Shown: positions 1 to 64,000 of the stretch, piece after piece
How positions within the stretch are numbered: position 1 is the stretch's first letter
How the letters are laid out: each line of letters starts with the position of its first letter
Origin: a virus
Lineage: Duplodnaviria; Caudoviricetes
IMG/VR virus record: IMGVR_UViG_3300028580_000062
Span: 9,428-73,427 of that record
Strand: one strand, 5' to 3'
DNA: 64,000 bases
The notes under the pieces: model-generated
What the model was told of the DNA's origin: nothing
The model's database searches: none
What the model saw: the letters and a program-made list of their open reading frames with translations, nothing else
Program-made: the position numbers and the translations under genes

Positions 1-998
1 TACTTGGGCGAGAATAAGAACACATGCTTTGAAGTGCAGTATAAGGGCCAAAAACGCCAGATGATTGAAGTGCTGAAAGGCCGCTACAACAGAGACATGG
101 ATTTCAAGGATACCGTTGACCTTGCAGCATCGGTTTGCCTCGATGAATACTTCGACAGCATTTATCCGGAGTTCCCTGTCATGAAGACCAAGGTAACCAG
201 AAAGAACATGGCAGAAAATGCCCGTCAGGCCTTTGATTACTTTGCAGGACGCAAGACGCAACCTGCAACACTGATGCTGCAGAGTTTTGGCATTCTGGAT
301 GGCGATAAAATCCGTCCGGAAGGTTCCAAGTATGCTGCTTACTTTATTGATTTACTCAAAAAGCTGCCGCCGCAGGGCGTTATCAACTATTCCGACATTT
401 TTGAGTTGAAGTTTGGCGATGTGTTTGAAGATAAGAAGTTCAAGATCAGCTTTCTGTTTACACCGATTGTATTTCTGTCTATGGTTTATGCCGGTTATGC
501 AACGATGACCCTGAAGAGTGGAACCGTCATCACGGCCTCAAATCTCGACCAGGTATCGAAGCTGGGCGTTATGGATTTGTACGAGTTCAAGTATCTGTCC
601 AGACCGGCTCAGATTTCTATGGTGGAGCTGAAGAAGCTGTTTGAGGTGCTGGATATCAATGGCGCGCTGCTGGATAATCCGAATGACCGTGAGGAAGGTG
701 TGAAACAGCTACTTGCAAAGGCTCAGGAACTGAGCAATTCCTCTGTTCTGGCTGCACGCAAGCTGCAGGAGGGCTTCGAACTCTGGGGTGAGCCGCTTGC
801 AAACGCGCAACAGGTTGATAGGATGCAGAAAGCCTGCACTGCCGTTCGTGACGAGTTCAGCAACTACTCGGCAAAATATAACACACCAGCGAAGTTGAAC
901 AACTTTAGTCTGACCGGAGAACAGGTTGATGAACTGGCAGAACAAATTGCACTCATCAAAACCGTCGCCGAGTATGTGACCTTCAAAGACTACTGTTC
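1..998 (+). pseudogene. brxC: BREX type 3 BrxC/PglY-like ATPase (DUF6079), 5' fragment (open at window edge), interrupted at 998
   Basis: ORF 4..1113 reads as a DUF6079-like protein up to ...YVTFKDYCS, then runs into AT-rich non-homologous sequence; it rejoins the 2450..3289 frame exactly; sits upstream of pglX-helicase-pglZ-brxA. Confidence 0.75.
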
Positions 999-1132
999 GT
1001 TTTGTCTACAAATGATTATATACCAAAGAAATTCAAAGCCATTGATAGAATGTCAGTTGGATTTTATGCGTAAAAACTTAAAAAATCGCATTGTTAAATT
1101 TCGATTTTGTTGATATGATTTCAATGGAATAA

Positions 1133-1160
1133 TTGATTTGCAAGTGTTATGCTATATAAT
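1133..1160 (+). promoter_or_regulatory. sigma-A-like promoter of the ClC cassette
   Basis: TTGATT (1133-1138), 16 nt, TATAAT (1155-1160), then GGAG before ATG 1174. Confidence 0.5.
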
Positions 1161-1173
1161 ATTGGAGAATTGA

Positions 1174-2418
1174 ATGATGAAAAAAATAATCAGTATAGTT
1201 GCTTTTGGTATTTTATCATTTATACTTGGAGCTGCTTCGGGGGCGATAGTATGGTTGATATTGAAAATAATGGATCTTGGCATTGAGTTTTTCTGGACTT
1301 GGCTGCCGGAAAAGTTCAACGCTGACGGCAGCCTGATATACTTCATGACGGTATGCCTCATCGGAGGATGCCTTATAGGTTTGTGGCAGAAAAAATACGG
1401 ACTGCTTCCAGATGAGCTGCCTGTAGTTTTGGGAAAGATTCACAAAGACGGTAGATACCCATATGATAATCTTCATATTCTGGCGGTGTCTGCATTGCTC
1501 CCGTTGATCTTCGGCGGGGCATTAGGACCTGAAGCAGGTCTTACCGGCATAATAGCCGGGCTTTGCTGCCTGGTAGGTGACAGACTCAGGTACAAAGGAG
1601 AAAAAGTGGCTGCGCTGGCGGAAACAGGCATGTCCGCTACGCTGGGAGTGATTTTTGGATCGCCGTTATTTGGAATAATCGACAGCCTTGAACCCGATAA
1701 TGAAAACGAACATTACAAGGCAAAGCTTGTCGATAAAAAAACCAGAATATTTGTTTATGTGTGCGGAGTAGCAGGGGGGATGTTGATCGTAAAAGGACTG
1801 ACTGCAGTCCTTGGCGGCGGAATGGGCCTTTCAAGATTTGACAGAGCACATGGCTACGGCATTGAACAGTGGAAATGGATAATCCCATTGATACTCGCAG
1901 GTATTGCCGGAGCATTTATATATTTGATATTCAATAAGCTGACATCAATGATTGGCAATAAGTTGAAAGATCACATAATTGTAAGATGCATGCTTGGCGG
2001 AGCGGTGCTTGCTTTGGTAGGCTGGTACGTACCCCTTACAATGTTGTCGGGAGAAACCGATATGGGTACAATTATGGCAGATTGGCAGACAATGAGCGTA
2101 TCGGTGCTTTTCGTTATCGCAGTGTGCAAGCTATTCCTGGTCAATTTCTGCCTGAATATGGGTTGGAGAGGTGGAAGCATATTCCCTATAATTTTCTCGG
2201 GAGTAGCCATTGGATTTGCTTTTGCACTGATGACAGGAATGGATGGGGCATATGCAGTAGCAGTTGTGTGCGGTGCCATATATGGATATATAATGAGAAA
2301 GCCTGTGACAGTTATCGCTGTGCTTCTGCTGTGCTTCCCGGTGACTTATATAGTGCCTCTCGGGATTTCAGCATTCATAGCGTCCAAAATACCGATGCCA
2401 CGCTGCCTGGTTGAATAG
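1174..2418 (+). CDS. ClC-family chloride channel/transporter (short, no CBS domain)
   Basis: 414 aa, many TM helices, GGALGPEAG and GWRGGSIFP motifs. Confidence 0.85.
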   Translation: MMKKIISIVAFGILSFILGAASGAIVWLILKIMDLGIEFFWTWLPEKFNADGSLIYFMTVCLIGGCLIGLWQKKYGLLPDELPVVLGKIHKDGRYPYDNLHILAVSALLPLIFGGALGPEAGLTGIIAGLCCLVGDRLRYKGEKVAALAETGMSATLGVIFGSPLFGIIDSLEPDNENEHYKAKLVDKKTRIFVYVCGVAGGMLIVKGLTAVLGGGMGLSRFDRAHGYGIEQWKWIIPLILAGIAGAFIYLIFNKLTSMIGNKLKDHIIVRCMLGGAVLALVGWYVPLTMLSGETDMGTIMADWQTMSVSVLFVIAVCKLFLVNFCLNMGWRGGSIFPIIFSGVAIGFAFALMTGMDGAYAVAVVCGAIYGYIMRKPVTVIAVLLLCFPVTYIVPLGISAFIASKIPMPRCLVE

Positions 2419-2449
2419 TTGAATGAAATAATTACGAAAGACAGATTGC

Positions 2450-3289
2450 TCTGCAGTTGTGAGCTATATTGCTAATATTGAGTTCCTTGATCTTGGAGCA
2501 GTTTTCAAGCAGGAGCTTGAGGCCGGAAAGGCAGCCTTTCGCGAAATCAGAGACGACATCGCAGATGGCGCTTCCGGTGAAACGGCAGCGCAGAAGGTTA
2601 CGACCGAACTGGATAAACTGAAAGATAAATACATTACGATGTACTTTGAGGAGCATAAGAAAAAGCGCCTTGACATCGAGGATGCAAAGCGCCGTGGAAA
2701 ATTGCAGGAAAGTGTTGCACTGGCAAATCTGCGCAAGCTGCGTAGCATAGAGATCCTTTCAGGTGCAAAGCTGACTGCCATTGAACAGGATATGGCTGAT
2801 CTGAAGGTCTGTTATGAACTAACACCTGTTGAGTTGAAGACAAGTCACATTTGCCCTCACTGCCACTATACCTATGGCGACAAGGCAAAAAATGTAGCCG
2901 GGCAACTGGACAACATTGATATTCGCATGGATGATTTGGTGACGGAATGGACAAATACGCTGCTCAACACAATCTCTGACCCGATTGTGGTTAGCCAGAA
3001 GGAGTACTTGAGTGCGGAACAGCAGAAGGTCATCGATGAGTTTATTTCCACCAAAACACTGCCAAAGCATGTAGACGATCACTTCGTGAATAGCATCAAG
3101 GCGCTGCTTCAGGGCTTTGAGCCAGTGGTTATCGATACGGAGGATATAGTTGCAAAGCTGGATGAGCTTGGCCCTTGTGATGTGGCTACATTCAAGAACA
3201 AGCTGAATAGCATTGTGGAGTCTTATATCAAGGGAAAAGATGCAGCTAAACTGCGTATCGTAGTGAAGCGGAAAGATAGTGAGGTGTAA
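2450..3289 (+). pseudogene. brxC: BrxC/DUF6079 C-terminal fragment
   Basis: In-frame continuation of the 5' fragment; coiled-coil and CPHC zinc motif; ends 2 nt before pglXI start. Confidence 0.75.
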
Positions 3290-3291
3290 CG

Positions 3292-5792
3292 ATGGAACCA
3301 AGAAAATTAACGAAAGAGGATATCGACAAAGTTCGCGACATTGAGGGCTTTCCGATTGCCAAGGATGAAGATATCATTGCTCTTTCAAATGCACCGTTTT
3401 ATACGGCATGTCCTAATCCATTTATAGATGAATTCATCAGGGAAAATGGGACTCCTTACGATGAAGCAACGGATGACTATCATTGCGAGCCTTTTGCTGC
3501 GGATGTAAGTGAAGGTAAATATAATCCAGTGTATAGAATGCATCCTTATCATACAAAAGTTCCTCATGCGGCAATTGTTAAATATTTGGAGCATTACACG
3601 AAACCTGGTGACCTTGTTTTTGACGGTTTTTGCGGAACGGGGATGACTGGTGTTGCAGCTCAATTATGCGGAGAGGGTAGCCTTTTTCATCCAACTGAAC
3701 CACGGAAAGCGATTATTTGTGATATTTCTCCCGAAGCTACATTTATTTCTAACGCATACAACCAATCATATAGCTTCGATAAGGTTTTTAAAGAGGCTCA
3801 AAGACTTGCAGACGAATGTGAAAAAAAGTACGGTTGGATGTATAAGACAAAAGTCGACGGTACTGTATTGGCCAATGTAGACTCTTGCGTATGGTCTGAT
3901 GTTTTCATTTGTCCGCATTGTGGGCATGAGTTCGTCTTCTGGGATGAAGCCGTGGATGTTGAAAATGGGAAAATACCTACACAGTTTAGTTGCCAATCTT
4001 GTGGTGCTAAATTGAAAAAGAATGACTGTCAGCATGCGATTGAAATTTCATATGACAAAATAATAGGAGAGACAATCAAAACCTACAAGCAAATCCCAGT
4101 GTTTATCGGATATAGTGGTGCTGCACGCGGTACCAAAAAAACCGATGAATATGACCTCGATATTATCAAAAAGATAGAGGATACTCCGGTGGAAGGCTTT
4201 ATTCCAATCGCGATTATACCAAATGGAGAAAAGACTCAAGAAGCCATTACGCGTGGAATTACACGATCATATCAATTTTACTATAAACGTTCTCTTTTGG
4301 CATTAAGTTATCTCTGGACAAATGGTAGTTTGAGAATAAAAAGTATTGTCTCAAAGCTGTTATTTAGAATGACTAAGCGATATGCATTGACATATCAAAG
4401 TGGCACATGGGGCGCAGGAGGCGGCCCTACTCCAGGAACGCTTTATATACCATCGTTGGTGAAGGAACTGAACATTATCAATCAATTCAGAGATGCAGTT
4501 CGAGATTATTCAAAGGCTTACTCAAATTATTCCGAAGGAAATGTATTGATTACAACCCAAAGTTCAACTGCGGTTCCTCAGATTCCGGATAATACTATTG
4601 ATTATATTTTTACTGACCCTCCTTTTGGAAGCAATATCATGTATTCGGAACTGAATTTTATATGGGAATCTTGGCTTAATGTATTTACGAATGAAAAAAG
4701 GGAGGCGATTGTAAGCCAACTTCATGGAAAGAATCTTTTGGATTATCAACAGTTAATGTCAAATTGTTTTTTGGAGGACTGTAGGATTCTCAAGCCTGGT
4801 CGTTGGATTACTATTGAATTTCATAATTCAAAAAATGCTGTGTGGAATTCAATTCAGGAAGCAATACAATCTGCAGGATTTGTTGTGGCAGATGTCAGAG
4901 TTTTGGATAAAAAGCGAGATAGCTTTAACCAAGTAAAAGAAGCAAGTCAGGCAATAAAACAGGATTTGGTAATTTCAGCATATAAACCTATGGGCGAGTT
5001 TCGCAAAAAATTCTCTCAAGATATTGGTAGTGAGGAAACAGTGTGGGACTTTGTCCGGCAACATCTTGAAAAGGTACCAAAAGTCGTTATTCAGGATGAT
5101 AAAATAAAAATCGTAACAGAACGTCAAGCATATTTGCTTTACGACAGAATGGTGGCATATCATATCGTGCAAGGAATTGCTGTACCTATCGACTCTACAA
5201 GTTTTTTCAGGGGACTGGATAGCAGGTATTTGAAACGCGATGACATGTATTTCCTGCCAAACCAAGTAAACGAGTATGATAAAGCTCGAATCAAGGCGGA
5301 TGTTGAGCCTATCCAATTCAGTTCAGTTTATTTGTTACAAATGAAAAAACTGCAATTTCTTGGCTTTATCAACAACTTAGCGAAGATTTTGACGGGCCAC
5401 AGACATACGCACAGCTTCAGCCAAAGTTCATGCAGGAAGTAAAGTCAGTAGATCAATATGAATCTATGCCAGAGTTAGCTGTTCTTCTTGAAGAAAACTT
5501 CCTTCAGGATGAGAAGGGCCGCTGGTATATCCCTGATGTGACCAAAGAAGGTGACGTTACCAAACTGCGTGAGAAGAATCTCTGGAAAGAGTTCGAAGGT
5601 TATATGAGCAGCAAGGGCAAGCTCAAACTGTTCCGTTCCGAAGCAGTCCGTGTGGGCTTCTCTCGGCTGTGGAAGGACAAAAACTACAAGGCCATCGTGG
5701 ACATTGCAGAGCGTCTGCCGGAGCAGACAATTCAGGAGGATGCAAATCTCTTGATGTACTACGATATTAGCTTAGGTCGTATCAAAGATTGA
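3292..5792 (+). pseudogene. pglX: BREX type 3 DNA methyltransferase PglXI, frameshifted at 5317-5326
   Basis: DGFCGTG (motif I) and FTDPPFG (motif IV), CPHC/CQSC zinc motifs; TTCAG-TTCAG duplication; deleting 5 nt joins ORF 3292 to ORF 5430..5792 (QFSLFVTNEKTAISWLYQQL...). Confidence 0.85.
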
Positions 5793-5803
5793 GGTGAAGA
5801 GGA

Positions 5804-7552
5804 ATGCTGGAAATCGGCGATTTCGCTTTTGACACGCTGGAACAAGCGAATGTGCAGGTACTGGAGAAAATTGAAGTATGGGGCTATGTTTCCTACAAGG
5901 TTTTCAATCCGGCTACCGGCCATGTCTACAAAGCGACAGAAGAACAATTGAATTCAGAAGTCGGTAGCATTCGCTACGATGAGAATTATCTGCGATATGT
6001 TGTACAGCTTTCAAAAATCAAAAACGAGACCGCCGGAGGCTTCCTTTCGTCACTGGCAAGCGGTATTATCCCGTTGCCGCATCAGCTTCATGTGCTCAAT
6101 CGCGCAATGGAGACAAACAATATCCGCTATATTCTGGCGGACGAAGTTGGTCTCGGCAAAACGATCGAAGCCGGGATGATTGTCAAAGAACTGAAGAGCC
6201 GTGGACTTGTCAGCCGAGTACTTGTGGTTTGTCCGACCGGTCTTGTAACACAGCCGTTACTGGAAACCATTGATGCCATAATGAGCGATGACAAGACCCA
6301 GAAAATCATTATCTTCACGGAGTTTGTTGCCACACAGAAATATCTGCAGGAGCTTCTGACAAATCGCGGCTTCTCTGTTACGGTCTTAAACGGTAGCATG
6401 GATATCGAAGAACGAAACGAAGCTATGCAGGAATTCAAGAACAGTACCAGTATCTTTATTTCGACTGATGCTGGTGGGGAAGGTCTCAACCTTCAGTTTG
6501 CAAATATCATCGTCAACTATGATCTGCCTTGGAACCCGATGAAAATCGAGCAGCGCTGTGGTCGTGCAGACCGTATTGGCCAGCAGAGAGACGTACATAT
6601 TTATAACTTTATCGTTTCGGATACAGTGGAAAATCGTGTGCGTGAAGTGCTGGAAGAAAAGTTGTCTGTAATTTTGAAGGAAATGGGCGTAGATAAATAC
6701 TCCGATGTTTTAGACAGCGAAGTCGCTGAGTGTGATTTTACTGAGGTCTATATGCGTTCCGTTGGTCATCCGGGACAGGTTGAAAAGAATACCTATCCGG
6801 TTGAAGCCGAGATGAAGCAGCAGCTCGCCAATGCAAAGAAATATAAGGATGTTATCCGTGAAGAAAAGGATTTGACACGTCTGGTTGGAACAGAATCTGA
6901 TTTTGATGTGGATGTGGCCCTTCGTACCATGATGACCTATTATGAGTGCTGGAAAGGCAATGACCCTCGGCTGATTGACCGTATCAGTATTGGTGATGAA
7001 GAAATTACAAAACATTTGCGGACAGAAATTCTTCAGGATAGAACAAATCCGCTGCTTTCAGTGAGCATTGCTAATTTCCCCAATGAGGCCGGTTATTTTA
7101 TGTTGTGGGAGCTTTCTATATCTGATGATGAAAGCGGAAAGCGTATTATCCCCATCTTTGTAAATGATGATATGATTTTACGTCCGATGGCAGGAAAGCG
7201 TTTGATGGATGTTTTCCTTGATGGCACCAGTCGTTTGACGATTGGAACTGCTCCAAATATAAAGGCAGAGAAATATGAAAATCTTGAGAAGCTCAGCATG
7301 GAATTCGCTTATGATACCTTCATGGAATTGAAGGGGAAGCAACTGCAGCTGAATCAGGAAAGCTATAACAAATATATGTATGCTTTAAAGCTCCGGATGG
7401 AAGCTGCTGAGCATATCGGAATAGAAAATATCCGCCGAGGCCGATTGGCGAAGCTGGAAAAAGAGAAGGCCACCATTGAATCTGAGCATAAGAAAGGTAC
7501 ACAAGTGTATCCGGACTTCCGCTTGATGCTGGCAGTCAGATTGGAGGCATAA
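5804..7552 (+). pseudogene. brxHII: BrxHII-like SNF2 helicase with in-frame internal deletion
   Basis: Motif I ILADEVGLGKT and motif Ia VVCPTGLVTQ are joined directly to the C-lobe (KIIIFTEF, STDAGGEGLNLQ, EQRCGRADRIGQ); no DEAH or SAT motif. Confidence 0.75.
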
Positions 7553-7555
7553 CGC

Positions 7556-9010
7556 ATGTTTGGAGACTATGTGCTGAAACAGGCAGCAGCAGAATACAAC
7601 AATCGAATACTCCTTATAGATGACGAAGGACTGGATGAAGCAACTCATTACAGTGCTGACTTTCAGGCGCATGGCTTTGAAGTGGTGCATTATACAGATG
7701 ATTTGACTTTTCGAATTGAGTATGAGGGTAAGCTGAAAAGTACAAAGGACAAGTTGCTGGTACTTGCACATTCTAATAGCTATATTCCCTATGACCTTCA
7801 ACGAAGACTTCGGGCTTATATTGTTTCAATGGACAGACTGTTTCCAAAGTTGAATATTGAGGTTTTGAAATCACACAGGAACCTTGATCTGGAGCTTTTA
7901 TGCTTAGCATATTTGAAGAATTTCGACGATCTTCGTCAGCGCAAACAGACGGAGGACTTTATTCAGGAAAAGGTTGACAGCCCGGAAAATGTTGCCGCGT
8001 ATCTTGAACAGCTTGATATTGAATTGCAGCAGAAGCAGGAGCAAGTTAATTCATATCGTGATTGGTTTGCCATTGCAGAGATAAAGGCGAAGATTGATAC
8101 GCTTGCTACTGAGCACAAATTGAATGTTGACACTTCAGTCGTAAACAGAGTTTTTAAAGATTATGTTTTGGCGCAGTTTGGTAAGCTGTCCTCTGAAATG
8201 AGCCGGGAGACACCCGTGCTTGTTAGCCGTGCGATGGATTACATGCACGACCATAGCAGCAAATTTGTGATTATAGTAATGGATGGTATGTCAGAATTTG
8301 ACTGGAGGATTATCTCTAAGTCCTTTCAGAATGTTCAATATGAGCAGACAGCTGCGTTTGCTATGATTCCAAGCACCACGTCGATTTCACGGCAGTGCCT
8401 GTTATCAAATAAAACACCAGGTCAGCTGCTGGAGCCGTGGAAACAAAGCAAGGAAAAGCAGGAATTTGTGGCCTGTGCAAAATCAATGGGCTATACAGAT
8501 AATCAGATAGGTTATGAACGTGGTTACGAGGCGCAGTTTGGCTCCTTTGTAAAGTGTGGCGCGGTCATAATTAACGATGTCGATGATATGGTGCATGCGC
8601 AGCACCAAGGCCGTCTGGGAATGCTAAATGACATTGGTGTTCTCTCCGATCAGCATAAGCTGGTAGACATGACAAAGCGGTTTCTTTCAGAAGGTTTTGA
8701 TGTTTATATCTCTGCAGACCATGGAAACACGCCATGCACTGGACTTGGAAAATTAATGGGTACTGGAGTGGAAACAGAGACAAAGAGCCACAGAATGCTG
8801 GTGCTACAAAACTTTGCTGACAAAGCAGGACTCATACAAAAGTATGGAATGATAGAATATCCGAAATATTATCTGAATAAGGACTTCGATTATCTGATTT
8901 GTGATGTAGGAGACTCCTTTGATGCCAAGGGCGAGGAAGTCATGACGCACGGCGGCATATCAATTGACGAGGTCATAGTACCTTTTATCAAAATAAAGGC
9001 GGTAAAGTGA
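7556..9010 (+). CDS. pglZ: BREX alkaline-phosphatase-like PglZ
   Basis: VMDGMSEFDW, ISADHGN and THGGISIDEVIVPF motifs; operon context. Confidence 0.9.
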   Translation: MFGDYVLKQAAAEYNNRILLIDDEGLDEATHYSADFQAHGFEVVHYTDDLTFRIEYEGKLKSTKDKLLVLAHSNSYIPYDLQRRLRAYIVSMDRLFPKLNIEVLKSHRNLDLELLCLAYLKNFDDLRQRKQTEDFIQEKVDSPENVAAYLEQLDIELQQKQEQVNSYRDWFAIAEIKAKIDTLATEHKLNVDTSVVNRVFKDYVLAQFGKLSSEMSRETPVLVSRAMDYMHDHSSKFVIIVMDGMSEFDWRIISKSFQNVQYEQTAAFAMIPSTTSISRQCLLSNKTPGQLLEPWKQSKEKQEFVACAKSMGYTDNQIGYERGYEAQFGSFVKCGAVIINDVDDMVHAQHQGRLGMLNDIGVLSDQHKLVDMTKRFLSEGFDVYISADHGNTPCTGLGKLMGTGVETETKSHRMLVLQNFADKAGLIQKYGMIEYPKYYLNKDFDYLICDVGDSFDAKGEEVMTHGGISIDEVIVPFIKIKAVK

Positions 9011-9718
9011 ATGGCAAAGATGGTAGGCTTATCGAGAAACTTGAAACTATCATGGTTGAATCAAGCCGTGGAGTTGGTTTCGAGCGAGTTGACAGAGAAT
9101 GAAATAAAAGAAAAATTGAATGAATACTTGGGCTTTGAAATCGGGAGTCCCACAAATGTTCGTAAGACCAGAGAAATTCTAATGTGCATCTGGAGCTATG
9201 AAAATGAATATACAGAAAAATTAAGACCTACAGCACTCGAACTGATTAAGAAATATCCGGATTATGCGCTTGAAATTCACTGGAGCATGATGTTGGCGGC
9301 TTATCCGGTTTTTATGGATATGTGCAAACTTATCGGTAAAATGTCAGAGTTCCAGGATGAGATTACGCTGGCCCAACTGAAGCAGAAGCTGTTTGATGAG
9401 TGGGGAGAGCGTACGACACTATATCACTCCATTGACAAACTGGTATCCACACTAAAAGAGTTTGGAGTTCTCATTTGCGACAAACCCGGAAAATACCGAA
9501 TCAGTAAGCACAAGGTTGCAAGAGATGAGATCAGTAGTTTTTTGGTTTATACCATGATGAATGTGGATGACAGTGGATATTATTCTTTTCAAGAGCTGAA
9601 CGCCTCAACATATCTGTTCCCATTCGAATATCGAGTGACCAAGGAAACTTTGTTGCAGGATGATCGTTTCGTAATGAACAATTTCGGTGGAGAACTATCG
9701 ATAGCACTGAACAACTAA
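9011..9718 (+). CDS. brxA: BrxA-like protein (DUF1819)
   Basis: 235 aa, abuts pglZ stop; last gene of type 3 BREX order. Confidence 0.7.
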   Translation: MAKMVGLSRNLKLSWLNQAVELVSSELTENEIKEKLNEYLGFEIGSPTNVRKTREILMCIWSYENEYTEKLRPTALELIKKYPDYALEIHWSMMLAAYPVFMDMCKLIGKMSEFQDEITLAQLKQKLFDEWGERTTLYHSIDKLVSTLKEFGVLICDKPGKYRISKHKVARDEISSFLVYTMMNVDDSGYYSFQELNASTYLFPFEYRVTKETLLQDDRFVMNNFGGELSIALNN

Positions 9719-10140
9719 TATCATTACTGTTGTGGATGTAGATTTAACAGATTACATCCGAGCGTAGTTTACTATTAATGATCTGACGGTGTTTTGCCGT
9801 GGCAGGGATAAAGAGCAGCACCGTTTAATTTTGCCCCACTTTTTAATTATCCATATTCTGACCGAAAGGAGACCTTGTAAAGATGGCATTAACAGCAAGA
9901 ATGGCTCGTCTCAAAATGCCCAATTTCAGGTGCAGAACGAGCCGTAGGAACTATCAAAACACGGGAAATGCCTTGTTTACAGGGCCTTTTCACTACACAA
10001 ATCCTTGTATCAAAAACGTGGTCTTGATAGACTCAGCTTAATATAGAGGCTATATTTTGATGGATATGTACGATTATTTAGTTATAACTTGCAGCACAAA
10101 GGAAATGCTGTGAAATGAATTAGAACAGGAGGCCATCAGC

Positions 10141-11124
10141 ATGGACGACCGTGGAGAAGTAATTATATATCAGACTGAAGACGGTTTGACAAAAATAGAT
10201 GTCACTATGCAGGATGAAACAGTGTGGTTGAGTCAGGCAGATATGTCAAAGCTTTTTCAAACGACTAAGCAAAATGTTAGTCTGCATATAAATAATATTT
10301 TTAAGGACGGAGAACTTGACAGTGCTTCAGTTGTCAAGGAATGCTTGACAACTGGTGCTGACGGAAAAAACTATAAAACAAAATTTTATAATCTGGATGT
10401 TATCATCTCCGTTGGCTATCGTGTCAAATCCCAGCGTGGTGTTCAGTTCCGTATATGGGCAACAAACATTTTAAAGGAATACATCAAAAAAGGTTTCGCG
10501 ATGGATGATGACCGCCTGAAAGAGTTGGGCGGTGGCGGATACTTTAAGGAGCTGTTGGAAAGAATCCGAGACATCCGGGCTTCTGAAAAGGTATTTTATC
10601 GTCAGGTATTGGAAATCTATGCGACCAGTGTTGATTACAACCCTAATGCGGAAGTCTCCATACAATTTTTCAAGCGAGTACAAAACAAGATCCATTATGC
10701 CGTTTCCGGCGAGACTGCGGCGGAGGTGATCTATCATCGTGCTGACGCAGAAAAGGATTTCATGGGTCTGATGACTTTTTCAGGAGATCAGCCTACGCTC
10801 CGTGAAGCGAAGACTGCAAAGAACTATCTGAATGAAAAAGAGCTTCGCGCAATGGGCCAGCTCGTTTCCGGATATCTTGATTTTGCTGAGAGACAGGCAG
10901 AGCGTGAGATTCCGATGACGATGGAGGACTGGGCCAGACATCTTGATGGCATTTTGACCTCCACAGGAGAAAAGCTGCTGATTGGAAATGGGACTGTCAG
11001 CCATGATCAGGCAATGGACAAGGCGCAGACGGAGTATAAAAAATACAAAGCGAAAACATTGAGCAGTGTGGAGCAGGACTACCTGAATAGCATAAAGCAG
11101 CTGGAAAAGAAGAGCAAAAAATAA
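10141..11124 (+). CDS. rhuM: RhuM family (virulence protein RhuM-like) DNA-binding protein
   Basis: YNLDVIISVGYRVKSQRGVQFRIWAT signature, ERIRDIRASEK. Confidence 0.9.
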   Translation: MDDRGEVIIYQTEDGLTKIDVTMQDETVWLSQADMSKLFQTTKQNVSLHINNIFKDGELDSASVVKECLTTGADGKNYKTKFYNLDVIISVGYRVKSQRGVQFRIWATNILKEYIKKGFAMDDDRLKELGGGGYFKELLERIRDIRASEKVFYRQVLEIYATSVDYNPNAEVSIQFFKRVQNKIHYAVSGETAAEVIYHRADAEKDFMGLMTFSGDQPTLREAKTAKNYLNEKELRAMGQLVSGYLDFAERQAEREIPMTMEDWARHLDGILTSTGEKLLIGNGTVSHDQAMDKAQTEYKKYKAKTLSSVEQDYLNSIKQLEKKSKK

Positions 11125-11156
11125 TCTATCATGGCTACAGGAAAATCTATGAATAA

Positions 11157-11600
11157 GGGTTGAGACAATGGCAATCGTGGAGCAATTCCCTTGTACCAAT
11201 CCGGCGTCAAGGTGGAGACAGTGGACGCCAGACCCGGATGCCATATATAAGGTACGTTCAAACAGTGGAGCAATTCCCGCGAACGTACAAAAGCGTGTCG
11301 ATAAGTTTTCGCAAACCGAAAAAAGCGGTTGAACAATTTCCGCGAACGGATGGGCAGAAAATCGAAGGTTCACGAGAACTGGTCAATAAGGAGACATCAA
11401 GATGGAGCAATCGGGCCACGTTGAGACCGTGGTTCTGATGGAGTTACATAAATAAAAAAGCTTCAAAATAGTGCTTAACAAAGGGATTTCTGCAATTTGC
11501 CAGTTGATGAGAATCAGCTCGCTTGAGACAGAAATCCCTTCTTTTTTTAGTCTTCGGAGACAGTGAGACAATAAGAATGTTGATTTCAGGGTTGAGACTA
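11157..11600 (+). repeat. Cluster of degenerate rlmD/rumA-3'-end-like att-site remnants
   Basis: GTKGARCAATTYCC at 11177, 11265, 11328 (VEQFPCT/VEQFPRT); GTKGAGAC at 11159, 11212, 11420, 11591; GGC CAC GTT GAG ACC GTG GTT CTG ATG = GHVETVVLM at 11414-11440. Confidence 0.65.
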
Positions 11601-11687
11601 TAGAACTACTGTATCCTGACATTTGCGAGGATGCGAATGGTTGTTTTTAATCAGAACAGAAAAATGTTCTGATTGAAAGGAGACTCT

Positions 11688-12719
11688 ATGACAGACATTA
11701 ATACGATTCTTCCAAATGCAGTTGAAGGGCAGGAAGCTTTCATCCTCGACCATGGCAAAGTTGTTGATGGTGCATTAAAGTACCAAGACGAGCTAACAAG
11801 CTATGGCTGGAACATCAAGCAGTTTAACAAAATGCATGTAGGTGCCTTTGTGCTTAATAGGCATCCAGGTAAGATAACAAAGGACAGGAAATTCGAAATA
11901 TATGCAGGTGGCTATGTTGACAGCATTTCTGATCCTGACGAAGATGGAAACGTTACGGCAACCATCACTCATGCATTTAATATTGTGCCGCCAATCAAAC
12001 AAGGTGACTCTTTCATTGAGAATTTTGAGTGGAAGAGTAAAAATAAGCGGCCAAGAAGCTGGGAGCACTTCTGGAATCAATATGGCATGAACACTATAAG
12101 CTATGCGGAATATGAGAAAATCATAAATGCAGCACATTGTATTCCTGCTGGGGATGTAACCGCAGAAGTGGTGCCAGATGAGCCAGATATCACTGCAGAA
12201 GAAGTTGATGAGCTTGAGAGCACAAATGCAAACGGCTTTGATGTTGTCCTTGAGGAAGATGGTCCTATTCATGCACAAAGAGAAAAGAAGTATAGTGGTA
12301 TAGCAAGAACCATCGACTTCGAGAAGATCCAAAAGGCTAAGAATAAAACTGGTGCTTTAGGAGAAGAAATCGTACTCGATATCCTCATTCAAAAGGCAGC
12401 AGCAGAAGGTCTCAAGGCTCCCGTTCATGCATCAAAGGAAGAGGGAGATGGCCTAGGGTATGATATTCGGAGCTGGGATGCAGCTGGCAATGAAATTCAT
12501 GTTGAAGTCAAAGCATCCAGGAATAAATATGCTGACGGATTTGAAATGTCATACAACGAGGTCATGGCCTCAAAAGATGGCCGATATAAATATCGAATAT
12601 ACAGACTTTACAATCTGAATTCCAAAACGAAAGAGTGCCGGCTAAAAATTTATGACGGCCCAATTACCGAAGAGGGCTATAAATTGGTCAGTACAAAAAT
12701 TGCTGTATATCAGAAATAG
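11688..12719 (+). CDS. DUF3883 (NO VEIN C-terminal, PD-(D/E)xK-type) nuclease domain protein, putative defence
   Basis: GALGEE...GDGLGYDIRS...VEVKAS...FEMSYNE motif at the C-terminus; AAAGGAG RBS before ATG 11688. Confidence 0.75.
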   Translation: MTDINTILPNAVEGQEAFILDHGKVVDGALKYQDELTSYGWNIKQFNKMHVGAFVLNRHPGKITKDRKFEIYAGGYVDSISDPDEDGNVTATITHAFNIVPPIKQGDSFIENFEWKSKNKRPRSWEHFWNQYGMNTISYAEYEKIINAAHCIPAGDVTAEVVPDEPDITAEEVDELESTNANGFDVVLEEDGPIHAQREKKYSGIARTIDFEKIQKAKNKTGALGEEIVLDILIQKAAAEGLKAPVHASKEEGDGLGYDIRSWDAAGNEIHVEVKASRNKYADGFEMSYNEVMASKDGRYKYRIYRLYNLNSKTKECRLKIYDGPITEEGYKLVSTKIAVYQK

Positions 12720-12830
12720 ACCTGTGCGTTCTTGCAGTCCAAGCGGTGATTACATATAAAAAGTGGCAGATCGGAGATTACACAGTCTGTCATTTCAGAT
12801 CCTTCAGAAGCGGATCGCATTACCTTATAA

Positions 12831-13330
12831 TTACAGCATATGCTGTGTGTAATGCGCTGGCGCATCGACAACATATGTCTGTTGTGGAACTTGCTCATCA
12901 TATGCAGCTCTGTCCACAACATATTTCGTCTTTTCCTTCTCTATGGGTGCCACATCTTTCTTATGGACTGGAATATTCCTTGTATGCCTCACTGATCTCC
13001 AGTCCTCGAATGTTCCACCCTTATGATACTTCGCAATCCAGTAGGAGAGCACACATCTATACCGTATTTCATATTTCTGGCATACTTCGCTATAAAGTGT
13101 GTCTACATATACCTCCAGTAAGGCAGTCAGTTTTTCATCAGATGTGAGCCTCTTTGCAGGCTTCTTGAGACCTTCTTCTACTTCGTTCCTGTAGATCTCA
13201 CAGACGACTCTGACAACTGATGTGCTGATGCATGCTTTCTTTCCGAGCACTGCATATGGGTCTTCTTTGTTTCACGTTCTTTGATCAGATGAAGCTTCCT
13301 TTGCAATGTCATCTTTGACTTTCGTCCCAT
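12831..13330 (-). pseudogene. Degenerate IS3-family-like transposase orfA remnant
   Basis: MGRKSKMT... start at 13330 frameshifts into an HTH-like segment EKLTALL...SEVCQKYEI...LSYWIAKY; no DDE domain or IRs found. Confidence 0.45.
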
Positions 13331-13710
13331 TTTGCGTCTCTTTTAGATATTCGAAGACTCTACTTAGTTCAAGCATAACGCACAGCCATTTAAAAAATGC
13401 AGTAAAATGTTGATTCCGAGGTAAAAAATCTATGAAAGAGTATCTGATTGCGCTTGTAAAATAAGTAATTTGACCTCTGATTATTTAACATGTTACTGGT
13501 TGAAGGTTACTTTGTCCCCTACATTGTAGGTTGTCAAATCTATGCATAGTGTTAAAATCATTTGTATAGGTTTCATGTTTTATATTTTGTTAATGAGAGT
13601 ATGGAATTAAAAATGGACTTTCAAAGCAGTACGGGATACGTATTTCGCGTTTTGGAGTGTGCATGGGAATATGTTACATGATTTTAGGTGCTTGCAAAGA
13701 AAAGGGGTAA

Positions 13711-14745
13711 ATGTATATGGCAAAAACAATATCACTATTCAACAATAAAGGAGGTGTAAGTAAGACAACAACTACCTTCCACTTAGGATGGAAGCTAGCT
13801 GAAAAGGGGTACAAGACATTAATCGTAGATACTGATCCACAATGTAATTTGACCGGATTATGTATAAATGCTGATAAGGAAAACAAGTTGTTTGATTTTT
13901 ATAAGAGCAACAATGATAATATTAAAAACTCTCTTTCTCCTGTGTTTTCTGGGAAGCCTGAACCACTCAAAGCAACAACATGTTTTCAATTTGATGCAAA
14001 TAAAAACTTGTTTTTATTGCCTGGGCACATAGATTTTTCTGAATATGATGCTACTTATAGTGTAGCAGAAAACTTGACAGGTTCTTTGGCTCTATTTCAG
14101 AATGTGCCAGGTGCGCTACGCAAGCTTCTTGAATTAACTGGGAATCGATACAATATCGACTATATATTAATTGATATGAGTCCTAGTATTTCAGCAACAA
14201 ATGCAAATATTTTGATGGAAAGTGATTTTTTTATTTTACCATGTGCACCTGATTATTTTTGTTATATGGCTATTGATTCACTAGAAAAAGTTTTTCCACG
14301 TTGGAATAATACCTATAAAAAATTAAGAGAAAATACAATATTCAAAAATGCTTCATACAAAATTAGTGATTCTGCACCTAGGTTTATAGGCACAATACAA
14401 CAAAGGTATCGTCCAAGAAACGGTTCTCCTGCAAAGGCTTTTTCGGAATGGATTGATGACATAAATCGCCTTGTTTCAAACAAATTAGTTCCTGTTTTAA
14501 AGGATAATGATATGGTTATTTGTTACGAAGCTGCAAACTATGAAAATCATTACAATTTAATTAATATTGCTGACTTCAATAGTTTAATTGCACAATCCCA
14601 AGCTAATAACACTCCCGTGTACTTATTAACGCAAGAGCAGGTTCAAAAATCAGGAAGCGTATGGGATAATATGAAGAAAAATATAGATGATTTTAATAGT
14701 ACTTTTGATACTTTAGCTAATCGTGTTATTCAAGCCACGCGATAA
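13711..14745 (+). CDS. Orphan ParA/Soj-like (AAA_31) ATPase
   Basis: Deviant Walker A FNNKGGVSKTTT, DTDPQCNLT, ILIDMSPS; AT-rich; no ParB partner. Confidence 0.85.
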   Translation: MYMAKTISLFNNKGGVSKTTTTFHLGWKLAEKGYKTLIVDTDPQCNLTGLCINADKENKLFDFYKSNNDNIKNSLSPVFSGKPEPLKATTCFQFDANKNLFLLPGHIDFSEYDATYSVAENLTGSLALFQNVPGALRKLLELTGNRYNIDYILIDMSPSISATNANILMESDFFILPCAPDYFCYMAIDSLEKVFPRWNNTYKKLRENTIFKNASYKISDSAPRFIGTIQQRYRPRNGSPAKAFSEWIDDINRLVSNKLVPVLKDNDMVICYEAANYENHYNLINIADFNSLIAQSQANNTPVYLLTQEQVQKSGSVWDNMKKNIDDFNSTFDTLANRVIQATR

Positions 14746-14816
14746 GTATTACATGAAGTTGAATGAACAGATCTGCCGCAATGTAATTTTGTAAAGTGTA
14801 TTTCTTATTTTTTTCT

Positions 14817-15290
14817 TTATTCTTCTATTCCAATCGTCACCCCTGATTTGAATTCCATGGTGAAGTGATACCGAAACACAGTGATCTTTGGATGAGGTTT
14901 TTGTCCAATTCTGTGACTTCAGTTTTCTGCTGGCTGATGAAGTCCTGCAGTTCTTTGATCCGGTTCATGGCTTCTTCCCGGCAGTGATCGTCTATTTCGG
15001 ATTTTCTTTCTGCTCCCGGAGCCGGAAGATTTCGTCAGCGATGGCATCGTAGTCTTGCTTGCTGCTGACCTTCTTGATGAGTTCCTTTTGCAGTTCCTCC
15101 AGCCTGCTCTGGATGCCGTCAGGCGAAAGGGTATCCGCATTGACTACGGCCTTGGCGATGCTTTTCTACAGGATTTTCAGGAAGGTGCCTTTATCAGTAA
15201 GAATCTGATTAATAGCCTTAACGGTAATGTCTTGCAGAATGGTTTCGTTTACTGTCCGGTTGGTGTCGCTTTCTGTACTGGTCTGTTCGC
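14817..15290 (-). pseudogene. 3' remnant of a large serine recombinase
   Basis: Reads NRTVNETILQDITVKAINQIL*...RLEELQKELIKK...YDAIADEIFRLRE...NRIKELQDFI...IQKITV...MEFKSGVTIGIEE* with a stop and frameshifts; clearly homologous to the C-terminus of ORF 62315..63874. Confidence 0.8.
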
Positions 15291-15388
15291 TTAGGTAGCA
15301 AAGCGGCAAAGAATCGTTTGACTTTTTTCCATACTCGATCGCACATTGGAACCAATACAAAATTATACGGCACAAGTACTGATTACAT

Positions 15389-15420
15389 AAAAAAGGAGCA
15401 GCCGGTCGACTCGGCTGCCC
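15389..15420 (-). terminator. Rho-independent terminator after the left sigma-like gene
   Basis: Minus strand GGGCAGCCGAGTCGACCGGCTGCTCC followed by T6. Confidence 0.75.
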
Positions 15421-15432
15421 TTGGAAGTAAGA

Positions 15433-15918
15433 TCACTTCCAGTCTTTCAGTTTATTTCGTAACTGCTTAATGATGATCTTCTCCCGATAGGACACAGTGG
15501 ATTGTGGCATATGAACTTTTTTTGCAATTTCACGCGTACCCACTTTGTTGGCGTAGAGAATAATAATCTCTCTGTCAACCTGAGGAAGTTCATCGACAGC
15601 GTTGTGGAGTGCTTCGTTCAGCATACGGCGGATGACTTCATCTTCAAGAGAATAATCGTCTTGAATCTCCAAACCATCATCATCCATCTTTTCGATGGAG
15701 TATGGATCGCCATATGTGTCCTTCCAAGCATGGTACTTAGGACATTCTTCACAGTTTGCCATGCAGCGATGGGTACCAAGGAAACAGCGTCTTTCTCTTT
15801 CCTGACGCTTGCGTTCCTTCCACAGGGGACCTTTATAAGCCTTATACACTTCCTCTGTGACTGTTACCGTGTGCTTCCCTACTTCAACCGTGAATCCATT
15901 CTTTTCATTTGTTGACAT
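15433..15918 (-). CDS. Sigma-70 region-4 (ECF-like) factor, paralog of 24012..24488
   Basis: VTEEVYKAY..W.ERKRQ...RC...C..C and C-terminal HTH REIAKKVHMPQSTVSYR; ATG at 15918. Confidence 0.8.
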   Translation of the reverse strand: MSTNEKNGFTVEVGKHTVTVTEEVYKAYKGPLWKERKRQERERRCFLGTHRCMANCEECPKYHAWKDTYGDPYSIEKMDDDGLEIQDDYSLEDEVIRRMLNEALHNAVDELPQVDREIIILYANKVGTREIAKKVHMPQSTVSYREKIIIKQLRNKLKDWK

Positions 15919-16274
15919 TTTTTGTCTGGACCGGAGCCAAGCGTTACTGGATCGGGGAACAGACAAAAGGAACCACTGCACGCTTGTTCGGTATTGAGCC
16001 GATCCAGATGCGCAATGGTTCCCATTGAAGAAACATTGTGTGATGCAATTACCAGCCAGCAATGATGGTCATGAGCCCTGGACTGGTACTTTGAAAATGG
16101 TCTCGCTAGATGCGAGCACCGGAGTTGATCAAACTCTGATGTGTAAATAAAGGCAGTTTATAGCGTCATGCTCGGGACGCTTTTTGCTTAATTAGAGCTT
16201 AGAATATTGCTTAGTAGTCCGTCTATGAGCCACTTTTAATGTGCTTTTGTCTATAACGTTGTCGATGATTTATA

Positions 16275-16322
16275 CGTTTTGTCACCTAGTTGTCAAAACA
16301 CGTTGTATCTGTTGACAAAACG
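16275..16322. promoter_or_regulatory. Inverted-repeat operator between divergent sigma-like and XRE genes
   Basis: CGTTTTGTCA (16275-16284) / TGACAAAACG (16313-16322), with a related TTGTCAAAAC between them. Confidence 0.5.
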
Positions 16323-16352
16323 TGTATACTAAATGAAATGAGGGGAGTATTT

Positions 16353-16907
16353 ATGGAAGACAAAAGAGAAATAATGAGAAAACAATTTGGTAAAAGGTTG
16401 AACGATTTGCTGGAAGAAAAGAGAATGACAAAATACCAACTTGCACAGAATTGTGGTATTGACCGTGCAAATATCTCAAAATACATTACCGGAGAGAGGG
16501 TTCCTCAGATGGATGCATTTTTAGCAATATGTGACGAGTTGCAGGTTTCGCCAAATTATTTTCTTGACGTTCCAAGGTGTGATTATGTTTCAGACGAAGA
16601 CAAATCAATAGCAAGGAAAATTATCGAATCCTTGGTGCTATTAAGCACTGAAGGGATGATTCGTACAGGTGAAGAAGTGAATGGGGATAACTATAATCCA
16701 GAATATGATCCAGATTTTATCTTGGCACTTGGAAACAGCAAGGTTCTTAACCAGGTTATGGAAGAAATTAAAATATGGAGAAAATCTACTCTTGTAGCAG
16801 GTGAAAATATTTGTTCAAAGATTTGTGATGGCTATGAAGCCAAGCTAATGATGGAAATGAATGAGAATGCTGCGGGGGAGCTTTCAAGCGATGATCTTCC
16901 TTTTTAG
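16353..16907 (+). CDS. XRE-family HTH transcriptional regulator
   Basis: RLNDLLEEKRMTKYQLAQNCGIDRANISKYITGERVP...AICDELQVSPNYFL; GGGGAG RBS. Confidence 0.9.
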   Translation: MEDKREIMRKQFGKRLNDLLEEKRMTKYQLAQNCGIDRANISKYITGERVPQMDAFLAICDELQVSPNYFLDVPRCDYVSDEDKSIARKIIESLVLLSTEGMIRTGEEVNGDNYNPEYDPDFILALGNSKVLNQVMEEIKIWRKSTLVAGENICSKICDGYEAKLMMEMNENAAGELSSDDLPF

Positions 16908-16910
16908 ATA

Positions 16911-17090
16911 CTAAGGAATTTCCAGATCATTATTTATTTGCTCAAGTTGTAGATATACTTCATCAATAACTGAATCTGATAGGTCTTCTATAGAATTGGT
17001 GCCGTTGGATTCTAATACAGATTGAATAATTGCTAAATTGCAGAATTCTTTCATTTTGTTGACTAGCGATTCTATATCATTTTTTGTCAT
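16911..17090 (-). CDS. Small hypothetical protein (59 aa)
   Basis: ATG 17090 with upstream GGAG; acidic helical. Confidence 0.45.
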   Translation of the reverse strand: MTKNDIESLVNKMKEFCNLAIIQSVLESNGTNSIEDLSDSVIDEVYLQLEQINNDLEIP

Positions 17091-17249
17091 ATTCGACCTC
17101 CGACTTACTGATTTCATGGTTAGAATAGCTAGAAAGAATCGTTGCCTCAACGTTCTGCTTGTGCACAAAAAAAGCCCAGATTTACTGGACTTTTTAAATG
17201 GTCATTATAATAATGTGCATTATTTCGACTGTTTTTGTGTATCGTGCAT

Positions 17250-19187
17250 TCACATTTCAGTTTGAAAATCGTCTTGAATATCCGAAGGATTTTCAAATCT
17301 AACGGTTGCGTCACCCAGCTGCGGCAAGTCTCTTGAAGCTAAGTATTTGTTCCATAGTTCTAGATCAGGGGAGAAATAATAGAGCAAATAATAATATGCT
17401 CTGTCAATTGGATCGGTACTTTTTATTAGATCGACATGTATTTCGCCAAGTAGTAGCAGTGTGATTGCAGCAGATACCCCTAAACCAATTGAAAGCTGAA
17501 TGATTGTAGATTTTGCTGGTTGCTTTGTCTTCCCAGAGAGAATATTATCTAAGCATTTTCGACTTAGACCGGCATCCACAGCAATTTCATCTTGTTTTTT
17601 CCCAGACTGCTCATACAAATAACGTACTTTACCGGCAAGTGTAGTGATTGAATTGAGCATTTCGATAGTTGATGTTTCTTCTTCGAGCTTTGATGAGAGT
17701 TTCTGAATTGTATCAAAGTTGTCTCTTTCATTGAACATGTACTGTTTGTCGGGACCTACGAGGCAGTATAAGATACCATATTCATTTCTATGAGTGTACT
17801 TACAGCGTTTAACTTCGAACTGAAGACAACATTCTGTAGTGTGTCCAAGGGCATATTCTGTTAAGTAGCGCCCACTAATCTTATCAGTTATAACAAACTT
17901 ACTGTCATTTATGCATAAATGAGAATCAACGTATACGAGGGCGCCAAGCATAAACCCTTCGAGGAGATTTGGATAATCGATAAAGATCTTATTTAGTGTT
18001 TCCTCGTTGATTGTTATTGTATTCCCTTTTTGTAAAGTTCCATCCTCAAAACTATACGGTGTCACATAATGGCCATCGACATAATCGAGACATCCGGTGG
18101 CAGTAGTCCATCCCGCATAAATCATTCTCATTTTAACAGATTGTTTAGAAGTTCTATATGCAGTGGCCAGGTCTTCAGTCACTAGCGTATAGATCAATCC
18201 TTCGTTTTGATCAGGATATTTTTTACGGTATGACTCAAACGATTCGTTTACAGCCGTATTAAAAGTCTCTGAAGGCATGAATAAGCGGGAGGTAAGTTTA
18301 ACAACTTGTGCTTCAGCTAGATTCCTAAATTCTAAATCATCATTGTCTGCTTCGCACGTATCATCTGTAGATTCTGTCTTCTCTTCGATAGTGTTAATTG
18401 ATTCATCAAAACAAGAACGTAGCATCATTGCAAAACGGTCCAAGATAAAGTGGCAAAATTCATGGACTATTAATGTGTAGAGAGTTTTTAATTTCCTTCT
18501 ATTCAGAGTTGTAATGTCAATGATAATTGTGCCTGGCATTACATGCATGGTTTTTAACTCACCGTATTCATCAAATGTAGAAATATCGGACTCAGTAAAT
18601 ATTATCTCGGCTTGTACGTCTCCATACTGAGAAATTTGAGCATAAATTATTGATAACCTGCACGCATCAATTAGTTGCATAGGATTTAATGGACGACCGA
18701 CAGTAGGAATTTCACCGCAGTAGTTCATTAAAAGCTGCAGAGCAACGTCATCGTAGTCTTTATCATATAGTACCGGCAAAAGGATATCAGAATATGTATG
18801 AAGCCAATGCTCGGAGTCATATGGCTTAATTTCTTGAATTTTGAGATCTGGCAATTTCGCTGATAAATCTCCAAACACAACAACTTCAAAATATTTCGTG
18901 GTTGAGTATGATTCTGATAAAACGTTTTTACCTTTTGGATAAACAATAATTTGGCAGATTACTTTTATGTGACTTTCGATTGTGCCATTATCAAAACACT
19001 CACTAGTAGTATCGTGAATGTCTATATTTTCAAGTTCAAAATCAGAATGATCTGTTGCTGCATATGTATACAACTCTGGATGCTGCTCAAGCTGATCTTC
19101 AATGGCAGATTCGAGTTGTTCATGATAATTCATTTCTAATAATGCACTTAACTTGTACTGCGTATTAACCAATATAAATACCTCCAT
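17250..19187 (-). CDS. ImmA/IrrE-like metallopeptidase with C-terminal HTH
   Basis: HEFCH (HExxH) followed by EAQ; C-terminal XRE-like HTH QDEIAVDAGLSRKCLDNILSG. Confidence 0.8.
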   Translation of the reverse strand: MEVFILVNTQYKLSALLEMNYHEQLESAIEDQLEQHPELYTYAATDHSDFELENIDIHDTTSECFDNGTIESHIKVICQIIVYPKGKNVLSESYSTTKYFEVVVFGDLSAKLPDLKIQEIKPYDSEHWLHTYSDILLPVLYDKDYDDVALQLLMNYCGEIPTVGRPLNPMQLIDACRLSIIYAQISQYGDVQAEIIFTESDISTFDEYGELKTMHVMPGTIIIDITTLNRRKLKTLYTLIVHEFCHFILDRFAMMLRSCFDESINTIEEKTESTDDTCEADNDDLEFRNLAEAQVVKLTSRLFMPSETFNTAVNESFESYRKKYPDQNEGLIYTLVTEDLATAYRTSKQSVKMRMIYAGWTTATGCLDYVDGHYVTPYSFEDGTLQKGNTITINEETLNKIFIDYPNLLEGFMLGALVYVDSHLCINDSKFVITDKISGRYLTEYALGHTTECCLQFEVKRCKYTHRNEYGILYCLVGPDKQYMFNERDNFDTIQKLSSKLEEETSTIEMLNSITTLAGKVRYLYEQSGKKQDEIAVDAGLSRKCLDNILSGKTKQPAKSTIIQLSIGLGVSAAITLLLLGEIHVDLIKSTDPIDRAYYYLLYYFSPDLELWNKYLASRDLPQLGDATVRFENPSDIQDDFQTEM

Positions 19188-19635
19188 GGCGTGTTATGAA
19201 ACCGCTTTCTTCTGGGAAAATAATACAACATAATTTATTGAATCCTAGTCTTGACAGATGGGAAAAGTAGGAAATCCAACTTTTTAGTGAAAACTTTTAT
19301 GAAAAGCTTTTGTTAAGCCGTTATTATACTTTTTGTATTTAGTTAAATATGACTCATATGTCTAGAGAATTACAAATATCTGAAAATGGTGGAATATGGC
19401 GTTTTAAACTTGTTAATTTTTACAATGATGATTATTAAAAATATGAAAGACTAATATTGAAAAGTAACATTCTTGAAATTATGCGGGTGTGCTACGGTGG
19501 ATTTTCTATAGCAGACACCAATGAAAAAATCATTTTCTCTCAATTAATCTACATTATTTGCTACATAATTCTAATCATATATGACTTGCTATTTTATCTT
19601 GGCTGATCAATTAGTATATCAAGGAGGATTTTATA

Positions 19636-19872
19636 ATGACAACCGATATAAAACGCTATATATGCTTAATGTCAAATCTCAAGGATAAACTTTTGGATAG
19701 ATCTGATAAAGTTAACTGGGAAATTGTGGAAAATTTAGTTTGGACATTGATTAAAAGCGATTCTTCGGATGACGATGATCATATTAGCGAGACACTTACT
19801 GAAATGATTAACGGAGAGTTTCAATTAATAGAAGAAAACAATAGAAAAAAAGGTGTATGGCTAGTAAAATAA
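19636..19872 (+). CDS. Hypothetical protein
   Basis: AAGGAGG RBS, 78 aa, overlaps MTase ORF. Confidence 0.55.
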   Translation: MTTDIKRYICLMSNLKDKLLDRSDKVNWEIVENLVWTLIKSDSSDDDDHISETLTEMINGEFQLIEENNRKKGVWLVK

Positions 19873-20852
19873 GTAGGAATGGAGCCGAATATAAAGGTAT
19901 GATAAAATTAGAAGTGATTTCGCTGTTTGATAATAAGAATCAAGATGCTGGAGCGCAAAATACTAATCATGATGATAAGATTGAACAGATGAAAAAATGT
20001 CCTCACCTTGTACAATATCAAGGAAGTAAAAGAAATTTAGCACCTATTATCGTAAAGTACTTTCCAAAAGAGATTAAGCGCTTAATTGAACCATTTAGTG
20101 GGACTGCAGCACTTTCAATATATTCTGCATACAATGGATTGGCCGATTCCTTCTTGCTAAACGATATAAATTCGGCTGTTATAAAACTTTTGGAAAAATG
20201 CGTTACTGATCCAGATGCTCTAGTCGAAGAATATAAGAAAATATGGACTGGTCAATTTGCTGATAATACAGATAGTAATGATTATTATTACAAAATGCGT
20301 GAATTATTTAATAAAGGGAATCCCGATGAAGCTTTAACGCTTTTTATATTAGCACGTGTTGCAAAGGGAGCAATTAGATATAACTTACACGGTGAAATGA
20401 ACCAGATATGTGACAAACGCAGATTTGGTACGAAGCCTGAAAATGTATTGGAAAATGCTTGCGCAATTTCTTATTTACTAAAAAATCGAACAGAGTTTTA
20501 CAATACTGATTATAAAGATGTTTTGAAAATGGCAAAGAAAGGCGATTTGGTATACATGGACCCTCCCTACCAAGGGGTGATTTCTGGGCTTAGCCAACGC
20601 TATATAAGCGGATTAGACTTTGATGAGTTTGTTGATTCATTATCACAGCTCAACAAGAGAAATGTTGATTATATAGTAAGTTATGATGGTCAAACTGGGG
20701 ACAAAAAATTTGGCCAGGATCTTCCCGAGTCTCTTGAGTTGCAACATGTTCTTATTAATGCGGGGAGAAGCAGCCAGGCAACTTTGAATGGAAAAGTTGA
20801 AACTACTTATGAATCCTTATATATTAGTAAGGGGATACGAAAAGACTTATGA
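19857..20852 (+). CDS. Dam-like (D12 class) N6-adenine DNA methyltransferase; true start probably ~19989
   Basis: YQGSKR, IEPFSGTAA, YMDPPY motifs. Confidence 0.9.
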   Translation: MASKISRNGAEYKGMIKLEVISLFDNKNQDAGAQNTNHDDKIEQMKKCPHLVQYQGSKRNLAPIIVKYFPKEIKRLIEPFSGTAALSIYSAYNGLADSFLLNDINSAVIKLLEKCVTDPDALVEEYKKIWTGQFADNTDSNDYYYKMRELFNKGNPDEALTLFILARVAKGAIRYNLHGEMNQICDKRRFGTKPENVLENACAISYLLKNRTEFYNTDYKDVLKMAKKGDLVYMDPPYQGVISGLSQRYISGLDFDEFVDSLSQLNKRNVDYIVSYDGQTGDKKFGQDLPESLELQHVLINAGRSSQATLNGKVETTYESLYISKGIRKDL

Positions 20853-21607
20853 AAAATAATGATGATGTAAAATTAGACTCAGGGAAGATAATATCAAGGG
20901 AGTTTTATAATAGATTGCTGTCTGTTAAAGGTAAGCGTGCTAAATTTGTTGTAGATACGATTATGAAAAAGGGCTCATGTTCTACAGAAGATTTGCAGGA
21001 AGCTGGCTATCAACATGCCCCAAGGGCAGCTCGTGATGTAAGGGAAGAGGGAATTCCACTAATCACCGAGCACGGGCAAGATAAAAGCGGTAAGAAAATG
21101 GGCGTTTACGTCTTGGGAGATTGGAATGAAGCGTATTCCAGCGATTCATTAACCAGGACTAAAGGTAGAAGTGTTTTGTCAAATAAATTAAAAGAAGCAT
21201 TGATTCAGGGCAACGGAAATTATTGCGCTTTATACGGAGAAAAGTATGAAGAACGATTACTTCAAGTTGACCATAGAATCCCATATGAAATAAACGGTGA
21301 TCCTGAAAATATGAATGATACACAGTATTTTATGTTACTTTGCCCGAGTGCAAATCGGTTGAAAAGTTGGTCATGTGAGCACTGTTCTAACTGGACAAAA
21401 AAAGATCCCTCCATGTGCAGAAAATGTTATTTTGCATATCCAGAAAATTATGATCACATCGCAGGCGTTAAGGAGAAAACGGTCAATCTTTCTTTCAGAG
21501 ACAATGATTATGACATTTATAAATCAATTGAAGAATTGTCGAAGAAAGAAAACATTTCAATTCAGGAAGCTACAAAAGAAATTCTGAGTAGCAGTCTGAA
21601 AAAGTGA
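20849..21607 (+). CDS. HNH endonuclease, probable restriction partner of the MTase
   Basis: CALYG...LQVDHRIPY...LLCPSANRLK, CEHC/CRKC; ATGA overlap with MTase stop. Confidence 0.75.
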   Translation: MKNNDDVKLDSGKIISREFYNRLLSVKGKRAKFVVDTIMKKGSCSTEDLQEAGYQHAPRAARDVREEGIPLITEHGQDKSGKKMGVYVLGDWNEAYSSDSLTRTKGRSVLSNKLKEALIQGNGNYCALYGEKYEERLLQVDHRIPYEINGDPENMNDTQYFMLLCPSANRLKSWSCEHCSNWTKKDPSMCRKCYFAYPENYDHIAGVKEKTVNLSFRDNDYDIYKSIEELSKKENISIQEATKEILSSSLKK

Positions 21608-21699
21608 AACTTTAAAACGAGTTATTTAGAATGATGAAAAGCTTAAAAAAAAGAAGGAATTTTGATCCTTCTTTTTTTTTATAAGTATTATTGTAGATT

Positions 21700-21888
21700 T
21701 TATTTCTTGTTAAGCATGTCTTTTTTTATTAAGTCAGTAATATAGCCTTTCTTACATGGCTGCTGCTCAATCCAAGCAATTAAATCACTATCTTTATCAA
21801 ATGATAAACGGAATGAAACCATTTTATAATTTGTTGTGAGATAATGAGATTTATATGCTTTACGATTTTTTGTAGCCTTTGTACTCAT
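21700..21888 (-). CDS. Small ribbon-helix-helix-like protein
   Basis: VSFRLSFDKDSDLIAWIEQQPCKKGYITDLIKKDM; paralog of the neighbouring gene. Confidence 0.7.
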   Translation of the reverse strand: MSTKATKNRKAYKSHYLTTNYKMVSFRLSFDKDSDLIAWIEQQPCKKGYITDLIKKDMLNKK

Positions 21889-21928
21889 GGTAAATCTGCT
21901 CCTTCATAATTTGAAATACTTAGCAAGG

Positions 21929-22153
21929 TTACTTCTTTGTATTCATTTTAGCTTTTTTTTGCTGCTTTTTCATGTCTTTTCTAATCAGCGATGTAATGTA
22001 TTCTTTGTGAGCAGGATGCTGATCGAGCCAATTAACAATTTCTGTTTCATTTATTATTGAGAATCTTAATGAAAACATACGATAATGAGTGTTCGCATAT
22101 TTAGTGTTATATGCCTGTCTTTGCTTTGTTGTTTTTGCCTTTGTTTTTGTCAT
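21929..22153 (-). CDS. Small ribbon-helix-helix-like protein
   Basis: FSLRFSIINETEIVNWLDQHPAHKEYITSLIRKDM; GGGGAG RBS before ATG 22153. Confidence 0.7.
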   Translation of the reverse strand: MTKTKAKTTKQRQAYNTKYANTHYRMFSLRFSIINETEIVNWLDQHPAHKEYITSLIRKDMKKQQKKAKMNTKK

Positions 22154-22434
22154 TGTAAGCTCTCCCCAATAAGTTTGTATATACAGTCTATTTACATTAT
22201 ATGACACTTTGATTATAAACCAAATGTTTGCATGCAAGTTTGTTTTTTTTAATAATCAATCACGAATTCATCTGCTGTCTTGTTCTATTTTTGAATTAAT
22301 ATCAGTTACATATTTGCAAATGGTAAGGAGCGAAATACAAAAGGTTAATCTAGCATGGGCACATGATCAAAGTTCAAAAAATTACACATAACTTGAATAA
22401 TATACTTTTAACTATAAAAATAAAAATTGAACCA

Positions 22435-22463
22435 TTGACATTCTATGGTTCGAAAGCTAGTAT
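22435..22463 (+). promoter_or_regulatory. sigma-A promoter of the XRE operon
   Basis: TTGACA-17 nt-TAGTAT upstream of GGAG/ATG 22491. Confidence 0.6.
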
Positions 22464-22490
22464 ATTGGTACAAACACAGGAGAGAAAACG

Positions 22491-23438
22491 ATGTCGAGAC
22501 AGTATGATGAGGCAATGGAAGGTCATTTTGACCTTAATGGAACTGAATATGTCTTAGTGGAACCAAGTAATATGAATGAACTTGTTCAAGCCTTTGAAGT
22601 TAAATCGGCACTGGAGACATATATTAGCGGTTTTATGCATGATGAAGATTCAAGTGGATATGTGAGTCTTCTGCAAGAGCAAGAAGATTACATCAGGGAA
22701 TACGCGGATTCTCTTGGTGAATTTGATAGCACGATTCTCTCGAACAATATTACGTTTCTTACAAAGAAAAACGGGTTGAAAGTTGGAGAACTGGAATCAA
22801 TGTTGGATATTAGTGCTGGATACATTTCGCGTACAATAAAGGAAAATTCCAAAAAGAAAATGAGTATCGATACAGTTTGGAAGATTGCTCAACTTTTCGG
22901 TATTGATATTGAAGCATTGATTGCAACAGAACTGTGGGTTCCACGCACTAATACAGCTTTATTAGAAAAGTTCATTGATTGCCTTTATCAAGAAACATCA
23001 ACCAATATTGTGACGTGGGAATGCGATGGTGGAATTATTCATACTTTGAATAAGCGGTATGAACAAATGGGTCTTTTAACAGAAGGAAGAGACGGCTCTG
23101 TGATCTATCATCCTAACCATTTAAACCAAAGCGATCAGTGGAATTTATCTAAAGATGTAATGTGTGTTGAACATTTTGAGGGCGGAAAGGATCTTGTAAT
23201 AATTCCACATCATATGAATACCAGTGAGAAATTGGGTGGATATGATTATATCTTTGTGTGGAATGAAGAAGGAAGCTGGCATTGGGAAAAAGTGTTTTAT
23301 ACCAGTGATGATCCATTTGGGTCTTTGCGTAAAAAGTCTGATGCACTCTATGACTTATTGGAAAGTTTGGAAGGTGATACAAAACTATCTCCAAAAATTC
23401 ATCAGTTGATTACTAACTACATAAAAGGCGGACGATGA
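22491..23438 (+). CDS. XRE-HTH-containing regulator
   Basis: Central HTH LKVGELESMLDISAGYISRTIK...VWKIAQLFGIDIEALI. Confidence 0.75.
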   Translation: MSRQYDEAMEGHFDLNGTEYVLVEPSNMNELVQAFEVKSALETYISGFMHDEDSSGYVSLLQEQEDYIREYADSLGEFDSTILSNNITFLTKKNGLKVGELESMLDISAGYISRTIKENSKKKMSIDTVWKIAQLFGIDIEALIATELWVPRTNTALLEKFIDCLYQETSTNIVTWECDGGIIHTLNKRYEQMGLLTEGRDGSVIYHPNHLNQSDQWNLSKDVMCVEHFEGGKDLVIIPHHMNTSEKLGGYDYIFVWNEEGSWHWEKVFYTSDDPFGSLRKKSDALYDLLESLEGDTKLSPKIHQLITNYIKGGR

Positions 23439-23638
23439 TTATGACGAAGATAAAACGCCCAATCCGTGATCTACATAGTGACAAGCAAACACAAACACGT
23501 TTCTGTGATGTGGTTATAGATGGAGACAATGTTTACTTGGAACAAAAGAAGGAAAAGAATACTTATGTAACAATCTCCTGGGATGATGTTGTTTACCAGG
23601 TAAAAGCAGCAAAAGATAAAGCTGCAATCAGTAAATAA
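23435..23638 (+). CDS. Conserved phage hypothetical protein
   Basis: ATGA-coupled to the XRE gene. Confidence 0.65.
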   Translation: MIMTKIKRPIRDLHSDKQTQTRFCDVVIDGDNVYLEQKKEKNTYVTISWDDVVYQVKAAKDKAAISK

Positions 23639-23680
23639 GAAACTACCGCAACCGGTCCCGTAACCATTCGAGGAACCAAC

Positions 23681-23733
23681 AGCCGGAGTTATCTGAAAAC
23701 CCACAAGGGTTAATCAGGTAACTCCGGCTTTTT
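23681..23733 (+). terminator. Long hairpin terminator/attenuator upstream of the sigma gene
   Basis: AGCCGGAGTTATCTGA / TCAGGTAACTCCGGCT with inner AACCC-ACAA-GGGTT, then T-tract. Confidence 0.75.
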
Positions 23734-24011
23734 GTATTGGAAAAAAGGAAAGGATGGAGGATTTGTGTACAACGATACTTCTTAGCATCAGGAGCATTTC
23801 TTACAAGTAGTGAATAATCGCAATTACATACAAGTATCAGCCTGAGTTGCGCATGAAGGCAGGTACTGCATACAGTAATAAACAACCCATAAGGGAAGTT
23901 TATATGTCTGGAGCAGACACCTTTCTTTCATGCGCCTTTTTTATGGCCGGGCTGCCCAGATAGGAATGCAGTGATCCTGCCTTCATCGCCTCAGCAAATG
24001 AGGAGAAAAAG

Positions 24012-24488
24012 ATGAAGGAAGAAGTAAAAGAGAGATTCATTGAGATCAATGGGCAGATGGTCCAGGTTTCAGAAGAAGTATATAGGGCATTTAAGCGTCC
24101 TGCATGGGCAGAAAGACAAAGGAACAGACGTAAGTGGAGATGCAAAGCTGAAGGTAAACGCTGCATGAAAAACTGTGACGAATGCACAAGGAAAGCAGAT
24201 GGAGCGCCGCTTTCACTGGATGAATGGTATGAAGACCCAAAGGAATTCAAACAACAGGAGATTAGTTCAGAAGAGATATTTATGAGAGATCTTGCAGTTG
24301 AAGCTTTGCATCAGGCAATTTCCATGCTGGCTGATAACGATCAGGCAATTCTCATTCTCTACAGTGAAGGATTCTCTGACCACAAGATTTCTGACCGAAT
24401 TGGTATGCCGCAGACAACGGTCAGTTACAGAAGAAAGATCCTTATTAAAGCTCTACGTGAGCAGTTGAAGGATTATCACGAAGGATAA
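24012..24488 (+). CDS. Phage sigma-70 region-4 (ECF-like) factor
   Basis: VSEEVYRAF..W.ERQR...RC...C..C; HTH DHKISDRIGMPQTTVSYRR. Confidence 0.8.
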   Translation: MKEEVKERFIEINGQMVQVSEEVYRAFKRPAWAERQRNRRKWRCKAEGKRCMKNCDECTRKADGAPLSLDEWYEDPKEFKQQEISSEEIFMRDLAVEALHQAISMLADNDQAILILYSEGFSDHKISDRIGMPQTTVSYRRKILIKALREQLKDYHEG

Positions 24489-24509
24489 AGAAAAATATTT
24501 ATTCAAATT

Positions 24510-24541
24510 TTGCTCAATTTATTTCGAACTGTCCTGTGTGT
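24510..24541 (+). promoter_or_regulatory. Repeated promoter-like motif copy 1 (TTGCTCA-N13-TGTCCTGTGTGT)
   Basis: Same motif and spacing at 30190 and 60011. Confidence 0.7.
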
Positions 24542-24584
24542 ATTGGAAGGAAACAAGACAACTTCCGGAAAGATGAGGAAATCT

Positions 24585-24731
24585 ATGAAAAGCATTGAAT
24601 CAGATTCAAGGCACAAGATTACATCTGATGACGTAATCGACATCCTCCAGTTAGTAACCATGGTATCAAAGACCGTTGGTGATTGGCTGCAGATGAAAAA
24701 GGAAAGGGGAAGTTACGATGGCAAAGAATAA
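24585..24731 (+). CDS. Small hypothetical protein
   Basis: GAGGA RBS; overlaps the next gene. Confidence 0.45.
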   Translation: MKSIESDSRHKITSDDVIDILQLVTMVSKTVGDWLQMKKERGSYDGKE

Positions 24732-25011
24732 TGATATCTCGCTTGCCCTGGATGAGCTGAAGAAGTGTGGTGAAACATTAATTGCACTGTCTGAAGCCAT
24801 GAGGGGAACAGAACCACAGCCAGTAGAAGTGAAGCCAGTCAACTTCGAAGAATTGAGAGCACTCCTAGCCAAGAAGACACGCGTTAGTAAGCAGAACACA
24901 GATGCAATCCGCGAACTTCTCTTGAAGCATGGAGTAAACAAACTCTCAGAACTGAAAAAGGAAGACTACCCAACACTGATGGATGAGGCAAAGGAGCTTC
25001 CGGATGCCTGA
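24718..25011 (+). CDS. Conserved phage protein of the replication module
   Basis: EELRALLAKK...IRELLLKHGVNKLSEL; position before DUF2800. Confidence 0.7.
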   Translation: MAKNNDISLALDELKKCGETLIALSEAMRGTEPQPVEVKPVNFEELRALLAKKTRVSKQNTDAIRELLLKHGVNKLSELKKEDYPTLMDEAKELPDA

Positions 25012-26125
25012 GCAGCACGCATTTCTGTCCGCATCATCCAGTGCGAGGTGGATTGCCTGCCCGCCATCCGCCAAATTGAACGCTGGCACTGGTGGCAAAA
25101 CCAGTGACTACGCAATCCAGGGCACAGCAGCACACGCACTGTGCGAGTTCAAATTGAAGTCAGCACTTGGGATTCCAGTACGTGATCCAACAGGAGACCT
25201 CGATTGCTATGACCAGGAAATGGAAGAGTGCGCTGAAGGTTATGCGTCATTCGTCATGGAACAGGTCATGAAGGCAAAAGAGACATGCAAAGATCCAACT
25301 GTTCTGGTTGAGGAAATGCTGGATCTGTCTCGCTGGATTCCTGAATCATTCGGAACCGCGGATGCACTGATTATTGCTGACGGAACACTCACGATTGTCG
25401 ATATGAAATACGGCACGGGTATTAAGGTCGAAGGCTCATCATCACAGCTTCGGTGTTATGCACTGGGAAGTGTGGATAAGTTTGATGGCATCTATGACAT
25501 CAAGAATGTCCGTATGGTTATCTACCAGCCGCGTTTAGAGAACATCAGTGAATGTGACATGACAAAGGATGAACTGCTTGAATGGGCAGATAACATCCTG
25601 GTACCGGCAGCGAAACTTGCCTTTGTTGGTGAAGGCGAATTTGCCGCAGGTGCACATTGCCAGTTCTGCAGTGTCAAAGCCACCTGCAGGAAGCGGACAG
25701 AAGAGAACTTAGCACTGGCAAAGTATGACTTTGAAATGCCACCAACATTGAAGGATGAGGAAATTGAAGCCATCCTTCCACAATTAGATCAGCTCGTATC
25801 CTGGGCTTCCGACATTAAGGACTATGCATTGAAAGAGGCACTGTCTGGAAAGAAATGGTCTGGATACAAACTGGTTGCAGGAAGATCCAATCGTAAGTTC
25901 ACCAATGAGGATGCAGTAGCACAGGCAGTTACTGCCGCTGGCTACGACCCATACGAGAAGAGTCTTCTTGGTATCACCGCAATGACTTCTTTACTCGGTA
26001 AGAAGAAGTTTGAAGAATTACTAAGCAGTTTAGTGGATCGGCCACAGGGAAAACCGACACTGGTTCCACAAAGCGATAAGCGGCCGGAGTTGAACACGGC
26101 AGCAGATGATTTCAAAGACAAATAA
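25004..26125 (+). CDS. DUF2800 PD-(D/E)xK (Cas4-like) phage nuclease
   Basis: HAFLSASSSARWIACPPS, FGTADA, VDMKYG, HCQFC. Confidence 0.9.
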   Translation: MPEQHAFLSASSSARWIACPPSAKLNAGTGGKTSDYAIQGTAAHALCEFKLKSALGIPVRDPTGDLDCYDQEMEECAEGYASFVMEQVMKAKETCKDPTVLVEEMLDLSRWIPESFGTADALIIADGTLTIVDMKYGTGIKVEGSSSQLRCYALGSVDKFDGIYDIKNVRMVIYQPRLENISECDMTKDELLEWADNILVPAAKLAFVGEGEFAAGAHCQFCSVKATCRKRTEENLALAKYDFEMPPTLKDEEIEAILPQLDQLVSWASDIKDYALKEALSGKKWSGYKLVAGRSNRKFTNEDAVAQAVTAAGYDPYEKSLLGITAMTSLLGKKKFEELLSSLVDRPQGKPTLVPQSDKRPELNTAADDFKDK

Positions 26126-26142
26126 TGGAGGAAGAAAATATT

Positions 26143-26709
26143 ATGTCTAAATTAGCAAATCCTACAAAGGTTATCACAGGAAAAGATACAAGATGGTCCT
26201 ACTGTAATGCATGGGAACCAAAGAGCATCAATGGCGGCACACCGAAGTACTCAGTCAGTCTGATTATCCCAAAGAAGGATACAGTCACCGTCAGCAAGAT
26301 CCAGGCAGCAATCCAGGCGGCGTATGAAGAAGGTTCCGGAAAGTTGAAAGGTAACGGCAAGTCCGTGCCTGCACTCTCTACAATCAAGACACCGCTCAGA
26401 GATGGCGATGTTGAAAGACCGGATGATGAGGCATACAAGGATTCATACTTCATCAATGCAAACTCGGCAACGGCACCTGGCATCGTTGATGCTGACCGTC
26501 AGGAGATCATTGATCATTTCGAAGTCTACTCGGGCGTCTATGGTAGAGCCAGCATTTCATTCTATGCCTTTAACAGTTCTGGCAATCGTGGTATTGCTTG
26601 CGGTTTGAACAACCTGCAGAAGATTCGTGATGGGGAGCCATTAGGCAGCAGAGCCCGTGCTGAAGACGACTTCAGTGAAGATGACGGGGACGATGACTTC
26701 CTGTCCTAA
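26143..26709 (+). CDS. DUF2815 single-stranded DNA-binding protein
   Basis: PKYSVSLII, YSGVYGRASI, GIACGLNNLQK, acidic tail DDDFLS. Confidence 0.9.
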   Translation: MSKLANPTKVITGKDTRWSYCNAWEPKSINGGTPKYSVSLIIPKKDTVTVSKIQAAIQAAYEEGSGKLKGNGKSVPALSTIKTPLRDGDVERPDDEAYKDSYFINANSATAPGIVDADRQEIIDHFEVYSGVYGRASISFYAFNSSGNRGIACGLNNLQKIRDGEPLGSRARAEDDFSEDDGDDDFLS

Positions 26710-26769
26710 TGAGTATGAAGCCAGGCGGGAGTAGTCCTGTCTGGCTTTTTCAGATTGGAGGAGTATGGT

Positions 26770-27291
26770 ATGGAAATTTGGAAAGATATACCTGGATATG
26801 AAGGAAGATATCAGGCAAGCACAGAGGGAAGAATCCGCAGTGTCTCTAGAATAATACAGGAGAAAAATATCAGTACAGGAAAGATTTATTATCACAACAT
26901 CAGTGGCCGAATATTAAAACCTGGTCGGTATTGTAAATCAGGACATTTATCAGTTGTACTTGGACATGGAGCGGATGGCAGCCCTGTACACCAACTTGTA
27001 ATGCGTACTTTTATTGGTGAACCACCGGTCGGTATGGAAGTATTACATAAGAATGGCAATCCAACTGATAATCAACTGTGCAATTTACATTATGGAACAC
27101 GAACTGAAAACATTCTTGATGTCTATCGACAAGGAGGAAAGTGGAGAAAACTTTCTGTTGATGATGTTGAAGCGATTAGATTTGGACTTTGGTGTGGAAT
27201 AAAAGGAGCAGAACTTTCTCGTATGTTTGATGTTGCTCCTATCTCTATTAGCCGCATTAAAAATGAAAGGACATTTGCATGGCTAGAATGA
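26770..27291 (+). CDS. Free-standing NUMOD4-HNH homing endonuclease
   Basis: WKDIPGYEGRYQASTEGRIRS (NUMOD4); VHQLV...VLHKNGNPTDNQLCNLHYGTRTEN (HNH). Confidence 0.9.
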   Translation: MEIWKDIPGYEGRYQASTEGRIRSVSRIIQEKNISTGKIYYHNISGRILKPGRYCKSGHLSVVLGHGADGSPVHQLVMRTFIGEPPVGMEVLHKNGNPTDNQLCNLHYGTRTENILDVYRQGGKWRKLSVDDVEAIRFGLWCGIKGAELSRMFDVAPISISRIKNERTFAWLE

Positions 27292-30182
27292 AAAATCTCA
27301 ATTTAGATCTGGAGACATTTTCGGATGTCGATCTTGCAAAATGTGGCGTATATAAATACGCCAGTTCACCAGCGTTCCAAATCCTGCTGTTTGGATACTC
27401 GGTCGATCATGGACCAGTGGTAACTGTAGACTTGGCATGCGGAGAGGAACTGCCAGAAGAGATCCTTGCAGCATTGACTGATCAATCCGTCGTCAAATGG
27501 GCATTCAACTGTATGTTCGAGAGGATCTGTATCTCGACCTACTTACGCAAACACTATCCTGAACACTTCACAACTTATAGCATTCCTGAAGATACGGTTC
27601 GCAACTATCTAGACCCAGCATCCTGGCATTGCTCAATGGTATGGTCTGCCTATCGTGGCTTGCCGCTGTCGCTTGCTTCAGTTGGTGCGGTGCTCGGATT
27701 AGAGGATCAGAAGATGACAGAAGGGAAGGATTTGATCCGTTTCTTCTGTATGCCACGTAAGTCGGATGGAGGTAGGAATCTTCCATTGGATGCACCGGAT
27801 AAATGGGCGGTCTTTAAGTCCTATAACATCAGGGATGTAGAAGTGGAAATCAGCATCCAGGAACGATTGCAGAAGTTTCCTGTTCCTGAGAGTGTCTGGA
27901 AGGAATATGCAATCGACCAGGAAATCAATGATCGAGGCGTCAGGGTTGATATGAAGCTGGTAAAGAATGCCATTGCGATTGATGAGCTAACTCACAATAA
28001 GTTGATGGATCAACTCACGACCATTACTGGCCTACAGAATCCTAACTCGGTCCAACAGATGAAAGAGTACCTGGCAACGAATGGCCTCGTCATGGATACC
28101 CTAGGAAAGAAGGCAGTGCGTGAAATGGTCAAGACAGCACCAGAAGACATGAAGACGGTTCTGGAGTTGCGCCAAGAGACTGCAAAGTCATCCATCAAGA
28201 AGTTCCAAACGATGGAGCGTGCAGCTTGCAGTGATGATCGAGTTCGCGGGATGTTCCAGTTCTTTGGGGCTCCACGTACCGGTCGCTTTGCCGGCAGACT
28301 GGTCCAGCTTCAGAATCTGAAGCGGAATGATATGCCAGATTTAGCGGAGGCCCGAGCACTGGTCAAGGAAGGTAACTATGAAGCGTTGGAACTGCTCTAT
28401 GACTCAGTGCCTGAGGTCCTATCGGAATTGATCCGGACGGCATTGATTCCAAAGCCAGGATATAAGTTCTATGTTGCTGACTACTCCGCAGTTGAAGCCA
28501 GATGTCTTTCTTTCCTTGCCAAAGAACAATGGCGGATAGATTCCTTTGCGGCCAATAAGGATATCTATTGCGAAACTGCCAGCCGTATGTTTGGAGTTCC
28601 AGTAGTGAAGCATGGCATCAATGGTGAGCTGCGACAGAAAGGAAAGCAGGCAGAACTTGCATGCATTGCTGAAGGCCAGCTTGTCCTCACAGATCATGGA
28701 CTGGTACCTATTGAAAAGGTCACAACAGAAATGGGGGTCTTTGATGGTGAGGAGTTCGTGCACCATGAAGGCGTTGTTTACAAAGGAGAACGAGAGGTAA
28801 TGACATATGAAGGACTTACAGCAACCCCAGACCATTACGTGTGGGTCGAAGGGAAACAGGAGCCAATACAGCTTGGAGTCGCCGCCACCTGCGGCGCACA
28901 TCTCGTACAGTCCGGAGATGGTAGGAACCCATTACGGCTGGATAGAGATCATCAGCCCGGAGAAGCGCTGGAACAAGAAATGGAATCATTGTTATGTGCT
29001 AACAAAGTGTCATGGGTGCGGCAGTATCCAATGGCAGATATTAGACAGTTTGAGAAGCGGAAAATCAAAAGGATGTCAGCATTGTTCTCAACCGAGACTG
29101 GCACCGGCATGGTTGTACAAAAGATTGACAGCAGCAAAGCAACGCTGCACAAATCCAAGAAATCCGCTGTATCAAGATTATGGAAATCGAGGCATCAAAT
29201 TCGAGTTTTCCAGCATCAACGAAGCCTGCCAGTATTTGATGACAGAGCTTGGAATTCCAGAACGAGAAATGGAATTAGATCGAATCGACACAAACGGAAA
29301 CTATGCTCGTGGGAATCTTCGCTTTGTTACAAGAGAGGAGAACCAGTCGAATCGAAGATTGACGGTTCTGTCAGAGTTTGCCCAGGAGTATTGGCCATAC
29401 AGCAGATCAGTTGTAACAAGGAAACTGTCAGAAGGTATGTCTCGAGATCAAATAATTCTCGAAGCACAAAAAGCAGTAATCGAAAAACGGAAGCACTGGC
29501 ACATCATCTCGGCAAGGCTAGACTTTATGACATTCGAAATGCCGGACCACATCACCGTTTTACCGTATCGGGACATCTAGTTCATAACTGCGGCTACGGA
29601 GGGTCAAAAGGCGCACTTATTGCAATGGGTGCGTTGGACCAGGGACTCGATGAATCGGAATTACAACCGCTGGTTGATGCTTGGAGAGCCACCAATCCGA
29701 AGATTGTTGCTTTCTGGTGGGAAGTGGATGAAGCAATCAAGAAAGCAGTGCGTTATAAGACAACAACGGAGACACATGGCCTGAAGTTTATTTGCCAGTC
29801 TGGGATGTTGTTTATTCAGCTGCCATCTGGCCGGTCACTCTCCTACGTGAAGCCAAGAATCGGTGTAAATCAGTTTGGCTCGGATTGTGTTACGTATATG
29901 GGCTTGGATTCCACAAAGCACTGGAGCAGGGTGGAAAGCTATGGTCCCAAGTTTGTCGAAAATATCACCCAGGCAATCTGCCGGGATATCTTGTGCTATG
30001 CAATGCAGACATTACAGTTCTGCTTTATCTGTGCCCATGTCCATGATGAATTGATCATTGAGTGCAAGGAAGAGGTATCCCTGGATGAGATCTGCAAACT
30101 GATGGGCAGGACGCCGCCTTGGATACCAGGTCTTTTGTTACGTGCCGATGGTTATACCTGTGACTTTTATCAAAAAGATTGA
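27288..30182 (+). CDS. Phage family A DNA polymerase containing an intein
   Basis: LDLETFS exonuclease, ADYSAVEAR (motif A), KQAELA|CGYGG (motif B), HVHDE (motif C); about 655 aa after splicing. Confidence 0.92.
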   Translation: MKNLNLDLETFSDVDLAKCGVYKYASSPAFQILLFGYSVDHGPVVTVDLACGEELPEEILAALTDQSVVKWAFNCMFERICISTYLRKHYPEHFTTYSIPEDTVRNYLDPASWHCSMVWSAYRGLPLSLASVGAVLGLEDQKMTEGKDLIRFFCMPRKSDGGRNLPLDAPDKWAVFKSYNIRDVEVEISIQERLQKFPVPESVWKEYAIDQEINDRGVRVDMKLVKNAIAIDELTHNKLMDQLTTITGLQNPNSVQQMKEYLATNGLVMDTLGKKAVREMVKTAPEDMKTVLELRQETAKSSIKKFQTMERAACSDDRVRGMFQFFGAPRTGRFAGRLVQLQNLKRNDMPDLAEARALVKEGNYEALELLYDSVPEVLSELIRTALIPKPGYKFYVADYSAVEARCLSFLAKEQWRIDSFAANKDIYCETASRMFGVPVVKHGINGELRQKGKQAELACIAEGQLVLTDHGLVPIEKVTTEMGVFDGEEFVHHEGVVYKGEREVMTYEGLTATPDHYVWVEGKQEPIQLGVAATCGAHLVQSGDGRNPLRLDRDHQPGEALEQEMESLLCANKVSWVRQYPMADIRQFEKRKIKRMSALFSTETGTGMVVQKIDSSKATLHKSKKSAVSRLWKSRHQIRVFQHQRSLPVFDDRAWNSRTRNGIRSNRHKRKLCSWESSLCYKRGEPVESKIDGSVRVCPGVLAIQQISCNKETVRRYVSRSNNSRSTKSSNRKTEALAHHLGKARLYDIRNAGPHHRFTVSGHLVHNCGYGGSKGALIAMGALDQGLDESELQPLVDAWRATNPKIVAFWWEVDEAIKKAVRYKTTTETHGLKFICQSGMLFIQLPSGRSLSYVKPRIGVNQFGSDCVTYMGLDSTKHWSRVESYGPKFVENITQAICRDILCYAMQTLQFCFICAHVHDELIIECKEEVSLDEICKLMGRTPPWIPGLLLRADGYTCDFYQKD
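28662..29588 (+). mobile_element. Class 1 intein (309 aa) in PolA motif B
   Basis: Block A CIAEGQLVLT, block B TPDH, block F RLYDIRNAGPHHRF, block G VHN followed by Cys+1. Confidence 0.93.
28807..29580 (+). CDS. HNH homing endonuclease overprinted in the +1 frame inside the intein
   Basis: CHGCG/CQHC zinc motif, KQRCTNP...YGNRGI, LDRIDTNGNYARGNLRFVTREENQSNRR; GAGGT (28794-28798) 8 nt before ATG 28807. Confidence 0.88.
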   Translation: MKDLQQPQTITCGSKGNRSQYSLESPPPAAHISYSPEMVGTHYGWIEIISPEKRWNKKWNHCYVLTKCHGCGSIQWQILDSLRSGKSKGCQHCSQPRLAPAWLYKRLTAAKQRCTNPRNPLYQDYGNRGIKFEFSSINEACQYLMTELGIPEREMELDRIDTNGNYARGNLRFVTREENQSNRRLTVLSEFAQEYWPYSRSVVTRKLSEGMSRDQIILEAQKAVIEKRKHWHIISARLDFMTFEMPDHITVLPYRDI

Positions 30183-30189
30183 TTATGTT

Positions 30190-30221
30190 TTGCTCAAAAA
30201 AGCTCCTTTTGTCCTGTGTGT
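30190..30221 (+). promoter_or_regulatory. Repeated promoter-like motif copy 2
   Basis: TTGCTCA-N13-TGTCCTGTGTGT ahead of the primase operon. Confidence 0.7.
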
Positions 30222-30276
30222 ATTGGAAGGACATCAAGAGCTCTTTTGTTCTTCCTAGAAAAGGAAGGAAAAACAT

Positions 30277-30687
30277 GTGTTCGAAGAGATCAAGAAAGCT
30301 GGCTTTGCGGATGTGGATGCCTATGACGCGTTGGAGGCATTAGAAACAAAGCACTTTGCACCAAGACCGATTATCTATGTCTGTTCCCCATACTCAGGCG
30401 ATATTGCTGGGAATGTGGAGAAGGCAAAGAAGTATAGTCGGTTCGTTGTAGATGAGGGAGGCATACCAATTACACCGCATCTTTATATGCCTTCATTCCT
30501 GAAAGAAGAATCAGAACGAGATCTAGCAATCTTCATGGATCTTGAGTTGTTAACCAGATGCTCTGAGGTGTGGGTATTTGGCGAGGTGTTGTCTGCAGGG
30601 ATGCAGATCGAAATTGATCGTGCCCAACAAAAAGGGAAAACGATCCGGTACGTTGGCGAGGAGGAAATCAAATGTACGAAGTATTAA
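30277..30687 (+). CDS. DUF4406/nucleoside-deoxyribosyltransferase-like protein
   Basis: IYVCSPYSG...PITPHLY...CSEVWVFG...GMQIEI. Confidence 0.75.
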   Translation: MFEEIKKAGFADVDAYDALEALETKHFAPRPIIYVCSPYSGDIAGNVEKAKKYSRFVVDEGGIPITPHLYMPSFLKEESERDLAIFMDLELLTRCSEVWVFGEVLSAGMQIEIDRAQQKGKTIRYVGEEEIKCTKY

Positions 30688-30983
30688 GTGGTGAAAGAGA
30701 AGTCGGTGGCAAGACCATCAATACCTTCAAGAGGGAAATCTATAGTGCAAACATCATGGAAGTAGAAGCTGGCACGAATGGATATCAGGGAGATGGCAGT
30801 AGGACATATATCCGTATCCAGGATTTAGCAGGAACGGATATCCAGGTACGAAAGACCCATGATGCTTATGGCCATGAAGATGGTGTTGTGATTGCCCTGG
30901 GTGGTGATGCAGAGTTGGATACCATCTATGAAGCACTGCAGTTTATTACCAAAGTCTTGGATGATCAAAGACGCAGGAGGTAA
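30672..30983 (+). CDS. Conserved phage hypothetical protein
   Basis: EVEAGTNGYQGD.SRTYIRI; operon context. Confidence 0.7.
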   Translation: MYEVLSGEREVGGKTINTFKREIYSANIMEVEAGTNGYQGDGSRTYIRIQDLAGTDIQVRKTHDAYGHEDGVVIALGGDAELDTIYEALQFITKVLDDQRRRR

Positions 30984-30991
30984 CGACAAAT

Positions 30992-33370
30992 ATGCGTGAT
31001 TTAAAAATAGCATATGGAAATTCCAGGCAGGCAAAGTTCTGGTCCAATAAGACGATTACCTTTGAAGAACTGAAGGATAGGTTAAGGATACCAATCAGGA
31101 CTTCAGAAACGACGGCTGAATACATGTCCCTTCAGAAAACACAAAGAGATGGTATCAAGGATAAAGGTGGCTTTGTGGCCGGGCACCTTCGGGATAACAG
31201 AAGGAAGGTGGATCACGTAGATTGTCGGTCCATGGTAGTGTATGACATTGACTTTGCTACGCCTGAGTTCATTCAGGATATCAAGGCGAAGGTTCCGTAT
31301 GTTGGCTGTGCTTATTCAACGCACAGCCATATGCCGGAGAAACCACGTGTCAGGGCAATCCTCCCGGCAGCAAGGGACATGACACCCGATGAACATAATG
31401 CAATAGCAAGGTTTGTTGCAGCGGACATGGGAATCATTGATATGATCGACCCATGTTCTTTTGAACCGCATCAGCTGATGTACTGGCCATCCTGCCCGTC
31501 TGATGGGGAGTATCTCTTTATCGAGTTAGATGGTGATGTCATTGATCCCGACAAGATTCTCTCAGCACATCCTAATTGGCGGGACTGTTCATTGCTTCCT
31601 ACGACACCAAAGGAAAGCACTGCGAAAAAAGATCCTGGGAAGAAGCAGCAGGACCCATTGGCAAAGAATGGTGCAGTCGGATATTTCTGCAGACTGTTCA
31701 CCATAGAAGATGCAATTGCGAGGTTCTTATCTGATATCTATGAGCCTGTAGCAAATATGTCTGGAAGATACACTTATATCCCCGGCGAGAGTGCTGCAGG
31801 TCTTGTCGTATACGAGAATGGAACGTTTGCATATTCCCACCATGCAACTGACCCAGCTTTTGGGAAGCTGTTAAATGCATTTGATCTGGTCCGTGTTCAT
31901 AAGTTTCCAGATGCAGAGGACAAGCAGAGCTATAAGGATATGGCGGACTTTGTTATGTCGCTGCCGGAGATCAAGATGCTGGCGACAAAGGAAAAGCTCG
32001 AAGAAGCCCAGAAGACTTTCGGGGAGACCAATAGTGCAGAAACCGATGATACCTGGAAAGGCAGCCTGCAGTATATGTCACGCAGCACGGTCTTGCAGAA
32101 TAGTGTCTGGAACGAAATGCTGATCCTAAATAATGATCCTGATTGTCAGGGCTTTGCATATAACGAAATGGCAAACCGTGTCCAGGTGACTGGAAAGGTG
32201 CCGTGGGATAGGCCAACCGACAACAAGTTCTGGCGTGATGCTGATACAGCTCAGCTTAAGGCTATGATCGATATTCGCTATGTTTGCTTCTCAGACAGAA
32301 ACCATAATGTTGCTTTTACGAAGGTGGCTGACGACCGCCGGTTTCACCCGGTCAGGAATTATCTGAATGCACTGCCCGCGTGGGATGGCATTAAGCGTGT
32401 CGACGATCTTTTCATTAAGAGGTTGTCGGCAGACGACACCAACTATGTCAAAGCAGTCACCCGGAAAACCTTAGTAGCGGCCGTGGCCCGCATCTACCAC
32501 CCTGGGACAAAGTTCGATACGGTCCTGGTCTTAGATGGTGATCAGGGTATCGGTAAAAGTACCATGTGGAAGTCCTTAGCTGGCGATGAGTATTTCTCGG
32601 ATGCACTGTCCCTTACTGATATGGATGACAAATCAGGAGCTGAAAAGCTGCAGGGATTCTGGATCATCGAGATCGGCGAGCTGGCTGGAATGAAAAGGGC
32701 TGACATTGAAAAGGTGAAGTCGTTTATGTCCACCTCTGATGACAAATACCGTCCGAGCTATGGCAAGGTGGTCGAAAGCCATCCGCGCCAGTGCATCGTG
32801 GTAGCTACGGTAAATGGCGAGCGCGGGTACCTTCGTGACATTACAGGCAATCGCCGGTTCTGGATTGTGAAGTGCCGGCAGATTGAGAAAATGGTCAAGT
32901 GGAAGCTCAGCAGTGAAGAGCGTGACCAGATCTGGGCTGAGGTCAAGTATTACTACGAACAGGGCGAGAAGCTCTATCTTGAAGGCAATCTCCTGGAAGA
33001 TGCTGAAGAGGCACAACGTGGTGCGATGGAAGCAGATGAGCGTCAGGGCATGGTTGGGGAGTATCTGTCAAAGCTCCTGCCAGAAAACTGGAACGATATG
33101 GATCTTTATCAACGTCGGAATTTTCTGGATGGTGATGACCTTATTAAAAAGGAAGGCACTGTTCCAAGGCAGACCGTTAGCAATGCGGAGATCTGGTGCG
33201 AATGTTTCAAGCGGAATCTCGCTGACATGAAGCCGACCGATTCCTATGCGATAGCGGCTTTGATGACACAGGTCGATGGCTGGGAGAGGACATCCCATCG
33301 GATGCGGCTTCCTATCTATGGTCAGCAACGGATGTATGTAAATGCAGCCCATAACACCAAGAACTGGTGA
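30992..33370 (+). CDS. Primase-helicase of the VirE (virulence-associated E) family
   Basis: N-terminal prim-pol-like YSTHSH..PRVR; GDQGIGKST Walker A, EIGEL, TGNRRFW. Confidence 0.9.
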   Translation: MRDLKIAYGNSRQAKFWSNKTITFEELKDRLRIPIRTSETTAEYMSLQKTQRDGIKDKGGFVAGHLRDNRRKVDHVDCRSMVVYDIDFATPEFIQDIKAKVPYVGCAYSTHSHMPEKPRVRAILPAARDMTPDEHNAIARFVAADMGIIDMIDPCSFEPHQLMYWPSCPSDGEYLFIELDGDVIDPDKILSAHPNWRDCSLLPTTPKESTAKKDPGKKQQDPLAKNGAVGYFCRLFTIEDAIARFLSDIYEPVANMSGRYTYIPGESAAGLVVYENGTFAYSHHATDPAFGKLLNAFDLVRVHKFPDAEDKQSYKDMADFVMSLPEIKMLATKEKLEEAQKTFGETNSAETDDTWKGSLQYMSRSTVLQNSVWNEMLILNNDPDCQGFAYNEMANRVQVTGKVPWDRPTDNKFWRDADTAQLKAMIDIRYVCFSDRNHNVAFTKVADDRRFHPVRNYLNALPAWDGIKRVDDLFIKRLSADDTNYVKAVTRKTLVAAVARIYHPGTKFDTVLVLDGDQGIGKSTMWKSLAGDEYFSDALSLTDMDDKSGAEKLQGFWIIEIGELAGMKRADIEKVKSFMSTSDDKYRPSYGKVVESHPRQCIVVATVNGERGYLRDITGNRRFWIVKCRQIEKMVKWKLSSEERDQIWAEVKYYYEQGEKLYLEGNLLEDAEEAQRGAMEADERQGMVGEYLSKLLPENWNDMDLYQRRNFLDGDDLIKKEGTVPRQTVSNAEIWCECFKRNLADMKPTDSYAIAALMTQVDGWERTSHRMRLPIYGQQRMYVNAAHNTKNW

Positions 33371-33375
33371 CAGCA

Positions 33376-33803
33376 TGTGAGACAGTGACAGCATTTCCCC
33401 TTATATTTACTTTTGGTAAAAATCAAGGAGAGTAGAAAACTCACCTGCACACACGCGCGTAGGTATATATAGGAAAAAGCTGTCATTTTGTCCTCACCGT
33501 CACACGGGCTGATGACAAGATGTGAGACAGTGACAGCATTTCCCCTTATATTTACTTTTGGTAAAAATCAAGGAGAGTAGAAAACTCACCTGCACACACG
33601 CGCGTAGGTATATATAGGAAAAAGCTGTCATTCTGTCCTCACCGTCACAATGGGAGGAACAAAATGACAAGGTGTGAGACAGTGACAGCATTTCCCCTTA
33701 TATTTACTTTTGGTAAAAATCAAGAAGAGTAGAGATAGATGCACGTACACACACGCGTAGGTATATATAGGGAATAGCTGTCATTCTGTCATCACCCGTC
33801 ACA
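33376..33803 (+). repeat. Three tandem ~145-152-bp origin-like units
   Basis: Units start TGTGAGACAGTGACAGC at 33376, 33521, 33673 and end GCTGTCATT(T/C)TGTC...CCGTCACA; AT-rich core. Confidence 0.9.
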
Positions 33804-33817
33804 ATGGGAGGAAAACA

Positions 33818-34339
33818 ATGAGTATAAAAAATGGAGTGGACAGCGCTTATATAGCCCGCTGTCATAAGGTTTTAAGAGAATGGGGAGCACCACTCTCTGA
33901 CTGGCACTGCGTATATGTGTACGATATGGCAGACGATGACGGTGGGGTTTATGACCTTGCCACTTGTGAACTTTGCGGCTGCAGCAAGGTCAGGTATGTA
34001 CACGTGATGAGACACGACCAGTATTTTGAGGACATTGAGGTCGGATGCATCTGTGCTGGAATCATGGAAGGGGATATCTTAGCTGCCAAAGAGCGAGAGA
34101 GGCTCATGAAGAACAGAGCTAAGCGGAAGCAGAACTTTGTACGCAGGAAATGGAAACAGACAAGGGATGGTGGATACTTTACCAATTACCGTGGGAAGCA
34201 GGTCTTTATAAAGCTTAGCAATCGGTACATTGTCACCTGCGATGGGAAGCAGACCTGTTCCTATAAGAATCGGCCAATCGACAACTTTCTATCTGCAGCT
34301 TATGCCGCCTTTGATCTAGCGGACCCTATCGAGATATGA
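33818..34339 (+). CDS. Zinc-finger hypothetical protein
   Basis: CELCG...HVMRH...GCIC. Confidence 0.75.
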   Translation: MSIKNGVDSAYIARCHKVLREWGAPLSDWHCVYVYDMADDDGGVYDLATCELCGCSKVRYVHVMRHDQYFEDIEVGCICAGIMEGDILAAKERERLMKNRAKRKQNFVRRKWKQTRDGGYFTNYRGKQVFIKLSNRYIVTCDGKQTCSYKNRPIDNFLSAAYAAFDLADPIEI

Positions 34340-34617
34340 GAGAAAAGATAATTGAGCAGCAGCTTGTTAAGGCAGTCAAGCACACAGGCGGGATGTGTCC
34401 AAAGTTTGTGTCACCTGGTTTGAATGGCATGCCAGATCGACTTGTTCTGTTGAATGAAGGTCACATGGCTTTCGTGGAAGTGAAGCAGAAAGGCAAAGTG
34501 CCAAGACCCCTGCAGAAGAAGAGACACAAACAATTACAGGAACTTGGATACCAGGTATTTGTTCTGGATGATCCAGAAGAGATTCAAGAAATATTGAAAA
34601 TCATAGGAGGCAAATAA
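34336..34617 (+). CDS. VRR-NUC domain nuclease
   Basis: EKIIEQQL, GMPDRLVL, FVEVKQ. Confidence 0.9.
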   Translation: MREKIIEQQLVKAVKHTGGMCPKFVSPGLNGMPDRLVLLNEGHMAFVEVKQKGKVPRPLQKKRHKQLQELGYQVFVLDDPEEIQEILKIIGGK

Positions 34618-36002
34618 TGTTAGATAGAGATGCATTGCATGACTATCAGAAATACAGTGTGAAGTTTGTTGAAGAACATCCAGCCGCAATCCTGATCCAA
34701 CAAATGGGTCTCGGCAAAACGATCAGCAGTTTAACATCGACATTAGATCTGATGTTCGATTCCTTCGAGGTCCACAAAACTTTAGTGATTGCACCACTAC
34801 GAGTAGCTCGTGATGTCTGGCCGCAGGAGTGCAGAGAGAATTGGTCACATACACGGTTCATGACGATGTCCGTTGTAGTGGGAGATGCCAAAGCAAGAGT
34901 GGCAGCACTAGAATTACCAGCAGACATCTATGTGGTAAATCGAGAGAACATCAAGTGGCTGGTCGAGTATTACGAGAAGAAGCATCAACCATGGCCATTC
35001 GATTGCTGCATCATTGATGAGCTGAGTTCCTTCAAGAATTATCGGTCACAGCGATTCCGGTATCTGAAAAAGGTGCGGCCATTCATGAAGAGGGTTGTGG
35101 GTTTAACAGGAACACCAGCATCCAATGGACTTCTTGATCTCTGGGGTGAGGTTGCAATTATCGATCAAGGAAAACGTCTTGGTAAGTTTATCGGAAGGTA
35201 CAGAGAAGCCTATTTCAAACCAGGTGATATGAATCCATACACTGGCATTGTTTATAACTATGTTCCACTGCCTGGTGCAGAGGAAGCGATCTATGACAAG
35301 ATCAGCGATATCAGTGTCAGTATGAAGTCTAAAGATTATCTGCCAGATATGCCTGAGTGTGTGACAGTCAATCATTCAGTTGAAATGAGCCCAGCAGAAA
35401 GAAAGCTGTATGACGAATTTGAAGCACAGATGGTTCTTAGCCTTGATGGTCAGAGTATCGATGCGGCAAATGCAGCAGTTCTGTCTGGTCGGTTGTTGGA
35501 AATGGCCAATGGAGCAGTTTATAACGAAAGCCATGAAGTTGTTCAGATCCATGAACGGAAGTTAGAGATGCTTGCGGATCTCGTGGAAGAGGCTGTTGGT
35601 CAGAATGTCCTGATTGCCTATTGGTATAAACATGATCGATCACGAATCATCGAGTACTTATCCAAACTGGGCTATGCAGTCAGAGATTTGAAGACGTCAG
35701 ACGATATTGCGGATTGGGATGCAGGAAAGATCCCGATTGCACTGATCTCACCAGCCAGTGCAGGTCATGGTTTGAATCTTCAGCATGGTGGTCATATCTT
35801 GATCTGGTTCTCCCTGTGCTGGTCACTAGAAATGCGGCAGCAGACTGATGCCAGACTAAATCGGCAAGGACAGACAGAAACAGTCACTATCCACAATATC
35901 ATTTGCAAAGATACCATTGATGAGGATGTGTTGAAGGCATTGGAGCATAAAGAGGCTACACAAGAGAATCTGATCCAGGCTGTAAGGGCACATCTGAAAT
36001 AA
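34617..36002 (+). CDS. SNF2-family phage helicase
   Basis: QMGLGKT, IIDELSSFK, GLTGTP, SAGHGLNLQ, ARLNRQGQ. Confidence 0.92.
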   Translation: MLDRDALHDYQKYSVKFVEEHPAAILIQQMGLGKTISSLTSTLDLMFDSFEVHKTLVIAPLRVARDVWPQECRENWSHTRFMTMSVVVGDAKARVAALELPADIYVVNRENIKWLVEYYEKKHQPWPFDCCIIDELSSFKNYRSQRFRYLKKVRPFMKRVVGLTGTPASNGLLDLWGEVAIIDQGKRLGKFIGRYREAYFKPGDMNPYTGIVYNYVPLPGAEEAIYDKISDISVSMKSKDYLPDMPECVTVNHSVEMSPAERKLYDEFEAQMVLSLDGQSIDAANAAVLSGRLLEMANGAVYNESHEVVQIHERKLEMLADLVEEAVGQNVLIAYWYKHDRSRIIEYLSKLGYAVRDLKTSDDIADWDAGKIPIALISPASAGHGLNLQHGGHILIWFSLCWSLEMRQQTDARLNRQGQTETVTIHNIICKDTIDEDVLKALEHKEATQENLIQAVRAHLK

Positions 36003-36049
36003 AGACAACATATGCCAATCCGAGGGATCAATCATGCGGAGGGAAGCAT

Positions 36050-36283
36050 ATGCAACAGGAAAATTTTGAACCATATATCAATTTGGCGAATGCAATCGTC
36101 AAAGAGGCAGCGAAAGAATATGTTTCAGCACTTCGAAAGCTAAAGCGGAATCGTGGGAATCAAGCCGCGATGAAAGAAGCGATGGAACTGGAGCAGTTCT
36201 TTTACTCACCGGACTTTGCAACACTAACCTCCCTTAATCCGGATTATCTAATCCAGAAACTAAGAGAGAAGGTGTGCAAATGA
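36050..36283 (+). CDS. Conserved phage hypothetical protein
   Basis: LANAIVKEAAKEY...LEQFFYS; GGAGG RBS. Confidence 0.75.
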   Translation: MQQENFEPYINLANAIVKEAAKEYVSALRKLKRNRGNQAAMKEAMELEQFFYSPDFATLTSLNPDYLIQKLREKVCK

Positions 36284-36750
36284 CACCGAAGTCATATTTG
36301 AATCAAGCATATCGATTAGAGCAGCGTATCCGCCTGGATAAAGAAGAGATAGAGCAGCTCCAGGCACTGTCAGTGAATGTATCGAGTCCTAGCTTTGAAG
36401 AGCACTATAATCCAAATCGAAATACCGAAGCATCGTTCATGAAGACCTTGGAGAAGGTTTGGAAGTACCAGGAACAGTTGAATCAAGAGTTAGATCTTCT
36501 TATGAGTTTGAAGATGGAGATTCAGTCGGTGATTGCTAGCGTGGATAATGTGGATGAACGACTGGTTCTGACCTATCGTTACATCAAGAACTACACGTGG
36601 ACCAGGATTGGTGATGAGATGATGGCAGATGAAAGAACAGTCCGCAGATGGCATAACAGGGCTTTGGCACATGTGGTACTGCCTGAAAATCCAACAATTA
36701 TTGAAATCCGCCGGAAATGTCCGCAAATGTCCAACAATACCCGCATTTGA
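36280..36750 (+). CDS. DUF1492/ArpU-RinA-like late transcriptional activator
   Basis: KSYLNQAYRLEQRI; C-terminal HTH YTWTRIGDEMMADERTVRRWHNRAL. Confidence 0.8.
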   Translation: MTPKSYLNQAYRLEQRIRLDKEEIEQLQALSVNVSSPSFEEHYNPNRNTEASFMKTLEKVWKYQEQLNQELDLLMSLKMEIQSVIASVDNVDERLVLTYRYIKNYTWTRIGDEMMADERTVRRWHNRALAHVVLPENPTIIEIRRKCPQMSNNTRI

Positions 36751-36775
36751 TGTGTGCTATGGTATAGTCGACAAG
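36702..36775 (+). promoter_or_regulatory. Late-promoter-like region, copy 1
   Basis: TGAAATCCGCCGGAAATGTCCGCAAATGTCC (36702-36732) with AAATGTCC iterons, then TGTGCTATGGTATAGTC. Confidence 0.6.
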
Positions 36776-36785
36776 AATCAGAGAG

Positions 36786-37090
36786 AGATGATTGCCTCAA
36801 CACATGAAGTGTAGTGGCTTAGTTGTCGAAAAGACGACCGCCACAACACATGAAGTGTAGCGGCTGAGTTGTCGGAAAGACGACCGCCACAACACATGAA
36901 GTGTAGTGCCTGAGTTGTCGAAAAGATGACTGCCTCAACACATGAAGTGTAGCGGCTGAGTTGTCGAAAAGACGACCGCCACAACATATGAAGTGTAGCG
37001 GCTGAGTTGTCGAAAAGACGATGGCCTCAACACATGAAGTGTAGTGGCTTAGTTGTTGAAAAGATGATCGCCACAACACTTGAAGTGTAG
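36786..37090 (+). repeat. Tandem array of 6 full + 1 partial 46-bp degenerate repeats
   Basis: Units start at 36786, 36832, 36878, 36924, 36970, 37016, 37062; consensus AGAYGAYYGCCWCAACACATGAAGTGTAGYGGCTKAGTTGTCGAAA. Confidence 0.97.
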
Positions 37091-37105
37091 AGCATATGTA
37101 GAAAA

Positions 37106-37170
37106 TGAAATCCGCCGGAAATGTCCGCAAATGTCCGGATTGCATATGTGCTATGTTAAAGTCAGCAAGA
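37106..37170 (+). promoter_or_regulatory. Late-promoter-like region, copy 2
   Basis: Identical 31-mer at 37106-37136, then TGTGCTATGTTAAAGTC, RBS GGAGG and the HNH start. Confidence 0.65.
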
Positions 37171-37183
37171 ACCGGAGGGAAGC

Positions 37184-37549
37184 ATGCCATACAAACCGTA
37201 TGTTCCCTGCAGGCACCCAGGCTGCAGTGCACTGGTACCTCCAGGGCAGAAGTATTGTGAAGCACACAAGCCACTGCACCCAGAGGAAGTACGTGCTGCA
37301 TCCAAGCGTGGATACAACGCACGGTGGGAGAAGGAAAGCAAACGGTTCTTGGTTGAGCATCCACTCTGTGTCAGATGCATGAGAAAGAATCCACCAAGGT
37401 ATGTCAAAGCAACAGTTGTGGATCATATCATTCCTCATCGCGGTGATCCAACCCTGTTCTGGGATGAATCGAACTGGCAACCTCTGTGCAAGAAGTGTCA
37501 TGATCAAAAAACAAGAAATGAAGAAGGAACACCAACGTATCACTATTGA
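37184..37549 (+). CDS. Terminase-associated HNH endonuclease (HK97 gp74-like)
   Basis: CVRC...VVDHIIPHRG...NWQPLCKKCHDQKT. Confidence 0.92.
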   Translation: MPYKPYVPCRHPGCSALVPPGQKYCEAHKPLHPEEVRAASKRGYNARWEKESKRFLVEHPLCVRCMRKNPPRYVKATVVDHIIPHRGDPTLFWDESNWQPLCKKCHDQKTRNEEGTPTYHY

Positions 37550-37640
37550 TGAGGCCGGGGTTAAATCTCTGGATGAAATTAGCCTTTTGACCGTCGCCCC
37601 CTCTCGCGTTAAAAATCGCGAAATTGTGAGGGGTGGGGTC
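37550..37640 (+). other. Candidate cos/packaging-site region
   Basis: GC-rich GACCGTCGCCCCCTC (37589-37603) and CGCG-N8-CGCG just downstream of the packaging HNH, where cos lies in HK97-like phages. Confidence 0.35.
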
Positions 37641-37826
37641 TGGCTGGCCGGCAACAATACCGCAAAATGTACAGCCAGGGCTGAAAAAATGCGGTAACAG
37701 CGTGAGATTTGAAAATTGAATACATTTCATGACGGCAGTGATGGGACAAAATCCATCGCTGTCTTTTTATGTGGGTTCTGTTTTGAGTTTCGTGGACAAC
37801 CGGAAGTTTCGTGGACAGGAGGATAC

Positions 37827-38132
37827 ATGGATCAGGAATATGAATCTCCAGATCTTTCAGAGTTTATCGCCGCCTGTGCGAAAGCGTTCTGTCCGGAGTG
37901 TGGAAAACCAATCGTACAAAACAGCAACGGCCGGCCGAAGAGCTTCTGCTCAAACCGATGCCGCTGGGCATTTCACAAAAGAATGGAACGCCGGAAGGCG
38001 AAGGAGGAACTAAATGAAAACAGCAGAGTTGAAAGTGCTGCCGGTGGCGAGCTTGAAGCCAGCGGAATACAATCCGAGAAAGAAACTGAAACCAGGAGAC
38101 AAGGAATATCAGAAGATCAAAGACTCGATTGA
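37827..38132 (+). CDS. Zinc-ribbon protein
   Basis: CPECGK...FCSNRCR; GGAGG RBS; overlaps the methylase start by 119 nt. Confidence 0.6.
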   Translation: MDQEYESPDLSEFIAACAKAFCPECGKPIVQNSNGRPKSFCSNRCRWAFHKRMERRKAKEELNENSRVESAAGGELEASGIQSEKETETRRQGISEDQRLD

Positions 38133-39279
38133 CGAGTTTGGATTTGCTGATCCACTGGTTGTGAATAAAGATATGACGATCATCGGTGGTCACCAAAGAC
38201 TGACAGTTGCTATGGATCTTGGATATACCGAAGTACCATGCGCCATTGTTGATGTGGATAAGGTCAGAGAAAAAGCTCTGAACATTGCACTCAATAAAAT
38301 CACCGGTGCATGGGATGAGACAATGCTGGCAGATTTGTTGAAAGACATTCAGAACAGTAACTTTGATCTAGGTAAGACAGGATTTGAACCACCAGAGATT
38401 GAGCAGCTTTTTAACAAAGTCCACGATAAGGAAGTCAAAGAAGATAACTTTGATGTGGACCAGGAACTGGCAAAGCCGGTCATGAGTAAACTTGGCGACA
38501 TGTGGTTCCTTGGAAAGCATAAAGTTCTCTGTGGTGATGCAACAGGTGCAGAGAACTATACCGCATTGATGGATGGTGTGAAGGCAAACCTGGTATTAAC
38601 AGATCCACCATATAACGTTGATGTCGAAGAGACTGCCGGCAAGATCATGAATGATAACATGGCAGATCAGGACTTCTATAACTTCTTGTTATCCAGTTAT
38701 CAGTGCATGATTGCTAACCTGGCAGATGATGGATCGATTTATGTATGGCACGCAGATACCGAAGGGTTGAACTTTCGTAAGGCATTCCAGGATGCAGGCT
38801 TCTATCTTTCTGGATGCTGCATCTGGAAGAAGAACTCCCTGGTATTAGGAAGAAGTCCATACCAGTGGATTCATGAACCGTGCTTGTTTGGATGGAAGCA
38901 GAAGGGGACTCACAAGTGGTACAGCGATCGCAAGCAGACAACGGTGTGGGAATATGATAAGCCGCGCTCTAGTAAAGATCATCCAACCATGAAGCCTGTA
39001 GTACTGATGAGCTATCCGATTAAGAATAGCTCCGCAACAAACGGTGTTGTGTTAGATCCATTCCTTGGGTCTGGCAGCACTTTGATTGCATGTCAGGAAA
39101 CAGATCGTGTCTGTCGTGGTATCGAACTTGATCCAAAGTATGTGGATGTGATCGTGAAGAGATTCATTGAACATGAAGGTGGCAGTACAAAAGATGTGTA
39201 TGTAATTCGTGGCGGTCAGAAACTTTCATACGAGGAAGTGGCAATTGAAGATAATTCTTCAGATAATTTGCAGAATTAA
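38014..39279 (+). CDS. ParB-N domain + N4/N6 DNA methyltransferase
   Basis: PAEYNPRK, LTDPPYN, HPTMKP, VLDPFLGSGST. Confidence 0.92.
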   Translation: MKTAELKVLPVASLKPAEYNPRKKLKPGDKEYQKIKDSIDEFGFADPLVVNKDMTIIGGHQRLTVAMDLGYTEVPCAIVDVDKVREKALNIALNKITGAWDETMLADLLKDIQNSNFDLGKTGFEPPEIEQLFNKVHDKEVKEDNFDVDQELAKPVMSKLGDMWFLGKHKVLCGDATGAENYTALMDGVKANLVLTDPPYNVDVEETAGKIMNDNMADQDFYNFLLSSYQCMIANLADDGSIYVWHADTEGLNFRKAFQDAGFYLSGCCIWKKNSLVLGRSPYQWIHEPCLFGWKQKGTHKWYSDRKQTTVWEYDKPRSSKDHPTMKPVVLMSYPIKNSSATNGVVLDPFLGSGSTLIACQETDRVCRGIELDPKYVDVIVKRFIEHEGGSTKDVYVIRGGQKLSYEEVAIEDNSSDNLQN

Positions 39280-39362
39280 CTTTACTTCATTCGCCTTCAG
39301 AGTGATGTATGTACATGCCAAAAGAAACATGGTACATCGCAAAATGCGAAAGGAGAAAACAC

Positions 39363-39962
39363 ATGCCAAAGGCAAAAAAGAAATCCGAAGAATTAAGATT
39401 AAGCATTGAGCTTCCAATGAAAGGTCACACCGGGACTTCCTTGCGGAATCTTGTGAACCTGATGTATGCACGGGCAGACTTGCTTACCAAATCAACTGGT
39501 GGCAAGTTTGCGATCAACCGTTACTTAGTATCGGAACTTCAGAAGGACGCGAACACAAGCTCGACGATTAAATTTAGGAATCGTATCCAGGAGTTCTTAT
39601 CCAAAGAGAGTGATGGCATTGTTGGGCTTGAATTTACTGAAACAAAGGTCTGCTTCACTGGCTTCCCACAGACATCAAATCCAGATGAGATCAAAGCATT
39701 TACTCAACTGGCCTCGATGATGAATCAATCCGCACTGAACCAGAAAAGAATTCTTGCAAAGGAAGTCAATGAGGAAAACGAGAAGTATGCATTCCGCATC
39801 TGGCTGATCCGGCTTGGAATGAATGGTGACCAGTACAAGACATCCAGAAAAGTTCTTCTAAAGAATCTGAGTGGACATGCTGCATTCCGCACACCAGATC
39901 AGCTTGAAGCAGCTAAGGCAAAGCATAAGGAAGAAGGGAAACAAGATGAGACTTCCAAGTGA
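39363..39962 (+). CDS. Conserved phage protein (often annotated virulence-related)
   Basis: ENEKYAFRIWLIRLGMNGDQYKTSRKVLLKNLSG. Confidence 0.75.
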   Translation: MPKAKKKSEELRLSIELPMKGHTGTSLRNLVNLMYARADLLTKSTGGKFAINRYLVSELQKDANTSSTIKFRNRIQEFLSKESDGIVGLEFTETKVCFTGFPQTSNPDEIKAFTQLASMMNQSALNQKRILAKEVNEENEKYAFRIWLIRLGMNGDQYKTSRKVLLKNLSGHAAFRTPDQLEAAKAKHKEEGKQDETSK

Positions 39963-40164
39963 GGCACAGATTGAAAGTCTGCGAAAACAGTATCCTGCCG
40001 GCAGCCGAGTGAAGTTAGTTGCCATGGATGATCCACAAGCACCAGCAGTTGGAACCGAAGGAACAGTGATCGGCGTTGATGATGTTGGCTCGATCATGGT
40101 TGCATGGGACACCGGCAGCACGCTGAGTGTTGCACTAGGTGTTGATATATGTGCACGAGTCTAG
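39946..40164 (+). CDS. DUF4314 protein
   Basis: YPAGSRVKLVAMDD...GTEGTV..VDDVGSIMVAWDTGS. Confidence 0.85.
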   Translation: MRLPSEAQIESLRKQYPAGSRVKLVAMDDPQAPAVGTEGTVIGVDDVGSIMVAWDTGSTLSVALGVDICARV

Positions 40165-40240
40165 ACACACTGCGGTATGTGTATCATCCAATTCTCCTTG
40201 ATAAGAGCGAATATGAAGATGCCAAAGGAATGGCAAGGAG
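40162..40240 (+). promoter_or_regulatory. Duplicated regulatory leader, copy 1 (copy 2 at 40466-40545)
   Basis: TAGACACA-N8-TGTGTATCATCCAAT...CTTGA...AATATGAA.ATGCCAA.GGAA.GGCAAGGAG in both copies. Confidence 0.7.
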
Positions 40241-40248
40241 AAAATACT

Positions 40249-40455
40249 ATGGACTGCATTAAGGTAAACAACGAATTCATTATCAGATGTGAAGAGCAAC
40301 TTGGCTTCCGTTACACTGCTTCACTGGATGAAACCAACAAGGCAAACAAGATCGCATTCGAAGGTTTCACAGAAGCATTGCGGAGCTTGGGCTTTGAGTG
40401 GATGATTGACCGCAAGACTGGTGAAGCAAGGATCTGGCATACGAACGAATATTAA
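40249..40455 (+). CDS. Small hypothetical protein
   Basis: AAGGAG RBS in leader copy 1. Confidence 0.65.
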   Translation: MDCIKVNNEFIIRCEEQLGFRYTASLDETNKANKIAFEGFTEALRSLGFEWMIDRKTGEARIWHTNEY

Positions 40456-40552
40456 TTCGATAGTGTAGACACACTTCAAACTGTGTATCATCCAATACCG
40501 CTTGACCTATGGCAATATGAACATGCCAAGGGAAGGCAAGGAGGAAACAACA

Positions 40553-40783
40553 ATGTGGAACAAGGGAACAGTAAAGGTTAACGGAAACAGCTACACTTAC
40601 ACAGCTAAGGTATTCGATGAAGATTCAGACTTCGGAATCGACTGCGGTAGGGTTTCAATCCTATCCATTAGAAACACAGAGGAGAAGGAAGTCGTTAGTT
40701 ACTACCGCGGCTGGGACATCATGCCAAGGGGTGAAGAAATTACAAAGGCTTATGACGAAGTTATGAGCATCATCACAAAGTAA
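40553..40783 (+). CDS. Small conserved phage protein
   Basis: MWNKG...KVFDEDSDFGIDCGRVSILSI; AAGGAGG RBS in leader copy 2. Confidence 0.75.
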   Translation: MWNKGTVKVNGNSYTYTAKVFDEDSDFGIDCGRVSILSIRNTEEKEVVSYYRGWDIMPRGEEITKAYDEVMSIITK

Positions 40784-40795
40784 GAGGACGCCAAA

Positions 40796-41149
40796 ATGAA
40801 ATACACAATCAAGGAAATAGAGAATGCAAAGCAGGGAATGAACTGGAAAGACATCGGTGTGCAATACACACTTGGCCAGGCTTACCTTTGGAGCAGAGAT
40901 GCAGGAAACGAACTGCCAAACTTCGCTGAGGTCATTTGGGATTATGACATTGAAGAAATTATCGACAATTGCCGCAGACTTGGTGTAAAGGAATTTACCA
41001 TCAGCTCAACATTCTCCAGCCTAATTCAAACGATCGCAAAGTTCGAGGAACTTGGATGCACGCTTGACGGGATCGTCAAGATCAAAGACCGCTACCATTT
41101 TGGAAGCAATCAGGAATTGATTCCTGCCTTCAAGATGACAGTAAGATAA
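40796..41149 (+). CDS. Conserved phage protein
   Basis: GVKEFTISSTFSSL; GAGG RBS. Confidence 0.75.
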   Translation: MKYTIKEIENAKQGMNWKDIGVQYTLGQAYLWSRDAGNELPNFAEVIWDYDIEEIIDNCRRLGVKEFTISSTFSSLIQTIAKFEELGCTLDGIVKIKDRYHFGSNQELIPAFKMTVR

Positions 41150-41269
41150 GCTCCACATTAAATTTGAAAATTCCGAGATAAGAGCTGAGGCTCTTTCTCT
41201 CGTATAGATAGATTACAAGGTCAGCCGATAAAGCTGACTTTTTGTTTTGGAAGAAGGGAGGGAGGCCAT

Positions 41270-41743
41270 GTGGCAACCAGAGGAAGAAAGCCAACACCAA
41301 CTGCAATCAAAATGCTGGAAGGCAATCCTGGGAAGCGGCCCATGAATGAATCCGAGCCAAAGCCACTGAAGAAAGCACCTAGTTGTCCGAAATGGCTAGA
41401 GCCTGAAGCGAAAAGAGAGTGGCGCCGGCTGGCAAAACAAATGGAATCAATCGGTATTCTAACCGATGTGGATATGGCCGCCTTTGCCGGATACTGCCAA
41501 GCCTATGCACGGTGGAAAGAGGCAGAAGAGTTTATTACTCAGCACGGAACGATTGTCCGGACTCCCTCTGGATACTGGCAACAGGTGCCGCAGGTATCGA
41601 TTGCCCAGACCTATCTAAAAGTGATGAGTAAGTTTGCGGAACAGTTCGGTCTTACGCCAGCGGCCCGCAGCAGAATTGTTGCGGATAACAGCGTGAATAA
41701 TCCTTCCGATGAGATGGAACAGCTCCTCGGAGGCGATGACTGA
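41270..41743 (+). CDS. terS: Terminase small subunit, P27 family
   Basis: RGRKPTPT..K.LEGNPGKR; FGLTPAARSR. Confidence 0.95.
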   Translation: MATRGRKPTPTAIKMLEGNPGKRPMNESEPKPLKKAPSCPKWLEPEAKREWRRLAKQMESIGILTDVDMAAFAGYCQAYARWKEAEEFITQHGTIVRTPSGYWQQVPQVSIAQTYLKVMSKFAEQFGLTPAARSRIVADNSVNNPSDEMEQLLGGDD

Positions 41744-43359
41744 TGGAGCAAAGACCAAAGAACTATCCAAAATTAAAGAACTACCACCCAACTCGATTCA
41801 TGCTGCCGACAAGTCACTATGATCCATCGAAAGCAGATCGTGCGGTGAAATTTATAGAGAACCTGAAACACACCAAAGGGAAGTGGGCTGGGAAACGATT
41901 CTGGTTACTTCCATGGCAGGAACAGTGTATCCGTGATGTCTTTGGCATCGTGGATGCAAACAAGCATCGTCAGTTTCGAACTGCATACATCGAGATTGGA
42001 AAGAAGAATGGCAAGTCAGAACTGGCTGCTGCTGTCGCCCTGTACCTTCTGTATGCAGATAACGAACCATCCGCTGAAGTGTATGGTGCTGCCGCTGATC
42101 GCCAACAGGCATCCATTGTATTTGATGTGGCACACCAGATGGTTAAGATGACGCCGGCATTGCTGAAGCGGTCAAAGATCATGGCGGCAACCAAGCGGAT
42201 CGTGAACTATACCAATACCGGGTTCTATCAGGTCCTGTCTGCGGAAGTTGGTACCAAGCACGGCTTGAATGTCTCAGGTCTAGTTCTCGATGAAGTACAC
42301 GCACAGCCGAATCGGAAACTCTATGATGTATTAACGCAGGGTTCTGGTGATGCAAGAGAGCAGCCACTGTACTTTTTAATCACGACAGCCGGCACGGATA
42401 AAGAATCCATCTGTTATGAGTTACATTCCAAGGCACTGGATATCTTGGCTGATCGCAAGGTGGATCATACGTTTTATCCAGTTGTCTATGGATTGACCGA
42501 TGAGGATGATTGGCATGATGAAAAGAACTGGTATAAAGCGAACCCTTCCCTGGGACAGACGATACAGATCGATCGAGTTAGGGATATGTATCACGAGGCA
42601 TTGGATAATCCAGCCGAAGAAAATGTGTTCAAACAGTTACGTCTTAATATGTGGGTTTCAAGTATAACGAGATTCATACCTGAGCAGATCTACGACAAAG
42701 GAAATCTGCCAATTGATATGGCATCCCTGGAAGGCCGAGATTGTTATGGCGGCTTAGATCTATCGAGTACAGGAGACATCACAGCACTTGTTTTGATGTT
42801 CCCACCGCGTAATGAGAGTGAGAAGTATGTCATGCTTCCATTCTTCTGGGTCCCAAAGGACACGATTCCTTTGCGGGTTCGTCGTGGTTCGGTTCCATAT
42901 GATGTCTGGCATCAACAAGGTTTTCTGCAGGCAACGGAAGGAAATGTGATTGATTACAACTTCATCGAAACATTTATCCAAAAGCTGTATGAAAAATATC
43001 ACATTCTAGAGATCGCCGTTGACCGTTGGAATGCTACACAGCTGATTCAGAACCTTACGGATGATGGTTTTACGATGGTGCCTTTTGGCCAGGGTTTTAA
43101 GGATATGAGTCCTCCAACCAAGGAGTTCTATAAACTTTTGATGCAAGGACAGATCATTCACGGTGGCAATCCTGTCATGCGATGGATGAGTGGAAATGTC
43201 GTAGTAGATCGGGATGCCGCAGAAAACATCAAACCAACGAAGGCGAAGTCGCCGGAAAAGATTGATGGAATCGTGGCTGCAATCATGGCACTCGATCGTT
43301 GTATTCGTCATGAGAATCAAAGCAGCGTCTATGATGACCGCGGCTTATTGATATTTTAA
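41743..43359 (+). CDS. terL: Terminase large subunit
   Basis: IGKKNGKS Walker A, VLDEVH, GGLDLSS, KIDGIVA. Confidence 0.97.
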   Translation: MEQRPKNYPKLKNYHPTRFMLPTSHYDPSKADRAVKFIENLKHTKGKWAGKRFWLLPWQEQCIRDVFGIVDANKHRQFRTAYIEIGKKNGKSELAAAVALYLLYADNEPSAEVYGAAADRQQASIVFDVAHQMVKMTPALLKRSKIMAATKRIVNYTNTGFYQVLSAEVGTKHGLNVSGLVLDEVHAQPNRKLYDVLTQGSGDAREQPLYFLITTAGTDKESICYELHSKALDILADRKVDHTFYPVVYGLTDEDDWHDEKNWYKANPSLGQTIQIDRVRDMYHEALDNPAEENVFKQLRLNMWVSSITRFIPEQIYDKGNLPIDMASLEGRDCYGGLDLSSTGDITALVLMFPPRNESEKYVMLPFFWVPKDTIPLRVRRGSVPYDVWHQQGFLQATEGNVIDYNFIETFIQKLYEKYHILEIAVDRWNATQLIQNLTDDGFTMVPFGQGFKDMSPPTKEFYKLLMQGQIIHGGNPVMRWMSGNVVVDRDAAENIKPTKAKSPEKIDGIVAAIMALDRCIRHENQSSVYDDRGLLIF

Positions 43360-43373
43360 GAAAGGAGTCATGC

Positions 43374-44732
43374 ATGGGAATAAAAAGATTACTTGGTTTA
43401 TCCAGTGCAAGAGATACACTGCAGGAAATTGTACCTGAGGTCACAGACAATGTACGTGATTCAGGACAGACATTCCTGTTTGGTAGAGCGGACAGTGGCG
43501 AACGAGTGGATGAGAAATCAGCGATGCAGATTGCAGCAGTTTATGCATGTGTCCGACTGCTTTCTGAAACAGTCGCAAGTTTGCCTTTGCGAATGTATAA
43601 GTTCACGGATGAATCGGAGAATGGAAAAGAGCGTGCAAGGGATCATCCTTTGTATAAAATTCTATACCGCCAACCAAATCCTGAGATGACAAGTTTTTCC
43701 TTCTGGGAATTGTGTCTCACCCATTTATTACTGTGGGGCAACTTTTATGCACAGATCATTCGTGACGGGAAGAATAACATTCTCGCACTCTATCCGTTGT
43801 ATCCAGAAAACGTGGAAGTGGATCGAGATGAACATGGAGATATTTATTATATCTATCATGCCTATACCGATGAGGTGCCAGGTGATAAGAACAAGGATCT
43901 GTATTTCAGAAGAGACGAGATCTTCCATGTACCAGGACTTGGATTTAATGGCTTAGTTGGTTTCTCACCAATTGCCATGATGAAGAATGCTCTAGGTACA
44001 ACACTTGCAGTTGAAAAGTATGGATCATCCTTCTTCCGTAATGGAGCACAGCCAAGTGGTGTCTTGGAACATCCAGGTGTGTTGAAGAATCCAGAAAAGA
44101 TTAGAGAGAACTGGTCTGATGTATATGGCGGTGCAAGTAATGCACATAAGGTAGCCGTGCTTGAAGAAGGCATGACCTATAAACCAATATCCCTGCCTCC
44201 GGAGGACTCGCAGTTCCTTTCCGTGAGGCAGTTTTCAGTTGAGGAGATTTGCAGAGTGTTCCGGGTTCCACCACATATGGTGCAGGATTTGGATCATGCG
44301 ACCTTCTCCAACATTGAGCATCAGTCCATCGACTTTGTGGTTCATACGCTGACACCTTGGCTTGTCCGCATTGAGCAGGCGATTGTGAAGGATCTTTTAC
44401 TGGAATCGGAGCAGGACACCTACTTTCCGAAATTCAACGTGGACGGCCTTTTACGGGGCGATTATCAAAGCCGGATGAGTGGGTATGCAACAGGAATCAG
44501 TAATGGCTTCCTTTCACCGAATGATGTCCATCGTTTAGAAAACATGGATCTGATTCCAGCAGAAAAGGGTGGCGATGATTACTACCTCAATGGTGGTTAT
44601 GTCCGTTTGGAGGATGCCGGCAAGTCTGGTGCTGCCAGCACTGGTCAGGCAAGTGCCAATGACACCGATAGCACGGGTGACAATGTCACACAGAACAAGA
44701 AGAAAGGGACGAAGTCCCCGAGGAGGAAATGA
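43374..44732 (+). CDS. Portal protein, HK97 family
   Basis: VYACV..LSETVASLP, GFSPI, FRVPPH, NIEHQ. Confidence 0.95.
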   Translation: MGIKRLLGLSSARDTLQEIVPEVTDNVRDSGQTFLFGRADSGERVDEKSAMQIAAVYACVRLLSETVASLPLRMYKFTDESENGKERARDHPLYKILYRQPNPEMTSFSFWELCLTHLLLWGNFYAQIIRDGKNNILALYPLYPENVEVDRDEHGDIYYIYHAYTDEVPGDKNKDLYFRRDEIFHVPGLGFNGLVGFSPIAMMKNALGTTLAVEKYGSSFFRNGAQPSGVLEHPGVLKNPEKIRENWSDVYGGASNAHKVAVLEEGMTYKPISLPPEDSQFLSVRQFSVEEICRVFRVPPHMVQDLDHATFSNIEHQSIDFVVHTLTPWLVRIEQAIVKDLLLESEQDTYFPKFNVDGLLRGDYQSRMSGYATGISNGFLSPNDVHRLENMDLIPAEKGGDDYYLNGGYVRLEDAGKSGAASTGQASANDTDSTGDNVTQNKKKGTKSPRRK

Positions 44733-45562
44733 TGAAGAAGTTTTGGAATTGGATTCACGATGATAGCGGAGGTCGTGTATTACGACTAGAAGGACCAATC
44801 GATGAAGATTCAATCTGGGGTGATGAAGTAACCCCACAGGCATTCCGCGAAGAGCTGAATTCGGAAGAAGGAGATGTGACAGTCTGGATCAATAGTCCGG
44901 GTGGTAATGTCTTTGCGGCAGCTGAGATCTATACGATGCTGCAGGATTATCCAGGTGCGGTGACTGTCAAAATTGCTTCGATTGCAGCATCAGCTGCTTC
45001 GGTTGTTGCCATGGCAGGTTCCAAGGTGTTGATGTCTCCAACGGCACTGCTAATGATCCATGATCCAGCGACCATTGCAATGGGCAATGCCAAGGATATG
45101 GAGAAGGCAATCGACACACTGAATGAAATAAAGGAAAGTATTATCAATGCCTATACCGCTAAGTGTGGCCTTTCGAGAAAAAAGGTCGCTGATCTGATGA
45201 GCAACGAAACTTGGATGAATGCAAAGAAAGCAGTGGAGTTGGGATTTGCTGATGAAATCTTGTACGAGGATAAAAAAGCCCCGGAAGAAGATTCAGAGGA
45301 AGATCCTGAAGATCCAGAAGAACCCGAGGAAGATCCAGAAGAAGATCCACAGAAGAAAAAGATCATTATTCCTGGTGCGGAAGCACATATGTATTCCAGC
45401 CGGAAGATGGATCTGGCAATTCTGAATCGGCTTGTCACTGAGGCATCTGGTGATGACGTAAAGCCAAAACCAGAAGAACCAAAGATCGGTATGAATGGTA
45501 CTACCGCAGATGGCAGTATGCCATATGAGATTTTGAAACGACAGCTAGATTTCCTGAAATAA
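44729..45562 (+). CDS. ClpP-like head maturation protease
   Basis: INSPGG, AASAAS, LMIHDP, ETWM; acidic EEDP low-complexity linker. Confidence 0.95.
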   Translation: MMKKFWNWIHDDSGGRVLRLEGPIDEDSIWGDEVTPQAFREELNSEEGDVTVWINSPGGNVFAAAEIYTMLQDYPGAVTVKIASIAASAASVVAMAGSKVLMSPTALLMIHDPATIAMGNAKDMEKAIDTLNEIKESIINAYTAKCGLSRKKVADLMSNETWMNAKKAVELGFADEILYEDKKAPEEDSEEDPEDPEEPEEDPEEDPQKKKIIIPGAEAHMYSSRKMDLAILNRLVTEASGDDVKPKPEEPKIGMNGTTADGSMPYEILKRQLDFLK

Positions 45563-45609
45563 GGAACTAGCTGTTTTTTGTTACTCAACTTTTGAAGGAG
45601 GAAAAAACA

Positions 45610-46815
45610 ATGAGTAAGATTATTGATTTGCGCAATAAGCGTAATACCCTCTGGGAGCAGACAAAAGCTTTCCTGGAGGAACACAGAGACGAGAATGGTC
45701 TCGTCGAAAGCTCTGCTGTAGAGCAGTACAACAAAATGGCTTCTGACGTTAAGGCACTTGGTGATGAGATCGAACGTCTGGAGAATCAGGCAGAAATTGA
45801 TGCAAAGCTGGCCGCACCAACTTCTATGCCAGTACATGCAGATGTGAAGACAGGCAGCAAGAAAAACACTTCTCCAACAGCGACTGCAGAATACAGTGAT
45901 GCATTCTGGAATATGCTGAGAAACCGTGGCAACTACGCTGAAGTCATGGATGCACTGTCTGTCGGTGAAGATCCAAAGGGTGGTTATACTGTCCCGGATG
46001 AATTTGAAAAGCAGCTGGTTGAATCCTTGGAAGAGAATGATATCTTCCGTTCTTTAGCCACTGTCATCAAAACATCTTCTGGCACAAGAAAGATTCCGAT
46101 TGCAGAAGATTCTGGTGAAGCAAGCTGGATCGATGAAGGTCAGGAAATTCCAGAAGCAGATACAACCTTTGGCCAGACAACTCTTGGTGCTTACAAGATG
46201 GGCACAATGATCAAGATTTCTAACGAACTGCTGAACGATTCTGCCTTTGACTTGGCATCTTATATTGCACGTCGGTTTGGTGTGCGTATGGGTAATGCAG
46301 AAGAAAAAGCATTCTTCACAGGGGATGGTCAGAACAAGCCACTCGGTCTGCTTGCAGATACAGGTGGAGCACCCGTTGGTGTTACGGCTTCTACTCAGAC
46401 CTCCGTAAAGTTTGATGAAGTCTTCCAGCTTTACTATGCACTGAAGGCACCATACAGAAAGAACGCACAGTTCCTCTGCAATGAAGCACTTTTGCTGCAG
46501 CTGATGACCCTGAAAGATAAGAACGACAACTATATCTGGAAACCATCACTGGAAATTGGGAAACCAAATACACTGCTTGGCCGTCCACTGGTAACAAGTT
46601 CTTATATGCCTGCAATTGCCGCAAGCGCAAAAGCACTGGTCTTTGGTGACTACAGTTATTACTGGGTTGCTGATCGTCAGAGCAGAACCTTTAAGAGACT
46701 GAATGAGCTGTATGCTCGTACAGATCAGGTTGGCTTTATTTCTACTCAGAGAGTAGATGGCAAGCTGATCCTTCCTGAAGCAGTCCAGGTTCTGCAGATG
46801 AAGGCAACAGTCTAA
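45610..46815 (+). CDS. Major capsid protein, HK97 fold
   Basis: GGYTVPDEF, coiled-coil delta domain, RVDGKL. Confidence 0.95.
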   Translation: MSKIIDLRNKRNTLWEQTKAFLEEHRDENGLVESSAVEQYNKMASDVKALGDEIERLENQAEIDAKLAAPTSMPVHADVKTGSKKNTSPTATAEYSDAFWNMLRNRGNYAEVMDALSVGEDPKGGYTVPDEFEKQLVESLEENDIFRSLATVIKTSSGTRKIPIAEDSGEASWIDEGQEIPEADTTFGQTTLGAYKMGTMIKISNELLNDSAFDLASYIARRFGVRMGNAEEKAFFTGDGQNKPLGLLADTGGAPVGVTASTQTSVKFDEVFQLYYALKAPYRKNAQFLCNEALLLQLMTLKDKNDNYIWKPSLEIGKPNTLLGRPLVTSSYMPAIAASAKALVFGDYSYYWVADRQSRTFKRLNELYARTDQVGFISTQRVDGKLILPEAVQVLQMKATV

Positions 46816-46827
46816 GGAATGAGGTGA

Positions 46828-47169
46828 GTGATCGTGGCATTAATATCGCTTGATGAAGCAAAGGAGTATCTGCGAGTTGACTCGGCTGATGAGGATGCCA
46901 CGATCAGCATCCTCTTATCTTCAGCCTCACGACTTTGCCAAGACGTGGGTAGATTAACGGAAGCACAATGGGCTGTCATTAATTCTGATGCTGAAAGCAC
47001 AGATGCATATACCAAGGATGAACTTTTAGCAATTCGGGAAACGCTCAAAGTCGCAATTCTTTATGCACTTGCTTATTTGTTTGAACACCGAGAAGAGGCA
47101 GATCATCATGCATTGCAACTAACACTTCGGTCGATCTTGTTTGCGATCCGGGAGGGAGTCAATGAATGA
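46828..47169 (+). CDS. Head-tail connector (gp6-like)
   Basis: LDEAKEYLRVD; LFEHRE. Confidence 0.9.
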   Translation: MIVALISLDEAKEYLRVDSADEDATISILLSSASRLCQDVGRLTEAQWAVINSDAESTDAYTKDELLAIRETLKVAILYALAYLFEHREEADHHALQLTLRSILFAIREGVNE

Positions 47170-47501
47170 ATATTGGTGATCTTCGCGTTCGGATTCAGAT
47201 TCAGAAACATGCAGTTGTTGTAGACCAGTACGGAAACCATACCAATGAATGGACAGATTACTTTTCTTGCTGGGCCACAATTGGCACAAGCACCGGCTCT
47301 GAAAGTGGCGGTACTGTTGTTAACCCAGAAGAGTCTCTTGATTTTACCGTTCGCTATTCCAAGGAAACAAAAGCTGTGGAATCCACAAAGTATCGGATTC
47401 TTACCGATGGAAAGATCTATAACATCACCTACGTGAATCCAATGGGTCAAAAGCATAATAGCTTGAAGTTTAACTGCAAGTTGGAGAAGGGCAAAGTATG
47501 A
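47166..47501 (+). CDS. Head closure/adaptor protein
   Basis: MNIGDLRVRIQIQ; position. Confidence 0.85.
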   Translation: MNIGDLRVRIQIQKHAVVVDQYGNHTNEWTDYFSCWATIGTSTGSESGGTVVNPEESLDFTVRYSKETKAVESTKYRILTDGKIYNITYVNPMGQKHNSLKFNCKLEKGKV

Positions 47502-47875
47502 GTCAGAATGTTTCGATTGATGATATGGACGATGTCATTATGAATGAGCTGGAGAAGTACGCAAATCTCGCTACGGATGATATGAAGGATGCGGTCAAAG
47601 ATACTGCAAAGTCGGTAAAGAAAGATATCGAGAGTTCTGCACCGGTCCTCAATGGCCGTTATAAAAAGAGCTGGCGAATCAAGAAAATACGTGAGAATGC
47701 AAACAGCCTAGATGTTCTCGTCCATTCAAGCAATCGTTATCAGCTGACCCATTTATTGGAATTTGGTCATGCGAAACGTGGTGGAGGTAGAGTGGCAGGG
47801 AAGCCGCATATAGAACCTGCTGCAGAAAAAGGAGAGCAGGACCTTATCAAAGCAATCGAGGAGAAGTTGAAATGA
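47498..47875 (+). CDS. HK97 gp10-like tail completion protein
   Basis: HLLEFGH..RGGGRV. Confidence 0.9.
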   Translation: MSQNVSIDDMDDVIMNELEKYANLATDDMKDAVKDTAKSVKKDIESSAPVLNGRYKKSWRIKKIRENANSLDVLVHSSNRYQLTHLLEFGHAKRGGGRVAGKPHIEPAAEKGEQDLIKAIEEKLK

Positions 47876-48189
47876 AATACGAGGATGTGATGGCGATGTT
47901 AACGGAGTGTAATCTGCCGTTTGCCTATGACCATTTTGCGGAAGGAGAATCGCCTGATCCTCCTTTTTTAGTTTTTCTTTTTCCAGGTACTGACAACATG
48001 TTTGCGGATAACCAGGTCTACTACAAAGTGAATGAGCTAAACATTGAACTCTACACCGATAAAAAGGACCCGGAAATTGAGATCCAGATCGAGGATGTCC
48101 TTGCAATCCACGAGGTTGCCTATGAAAAGACAGAGACCTGGATTGAATCCGAAAAGATGTATGAAGTGCTTTATCAAACAGAAATATAG
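47872..48189 (+). CDS. Tail terminator-like protein
   Basis: AYDHF...PPFLV...IELYT; position. Confidence 0.75.
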   Translation: MKYEDVMAMLTECNLPFAYDHFAEGESPDPPFLVFLFPGTDNMFADNQVYYKVNELNIELYTDKKDPEIEIQIEDVLAIHEVAYEKTETWIESEKMYEVLYQTEI

Positions 48190-48198
48190 AAGGAGGTC

Positions 48199-48810
48199 AT
48201 GGAAATGACTAATACAAAGAATAAGGTGAAGTTTGGTCTAAAAAATTGTCACTATGCAACTACGACAATTGCCGAAGACGGGACCATCACCTATGGCACA
48301 TTGAAAAGCCTGCCAGGTTCCGTCAGCTTAGCATTGGATGCAGAAGGTGAGAATGATCCATTCTATGCGGATGATTCCGTATACTACATGATCAGTAATA
48401 ACAATGGTTACTCTGGCGATTTGGAGCTGGCACTGGTACCTGAAGAATTCTTGAAGGATATCCTGAAAGAAACCGAAGATGCCAATGGTGTCCTGGTTGA
48501 AAACAAAGATGTGGAGCCGGCGCATTTTGCACTGCTCTTTGAGTTCACCGGTGATCAGAGAAAGATCAGGCATTGCCTGTATTACTGCAGTGCAACTAGA
48601 CCATCTATGGAAGGTGATACCACGGAAGATAAGACATCCGTAAAGACGGAAAAACTGTCTCTTACAGTGTCCCCACTTCCAAGCGGCGTCGTTAAGGTCA
48701 AGACAGGTACAAATACATCCGAAGCAATCTATAACGATTGGTATAAGGCTGTATATGAACCAAAGGCTCCAACAGCAACTACTACCGGTGATACAACAGC
48801 CGGAGCATAA
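48199..48810 (+). CDS. Major tail protein (phi13 family)
   Basis: NKVKFGLKNCHYA, FYADD, GYSGDLE, FALLFEF. Confidence 0.92.
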   Translation: MEMTNTKNKVKFGLKNCHYATTTIAEDGTITYGTLKSLPGSVSLALDAEGENDPFYADDSVYYMISNNNGYSGDLELALVPEEFLKDILKETEDANGVLVENKDVEPAHFALLFEFTGDQRKIRHCLYYCSATRPSMEGDTTEDKTSVKTEKLSLTVSPLPSGVVKVKTGTNTSEAIYNDWYKAVYEPKAPTATTTGDTTAGA

Positions 48811-48815
48811 ATGAT

Positions 48816-48854
48816 ATGCAGGCAGGGAAGTAATTCTCTGCTTGCATCTTTTTT
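48816..48854 (+). terminator. Hairpin terminator after the major tail gene
   Basis: ATGCAGGCAGGGA-AGTAA-TTCTCTGCTTGCAT followed by C-T6. Confidence 0.65.
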
Positions 48855-48868
48855 AGGAGGATGAAGAA

Positions 48869-49249
48869 ATGGCAGTAACTAAAACAATTGAGATTGATGG
48901 AATTCCAGTAACATTCCGGGCTTCAGCAGCAATCCCAAGATTATACAGAAATCAATTTCATAGGGATATTTACAAAGATCTCTCCGTACTAGAGAAAAGT
49001 ATCGATAAGAGTGAAAAGGAAGATGGTGATCTGGATTCCTTCAGCTTGGAACTTTTCGAGAATATTGCTTGGCTGATGGCAAAACATGCAGATCCAGTGA
49101 ATGTGGCAAAGACACCTGATGAATGGCTGGATCAGTTCAACACCTTCTCAATCTATGAAGTGTTGCCACAAATCATCTCTCTTTGGGGCTTGAATGTTGA
49201 ACAGCAGGTCGAGTCTAAAAAAAACTTCATAAAACGGATCGAGAAATGA
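48869..49249 (+). CDS. Tail assembly chaperone (G)
   Basis: FRASAAIPRLYR; position before the tape measure gene. Confidence 0.85.
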   Translation: MAVTKTIEIDGIPVTFRASAAIPRLYRNQFHRDIYKDLSVLEKSIDKSEKEDGDLDSFSLELFENIAWLMAKHADPVNVAKTPDEWLDQFNTFSIYEVLPQIISLWGLNVEQQVESKKNFIKRIEK

Positions 49250-49410
49250 CAACACCGCTTTTTTTATTGAGGTGTGTTCAACTCGGTCTGTCAATTCGTG
49301 ATCTTGACCTTCTGACCATTGGAACCGTTAATGATATGTACACAGAAATGGGGAATGACAGCTATGATTATTCGGAGGTGGCTACGCAGGATATGATGGA
49401 TCGGTTTTGA
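49246..49410 (+). CDS. Tail assembly chaperone T segment, probably reached by -1 frameshift
   Basis: Slippery A AAA AAC (A8 run 49217-49224); the -1 frame is open into MTTPLFLLRCVQLGLS...; not in the supplied ORF track. Confidence 0.75.
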   Translation: MTTPLFLLRCVQLGLSIRDLDLLTIGTVNDMYTEMGNDSYDYSEVATQDMMDRF

Positions 49411-49436
49411 CCGGGGTTGTGGTATCATGGTATAAT
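49407..49436 (+). promoter_or_regulatory. Strong sigma-A promoter of the GNAT moron
   Basis: TTGACC-18 nt-TATAAT with extended TGn. Confidence 0.75.
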
Positions 49437-49497
49437 TAGCTCGACAAATCCGAATTTGTCGAGCAAGATTATTTATATAATACGAGGTGGGAGTGTC

Positions 49498-49998
49498 ATG
49501 TTATATTTAAAAAAACTCGCTTTATCAGACGGTCAAGACATTTATAATATGTTGCAGGAGATTTCGTCAAACGATAACGGTTTTCATAATAAGGTATATG
49601 GAATGACCTTTGATCAATACAAAATATGGCTTGAAAAAGAATTTGCAATTGATAATGGAAAATTGGAAAACTGGATGGTCCCACAGTCATCCTATTGGTT
49701 GTATGATAATACGGTTCCAATAGGGTATGGACGGATACGTCATTGCTTAAATGATGCATTGAGGGAAACGAGCGGGAACATAGGCTATGCTATCGCTTAT
49801 TCAAAACGTGGTCAAGGGTACGGAAATTCCATATTAGCATTACTAAAAGAAAAGTGTGTGGAACTTGGTATGATGCAACTACAAATCGGCGCTAATGCAA
49901 ACAACGAACGATCTAATAAGGTTATCATTCATAATGGCGGTGTTTTAATTAGAGAAAATAATGGAAAGAATTTTTATTGCATCAACCTCACAAAATGA
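49498..49998 (+). CDS. GNAT acetyltransferase (moron)
   Basis: GNIGYAI...RGQGYG acetyl-CoA motif, NERSNKVI; AT-rich. Confidence 0.9.
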   Translation: MLYLKKLALSDGQDIYNMLQEISSNDNGFHNKVYGMTFDQYKIWLEKEFAIDNGKLENWMVPQSSYWLYDNTVPIGYGRIRHCLNDALRETSGNIGYAIAYSKRGQGYGNSILALLKEKCVELGMMQLQIGANANNERSNKVIIHNGGVLIRENNGKNFYCINLTK

Positions 49999-50062
49999 GC
50001 ATAACCCCACCCATACAACTTCCGATTTATAGAGGTGTTATAAAAATTAAATGTTTATCATT

Positions 50063-50096
50063 AAGCACTTTCACAGAGATGTGGAGGTGCTTTTTT
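50063..50096 (+). terminator. Terminator closing the GNAT moron
   Basis: AAGCAC...GTGCTT followed by T-tract. Confidence 0.65.
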
Positions 50097-50121
50097 CGTA
50101 CTCAGAAAGGAGGCGGTCATC

Positions 50122-52770
50122 GTGGCAGACCGAATTAAAGGAATAACCGTAGAGATCGGTGGCGATACCACTGGCCTTTCAAAAGCTCTAGCCGGAGTTA
50201 ATCAAGAAATAAAGAATACTCAGTCACAGCTTAAGGATGTTAATAAACTACTAAAGCTTGATCCAACAAACTCAACTCTGATCGAGCAGAAATTCAAACT
50301 GCTTGGTCAGTCCGTAGATGAGACAAAGAAAAAACTGAATGATCTGAAATCGGTACAGGATCAGATGGATGCAGGTCTAAAGAACGGATCAGTCACCCAG
50401 CAACAGTATGATGCATGGCAGCGTGAGATCGTTGCTACGGAACAGGAACTGAAGAATCTGGAAAAGGAATGCAAGACCACAGATTCTAGTATTGCTGCAA
50501 CACTGAAACAAGCTGGATCAAAGATGCAAGAAGTTGGCGGAAAGATCAGCGATGCTGGTGAAGGTCTCACAAAAGGTGTAACAGTTCCTATCGTTGCCAT
50601 TGGGACAGCTTCACTGGCTGCATTCAAAGAAGTCGATGATGGCTTGGATACTGTTGAGCAGAAGACGGGTGCTAGTGGAGCTGCACTGGATGAAATGAAC
50701 CAGATGGTAAAGGATCTGGCCACAGAGATTCCAACCGACTTTGCTACAGCGGGTGCCGCTGTTGGTGAGGTGAACACAAGATTCAAACTTTCTGGTGATG
50801 CACTGGATCAACTGTCTGGTAAGTTTATCAAGTTCTCACAAATCAATAACACTGATGTATCCACTTCTGTTGATAATGTCTCAGGTGTATTGAATGCCTT
50901 TGGACAGGACAGTTCCAATGCTGGAGATCTGTTGGATGCTCTCAATGCGACTGGACAGGCAACTGGTATAGACATGGGTACCCTTGCAAGTTCTCTGCAA
51001 TTGAACGCAGTCCAACTCAAAGAAATGGGTCTGAACTCACAGCAGGCAGCAGGATTCATGGGCATGGTTGAGATGTCTGGTCTTGATACATCGGCTGCAA
51101 TGATGGGCTTGAAAACAGCCATGAAGAATGCCACAAAGGATGGTCAGACATTAGACCAGGCAATTGCGAAATTCTCAGAAACTATGAAAGGAAATGGCAC
51201 AGAAACTGAGAAACTACAGGCTGCCTACGATCTTTTTGGTAGTAAAGCTGGTGCTGCTGTTTATAATGCCGCATCAACAGGAAAACTGAACCTTGAGAAT
51301 CTATCTGACTCACTGGGTAACTTCTCTGGAAGTGTTGAAAATACATTCAATCAGACCTTAGATCCAATTGACCAATTCCAAATGAGCATGAATAGCCTGA
51401 AAGAAACAGGAGCGGATATCGGTAATTCATTAGCGACTGTCTTGGCACCAGTATTGAAGGATATTTCAGGAGCTTTGAAGACCTTTTCACAGATTTGGAA
51501 CAGTATCCCAGAACCAGTGCAAAATACGATCATCAAGATTGCTTTACTTGCGGCGACCATTGGACCATTACTGGTTGCCGGTGGCAAGGTCATCAGTGCT
51601 GTCGGCACGATCACCAGTGCAATTGGAAGTTTGACGACCTTCCTGGGCATTGGTACTGCGGCCACGACAGCGGCCGGAACAGCGGCCACAGCGACCGGTG
51701 CAGCAGTAGGTGCAGCATCTATACCACTTCTACCAATCATCGGCATCATCGCGGCTATTATCGCGGCAGTTGTGGCCATTATTGCCATCGTGAAGAACTG
51801 GGGTGCCATTACCGATTGGTTTAAGGGAGTGTGGTCTGGCTTCTGTGATGGAATTCAGACTGCCTGGACTGCCGTTGGCGATTTCTTCACGCAAACATTG
51901 CCGAACTTCTTCTCAGATATTGGCCAGAAATGGTCGGATGGTTGGAACACGATGAAGGCAAATGCGGGAACCATCTGGGACAACATTAAAACAGGTGTCG
52001 GTAATTCAATCGACAATATCAAAACCAACGTGGGGAATGGACTGGATAACGTGAAGCAATCCTTTTCCGACAAGTTGTCTGCCGCCCACGATACGGCGGC
52101 TTCCATCATGGAAAATATCAGGGGTGCTTTCAGCGACAAAATTAGCGCAGCTAGAGATGGCGTTTCCAATGCAATCGATGCGATCAAGGGTTTCTTTAAC
52201 TTTGATTGGCATTTACCAGAGATCAAACTGCCTCATTTTTCTATTGAAGGGAGCTTCTCGCTTGATCCACCATCCATTCCTCATATTGGTGTTTCTTGGT
52301 ACAAAAAGGCAATGGGAGATGGCATGGTTTTGAACAGCCCGACCATTTTCGGGGCACAAGGCGGTCAGCTGCTTGCTGGCGGAGAAGCTGGACCAGAAGC
52401 TGTCGTTGGAGTCAGTTCGTTATCCTCGATGATTCAGAATGCAGTTTCGTCACAGACTGGAAGCATTACTGCCGCAATTGCATCTGCACTTGCAGATGCG
52501 GGCAACACCGGAGATATCACAATCCCGGTATATCTTGGCGGAACATTGATTGATGAAACCATTATTACTGCGCAGCAGCGGATGGCACTACGGTCAGGAG
52601 GTAGATCATGGCATTTACACAATATCTGCGGATCAACAATACAGATATCCCACTTCCTACTTCCTATGATCTGTCACTGTCAGATGTTGAAGCTGATAGT
52701 TCGGGAGATACGGAAGCCGGGACGAAACAAAGAGACCTTGTGCGGTCTGGTATGGCGGAGATTTCTGTGA
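50122..52770 (+). CDS. Tape measure protein (C-terminus apparently read through into the next gene)
   Basis: Ala/Thr-rich helical repeats, AGGEAGPEAVV; expected end ...RSGGR at 52605. Confidence 0.92.
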   Translation: MADRIKGITVEIGGDTTGLSKALAGVNQEIKNTQSQLKDVNKLLKLDPTNSTLIEQKFKLLGQSVDETKKKLNDLKSVQDQMDAGLKNGSVTQQQYDAWQREIVATEQELKNLEKECKTTDSSIAATLKQAGSKMQEVGGKISDAGEGLTKGVTVPIVAIGTASLAAFKEVDDGLDTVEQKTGASGAALDEMNQMVKDLATEIPTDFATAGAAVGEVNTRFKLSGDALDQLSGKFIKFSQINNTDVSTSVDNVSGVLNAFGQDSSNAGDLLDALNATGQATGIDMGTLASSLQLNAVQLKEMGLNSQQAAGFMGMVEMSGLDTSAAMMGLKTAMKNATKDGQTLDQAIAKFSETMKGNGTETEKLQAAYDLFGSKAGAAVYNAASTGKLNLENLSDSLGNFSGSVENTFNQTLDPIDQFQMSMNSLKETGADIGNSLATVLAPVLKDISGALKTFSQIWNSIPEPVQNTIIKIALLAATIGPLLVAGGKVISAVGTITSAIGSLTTFLGIGTAATTAAGTAATATGAAVGAASIPLLPIIGIIAAIIAAVVAIIAIVKNWGAITDWFKGVWSGFCDGIQTAWTAVGDFFTQTLPNFFSDIGQKWSDGWNTMKANAGTIWDNIKTGVGNSIDNIKTNVGNGLDNVKQSFSDKLSAAHDTAASIMENIRGAFSDKISAARDGVSNAIDAIKGFFNFDWHLPEIKLPHFSIEGSFSLDPPSIPHIGVSWYKKAMGDGMVLNSPTIFGAQGGQLLAGGEAGPEAVVGVSSLSSMIQNAVSSQTGSITAAIASALADAGNTGDITIPVYLGGTLIDETIITAQQRMALRSGGRSWHLHNICGSTIQISHFLLPMICHCQMLKLIVREIRKPGRNKETLCGLVWRRFL

Positions 52771-52970
52771 CTTTTCAAGTGTCACCAGATTGGCTGAAGA
52801 GATTCTCTTTAATGAGAAAGCAACCGAAACTGTCTGTCGAGTTCTTTAATACAGAAACGATGGTTCCTGAGACACGCGATATGTACATGGATGGTTTCAA
52901 ATCATCCTTGGTTCATGACACAGTCAAGAAGGGACTTTGGAAAGTCAGCTTTGATCTTAAAGAATACTAG
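52608..52970 (+). CDS. Distal tail protein-like
   Basis: GGAGG RBS; position after the tape measure gene. Confidence 0.7.
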   Translation: MAFTQYLRINNTDIPLPTSYDLSLSDVEADSSGDTEAGTKQRDLVRSGMAEISVTFQVSPDWLKRFSLMRKQPKLSVEFFNTETMVPETRDMYMDGFKSSLVHDTVKKGLWKVSFDLKEY

Positions 52971-52984
52971 GAGGGAGTGGGTTT

Positions 52985-55255
52985 ATGTATTCAGTTTCAG
53001 ATGCCTATAAAATTGCAATACAAGAAAATACCCGCTCCTTTTACTGGTCTGGGTTAATTGTCACAACAGAAGGAAAAGAATATCCGTTTACCAATAAGGA
53101 CATTGTCAAAGGATCTGGATATGTTACCAGGCAATGTTCTGGAAGTTCTGAAATAGAACTAGGCTCGGTCTATGCAGCAGAGATGGGAATCTCCCTGTTC
53201 TCTGATATTGACCGTTACAGTCTTGAAAATGCAAAGATCACATTGACCTTTCATATGACACTGCATGATGGCACCGTTGAGGATGTACCTTTGGGCATCT
53301 TTTATGTTGCAGAAGCGAACCGTAAGATTCGAACCCTTGAGATAAAGGCATACGATGCAATGCTGAATTTTGAGCGTGCATACAACAAAGCACAATCTAG
53401 TGGATATCCTTATGATCTGCTGACTTTAATATGCAAAGACTGCAAAGTTGAGCTGGCTCAGACCAAAGCTGAGATCGAGGCCCTGCCAAACGGAACAGCA
53501 CTTTTGGGCGTATATCCAGATAACGACATCGAGACCTGCCGAGATCTATTGCATTATCTCTCGCAAGCATTAGGTTGCTTTGCAACGATTGGTAGAGACG
53601 GAAAATTGAAACTGGTAAAGTACAATGCTAACTCTGTAGCTACCGTGAATAACACGCATCGATATTCGAGTAGCTTTTCTGATTTTGTGACGCGTTATAC
53701 AGCGCTCAATTCAACGAATAAAAGAACGAATACAGCAGAGTACATTGCATTAGATCCTGATGATGGTTTGACGATGAATTTTGGTGTCAATCCTTTATTG
53801 CAGTTTGGCCTTGATGAGACAAGAAAGCAGATTCTAACAAACCTTCTGAATGCAATTTCAGTCATCAACTATGTTCCTTTCGATTCAGAAACGATTGGAG
53901 ATCCTGCACTAGATTTGGCTGATGTTTTAGTCTTCACTGGTGGCCAGGCAGATGCAACAAAGATGGCTGCCATTACGTCCTTGACTGTAAGAATCAATGG
54001 CAAGTGCTCCCTGAAATGTGTAGGCAAAAATCCGCGTCTATCTGAAGCAAAGAGTAAGAATGACAAGAACATTAATGGCCTTCTCAATTCAGTCGAGACG
54101 ACTAAGATGTCCACTTACTCTTATGTAAATGCTCTGGGATATGTACTTGGTGCAGAGAAGGGACAGATCATTAAACTCGAGTATGCAACACAAGAAGAAA
54201 CGGACTGTGAATTTAAGGCAACCATAATTTTGGATGTTGCTGCAACTCAAGAAACCAAATTGATTACATCCCAGGGGACAGGAATGACAATCCTACCAGT
54301 AGAAACCAAAGATGCATCAGGGAATGTTACAACGACAAATAAAGAACTCGCAACATCAGTTTCAGTTCCGTCTCCCTGGCAAGAGGATGGCCAATCTGTC
54401 GTGATTGTTACATACGTCATTGATGGCCATGAGATTGAGGAATTCCATCCAACAGAAACATGGCATAGTGGCTTGCACCTTCTGAATCTGTTTTATCCAC
54501 TTTTAGATATGCAAGAGAAGACACTCCACACCTTTGAGGTATGGATATCGATTGCACCAGGAGCAGCGACGATTGCCGCACAATGCATCATTGCATCCAT
54601 TACCGGTCAGGGACTTGGAGCCCAGGATCGTTGGGATGGTCGTATTACTGCAAAGGACGAGCTGAGTCCAATCCTGATAAATGTTATGAGCACATTAGGA
54701 CTTTCAGGAGATGTAGTCACGGAACTCGATGCACCGACTTCTGCAGGGCTGTCAGATCAATACTCAAAGATACAGCTGACGGGTCTTCCGCTCGCTGGGT
54801 TGATGGATAACTTGAGAGTGTTTGCTCCGGTGGTTCATGACGTGATCGATATCAGTGATAAGAAAAAGATGTCTTATAGCAAAATCTATGTTATTGACGT
54901 TGATCAATTTTCACTGAGAAAAGCTTATGAGATCTTTGGCGGGACAGAGAAGCGATTGGATCGGGGCAATATGGATAGTCTGGTGATTTCTACCCAAGAA
55001 TTTGATTCACTGACTTCTATCACTGTAAATCCATTTGTAACCGCACCATTTGTCGGTGGCCATCATACTTCAACCCAGAAGATGACGGGAACGAATTATA
55101 CGGTACTTGTAGATCAGAAACTGATGCTTGCATCTAAGTATCAAACCGTGATTTCGAGTGTTGAAACATCCATCGATAAAGGTCGCCTTGTGGCTTATCC
55201 ACTCGGCTTTACAAACTTCACTACATTAACAGAACTGGAGGTCAATAATGGCTGA
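52985..55255 (+). CDS. Baseplate/tail hub protein
   Basis: ELGSVYAAE, IKAYDAM; position. Confidence 0.7.
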   Translation: MYSVSDAYKIAIQENTRSFYWSGLIVTTEGKEYPFTNKDIVKGSGYVTRQCSGSSEIELGSVYAAEMGISLFSDIDRYSLENAKITLTFHMTLHDGTVEDVPLGIFYVAEANRKIRTLEIKAYDAMLNFERAYNKAQSSGYPYDLLTLICKDCKVELAQTKAEIEALPNGTALLGVYPDNDIETCRDLLHYLSQALGCFATIGRDGKLKLVKYNANSVATVNNTHRYSSSFSDFVTRYTALNSTNKRTNTAEYIALDPDDGLTMNFGVNPLLQFGLDETRKQILTNLLNAISVINYVPFDSETIGDPALDLADVLVFTGGQADATKMAAITSLTVRINGKCSLKCVGKNPRLSEAKSKNDKNINGLLNSVETTKMSTYSYVNALGYVLGAEKGQIIKLEYATQEETDCEFKATIILDVAATQETKLITSQGTGMTILPVETKDASGNVTTTNKELATSVSVPSPWQEDGQSVVIVTYVIDGHEIEEFHPTETWHSGLHLLNLFYPLLDMQEKTLHTFEVWISIAPGAATIAAQCIIASITGQGLGAQDRWDGRITAKDELSPILINVMSTLGLSGDVVTELDAPTSAGLSDQYSKIQLTGLPLAGLMDNLRVFAPVVHDVIDISDKKKMSYSKIYVIDVDQFSLRKAYEIFGGTEKRLDRGNMDSLVISTQEFDSLTSITVNPFVTAPFVGGHHTSTQKMTGTNYTVLVDQKLMLASKYQTVISSVETSIDKGRLVAYPLGFTNFTTLTELEVNNG

Positions 55256-56357
55256 TTATTTTGCAATAAAGGATATCTTTGCCAGCACAGATAACATGGT
55301 CAAAATCCGCGATAACAATCCGAATGATGACAGTACGGATACTTTAACAGGAGTAGACTGGTTCCATTTCAATAACGTGGTTGCTTCAAATATCTATGTG
55401 AATGGTAACTCCTGGATAGGGATTGGTACCAATGCTGAACAGGTGAAAGTCTGCAGGCGTGATGCAAAGGTATATACAGTTAGTCGTGAAGAAGGAACAG
55501 TTTACAACTACTATAAATTTCTGCGGATTCGCTGGGAAGGTTATTCACAATATAACGTAACAACAGATGACGTAAAACTAGTCTGGGAACTGTTGCTATT
55601 AGATACCGGAGATATTGTGATCAATGTAATCACATATCCGACAAATACCTCTTACATTGGTGAATCCAGTCTTGTGGTCGGCTCGATAACGACAGCCTTT
55701 ACTCCGGTGACCGGAAAGTACATCACTTTTAAGCATCAAGATGCCACTGGAACTGCCTTTGTATTGAGCACTGACCTACCAGCGCTTCTTGATCCATATA
55801 ACCGAAGGTATCTGATCACCGATGCAGACAAGAGCCTATATACGGTTGTGGATGGTGCCTTGAGCAAGCTCACGGAAACAGAACTGACAGCAGCAGTGTT
55901 CGAGACACATGGAATACAAGAGATTCCGAATGGAAGCCTGCTGCTGACACTGACTGATCCAACGGTACTCTATTGGCATGATTCCTTGAATTCTTTTCCG
56001 CCATTTACGGCAAGCTATACTGGCTTGCCAAAGCCGCAGGTCATCTATTCGGAGAATATCGACATGACGGATGCGTCGATTATTGGCATTGAGAAAGTCA
56101 CGGTTGATGCAGATGATGCTGCCTTATTTGCAGTGTCGTTTGATAATGGGACAACTTGGTGGACGTATACCGACAATACCTGGTCACAATTATCGGAAGA
56201 AAAATCTGGCATGGCAAAAACAGCCCTGCAAGGAATCAGTACAGATGCATGGGCAGAGAAGGCTACAACGGGGATGATTAAATATCGGATCGTCATCAGT
56301 GGTGATTCTGGTTATGTCAAAACAATCACGACGGACTATCTGAATAAGGAGGAATAA
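55248..56357 (+). CDS. Minor tail/baseplate protein
   Basis: Coupled to neighbours; beta-rich. Confidence 0.6.
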   Translation: MADYFAIKDIFASTDNMVKIRDNNPNDDSTDTLTGVDWFHFNNVVASNIYVNGNSWIGIGTNAEQVKVCRRDAKVYTVSREEGTVYNYYKFLRIRWEGYSQYNVTTDDVKLVWELLLLDTGDIVINVITYPTNTSYIGESSLVVGSITTAFTPVTGKYITFKHQDATGTAFVLSTDLPALLDPYNRRYLITDADKSLYTVVDGALSKLTETELTAAVFETHGIQEIPNGSLLLTLTDPTVLYWHDSLNSFPPFTASYTGLPKPQVIYSENIDMTDASIIGIEKVTVDADDAALFAVSFDNGTTWWTYTDNTWSQLSEEKSGMAKTALQGISTDAWAEKATTGMIKYRIVISGDSGYVKTITTDYLNKEE

Positions 56358-56359
56358 GA

Positions 56360-57781
56360 ATGCTGAAAGGAAAAAGCGTTATTGAGCTTACCAATGTTCA
56401 TACTGGCGAGAAGGAAGTATATGAGGATACGAACCTTGTCACAGAAGCAATCGCTGATGTGCTGAACACTAATATACAAGGAATGATGTATGACAGTCCT
56501 TCCTTTGATGGAAAAAGTGGTGATGATTGGCTACTGCCAGTTTATGAAAGGCTTACTGGCGGTATTTTGTTATACCAGAATGCGATCACAGAAGATCCAA
56601 CCATTATCTATGCTCCACTTGATAATCCTTTAATAGGATATGCATCAAGTGATGCAAATAATACTGCTGATACAAAACGTGGCAGCAGGAACTTGACCGA
56701 AAGTAAGAAAGTGGATAACAGCTATAAGTATGTGTGGGATTTTGCCACATCACAAGCCAATGGAACGATCTCTTGTATTTGTTTGACCAATTCACTGGCA
56801 GGCAAGGGAACACAAGTAGATAGTAATTACTTCGTGATGCTCAGAGGTGACAATGTAAAAAACGGCATTTCCAATCCTGATCAGCATTCTTATCTGGATA
56901 ACCAGAGACCTTATATTGGTGATGGCTATCGCATGGAGATGATTTCTATCTACAATACGACTGCTGCAATTCTTCGTAAGATTCCTGAGGATTATATTCA
57001 TGCAAAACTGCTGCAGCGTACGTACTCTCTGATTGCCACAGATGCAGTCGAAGAGACATCGATTGAACTAAATCATTATCCTTACTGGGTCAGTTATTCG
57101 GGCGGAAGTAAGGATGGAACGAATGCACCTTACTATAACTATGATGGAGTTCTTACATATTTGTTCCATGGAGCTGATGGTAACTGGTATGGCATCAGTC
57201 GAAAGGATAACCAGAAGTATTCCAGCACCTCAAATGGAGTCGATTACTACAATCACACTACTTATGAGTGGTTCTTGGATACGATCAGTGCAGGCAAAGG
57301 AACGACTCAAAAGATTATCCTGCCAGCGAACACGCAGGAGGTAAGAACTGTCGGCATGAGCGGAAAGTGGCTGATGTTTGCAGTAGATAATTCAACTACG
57401 GTCTATCGCTTGGATACAACAAATGTGGCCAACATCGAAGTGGTGCCAGATGCGACTTATAACTATGACATTGACTATACATTCAGTGTTGATGATGACG
57501 TTGTAATCAATGGCTGGTATTACTTGAATGGAGAGCCAAAACTATATGTCCGGAATTTGCGAGGTGATGATGAGTCATCTTGGGGCAGAAAACATCTGTC
57601 GCGTTATAAGACTTATGCATACCAGGAATACTGCTGCCATTACAGCGGCTATTATTTTCATAAGGACTTATATTTGTATACTCCATACTTGGCGACCATT
57701 AACAATCTGGCTACACCAGTTATTAAGACGGCAGATAAGACCATGAAGATAACCTACACATTAACGGAAACTGCGGAATAA
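56360..57781 (+). CDS. Putative receptor-binding/tail protein
   Basis: Conserved N- and C-termini ([14 protein letters not shown]; LATINNL.TPVIKT..KTMKITY) around an aromatic-rich variable core. Confidence 0.6.
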
Positions 57782-57852
57782 ACTCAAACAATTCCTGTCT
57801 GATAGACAGCACATCATACATATTTTACATAGAGCTAAGGAGGCTCTTTTTT

Positions 57853-58839
57853 ATGGGTACAATGAACGGAATTGATATCTCCAACTGGCAGGCAGACTTA
57901 GATCTGTCTGCTATTTCTTTTGACTTTGTCATCATCAAAGCAACCGAAGGCATCGGCTATGTCAGCCCTAGCTGCGATAGGTTTTTCCAGAAAGCACTGA
58001 CAATGAATAAGCCGATTGGTTTCTATCACTTTGCACGTCCTATGAATGATGCAGTGGCAGAAGCCGACTTCTTTGTCGAGAACACCAAGAACTACTTTGG
58101 TCAGGCAGTGCCTGTCCTTGACTGGGAAGCAGAAAACAAGTGGGATGTAGCTTGGGCCCTGCGTTGGTTAAATGAAGTACAGCGGTTAACAGGGGTGAAA
58201 CCAGTTATCTACATGTCCGAATCAGTCGTAAATTCTTATGATTGGTCTCCAGTTGTGAATGCAGACTATGGTCTTTGGGTAGCCAAGTATCTCGACTACG
58301 TTCCAGATGCCAACTATGACATGTCCAATGCCGGCAATACACCAGATGTATCTTACTGGCCATTCTATTGCATGTGGCAGTGGACCAGTGTTGGTCGTCT
58401 TGACGGCTACGGTGGAAATCTGGACTGCAATGTGTTCTACGGGGACAGGCTCACCTGGGATAAATATGGAGGAATTGCAGACACACCAGTACTGCCTGCC
58501 TCTGCTGCTGACCCAGCTCCAGTGGTTGAGCCAAAACCAACAGAGGATAAGATTGCACAGTATATTGCCGAGGGCTCACATGGATGGGCGGGTGTCTATG
58601 GTGAAGAGAGATGGACAAAGCTGGCCACTCTTGGCTATGATGCGGCATCTGTACAGCACAAAGTCAACTGTATCATGGGTGCTTCTACACCTGTAGCTGA
58701 ATACTACACCGTGCAGTCTGGTGACACTTTGTCTGGAATTGCGGCAGCCTATGGTACTACTTGGCAGAAGTTACAGAGCATCAATGGAATCGAAAATGCG
58801 AATCTGATCTATCCAGGTCAGTCTATTCGCGTCAAATAA
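57853..58839 (+). CDS. Endolysin: GH25 muramidase + CW_7-like repeat + LysM
   Basis: [27 protein letters not shown]; [13 protein letters not shown]...NLIYPGQ. Confidence 0.95.
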
Positions 58840-58848
58840 GGAGGAAAT

Positions 58849-59145
58849 ATGGTCGATACATTACAAGCATACATGGTGGCAGCAATTGCCATCGAGGGTC
58901 TGGTCTCCTGGGGTCAGACCTTATTTGTGGATAAGAAGTTCCAGTGGCAGATTATTGTGTCTCTTGGTCTCAGCTTCTTGCTGGTTCTTGATCTGCAGTT
59001 GAATCTGTTCACGATCTTGTCCATCAATGAGAACTTCCCATGGGTAGGTATCTGTTTAACGGCAGTCGCCATTAGCCGTGGTACCAATTACTTCTATGAG
59101 CTCTACAGTAGATTGATCAACTGGAAAGAGAACAAACCAGAATGA
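58849..59145 (+). CDS. Holin-like membrane protein
   Basis: 98 aa with 2-3 TM segments, SRGTNY motif. Confidence 0.75.
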   Translation: MVDTLQAYMVAAIAIEGLVSWGQTLFVDKKFQWQIIVSLGLSFLLVLDLQLNLFTILSINENFPWVGICLTAVAISRGTNYFYELYSRLINWKENKPE

Positions 59146-59474
59146 GCTGGTTCAATCCTTTCTTTACAGCCATTCTATCTGGTCTAGCCGGATGGCTGAT
59201 TGCAGACCTCAGGGCAGTATCAAGAAAGTACAGAGAAACCCAGCAAAAAAACACAACAGAAGCGGATGCCATTCGTGATGGCGTCCGCTGTCTGCTTCAT
59301 AGTAAGTTGTTCGATTTCTATGCGGAGTACAAGGATGCACCAACCTTGCCGACGCAGACATGGAAAGAGATCGACAGAGTATATGAAGCCTACCATGCCT
59401 TAGATGGCAATGGTACTGGATCACGTATCTATGAGGCACTCAAAACAAAACCACTAGAACCAGAAGATAAATGA
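59142..59474 (+). CDS. Holin-associated protein with N-terminal TM
   Basis: AIRDGVRCLL...YEAYHALDGNGTG. Confidence 0.7.
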   Translation: MSWFNPFFTAILSGLAGWLIADLRAVSRKYRETQQKNTTEADAIRDGVRCLLHSKLFDFYAEYKDAPTLPTQTWKEIDRVYEAYHALDGNGTGSRIYEALKTKPLEPEDK

Positions 59475-59513
59475 GGCAACTGAGTCATCGTGACTTGGCT
59501 GCCTCTCTTTTTT
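59473..59513 (+). terminator. Terminator after the lysis module
   Basis: GAGGCA..GAGTCA-TCG-TGACTT..TGCCTC plus T-tract. Confidence 0.7.
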
Positions 59514-59700
59514 ATTGTTTGGAGTTTACAATTACCTCGAGATCATCACATACATGGTCAAGCTGTAACCAGATAGCACGAAATGATGAACTTAGCTCTT
59601 CATGTGTGTAATTCATCCCTTCGGAGTTGGACATGGCAATTATCCGTGTTAAATCAGTGATACCTTTCAAATCGTTATAGACATCTTCTGTACATTTCAT
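59512..59700 (-). CDS. Small hypothetical protein
   Basis: ATGA-coupled to the 59697..59909 ORF. Confidence 0.5.
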   Translation of the reverse strand: MKCTEDVYNDLKGITDLTRIIAMSNSEGMNYTHEELSSSFRAIWLQLDHVCDDLEVIVNSKQ

Positions 59701-59909
59701 AAAGACTCCTGGTCCTGGGGTAAGGCATTAAAGATTTCTTCTGGCGACAAGCCCATATCAAATAACATGTTTGTCAGGGTCCGCATTCTGAAACAGGTCT
59801 GGATTGCCGTAATAGGCTCCTCTCCAGCCAGAATGACTTTGATGACAGTAAATACTGCCATGGTGATGCTAACGTGGTTTGATTTCATGATCAAATCCTC
59901 CTTCATCAC
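59697..59909 (-). CDS. Small hypothetical protein
   Basis: GGAGGA RBS near the start. Confidence 0.45.
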   Translation of the reverse strand: MMKEDLIMKSNHVSITMAVFTVIKVILAGEEPITAIQTCFRMRTLTNMLFDMGLSPEEIFNALPQDQESL

Positions 59910-60010
59910 CTATATACGTAGGATTTTCTTGTTTTTCCTAAAATGTATAAATTTTTTTATAGATGGCAACTAAGCTGAATTTCACTTGGTTGTCTTTTTT
60001 TATGGCTTCA

Positions 60011-60042
60011 TTGCTCAGTTGGTGGGCAAATGTCCTGTGTGT
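60011..60042 (+). promoter_or_regulatory. Repeated promoter-like motif copy 3
   Basis: TTGCTCA-N13-TGTCCTGTGTGT ahead of the SHOCT/recombinase module. Confidence 0.7.
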
Positions 60043-60058
60043 TATGGAGGATACCGCC

Positions 60059-60277
60059 ATGAATGAAGATAGAAAAGTAATCCCGGCTAAAGAAGTCAGC
60101 CCTGATATACACGAAGTAACAAATGAGGATCTCGAGAAAGAGTATGCCTATGCACTTGCGACAAAGTTGATCAAAGGCCTGCTGGATGCCGGCATTATTA
60201 CCCAGGATGAATATGCAAAAATAGACACAAAAAACCGTGAATCTTTTCCTTCATTTTTTGCACAATTAATGCCCTGA
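60059..60277 (+). CDS. SHOCT-like small protein preceding the recombinases
   Basis: LLDAGIITQDEYAKI; GGAGG RBS. Confidence 0.75.
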   Translation: MNEDRKVIPAKEVSPDIHEVTNEDLEKEYAYALATKLIKGLLDAGIITQDEYAKIDTKNRESFPSFFAQLMP

Positions 60278-60338
60278 AATCGTTGATAATACTACACTTC
60301 AGAGCGAATATGTCACCTGACGAAAGGGGGATGAGACC

Positions 60339-61904
60339 ATGACAACGATAACCAAAATTGAACCAATGAAGAAAGATCCTGAACAAAAACAGCGCGTTGC
60401 TGCATACTGCAGGGTTTCCACAAATAAAGATGACCAGTTGGAAAGCTTGGATGCTCAAAAGAAACATTACGAGCAAGTGATAAAGAGTAATGATCATTGG
60501 GCATTCGCAGGAGTTTACTGCGATGAAGGCCTTTCTGCGATAAAAATGAAGACACGTCCTGATTTGATGAGAATGCTGGATGACTGCAAACAAGGAAAAA
60601 TCGATCTTGTTCTAATAAAAAGTATTTCCCGGTTAAGTAGAAATGTGACAGATTATCTTTCTATTGTCAGAGACCTAAATTCAAGAGACATCGGTATTTT
60701 CTTTGAACGAGAGAATATCAATACGCTTAAAGAAAATGATGAGTTCATGATGTCAGTGCTTAGCAGCCTAGCAGAAAGTGAATTGGTTTCAATTTCCGGG
60801 AATGAAAAATGGGGCATCAAACGTCGATTCATGAACGGAAGCTATAAACAAAGCATTGCTCCCTATGGATACGTAATGAAAGATGGAGAGTTAGTCATCG
60901 ATGAAGATACAGCACCAGTGGTCCGGTTCATTTTCAATGAAGCCTGCTTGGGAAAAGGAATACGACATATCACAAGAGAACTCAATGTTAAGAAAATACC
61001 ATCCAGGCAAACGGATCATTGGAGTGAAACAACCGTAAAATGGATGCTAAAGAATGAACGCTATATTGGTGAGGTACTCTACCAGAAGACTTTCACAGAT
61101 GACAACTTCAAGCGTCACAACAATCGAGGGTATCGTGACCAGTATTTACTCAACGATCATCACGCAGCGATCGTTACCAGAGAACAGTTTGAAAGAACAC
61201 AAGAACTGATTGCACTTCATAGGAAAGAAAAGGGTATTGATTCAGAACATATCAATTACCAGGAAAGATATACCTTTACTGGAAAACTGATTTGTGAGCA
61301 GTGTGGATCACGTTTAAAACGAAAAAGCATCACTGGACGAAATAGAAAGAAATGTGTTATTTGGATCTGCGTTACACACTTAAACAATATAAAAAAGTGC
61401 TCAATGAAGGGTATCTCTGAGGAAGCAATTAAAAGTGCTTTCACGACAGTAGTGAACAAGCTGATTTTCAGTAAGAATGATCTTTTGATTCCTTTTGTAA
61501 AAGCGGAACGCGAGTGTGATGGTGATGGAACTCAACGGATCGTTGAAAGGATTGATCAAAAACTCGATGACAATTCTGTTAAGGCTCAGAAACTGGCAAC
61601 CCTTGTGGCCGATGACCTCTTGGAGCCAGTGAACTATCAGAAGGCTTTGAATGAGTTGTCTGCGGAATGTAATGAGTTAAATGGAAAGAAAAAAATCCTT
61701 CTGAATCAGCTCCAAAATAAGAACCTTGCGATCTCCGAAGGTAGCGAGTTGCTAAAAAGAATCCGGCAAAAGGAAGTGACTGATGAGTTTGATGATGAAC
61801 TATTCACAGAGTGCATCAAAGTTGTACACATTTATTCCAGAGATGAATTTGGCTTTGAGTTCACTTGCGGATTGACCTTCAGAGAGGGGGTGAGTTTGAA
61901 ATGA
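60339..61904 (+). CDS. Large serine recombinase 1
   Basis: AAYCRVST catalytic Ser, KSISRLSRN, CEQCG zinc ribbon, coiled coil. Confidence 0.95.
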   Translation: MTTITKIEPMKKDPEQKQRVAAYCRVSTNKDDQLESLDAQKKHYEQVIKSNDHWAFAGVYCDEGLSAIKMKTRPDLMRMLDDCKQGKIDLVLIKSISRLSRNVTDYLSIVRDLNSRDIGIFFERENINTLKENDEFMMSVLSSLAESELVSISGNEKWGIKRRFMNGSYKQSIAPYGYVMKDGELVIDEDTAPVVRFIFNEACLGKGIRHITRELNVKKIPSRQTDHWSETTVKWMLKNERYIGEVLYQKTFTDDNFKRHNNRGYRDQYLLNDHHAAIVTREQFERTQELIALHRKEKGIDSEHINYQERYTFTGKLICEQCGSRLKRKSITGRNRKKCVIWICVTHLNNIKKCSMKGISEEAIKSAFTTVVNKLIFSKNDLLIPFVKAERECDGDGTQRIVERIDQKLDDNSVKAQKLATLVADDLLEPVNYQKALNELSAECNELNGKKKILLNQLQNKNLAISEGSELLKRIRQKEVTDEFDDELFTECIKVVHIYSRDEFGFEFTCGLTFREGVSLK

Positions 61905-62308
61905 GAATAATACCATATGGATATCGAATTGAGAATGGATTGGCAGTTGCAGATGAAAATGAATCAAAAGCCCTGCAAAAGGCATTTGAATTCTATATAA
62001 ACGGTGATTCATTGCAGGCAATTGCAAACAAGCTTGGTATTAATCGATATCCTAGCGGGATGTTGAATTTGCTGGTGGACAAGCGTTACCTGGGCACAGA
62101 TTTCTATCCCTCTCTTATTAGTAAAGAGCTCTTTGATCAAGTTCAGATGGCACACCAAAACCGTATGCATCAGCATAAACGCCCGGGATTGTCGGTAAAA
62201 CTGGCAAAAGTTTATACCGACTTTGAAATGGAACCTATCGTGCAGCATTTGGACGATCCATATGCACAGGCACAATACGTTTATACATTGATAAAAACGA
62301 AGGAGTGA
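61901..62308 (+). CDS. Small recombinase-domain protein (no catalytic domain)
   Basis: IPYGYRIENG...YLGTDFYPSLISKELFDQVQ; ATGA overlap. Confidence 0.85.
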   Translation: MRIIPYGYRIENGLAVADENESKALQKAFEFYINGDSLQAIANKLGINRYPSGMLNLLVDKRYLGTDFYPSLISKELFDQVQMAHQNRMHQHKRPGLSVKLAKVYTDFEMEPIVQHLDDPYAQAQYVYTLIKTKE

Positions 62309-62314
62309 TGAGTT

Positions 62315-63874
62315 ATGGAAATGAGAAAGAATGTAATGGTTATCCCGGCGGTTAAAAAGTTTGGGAACACAGTCACCAAGGAGGAAGTCAAAAAGCTTAG
62401 CGTGGCAGCCTATTGCCGGGTATCGACTGATACGGAAGAACAAGCGACCAGCTATGATACCCAGGTAGCCCATTACAAAGAGTATATTTCGAAGAACCCA
62501 GCATGGAAGTTTGCCGGCATCTACGCAGATGATGGCATCTCGGGCACTGGGACAAAGAAAAGAGAAGAGTTCCTTCGAATGATCGATGACTGTATGGCCG
62601 GTAAGATTGACATGGTTATTACCAAGAGTATCAGCCGGTTTGCCAGAAATACGATTGATTGTCTGAAATATATCCGGCAGCTCAAAGAAAAGAACATCCC
62701 GGTTATATTCGAGAAGGAAAACATCAATACTTTGGATGCCAAGGGAGAAGTTCTGATCACAATCATGGCTTCCCTTGCACAGCAGGAAAGTGAGTCACTT
62801 TCAAAGAACGTGAAGCTGGGGCTTCAGTTCCGCTACCAGCAGGGCAAAGTTCAGATCAACACAAAGTGGTTCCTTGGGTATACGAAAGACGAGAAGGGAA
62901 ATCTGGTCATAGATCCAGAACAGGCAAAGGTTGTTAAAAGAATCTACAGGGAATACCTGGAAGGTAAAAGCTGTGCTGCAATTGCCAAAGGGCTGCAGAA
63001 GGATGAAATTCCAAATGGCTCAGGTAAAAAGAGATGGTGGGATTCCAATATCAGGCAGATTCTCATGAATGAAAAATACATGGGTGACGCCCTGCTACAG
63101 AAAACTTATTCAACCGATGTTTTGTCAAAAAAACGGATCAAAAACGAAGGAGCGGTTCCACAGTATTATGTAGAAAACAATCATGAAGCCATCATCTCAA
63201 AAGAAATTTATCATGCGGTCCAAGCGGAAAATAAAAGAAGAAACAATTTGATAGATGAGCAAAATATTCATGCAGGGTACTGCGGCAAATATGCATTGAC
63301 TGGCGTGTTGGTCTGTGGTGAATGTGGTGCACCGTATCGTAGAATTGTATGGAGCAAAAAAGGGCGGAAGGTGTCAGTTTGGAGATGTAGGACCAGGGTG
63401 CAGAAAGGCGGCAACGCTTGTCTATCACCAACAATCTATGAAGAAGACCTGCATGCTGCCATCGTTAAAGCAATCAAGGAGACATTTGGCTCACAGAACC
63501 AGATGATGAATAAGTTGCAACAAAATATCAATGATGCCATAGGGGACGATCTAGAGACGTGTGATTCAAAGCTGAAGGAATTACAGGATCAGCTGGTAAA
63601 GTGCGTCAATACAGGCAAGAACTACGAAAATCTGGCCGAAGAAATCAGAAGGCTTAAGGGGACCAAAGATAAGACGCTTGGTCAGAAGGCTGCTCAGGAT
63701 GAGCATGTAAAGCGAGTCAAAGAAATACAGCAATTCATGGCAGAGCATATCAATGATGATCTTGAGTATGATGATTCCCTGGTTCGAAAGCTGATACATC
63801 GCGTGGAAGTCAACAGTCACAACATTGTAGTGGAGTTCAAAACTGGTCTTGAAATCGAAGAAAACATTAGATAA
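62315..63874 (+). CDS. Large serine recombinase 2
   Basis: [23 protein letters not shown] zinc ribbon. Confidence 0.95.
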
Positions 63875-63879
63875 TTTGA

Positions 63880-64000
63880 GGCTTCATCAGGAAGTGTGGG
63901 CAGGAATGAGTCTTTGATATGGCAGCAGGACAGAGATATCTGAACATCTCAACATGACCATATCAAGTAAGTTGTCTATGTTTCTGAAACCGTATGCCAA
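63880..64000 (-). mobile_element. Right end of an ISL3-family IS (3' end of transposase, continues beyond the window)
   Basis: Minus strand reads LAYGFRNIDNLLDMVMLRCSDI..LP...* (stop at 63887); terminus GGCTTC at 63880. Confidence 0.75.

Follow-up and report, generated by a model that had tools for sequence, protein, structure and literature searches.

Gene order and sequence motifs at the locus

The window analyzed in this study is a stretch of 64,000 nucleotides, corresponding to bases 9428–73427 of an IMG/VR virus contig of 73,427 bases. To the left of the repeat array described here, the window contains a decaying BREX system and a rhuM-family gene (Pfam); the contig part ahead of the window carries an inverted phage replication module. 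To the right, a DUF3883 gene, a ParA gene (2.3 kb downstream of the array) and a minus-strand LSR-gene remnant are followed, in this order, by one complete phage (phage B). The 3' end of phage B encodes, in order, an endolysin, a SHOCT protein, an LSR, a 147-aa 'Recombinase'-only protein and a second LSR (Pfam). rhuM is the final gene of the left-hand element ahead of its end module, and in the tblastn map it accompanies the array in 12 of the 19 related contigs. The features of the region are listed below.

10141–11124, plus strand: rhuM-family cargo gene (Pfam PF13310, E 5e-106)
11152–11418, plus strand: conserved 267-bp terminal module, putative P arm of an rlmD-targeting LSR element (19 contigs)
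11158–11171, plus strand: outermost motif (VET segment of the preliminary description; repeat family D3), of degenerate-unit or tail-like character; left boundary of the module
11177–11197, plus strand: unit 1, 21-nt copy of the rlmD left half-site (VEQFPCT reading; PWM 25.1)
11211–11224, plus strand: second VET-like motif, a degenerate unit or tail-like remnant, 14 nt past unit 1
11265–11285, plus strand: unit 2 (VEQFPRT reading; PWM 26.7)
11297–11317, plus strand: weak degenerate unit (PWM 4.7, alone not significant)
11328–11348, plus strand: unit 3 (VEQFPRT reading here; PWM 28.7)
11367–11387, minus strand: inverted unit (PWM 15.5; fraction of window positions at 12 or more, 5e-5)
11377–11418, plus strand: inner P half-site, the most conserved stretch
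11401–11413, plus strand: shortened fourth unit, directly before the His codon and 9 nt nearer the crossover than in rlmD
11417–11418, plus strand: putative crossover dinucleotide CA, opening the His codon of the rlmD motif T-x-H-V-E
11417–11455, plus strand: rlmD-tail reading frame HVETVVLMELHK, then stop
11481–11547, plus strand: perfect 12-bp hairpin with a T-run after it, resembling a terminator, downstream of the tail (inverted repeat I3)
11591–11598, plus strand: GTKGAGAC copy beyond the conserved module, without comparative support
11673–12719, plus strand: DUF3883/NOV_C gene, cargo of the right-hand element (Pfam PF13020)
14816–15265, minus strand: C-terminal remnant (last ~150 codons) of an LSR gene (blastn, 73–81% to the LSR 3' ends of L003, L145 and L154)
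60339–63874, plus strand: phage B recombination module, LSR (521 aa), 147-aa protein and LSR (519 aa) (Pfam)
61865–62308, plus strand: 147-aa protein with the PF07508 'Recombinase' DNA-binding domain only, without catalytic domain (Pfam)

The VEQFP, GTKGAGAC and GHVETVVLM segments listed in the preliminary description were all found in place, and the flanks that it had named, rhuM (10141–11124) and DUF3883 (11673–12719), were confirmed by Pfam. Its suggestion that the segments resemble the rlmD 3' end is supported. Three copies of the 14-nt core shared by the VEQFP units are present in the 64-kb window (11177, 11265 and 11328, all on the plus strand) versus 0.19 expected, and no shuffle reached three. 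The GTKGAGAC 8-mer alone is not enriched, with five copies in 64 kb versus 3.46 expected; four of the five lie within 11159–11598. The copies at 11159 and 11212 are equally readable as degenerate unit starts, and the copy at 11591, taken previously for one more half-site, lies beyond the conserved module and is unsupported.

The internal units match rlmD over 21 nt only, and their reading frames differ. The units here read VEQFP; the single intact rlmD end that was recovered reads VDMFP. Unit 3 contains an in-frame TGA in many relatives and is therefore non-coding. The third base of the first codon of the motif at 11211–11224 is highly variable among relatives. No His-Val-Glu tail stands at the proper spacing behind the internal units (the tail-like motif of unit 1 is 8 nt too distant), and none of them is a hybrid of two arms, of either P/tail or B/P' type. 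Unit 2 sits within one 8-bp inverted repeat (11252–11259 and 11281–11288; helix columns 101–108 and 130–137). The weak unit at 11297 is spaced 32 nt from unit 2 and 31 nt from unit 3, matching the 31–32-nt period of another locus, L127 (see below). Unit 3 and the inverted unit form a 60-bp dyad, the arms of which are 18 nt apart. GHVETVVLM is encoded at 11414–11440, and the frame runs on to the stop at 11455. In the window, the array is covered by a 92-aa ORF. Scans of the region for RNAs, promoters and terminators gave nothing beyond the hairpin behind the tail, which is missed by a simple terminator scanner due to its 36-nt loop.

Several observations concern the rest of the contig. At window positions 1–3289, brxC (DUF6079) is interrupted by a chloride-channel gene (Pfam). 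Two homologous phage replication modules are located at contig bases 35–2319, ahead of the window, and at window positions 24012–26125; both have one sigma-like gene, their DUF2800 proteins are 58% identical, and they face each other across a 30-kb cargo region. Thus, at least two related phages, oriented against each other, have contributed parts to the contig. A third sigma-like gene (15433–16062, minus strand) comes after the LSR remnant 14816–15265; together, the two look like the leftover of a third, largely deleted element. The preliminary description had proposed to look for an intact rlmD upstream; rlmD (PF05958) is absent from the 9.4 kb before the window and from the whole 73-kb record. 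At 63947–63967 (minus strand), 75–95 nt past the stop codon of the last LSR, one shortened rlmD-head-like motif is fused to a His-Val-Glu start. It resembles a P/tail junction (rough chance well below 0.01 per 126 nt), and the contig ends 33 nt beyond. No further rlmD-like head or tail motifs were found on the 73-kb contig.

The module in related contigs and its boundaries

A pattern scan of viral contigs identified locus L003, and a metagenome scan together with BLAST raised the total to 19 other contigs with the array. L003 contains three units as in the window, and its homology to the window is limited to 11152–11440. When the single-unit pattern was used on the viral contigs, 10 of the 11 matches were due to chance. 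The metagenome runs come from wastewater, bioreactor, sludge, digester and groundwater habitats, which are given for context only. The array was absent from 401 genomes of the family of L044 (labelled Blautia) and from four LSR-bearing genomes; the phage collection, searched by DNA, gave weak rhuM matches only.

Positions 11152–11418 are 88–97% identical in the 19 other metagenome or virus contigs, with identical order and spacing of the units. Homology starts at 11091, 11131 or 11152–4 and stops at 11418, without any breakpoint inside, and the stretches between the internal units contain no gene and keep the same length in all 19 contigs. Among 16 non-redundant arrays, the number of minor alleles per site is 0.38 in unit 1 and 0.10 in unit 2 versus 0.6–1.2 in the spacers; as the 16 sequences are only ~10% diverged, this contrast rests on few substitutions. 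Only 2 of the 21 sites are variable in each of units 1 and 2, and no variation is seen across the 16 loci in the leading 14 nt of unit 3 or anywhere in the inverted unit (11367–11387).

The left flanks are variable. They consist of BREX and rhuM, of type I HsdR and GmrSD, of Hachiman, of one tet(M)-like gene and an MFS pump, of IS elements, or of BrxL, HEPN and DUF4357. Five independent left-flank classes end at 11091, 11131 or 11152–11154 and none ends within the array; the boundaries of L003, L201 and L140/L195, together with a joint at 11153 in run X12, support a left edge at the outermost motif. The cargo varies only outside this edge, where all replacements stop. Two cargo regions deserve separate mention. 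In L092 and L172 (oriented 2596–7040), a tet(M)/tet(O)-like gene for ribosomal protection and the gene of an MFS transporter adjoin rhuM and the array; the end of the element thus carries resistance cargo in some communities. Compared with window positions 2235–4733 and 10031–11418, L192 is 99.96% identical over part of brxC and pglX and then 91% identical over the rhuM region; this reflects a 5.3-kb deletion of the genes for the BREX helicase and pglZ, along with a mosaic history of the cargo.

On the right side, all 19 loci diverge at the CA dinucleotide 11417–11418, and at least 11 different rlmD tails follow. The tail of the window (11417–11455) is common to L176 only; every other locus has different sequence there. 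In five contigs (L201, L140, L115, L092 and L199), the right flanks are ordinary chromosomal genes, which differ from contig to contig. In four other loci they are LSR elements, with an inverted LSR pair in L003, L145 and L154 and a direct LSR in L176. The 3' end of the nearer inverted LSR gene, which is intact, is situated ~1 kb past the array in L003, L145 and L154; the corresponding last 450 nt of the LSR gene start ~3.4 kb past it here. Two contigs, L192 and L185, have sequence other than an rlmD tail after the array. At 4969–5052 of L192, and likewise in L185, the array is joined at the same CA to non-rlmD DNA, and one unit-like motif follows ~175 nt further on; these junctions may represent a secondary integration site or another kind of partner arm.

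Contigs from four public runs were placed on the window. Their loose ends fall exactly at 11417 and 11418, before 11417 in X12 and X1 and behind 11418 in X9. One contig of X12 contains the rlmD end without interruption as far as 11417, where the tail takes over, and a deletion variant of this run rejoins at 11153, the left edge of the module. In X9, one contig has only 11377–11418 in common with the window, with other DNA on both sides. In the run that covers the window best, the depth of the array is two to four times that of the right flank.

As at an att junction, the breakpoint is a fixed dinucleotide within the conserved rlmD 3' motif, and it separates one constant side (the left module) from one variable side (host or neighboring element). 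Because homology stops at the CA and different tails follow, the array can be taken as the constant, element-borne arm of an att site, with the crossover at the CA of the His codon. The previous proposal that the segments are att sites at rlmD thus stands for the last one, as the sequence from 11417 onward is in all likelihood a true LSR junction that breaks at 11417/11418, and falls for the internal units, which are not hybrid sites.

Recombinases, P-arm families and tandem elements

Homologues of the last LSR (54–58% identical) were located in 80 genome loci, 15 of which have full-length rlmD 0.3–6.6 kb from the recombinase gene; in 13 of these 15 loci the distance is 0.3–4.7 kb, and the reading frame of rlmD is complete in each. 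rlmD lies mostly on the opposite strand, converging on the LSR gene; in three loci it is on the same strand. Such LSR homologues adjoin rlmD in many Firmicutes. Free phages carry the same kind of site. The Terrisporobacter phage TPDSL_ph1 has a unit, a P site and a tail frame 5 kb past its LSR/small-protein/LSR module, and the Gardnerella phage vB_Gva_AB1 has a P/tail site with one inverted unit ~150 nt beyond. Because free phage genomes carry the tail, the replacement tail is phage-borne. The LSR/small-protein/LSR layout of phage B is also present in TPDSL_ph1, vB_Gva_AB1 and L003, and a similar small gene lies between the LSR genes of the S. suis rum phage. The 147-aa PF07508-only protein might serve as an accessory or directionality factor. 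Within the family, the genes are found in either order relative to the att site.

All P/tail junctions in the fetched loci were collected and clustered under a strict pattern, yielding 24 independent P-arm families and 63 downstream families. Direct units resembling the rlmD half-site are present at −55 to −240 in 9 of the 24 P-arm families (10 if one degenerate unit of the xIHT cluster, recognized by eye, is included), versus 0.4 expected by chance. The strict census found 18 direct and no inverted units upstream of the crossover, with one to four per stack; downstream, inverted units occur at +119 to +244 in 7 of the 63 families and direct units in none. Thus, several half-site copies stand beside the crossover with fixed polarity under the strict pattern; however, a looser motif scan disagrees, as it finds the inverted unit 11367–11387 inside the P arm of the window. 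The likeness to rlmD ends sharply at 21 nt in more than 18 independent units, and it excludes the preceding conserved Pro codon and the rlmD body.

Two other P-arm families from different genera were aligned; in these, the units and the inner P site are conserved islands and nothing is conserved further out. Ahead of the P/tail junction of L127 (4100–4330), four half-site units follow each other with a regular 31–32-nt period; the inner end of the last of them is a perfect 12-bp palindrome. The P arms of L013 and L087 contain one complete copy resembling the rlmD end; judged by eye, this copy is more suggestive of a relic. More than half of the P-arm families, including those of the S. suis rum phage and of L216, the closest relative of the P arm of phage B, have no units; the units therefore cannot be essential to the recombinase family.

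How the two sides of the junction in the window are assigned depends on these relatives. The array 11152–11418 would be the P arm of the left-hand element, because the left cargo is linked to it in most relatives and host DNA lies to its right elsewhere. The sequence from 11417 onward is most likely the tail-bearing P' arm of the right-hand element, phage B, because the tail matches L176 only and because of the layout of L216. In that locus, the LSR module of which is closely related, the order is tail end, early genes, late genes, LSRs, cargo and P arm. We infer that the site is the middle junction of two accreted elements, on a contig that ends 126 nt past the second LSR. The LSRs at 60339 and 62315, which the preliminary description had proposed for in vitro recombination, are assigned to phage B and not to the element that owns the array. 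Neither the far end of this element nor its cognate recombinase or its host was found, and the fetched ranges of the array loci contain no rlmD body. LSRs occur in the window and in L003, L145, L154, L176 and L115; no contig reaches the other end of the array-bearing element.

We also considered that the array and tail together form the intact attP of a circular phage B. This reading is not supported; in four close relatives of the second LSR, the homology breaks off at the stop codon of this gene, none of the four runs on into the contig start, and one of them, L216, has a separate and dissimilar P arm 2.4 kb further downstream.

Piling of elements at rlmD on the kilobase scale does occur in relatives, with several P/tail junctions per locus in L087, L059, L013 and L028. 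In L087 (Helcococcus kunzii) the junctions are at 1322, 2833, 6091 and 20723, and in L059 (Gemelliphila) at 11699, 13062 and 16789. These serial junctions at the rlmD locus, with spacings of 1.4–3.7 kb, represent genuine stacking of small elements or remnants and come nearer to the previously proposed cassettes than the window itself. Varying numbers of sites with element remnants between them were found only at this scale, in L087 and L059, and in none of the 19 array loci.

Proposed function of the array and comparison with known systems

Taken together, these comparisons of sequence and layout make it probable that 11152–11418 is the P arm of an LSR att site for the rlmD 3' end, belonging to the left-hand element, with the crossover at 11417–11418 and with the units as putative extra binding sites. 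In the proposed mechanism, an inverted, phage-like element, the variable cargo region of which is here BREX and rhuM, would carry the 267-bp module along from host to host and join it to an rlmD tail by strand exchange at the CA of the conserved His codon. In other hosts, the displaced rlmD tail and host DNA would lie to the right of the crossover (attR); in this contig, the tail-bearing P' arm of phage B would take their place, giving the middle junction of a tandem accretion. The VEQFP units would be copies, 21 nt long, of the left half-site of rlmD that the P arm has retained. They could act as extra sites for the recombinase or for the RD-only protein encoded between the LSR genes, in a role like that of res accessory sites, tuning synapsis, directionality or accretion.

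The function of the units is where the main alternative enters. We favor accessory binding sites for the recombinase or an RD-only paralogue over relics, with confidence a little short of even, because the units outconserve the spacers, no breakpoint falls inside the array, the census is polar, the likeness stops at 21 nt and L127 is periodic. Alternatively, the units might be inert relics. An ancestral P arm would have gained them once, as old half-sites or short duplications of such sites, for example out of accreted elements that decayed, and they would now ride beside a functional 40–50-bp P site; we consider this possible but rather unlikely. Accretion and decay are common at rlmD (L087, L059, L013 and L028; the LSR remnant 14816–15265), some P arms have a whole rlmD-end-like copy (L013/L087), unit 1 is followed after 14 nt by a tail-like motif, many P-arm families are without units, and unit 3 has stop codons while the frames differ between units. 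Integration geometry, however, unites the rlmD left half-site with the P' arm rather than with the P arm, so that scars would be expected to accumulate next to rlmD; a recombinase with a CA core of fixed polarity cannot derive the inverted units of the P' side from rlmD; and relics leave unaccounted for the sharp 21-nt limit in more than 18 independent units, the stronger conservation of units than of spacers and cargo breakpoints that never enter the array.

The preliminary description had seen in the array the half-sites left by successive local integrations and excisions, between which defense genes would be shuffled like integron cassettes. We regard this as very improbable, although the site is in all likelihood a true LSR junction in rlmD-derived sequence and the cargo beside the array differs among contigs. 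Repeated integration at rlmD is real on the kilobase scale in L087 and L059, but the 267-bp array was inherited as one block, unchanged and in the same order in 19 contigs from several hosts, and variation is confined to the outside of both edges. The suggested survey of related loci revealed cargo differences beside the array and nothing gained or lost at the internal units; no contig has a gene between the units, the contig here has no rlmD, and neither an integron integrase nor attC-like palindromes are present. DUF3883, considered as a possible cassette, has two relatives, both in unrelated contexts without att-like motifs (L209 and L210). Equally improbable are repeats unrelated to recombination, such as ParA iterons or partition sites, operators of a regulator, a small ORF or a structured RNA. 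In favor of these are the ParA gene 2.3 kb downstream, the 92-aa ORF crossing the array and the helices predicted by RNAalifold; but the array travels with the left cargo and the att junction, ParA is present in no other array locus, and the ORF is broken by TGA in relatives. The array has no Rfam match, the covariation term is only −0.51, and the two compensatory pairs come from near-duplicate sequences; neither a covarying structure nor a frame kept in relatives was found.

The res sites of Tn3, γδ and Sin also have several recombinase-binding repeats beside the crossover, mostly on one side; their accessory sites are inverted repeats within ~120 bp that bind dimers, and this binding is proven. 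The putative sites here differ in being mostly single and direct, with only one dyad. Canonical LSR sites are not known to have accessory sites. The array resembles the sites of phiC31, Bxb1 and A118 in its two-base crossover, in the hybrid attL and attR and in the lack of long identity between the partners; unlike them, it has ~270 bp conserved on one side, with three to four direct and one inverted half-site copies. The canonical LSR attP is described as a simple 40–50-bp site (bioRxiv 10.1101/2025.05.02.651858).

Serine integrases of streptococcal ICEs are known to act at the same gene. The preliminary description had named rlmD as the hotspot of ICEs and prophages with triple serine recombinases in streptococci; this is inaccurate, as rumA is the target of single serine integrases in streptococcal ICEs, and the triplets target mutT, traG and hsdM (PMC4701971). 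attP of the rumA ICEs is located within the integrase gene int, whose 3' end and that of rumA are exchanged without keeping the frame (Ambroset et al. 2016, PMC4701971). LSR integration is site-specific in the 3' part of the gene in both cases; here, in contrast, the element gives an in-frame replacement tail, and its P arm is non-coding and repeat-rich. Two-integrase prophages at rum (rlmD) and phage-ICE tandems have been described in streptococci (Phi-m46.1/phi-Ssu_rum type; Sci Adv 2026, PMC13651849; PMC4288039). They share with the present locus the target gene, the LSR/small-protein/LSR layout downstream of the lysis genes and the side-by-side piling by site-specific accretion with a middle att site. 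By contrast, the S. suis phage examined has no units, whereas the array here is repeat-rich, and the bacteria here are from wastewater or digesters, with LSRs 54–58% identical. The rum papers report short att cores, either one 8-bp motif or a GA dinucleotide, and do not describe arms of repeated half-sites (PMC13651849; PMC4288039); a full-text literature search on LSR accessory sites gave no mention of half-site arrays in element arms either.

Tandem accretion and decayed elements of CIME type have been reported (Pavlovic 2004; Bellanger 2011, both as cited in PMC13651849). Repeated att sites at one locus and decayed neighbors, such as the LSR remnant 14816–15265, are common features; however, accretion leaves whole att sites that are separated by remnants and vary in number among strains, whereas the array is compact, invariant in layout and element-borne. 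Like integron cassette arrays, the locus has variable defense or resistance cargo beside one recombination site; unlike them, it has no tyrosine integron integrase (Pfam of neighboring genes), no attC hairpins and no genes between the repeats. LSR integration at rumA/rlmD and tandem accretion there are therefore already published, and what is new here is the long, conserved and polar half-site arrays in the element arm.

More tentatively, some LSRs, regarded so far as requiring simple 40–50-bp sites only, might use long structured arms, with half-site arrays that are direct before and inverted after the crossover. By analogy with res, extra LSR subunits or a paralogue without catalytic domain might bind such arrays, forming a complex that controls direction, partner choice or the stacking of elements at rlmD; we regard the two proposals together as a speculative possibility. 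LSRs are prized for genome engineering because their sites are short and need no accessory DNA, and a widespread natural, rlmD-targeting family with ordered, polar half-site copies in the element-side arm would be an exception. Half-site arrays could explain how a single hotspot gene stays intact while many different elements, among them phages, defense islands and resistance islands, use it in common and stack there. The 267-bp module provides a precise end marker for cargo-rich elements (BREX, type I RM, Hachiman and tet(M)-like) in wastewater and digester communities, and it gives the crossover point of these elements to the base.

Follow-up and report, generated by a model that had tools for sequence, protein, structure and literature searches.

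Can a single stretch of DNA serve as the body of an intein in one reading frame and as a complete gene in another, and, if so, what keeps both frames open? This question is raised by the family A DNA polymerase gene (polA) in the window, by which we mean the whole 64,000-nucleotide stretch of phage DNA that was analysed. The preliminary description of the locus had placed an intein in polA with a separate open reading frame (ORF) in its +1 frame, and every feature that it listed was found in place. According to the ORF list, the polA precursor is encoded at 27279–30182 (+ strand, as are all features given below) and is 967 aa long; it matches Pfam DNA_pol_A (6e-17), and homologues from Streptococcus and Gardnerella phages carry the annotation DNA polymerase I.

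The polA intein and its middle, predicted to be disordered

The precursor consists of an N-extein (27279–28661), a class-1 intein of 309 aa (28662–29588) and a C-extein (29589–30179), the intein lying within the polymerase motif GK.AELA↓(C)GYGG (arrows mark the junctions). The insertion is precise and in-frame: alleles that lack the intein read GK.(A/S)ELA↓LGYGG or close variants, and those that contain it read GK.AELA↓[309 aa]↓CGYGG. Two details of the preliminary description had to be corrected accordingly, as the natural intein-less alleles carry Leu (AELA↓LGYGG) rather than the proposed ELA↓CGYGG, and the predicted spliced polymerase is 658 aa long, not about 655 aa. The N-terminal splicing lobe (residues 1–85, 28662–28916, pLDDT 81–88) contains Cys1 (28662–28664) and the block B motif TPDH (T55-P-D-H58, 28824–28835), and the C-terminal lobe (residues 283–309, 29508–29588, pLDDT 69–83) comprises blocks F and G and ends with His-Asn (H308-N309, 29583–29588), immediately before Cys+1, the first C-extein residue (29589–29591). 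None of C1, T55-P-D-H58, H308-N309 and C+1 varies across 14 aligned inteins, and the alignment shows no sequence variation in the C-terminal splicing lobe.

In the AF2 model the two lobes together (residues 1–85 and 283–309) form a HINT fold with pLDDT of 69–88, for which the Mtu RecA mini-intein (2imz) is the best structural match (Z 15.5, rmsd 2.4 Å over 116 residues); 30 intein or Hint-domain chains match the intein model with Z≥8. Sequence searches were less informative: Pfam and NCBIfam searches with both frames of the intein region returned no intein and no HNH match, and a PDB sequence search with a mini-intein returned nothing significant, the Neq Pol split intein being a weak on-target match (E 0.22). 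Between the lobes lies the intein-frame filler (residues 86–282, 28917–29507), a basic and hydrophilic stop-free spacer of 197 aa (pI 10.5, GRAVY −0.95) that is predicted to be disordered (pLDDT 21–31). Since the catalytic residues are intact and the phage needs a functional polymerase, the 967-aa precursor probably undergoes protein splicing.

Both frames are open, and selection acts on them differently

The +1-frame gene (28807–29580; ATG at 28807, TAG at 29578–29580) encodes a 257-aa protein that we consider a candidate homing endonuclease of HNH-like (His-Me finger-like) type. The claim that 774 nt are free of stops in two frames was confirmed: the intein and +1 frames are both open throughout, and the third frame contains 16 stops. 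Across the overlap 10–22 intein-frame stops would be expected, and there are none. Synonymous resampling of the +1 ORF yielded 10–15 intein-frame stops, with not one stop-free sample in 3000. Furthermore, at the 73 risk sites – positions where the next +1 codon begins with AA, AG or GA – the preceding codon is never NNT, as compared to 26% elsewhere (naive P 4e-10). The open intein frame is therefore not due to chance. Nor is the overlap a sequencing error, as contigs from two other metagenome studies, covering 28541–29483 and 28679–29611, show zero differences and zero indels, and the identical layout is found at 27 further full-length loci (15 of them non-redundant, with 62–95% nucleotide identity). 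The intein frame is open in 27/27 of these relatives and the +1 ORF is intact in 26/27.

Comparison of the homologous loci, which the preliminary description had proposed as a per-frame check on selection, separates the two frames. The wobble periodicity follows the intein frame as far as about intein nt 180, then the +1 frame, and from about nt 900 the intein frame again; substitutions accordingly peak at +1-frame wobble positions in the core and at intein-frame wobble positions at both ends. Amino acid identity in the core is 0.59–0.63 in the +1 frame and 0.28–0.35 in the intein frame, the latter being equal to that of the non-coding third frame. In two phages that are 95% identical, the core differences are distributed 24/7/2 by codon position and fall mostly on the +1 wobble. 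The +1 frame is thus under purifying selection in the core. The data also support the view that the intein-frame filler is without sequence constraint of its own and is kept stop-free by selection; wobble, identity and predicted disorder all agree with the earlier proposal of a separate +1 gene and a neutral filler. The locus is therefore a natural case of long dual coding, in which over 774 nt one frame is selected for its protein sequence and the other only against stops.

The putative start of the nested gene

A putative internal translation-initiation region can be recognised by sequence at 28794–28809. It consists of a GAGGT Shine-Dalgarno sequence (28794–28798) positioned 8 nt 5' of the ATG (28807–28809) and lying within the intein codons Glu45-Val46, with the in-frame stops TAA TGA (28798–28803) ahead of the gene. 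This arrangement had been noted before, and we find it to be conserved as well as present: among the 15 non-redundant loci GAGGT is kept in 13 and ATG in all 15, both on intein-frame wobble positions. The intein-frame Tyr at the +1 start region is encoded by TAT in 15/15 loci (background 55%) and the Glu at the Shine-Dalgarno sequence by GAG in 13/14 loci (background 31%), although these wobble-site statistics count related sequences as independent. The RNA around the start shows no excess of structure over shuffled sequence (z +1.07). In most loci +1-frame stops are located 1–3 codons before the ATG, and in a few the +1 frame is open farther upstream, to intein nt 83.

A scan of the + strand inside polA 5' of the +1 gene, covering one promoter type, revealed no sigma-70-like promoter, which favours internal initiation on the polA mRNA. 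One metatranscriptome contains two 151-nt contigs identical to 28920–29070 and 29137–29284, and another run contains 29554–29704; since contigs from RNA libraries may represent DNA carry-over and are silent on translation, we did not count them as evidence. Taken together, the conserved start signals suggest that the +1 gene is translated independently of the intein frame, and the location of the Shine-Dalgarno sequence and ATG on intein wobble positions makes this directly testable.

The +1 protein belongs to a large HNH-like family with Asp-Arg at the expected place of the catalytic histidine

The preliminary description referred to the +1 product as a clear zinc-binding HNH endonuclease. 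A Cys4 site is present and the model shows a ββα topology, but the designation as a clear HNH is too strong. The only curated-profile matches are to PHROG families labelled HNH endonuclease (phrog_374 'HNH endonuclease', 3.7e-24), while Pfam and NCBIfam searches with the +1 protein gave no match, and among 60 relatives just one touches HNH_3 (E 0.007). The family is nevertheless large: relatives fall into 324 clusters at E≤1e-5, and 37,456 representative proteins are found at E≤1e-3. To our knowledge, no member of this His-less HNH-like family has been assayed.

The AF2 model of the +1 protein (pLDDT 88.6) contains a Cys4 zinc module and a ββα core. The zinc-ribbon (C68, C71, C90 and C93; 29008–29085) lies in a small beta-barrel N-domain (residues ~31–96, with modelled strands at 46–55, 62–68 and 74–78), and its four cysteines are invariant or at least 90% conserved over the 60 relatives. 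The core (residues 97–186, 29095–29364) has in the model the elements β 156–159, β 171–174 and α 176–181 and carries the motif ELDRID..G.Y..GN.RFV..EN..N. Of its residues, D158 (29278–29280), Y166 (29302–29304) and N170 (29314–29316) are kept in at least 90% of the 60 relatives, and N179 (29341–29343) in the six sequences of alignment A1.

The best relevant match of the core among solved structures is the HNH endonuclease PacI, although the score (Z 5.5, rmsd 3.2 Å over 76 residues) is too low to rise above chance level. A Foldseek search of the model against the PDB found nothing at E≤0.001, and PDB sequences searched with the profile of 60 members gave chance matches only; in BFVD there are 90 matches at E≤1e-3, some of them named HNH, AP2 or I-HmuI-like homing endonucleases. 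With PacI and the HNH_3/I-HmuI-type His-Me finger endonucleases the +1 protein shares, according to its model, the ββα topology with an adjoining Cys4 zinc site, the Asn before β2 and the Asn in the helix, and PacI likewise is without the general-base His. It differs from them in the weakness of the structural match, in the lack of a Pfam HNH or HNH_3 match and in having Asp-Arg where HNH_3 has its His. This Asp-Arg (D158-R159, at the end of β1) is conserved in at least 90% of the 60 relatives, its assignment to the catalytic His position depending on a short hhalign match to the HNH_3 domain of the neighbouring gene, which is not significant and was extended without gaps. In that comparison, between the +1 family profile and the neighbouring NUMOD4-HNH_3 protein, only the N-L...T..EN piece (the second half of the motif) aligned, and BLASTP detected no relation between the two endonucleases of the window. 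The substitution at the His position means that nuclease activity of the +1 protein is not assured. PacI itself is an active HNH enzyme without the His, using Tyr as the base and Asp and Asn on the metal (PMC4081073). We infer that the +1 protein would act as a nuclease on a target site.

Distribution, probable mobility and decay of the composite element

Hosts of the loci with the same layout include Streptococcus, Gardnerella, Ruminococcus, Eubacterium and Acidaminococcaceae. Overprinting in the +1 frame is also seen at 39–46% identity in homologous inteins at other polA sites, and the composite of intein and nested gene occupies at least three different sites in polA. The closest extein relatives of the window's polA, 79–84% identical, are without an intein, and the window's gene groups with them with 100% support; the extein tree cannot be explained with fewer than five changes of intein state, and the distribution of the intein on it is patchy. 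Mini-inteins of 133–168 aa have arisen by deletion at least three times independently, each beside a full-length form; in two of them (L041, 133 aa, and L031, 137 aa) filler residues ~103–278 are deleted. In two frameshifted variants (L063 and L066) PolA-N and intein-N are fused to the C-terminal part of the +1 protein, leaving intein-C and the C-extein in another frame.

The patchy distribution, the several insertion sites and the decay to mini-inteins are what a homing cycle would be expected to produce, and provide indirect support for one. Related phages show all stages of the route by which a free-standing endonuclease would invade a mini-intein: the empty site, the composite, an endonuclease with a premature stop, deletion mini-inteins and frameshifted, fractured forms. 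Identities of extein, splicing domain and +1 protein are similar between loci, all parts diverging alike, so that they document no recent transfer. Longer proteins were screened for a canonical in-frame form; six came up and no such form was found, which is weak evidence of absence. Two of the six (P0273 and P0274) proved, when checked at the DNA level, to be frameshift-disrupted PolA-N/HNH-C fusions, and for three of the other four the lengths and the DNA_pol_A match fit the same fusion type.

A proposed mechanism and its alternatives

We consider it probable that the locus is a class-1 polA intein with an independently initiated endonuclease-like gene in the +1 frame, that the stop-free intein-frame spacer is removed by splicing, and that the element homes. 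The slot that in canonical inteins holds an in-frame endonuclease would here be taken up, in the +1 frame, by a complete gene of the type known from free-standing phage 'HNH/AP2-like homing endonucleases'. Ribosomes on polA would traverse this gene in the intein frame and so produce the 197-residue basic, disordered spacer, which would leave with the intein upon protein splicing to give the 658-aa polymerase. The +1 protein would be a separate product, for which ribosomes most likely initiate within the polA mRNA at GAGGT-N8-ATG, and would cut intein-less polA, leading either to homing of the composite element or to exclusion of competing intein-less phages. The flanking sequence, including the Leu-to-Cys change at position +1, would be co-converted during homing.

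The homing part of this mechanism would not apply if the +1 protein, though conserved, were no active homing nuclease but a sequence-specific DNA-binding protein or another phage factor, descended from an HNH_3/AP2-type endonuclease, deprived of its catalytic His and located in the intein by chance. Asp-Arg in place of His in at least 90% of the 60 relatives, the missing Pfam HNH match and the joint divergence of intein and exteins with no sign of recent transfer all speak in favour of this, and a DNA-binding module would fit the relatives in which the core is found in tandem or at the C-terminal end of a helicase. We nevertheless regard it as unlikely: PacI, the best relevant structural match, is active though His-less (PMC4081073), D158, Y166 and N170 as well as N179 are retained to the extent described above, and the composite is found at no fewer than three polA sites, is patchy on the extein tree and decays to mini-inteins. 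We regard it as very improbable that the endonuclease is produced as part of a canonical bipartite intein through programmed ribosomal frameshifting, with a +1 shift close to the N-junction and a return shift close to the C-junction. The few loci in which the +1 frame is open upstream to nt 83 would permit an N-terminal fusion, but two precisely placed shifts are required, most loci have stops just ahead of the ATG, the start codon and Shine-Dalgarno sequence are kept at positions that are synonymous in the intein frame, and the aligned start regions contain no conserved slippery site; moreover, some 200 stop-free intein codons would be pointless if ribosomes left the intein frame.

That the locus is a 'fractured' gene of the kind described by Dassa et al. 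2009, with a split intein around a free-standing endonuclease gene and a trans-spliced polA, strikes us as highly improbable. The frameshifted L063 and L066 show that such decay can occur, but in the window and in 27/27 full-length relatives the intein frame is uninterrupted against strong odds, and only a contiguous precursor requires such a frame. That the overlap is an artefact of assembly or sequencing, with two compensating indels hiding an in-frame HNH domain, has next to no chance of being correct. Nothing was found in its favour: the contigs from the two other metagenome studies match most of the element without a difference or an indel, the same frames recur in isolate-derived genomes of Streptococcus and Gardnerella prophages and phages, and codon periodicity tracks both frames exactly. 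Together with the 27 further loci, these data refute it.

The nested gene can also be placed in an evolutionary context. The composite is kept at nested-protein identities as low as 30–46%, and it occurs in phages of Bacillota, Actinomycetota and Pseudomonadota and in two frames (+1 and +2). One could speculate, with more doubt than confidence, that out-of-frame coding is no short-lived intermediate but a stable condition, maintained by selection, in a large and old family of polymerase inteins, and that overprinting throttles the endonuclease: since polA ribosomes elongate over the internal Shine-Dalgarno sequence and ATG, endonuclease synthesis would be held down and tied to polA translation.

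Comparison with known systems

As the preliminary description noted, out-of-frame intein endonucleases have been described in actinobacteriophages, as non-canonical inteins whose homing endonuclease occupies another reading frame (Gosselin, Arsenault & Gogarten, bioRxiv 10.1101/2025.01.02.630785). A 2026 dnaX preprint also describes such endonucleases. The kind has therefore been known since the 2025 preprint, and the novelty of the element is limited. The actinophage inteins of that preprint are likewise contiguous, with an unstructured, stop-free endonuclease slot and a same-strand, out-of-frame endonuclease of free-standing type, and are proposed to have arisen when a free-standing endonuclease gene invaded an intein (bioRxiv 10.1101/2025.01.02.630785); the element in the window supports this route of intein evolution, in which a free-standing endonuclease invades a mini-intein. 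The preprint's same-strand cases are endonuclease VII-like, in frame 3 and from actinophages, whereas the +1 protein of the window is HNH_3/AP2-like and His-less. The polymerase host in the preprint is DNA polymerase III alpha, and here it is a family A polymerase found in phages of Bacillota, Gardnerella and Streptococcus. Finally, the preprint gives no ribosome-binding site, while the element here has a conserved Shine-Dalgarno–ATG pair and two-frame selection that could be quantified.

Two further systems resemble the element in part. The insertion in the DNA methylase of ShiLan-type mycobacteriophages (Arsenault et al. 2025, PMC11855218) likewise has an HNH gene that is out of frame, with the host ORF open throughout, but it is without splicing domains and is thought to be retained in the mature protein, whereas in the window a complete intein would remove the filler; no ribosome-binding site was found there, and leaderless initiation was proposed. 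Fractured genes (Dassa et al. 2009, PMC2677866) similarly have a free-standing-type endonuclease gene between N- and C-terminal splicing halves in a replication gene, but their host ORF does not run through and the halves are joined by trans-splicing, in contrast to the continuous host frame kept by selection in the window.

Homologues of both parts of the element occur in the PolA inteins of Jerseyvirus and Dhillonvirus (vB_SenS-Ent1 gp37 and Sodalis phage SO-1 gp38/gp39), where an endonuclease likewise lies out of frame within the same polymerase motif. The N-lobe of the window is homologous to that of the Jerseyvirus intein (34% identity, E 4e-8), as is the +1 protein to the Jerseyvirus/Dhillonvirus nested protein (30% identity, E 6e-20). 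These inteins differ in being inserted four codons upstream of the window's site (GKA↓CELGLGY), and in having a nested gene that is read in the +2 frame from intein nt 93 onwards and is without the C-terminal helical domain. GenBank describes the Ent1 intein with 'splicing domains' alone and calls SO-1 gp39 an intron-type HNH, and all examined GenBank relatives in the family of the window's element are annotated as 'DNA polymerase' only; gene callers, and intein surveys restricted to in-frame endonuclease domains, miss such nested genes.

The overprinted PolA intein and its relatives

The IMG/VR record to which the window belongs (73,427 bases, graded complete by CheckV) encodes a family A DNA polymerase, polA, on the plus strand at positions 27279–30182 (967 aa; Pfam DNA_pol_A, 6e-17), with the Pfam match stopping at residue 460. 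At position 28662 a Cys directly follows ...GKQAELA and opens a 309-residue insert (28662–29588) that closes in ...LVHN, then CGYGG. In related phage polymerases that lack the insert, this site reads GK.(A/S)ELA|LGYGG or something closely similar, and the 927 nt are therefore a precise in-frame insertion with the hallmarks of an intein: Cys1, T55-P-D-H58, H308-N309 and Cys+1. Overprinted in it is the +1 ORF (28807–29580, plus strand, 257 codons), with TAA TGA before its ATG and GAGGT 8 nt upstream. The positions that the preliminary description had assigned to the intein and the +1 ORF all proved correct when checked in the sequence.

We searched for relatives by blastn and tblastn against phage genomes, and then by scanning IMG/VR and GTDB. 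BLAST recovered this 309-codon intein, +1 ORF included, from Gardnerella phage vB_Gva_AB1 and from six Streptococcus prophages (Javan101, 104, 107, 113, 255 and PhiSdyV1524, the last with a premature stop in its +1 ORF); the scans yielded further loci from Ruminococcus callidus, Eubacterium, Succiniclasticum, Acidaminococcus, Oscillospiraceae and Faecalibaculum. The relatives that can be cultivated include the Javan prophages, vB_Gva_AB1 and a prophage of Ruminococcus callidus ATCC 27760. Our census comprises 27 full-length 309-aa inteins, 15 of them non-redundant (62–95% nucleotide identity). None of the 27 has a stop in the intein frame, and the +1 ORF is intact in 26. A protein search with the +1 protein returned 324 clusters at E<=1e-5, most of them from short metagenome contigs on which the +1 ORF is the gene caller's choice and the intein frame is likewise open. 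The overprinted PolA intein is real, well supported and conserved.

Two open frames and the selection acting on them

Two overlapping open frames could reflect chance or a frameshift error in the reads. When the +1 protein was held constant and its synonymous codons were redrawn, the mean number of stops expected in the intein frame was 10–15 for the window and 9–22 for three relatives, and 0/3000 resamples were stop-free. For a stop to arise in the intein frame, the +1 gene must place an NNT codon directly before one beginning AA, AG or GA. There are 73 such risk sites, not one of them preceded by NNT, whereas T ends 26% of the remaining codons (naive P 4e-10). By contrast, 16 stops interrupt the third frame. 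As for sequencing error, which the preliminary description had named as a possible undoing of the two-frame overlap, contigs from two other metagenome studies span positions 28541–29483 and 28679–29611 with zero differences and zero indels.

Codon-position variability, mapped along the element across the 15 non-redundant inteins, is highest at the third position of the intein frame in intein nt 1–180, at the first position of the intein frame (that is, the +1-frame wobble position) in nt 181–900, and once more at the third position in the last 27 nt. Variability is lowered at all three codon positions in nt 136–315 and 856–900, where both products are constrained. When the window is compared with its relatives in the core of the element, amino acid identity is 0.59–0.63 in the +1 frame, 0.28–0.35 in the intein frame and 0.28–0.34 in the non-coding third frame. 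Two 95%-identical Streptococcus phages show 33 core differences, split 24/7/2 by intein-codon position, a sign that the +1 protein has recently been under purifying selection.

Proposed translation start of the nested gene

The ATG of the +1 ORF is formed by the Tyr49 codon (TAT) together with the G of the following codon, and GAGGT is written within the Glu45-Val46 codons. Tyr49 is TAT in 15/15 loci (TAT share elsewhere in the same genes 55%) and Glu45 is GAG in 13/14 (GAG share elsewhere 31%), with probabilities of about 1e-4 and 2e-6, respectively, which are upper bounds on significance because the loci are related sequences. Even so, variation is high at the wobble sites nearby. In more distant relatives no second Met lies in frame close to the domain start, and the ATG at 28807 is therefore the conserved start. 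RNA structure in the start region does not exceed the level of shuffled sequence, and we found no sigma-70-like promoter upstream of the +1 gene inside polA; taken together with the conserved ATG, this makes internal initiation on the polA message the simplest reading for how the +1 protein would be produced.

Predicted folds and the nature of the +1 protein

In the intein-frame structure prediction (alignment of 14 sequences), residues 1–85 and 283–309 have pLDDT values of 69–88, and residues 86–282, the spacer, 21–31. The folded part matches the HINT fold. Its top match is the Mtu RecA mini-intein, with a Z of 15.5 and an rmsd of 2.4 Å over 116 residues; gp41-1, NpuDnaB and others come next, and 30 chains reach Z>=8. 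With a pI of 10.5 and a GRAVY of -0.95, the spacer is basic and hydrophilic. The +1 protein (alignment of 60 sequences) is predicted with a mean pLDDT of 88.6; residues 30–250 are well defined and residues 1–29 floppy. The model comprises a small β-barrel with an invariant Cys4 site (C68, C71, C90 and C93), a core of β156–159, β171–174 and α176–181 with the motif ELDRID..G.Y..GN.RFV..EN..N, and a helical domain at the C-terminus.

The protein had initially been described as a clear zinc-binding HNH endonuclease. The Cys4 site is present in the model, and matches to PHROG 374, 3377 and 2081, all labelled 'HNH endonuclease', point towards HNH; 'clear' is too strong, as nothing significant was found in Pfam, NCBIfam, PDB sequence profiles or by Foldseek against the PDB, and the position of the HNH_3 catalytic His is occupied by Asp158-Arg159. 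BFVD contributes 90 matching models (E<=1e-3), and several carry the name of an HNH, AP2 or I-HmuI-like homing endonuclease. Among solved structures, the best relevant match to residues 97–186 is the HNH restriction enzyme PacI, at a Z of 5.5, which is within the chance range. PacI is an active HNH enzyme without that His, using Tyr as the base while Asp and Asn hold the metal (PMC4081073). The family of the +1 protein is likewise His-less: D158, Y166 and N170 are kept in >=90% of 60 relatives, and N179 in all six sequences of the first alignment. On balance, we call the +1 protein HNH-like and consider nuclease activity of the predicted protein likely.

Among the related proteins P0256, P0162, P0220 and P0243, the core module also forms the C-terminus of a ResIII/DEAD helicase and occurs 3–4 times in tandem in proteins of 500–830 aa, which is unusual for a nuclease domain.

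Homologous composites at other sites and in another frame

Relatives of the +1 protein at 39–46% identity are likewise encoded in the +1 frame of homologous inteins, inserted elsewhere in PolA: ETA|CRM, 24 residues upstream, and HISKT|CGHAYSY, in a different PolA clade. More distant composites occur in Jerseyvirus (Salmonella phage vB_SenS-Ent1, locus L005, 1837–2733) and Dhillonvirus (Sodalis phage SO-1, locus L006, 1908–2666; also Shigella phage EP23). Their intein lobes (34% identity, E 4e-8) and nested protein (30% identity, E 6e-20) are homologous to those of the window, but the insertion lies 4 codons upstream, at GKA|CELGLGY, and the nested gene is in frame +2 rather than +1. For the Ent1 intein GenBank gives 'splicing domains' only, and it lists SO-1 gp39 as an HNH of the intron type. 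A canonical in-frame form was looked for and not found, which is weak evidence that there is none.

Actinophage inteins are reported with an antisense endonuclease or, for the endonuclease VII-like type, one in frame 3, and Gosselin, Arsenault and Gogarten propose that free-standing endonuclease genes invade inteins (bioRxiv 10.1101/2025.01.02.630785). In a methylase insertion that lacks splicing domains, Arsenault et al. 2025 report an HNH hidden out of frame (PMC11855218), and a 2026 preprint reports an out-of-frame endonuclease in the cyanobacterial dnaX intein. Out-of-frame intein endonucleases are already known, and the overprinted PolA intein of the window adds to them. We found no paper on this PolA intein family in Bacillota, Gardnerella or Streptococcus phages; the specific new points are the conserved internal SD–ATG, the His-less HNH-like enzyme family and the homologous composites in two different frames.

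Empty, full, decayed and mini forms

Five states of the element exist among relatives: empty, full composite, premature-stop endonuclease, mini-intein and frameshifted. Intein-less alleles carry Leu (Ser in one case) where intein alleles carry Cys+1. In Streptococcus phage PhiSdyV1524-fexAoptrA (L003, 2721–3308) the +1 ORF stops after residue 195 (..SQKY*) and the intein frame is open despite this, an example of endonuclease decay preceding deletion. Mini-inteins of 168, 140, 137 and 133 aa occupy the same insertion site (loci L008, 2603–3106; L009, 2732–3151; L010, 2576–2995; L031, 2356–2766; L040, 1359–1757; L041, 2356–2754); the +1 ORF survives in its opening and closing codons, but its core is gone. 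In one MAG, Ruminococcus sp. HRGM_Genome_2753, a full form (L037) and a mini form (L041) occur together.

Two related metagenome/MAG variants (L063, 2501–4816; L066, 2501–4801) are frameshifted within the overlap, each differently. In both, the called ORF passes from PolA-N through intein-N into the C-terminal part of the +1 protein, with the intein-C lobe and C-extein displaced to another frame; one variant was found in 9 contigs from several samples. Such variants may be turning into pseudogenes or be on the way to a split ('fractured') gene. The intein-less polA of Streptococcus phage Javan105 (L042, 295–2283) is broken by an in-frame stop (LR*KGKIAELALGYGG) that lies eight codons ahead of the insertion site, and its annotation consists of two CDS named 'DNA polymerase I'.

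In a quick IQ-TREE run on the exteins, the polymerase of the window clusters with two intein-less alleles (79–84% identical) at 100% support; intein-bearing relatives are only 56–63% identical to it. The tree requires a minimum of five intein-state changes. Mini-inteins originated three or more times, always next to a full-length form, by at least three independent deletions. Identities between loci are alike for extein, splicing lobe and +1 protein, and so no recent transfer is documented.

Neighbouring genes

A free-standing NUMOD4 + HNH_3 endonuclease gene (26755–27291, plus strand; Pfam 2.7e-13 and 6.4e-11) lies upstream, its TGA overlapping the polA start codon. Its product has no sequence relation to the nested +1 protein (BLASTP E 0.56), and polA thus has one endonuclease-type gene at its flank and a different one inside it. 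The gene directly downstream of polA (30277–30687, plus strand) sits in a slot annotated as nucleoside 2-deoxyribosyltransferase in Heliusvirales-type phage relatives, and the window's replication module resembles that of Heliusvirales, a candidate order of gut phages.

Follow-up and report, generated by a model that had tools for sequence, protein, structure and literature searches.

A lineage-specific tandem repeat between two predicted late promoters of a gut or wastewater phage, possibly derived from a leader terminator

What is a tandem array of 46-nt foldable units doing between the late activator gene of a phage and the first gene that follows, and where did it come from? The array lies in a window of 64,000 nucleotides, bases 9428-73427 of a 73.4-kb IMG/VR virus record (IMGVR_UViG_3300028580_000062). 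An earlier note on this DNA had taken it for a candidate array of structured RNAs, a late-expressed decoy against an abortive-infection system or a protein sponge. The account that we favour, at about even confidence, is that a leader-terminator module decayed and became a variable-number repeat peculiar to this lineage. Flanked by duplicated Ltr promoters, P1 and P2, the array would be transcribed from P1 as a non-coding leader with little or no effect in cis.

The array and its late-control setting

The array occupies positions 36786-37095, where a 46-nt unit is repeated 6.6-6.7 times head to tail without spacers and at 89% match. Tandem Repeats Finder gives a period of 46, 6.5 copies, 89% matches and 0 indels (score 461) at 36794-37090, as well as a higher-order period of 138 nt at 36786-37090, and the same 46-nt spacing was returned by a separate repeat search. 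Together with the unit alignment, these results bear out the spacerless array with scattered substitutions that the earlier note had described. In the register GAYGAYN-GCCWCAACACWTGAAGTGTAGYGSC-TKAGTTGTCGAAAA (GAYGAYN GCCWC...GAAAA) the array at 36787-37095 holds 6.72 units. Each unit contains a hairpin (hairpin 1, GCCWC AACAC / GTGT AGYGSC) and contributes to a second (hairpin 2, GTTGTC GAAAA GAYGAY) that spans the unit junction. Counts of the core motifs are 7 and 6 in the array and zero in the rest of the 64 kb, against an expectation of 0.3-0.5 from shuffled sequences. The units are about 11% divergent from one another. Among the 14 distinct units compared, 30 of the 46 positions are invariant and the remainder are recurrent two-state polymorphisms, the variation being spread over the whole unit.

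Several readings of the repeat were set aside. A CRISPR array or an RNA anti-CRISPR repeat was rejected because spacers are absent, the variation extends over the whole unit, and there is no Rfam CRISPR-DR match. The Chi-like AGCGG in the unit is replaced by AGTGG throughout other arrays. Mimicry of an Ltr box by GAAGTGTAG, which matches at 6 of 9 positions only, was given no weight.

No ORF is conserved at the array on either strand. A coding repeat would be either a minus-strand protein with 46-aa repeats or a plus-strand minigene, ATG AAG TGT AGY GGC TGA, in each unit. The consensus unit is indeed stop-free in all minus-strand frames, and a minus-strand ORF of 181 aa (36819-37364) crosses the array. 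However, this ORF is antisense to the HNH gene and P2, and the frame shifts with copy number, and the minigene lacks a ribosome-binding site, its stop codon being abolished by the TTA variants. The minus-strand frames are broken at different places in every relative, which contradicts a coding repeat, and we regard this reading as extremely improbable.

Table 1. Coordinates of the features discussed, in window positions
Feature	Position	Strand	Remarks
BrxC, in two pieces	4-1110 and 2459-3286		Pieces separated by a 414-aa ORF
PglX	3292-5439		BREX-type cluster
BrxH-like helicase	5804-7549		BREX-type cluster
Short PglZ	7556-9007		BREX-type cluster
BrxA	9011-9715		BREX-type cluster
Ltr-type late transcriptional activator gene	36274-36750	+	158 aa; last codons overlap P1 boxes
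Ltr box set of P1	36702-36732	+	31-nt element; 10-bp direct repeats AAATGTCC, then a third, degenerate box
Extended -10 of P1, TGGTATAGT	36760-36768	+	Read from sequence; element conserved in 16 distinct relatives
Purine-rich P1 leader before unit 1	36769-36786	+	Colinear with the 20-30-nt leader of relatives
46-nt tandem array	36787-37095	+	6.7 units; hairpin 1 and junction-spanning hairpin 2 per unit
Ltr box set of P2	37106-37136	+	Exact copy of 36702-36732
Extended -10 of P2, TGTTAAAGT	37144-37152	+	Read from sequence; ~30 nt before HNH start codon
HNH endonuclease gene	37184-37549	+	First gene after the array; Pfam HNH 1.6e-10, phrog_144 1.8e-37
Strong intrinsic terminator after HNH	37734-37763	+	12-bp stem, -17 kcal/mol, T-run

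The gene upstream of the array matches Pfam Sigma70_r4 (1.7e-5) and DUF1492 (2.7e-5) as well as the transcriptional regulator family phrog_36 (3.1e-24). The 31-nt box element occurs in exactly two copies, at 36702 and 37106, and nowhere else in the window (Table 1). Phages in which this was tested have their Ltr binding sites in front of the late promoter, in the form of short direct repeats directly distal to the ltr gene (PMC3753634). The window has the layout of such an Ltr-dependent promoter, with an activator gene, distal AAATGTCC repeats at 10-bp spacing, and packaging genes downstream. That the array stands behind a late promoter, as proposed before, is borne out by the 31-nt boxes after the Sigma70_r4/DUF1492 gene and the extended -10 that follows them. 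Boxes and extended -10 are conserved distal to the activator gene in about 30 relatives.

The array is thus bracketed by two predicted late promoters. Transcription from P1 would start near 36775. The first unit lies about 18 nt past the end of the P1 -10. With the -10 of an intact late-promoter copy some 12-20 nt ahead of it, the array is very probably transcribed late. There is no hairpin between the -10 of P2 and the HNH start codon.

The first gene after the array encodes an HNH endonuclease, a gene type that accompanies terminases in cos-type phages. As the earlier note stated, no toxin gene follows, and the ToxN domain is absent from the record. The terminator after the HNH gene, also found in the relative L057, is the only canonical one between the ltr gene and the remaining late genes in the array lineage. 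Downstream of it are a ParB-N methyltransferase gene, an amidoligase-like gene, small ORFs, terS (41270) and terL. The TerL protein shares 76% identity with its counterpart in Clostridium phage NatCom_42228, a 'Ca. Heliusvirales' phage that comes from human faeces and has the same HNH...methylase...terS layout as the window.

The late-control regions of phages with Ltr proteins (RinA, ArpU, LtrA/Sigma70_r4, LtrB/DUF1492, LtrC) share several traits with this locus. The activator gene ends the replication module, the repeats lie distal to it, the late promoter precedes the packaging genes, and a terminator, here in the relatives, stands between the ltr gene and the late genes (PMC3753634, PMC3152322). 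The window differs in having two box-promoter units with a 46-nt array filling the space between them, and in having its canonical terminator after the HNH gene and none before it.

Two further observations concern the start of the late region. The 280-nt non-coding gap 3' of the HNH gene (37550-37830) contains G-rich tracts and the terminator, as well as two 13-nt direct repeats AGTTTCGTGGACA (37786, 37805) directly before the next gene. It might include the cos site, or else a second promoter or operator. In NatCom_42228 (L069, PV036444.1 29300-31800) a peptidase gene and a MazF-like growth-inhibitor annotation are found upstream of the HNH gene. In the group comprising NatCom_42228 and the window phage, the late region seems to begin with a hotspot for cargo genes.

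Copy number and distribution among relatives

We retrieved 35 viral contigs encoding the activator for comparison. Near relatives carry 1.7, 3.7, 4.7 or 6.7 copies of the unit, on contigs from at least eight metagenomes. The array has 4.7 copies in L004 and 6.7 in L005, where it is identical to the window array. A scan of metagenomes for the motif and a look-up of exact HNH proteins yielded arrays of 3.7 copies in L054, L057 and L071, 1.7 copies in L059 and 6.7 copies in L070. L075 has at least 3 copies, its contig ending inside the array. All array-bearing relatives share P1, the leader, the terminal partial unit and P2. The P1 leader is conserved in all array-bearing contigs, and a near-consensus extended -10 of P1 is kept in every one of them.

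Among the 35 activator-encoding contigs, the array is absent from all relatives with an Ltr identity below 90%. It is also missing from L074, a wastewater contig that encodes an identical HNH protein behind a single promoter. This promoter has a P2-type -10 and leader with different boxes, and neither an array nor a hairpin is present. Since L074 has the same HNH protein without P1 and the array, both are dispensable. Comparison of L074:1-130 with window positions 36650-37183 shows that the Ltr boxes of L074 differ (GGGAATGTCACAAGATGTCC), so the boxes appear to travel with the activator gene, with a recombination joint right at the boxes.

Two patterns among the relatives were considered and discounted. 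The identity of the arrays in the window and L005 might be read as a sign of selection. However, these phages are a mosaic of blocks that are 100% and 82-95% identical, and the identity is uninformative because the array falls in a 100% block. The contigs L072, L073 and L076 end 78 nt before the HNH gene, which might suggest physical genome ends; these are most likely assembler breaks at the 31-nt repeat.

Searches beyond this group returned nothing comparable. The array region had 0 blastn matches in 50,697 phage records and 72,556 plasmids, and a core-motif scan of viral contigs found two close relatives and no others. The same scan over 185,579 bacterial species genomes, in which only near-exact matches are detectable, gave 9 single chance matches and 0 arrays. 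In metagenome contigs the scan found three more arrays, all of the same lineage, the rest being chance matches. A covariance model of the unit, run over 298 kb of relatives, matched the arrays themselves and nothing else. The array is confined to one narrow phage lineage.

Folding of the unit and the leader terminator of distant relatives

RNAfold predicts two hairpins for one unit (-16.5 kcal/mol, z = -3.4), exactly those that had been drawn from the letters. The minus strand of one unit folds as well as the plus strand, at -17.1 kcal/mol. The folding z of the whole array reaches -7.3 for the plus and -5.6 for the minus strand; both strands fold well because tandem palindromes are self-complementary.

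Across the 14 distinct units, 91% of cells in the two-hairpin model pair. However, a covariation test of this model found 0 compensatory pairs, and shuffled controls score alike. In hairpin 1, pair 9-31 is lost in 5 of the 14 units and pair 11-29 in 7, and the stability of this hairpin across units ranges from -4.3 to -12.5 kcal/mol. An H-type pseudoknot, put forward as an alternative fold, is pairable in 84-91% of cells, but it also lacks compensatory change and some of its pairs are broken. The frequent C/T sites in hairpin 2 (GAYGAY) present a different picture. As had been noticed before, the variants of the GTTGTC/GAYGAY stem stay G-U compatible, and all of them keep G-U pairing on the plus strand. 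These polymorphisms are the one hint of constraint at the level of the RNA.

The equal folding of the two strands (-16.5 versus -17.1 kcal/mol) is also what might be expected if the array acted as DNA. It could then be a protein-binding array: a set of operators, a terminase site (cos or pac), an origin of replication, or a site for partition. In each unit, the 13-bp palindrome ACACTTGAAGTGT or the inverted repeat GTYGTC...GACGAC might be bound by a dimeric protein. Every unit has two inverted repeats, the T variant is a perfect 6-1-6 palindrome, and HNH and terminase genes lie downstream. However, HNH phages have their cos sites between HNH and terS, whereas the array precedes HNH and is separated from terS by 4 kb. 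It is missing in L074, which has the same HNH protein, and so it is in every relative whose Ltr is less than 90% identical. The rest of the window is free of the motif, units spaced at 46 bp do not keep helical phase, and a 145-bp repeat by the primase-helicase gene is a better candidate for an origin. We consider a DNA-level role for the array quite improbable.

In 16 distinct, more distant relatives, whose activators are 50-74% identical, the boxes and extended -10 are followed by a purine-rich leader of 20-30 nt, a hairpin, a T-run, a ribosome-binding site and the HNH gene. The element consists of a GCCTC...GGGGC hairpin and then TTTTCTT, about 25 nt past the single promoter. RNAalifold on this hairpin gives 10 pairs, with compensatory changes in 4 of the 10, and most of the stems have energies of -15 to -24 kcal/mol. 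By its sequence, the promoter-proximal hairpin of the relatives fits the definition of an intrinsic terminator, conserved just 3' of the late promoter. Examples of this layout among the relatives L006-L038 are L006:3474-3542, L020:2688-2748 and L035:3484-3548.

The first hairpin of the array occupies the same position as the terminator of these relatives. In an alignment, the P1 leader and unit 1 are colinear with the relatives' terminator module. They share the distance from the -10, an AGATGA-type leader tail, the GCCTC start of the 5' arm and the GGC end of the 3' arm, and TT-AGTTGT in the unit stands where the relatives have TTTTCTTGT. A covariance model of the relatives' module, applied to P1 and unit 1, gave a full-length colinear match that was not significant (6.3 bits, E 0.76). 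The position and the short motifs suggest that the unit descends from the leader-terminator module; given so low a covariance score, this is a suggestion from position and not proof. P1 itself resembles the three-box, terminator-bearing promoter type (L018), and P2 resembles the terminator-less type of L074.

The units fall short of the definition of an intrinsic terminator, with stems of -4.3 to -12.5 kcal/mol and a tail of TTAGTTGT or TGAGTTGT. In a terminator scan no array unit passed, and none was found between the array and the HNH gene. These results bear on whether the array is a cis insulator under selection, a series of weak terminators that would block read-through from the ltr (middle) operon until Ltr activates P2, with the copy number tuned by selection. 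The ancestral element at this position is a terminator, and units of the form GCCAC...GTGGC-TTAGTTGT keep a stem of -12 kcal/mol, and 5 of the 8 bases that follow it are T. The interval from ltr to HNH contains no other terminator, and work on RinA phages inferred one between the ltr gene and the late genes (PMC3152322). However, 0 units pass the standard terminator scan, L074 has neither terminator nor array before HNH, the strong terminator 3' of HNH already insulates the rest of the operon, and a form with 1.7 copies occurs in nature. An insulator maintained by selection seems to us unlikely, though the least so of the rival readings.

Origin of the array and its possible roles

The account we favour, a decayed and amplified leader terminator, starts from the layout of the distant relatives. 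The ancestor would have had an Ltr-dependent late promoter, a strong intrinsic terminator within about 25 nt, and the HNH gene. In the array lineage the box region is duplicated, and this probably came about when a promoter with a terminator and one without recombined unequally at their Ltr boxes. The product would carry P1 with the old leader upstream and P2 directly before HNH. Recombination at the shared boxes between phages of the P1 type and the P2 type would produce exactly the order P1-leader-hairpin-P2-HNH, and the 1.7 copies of L059 are close to this minimal state.

With P2 serving the late genes, the terminator left between the two promoters could have decayed: the stem would have lost strength, and the T-run would have been broken up (TTAGTTGT). 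Slippage or unequal crossing-over may afterwards have raised and lowered the copy number of this 46-nt module. Under this account each unit would be composed of a purine-rich leader tail, a hairpin that was once the terminator stem, and a remnant of the U-tract. Hairpin 2 would then form where the U-tract remnant of a unit meets the purine tail of the unit that follows, a pairing like that of the A-tract with the U-tract in a terminator.

During infection, accumulation of Ltr would cause P1 to fire, and the array would be made as a hairpin-rich untranslated leader running into P2 and HNH, with P2 supplying the productive late transcripts. Worn terminators may stop or pause some polymerases, so that short non-coding RNAs would arise and read-through from the ltr operon would be somewhat reduced. 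If the array hairpins are worn leader terminators, any activity would be modest and in cis, or absent. From the sequence we infer transcription from P1, descent of the unit from a terminator module and leaky termination. The activity of P1, the read-through and the 3' ends of the transcripts are predicted on the same basis. The array edges are conserved across many samples, and together with the 30 of 46 invariant positions this could reflect selection rather than concerted evolution. A view of the array as a neutral relic does not explain the near-consensus extended -10 of P1 in every array-bearing contig.

The proposal of the earlier note, an antitoxin mimic or decoy, has to be weighed against this account. 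P1 would produce a repeat RNA whose hairpins or pseudoknot titrate an RNA-binding defence protein of the host, for example a type III toxin like CptN or ToxN. In its most far-reaching form, 46-nt units would be cut out late in infection and bind a host defence protein that is guided or inhibited by RNA, such as a CptN-like type III toxin of gut Clostridia. More copies would give more protection, and the copy series would reflect an arms race by repeat expansion, like the one that pseudo-ToxI of PhiTE went through in the laboratory. The source of the decoy would be the leader hairpin of the phage itself and not a host.

Type III loci consist of repeats, a palindromic terminator and then the gene of an endoribonuclease toxin; the repeats are 31-62 nt long and occur in 1.9-5.6 copies, those of cptIN are 40-48 nt, and the cptIN hosts are gut Firmicutes (PMC3401426). 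The period of 46 nt is within both the cptIN (40-48) and the toxIN (31-62) ranges, and the nearest cultured phage infects Clostridium from human faeces. The array is non-coding and foldable, is predicted to be promoter-driven, and lies in a slot after the late promoter that carries methyltransferase cargo. The repeat of E. rectale CptI is 45 nt long and is cut by CptN at a GA/AAG junction (PMC4627078), which the GA/AAAG loop of the unit recalls. In addition, the natural series of 1.7-6.7 copies parallels the expansion of pseudo-ToxI in phage PhiTE, from 1.5 repeats in the wild type to 4.5 or 5.5 in escape mutants (PMC3475682).

However, no terminator or toxin gene follows the array, and PF13958 (ToxN) is absent from the record. 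The search for type III antitoxin families in Rfam that had been proposed as a check gave no match. At E<=10 over 36000-38000, Rfam 15 returned two rows, both chance lncRNA matches outside the array. The unit has no visible similarity to the E. rectale CptI repeat (PMC4627078). Searches suited to near-exact matches found no like array in 185,579 species genomes, in plasmids or phages, or in viral contigs outside the lineage. The close relative L074 does without the array, and nothing frees the array RNA from the late mRNA.

Known antitoxin repeats are near-identical, and each is a pseudoknot that is processed and bound by the toxin. The array units diverge by about 11%, several of their substitutions break pairs, and their stability varies widely. 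They also occupy the leader-terminator position of the relatives, which suggests a local origin and not the capture of a host antitoxin. Of the late decoy or sponge, what stands is that the array is non-coding, very probably transcribed late and foldable. The function as an antitoxin mimic or sponge is not supported, given the missing type III layout, Rfam match and compensation. We judge the decoy reading improbable.

Comparison with the two known systems leads to the same points. Like ToxI, CptI and TenpI arrays, the array is a predicted promoter-driven series of non-coding tandem repeats with a similar unit length, a pseudoknot that can be drawn and an A-rich candidate cut site. It differs in its heterogeneous units, in lacking both a terminator or toxin gene behind it and any match by sequence or in Rfam, and in that it would be co-transcribed with the late genes. 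Its copy numbers of 1.7-6.7 reach above the 5.6 reported for type III arrays (PMC3401426). Like the pseudo-ToxI of PhiTE, it is a phage-borne repeat without a toxin whose copy number varies, probably via slippage (PMC3475682). However, pseudo-ToxI is close to a known host antitoxin and its effect on ToxIN was shown by experiment (PMC3475682), whereas the unit in the window resembles the phage's own leader. If the decoy reading were true, the arrays would for the first time show, as a series from natural populations, how an RNA counter-defence evolves through expansion of its repeats.

Should the decayed-terminator account be correct, the locus would be a small natural example of change in a phage control region, in which recombination at activator boxes duplicates a promoter and frees a terminator to decay and to expand as a variable-number repeat. 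This would be useful for annotating uncultured gut phages, and a promoter with tandem hairpins would by itself not be evidence of an antitoxin-like RNA.

The late operon of lambdoid phages has a promoter-proximal terminator, in the order PR', 6S RNA, tR'. The relatives of the window phage are similar in that the late promoter is followed by a terminator within tens of nucleotides, the default product being a short leader RNA. The array occupies the leader position, but the lambda leader is single-copy and not a tandem array. As a terminator stands right after the late promoter of the relatives, their late transcripts must read through it. To our knowledge, no Q-type antiterminator has been shown for Ltr phages. 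By analogy with lambda, the layout of the relatives hints that Ltr proteins may confer Q-like antitermination. A puzzling gap of >155 bp separates the RinA site from the mapped terS start (PMC3152322), and the promoter-proximal terminator of the relatives might bear on it.

Three observations were made elsewhere on the record. A BREX-type defence cluster lies at 4-9715 (Table 1), and the record therefore holds host or island DNA besides the phage. A 257-aa ORF in another frame (28807-29580) is located inside a 967-aa polymerase-like ORF (27279-30182). Finally, three copies of a 145-bp unit are found at 33363-33803, between a 792-aa primase/helicase-like ORF and the next gene. L002 and L005 have three copies of it as well and L003 has two, and this repeat is likely the replication origin.
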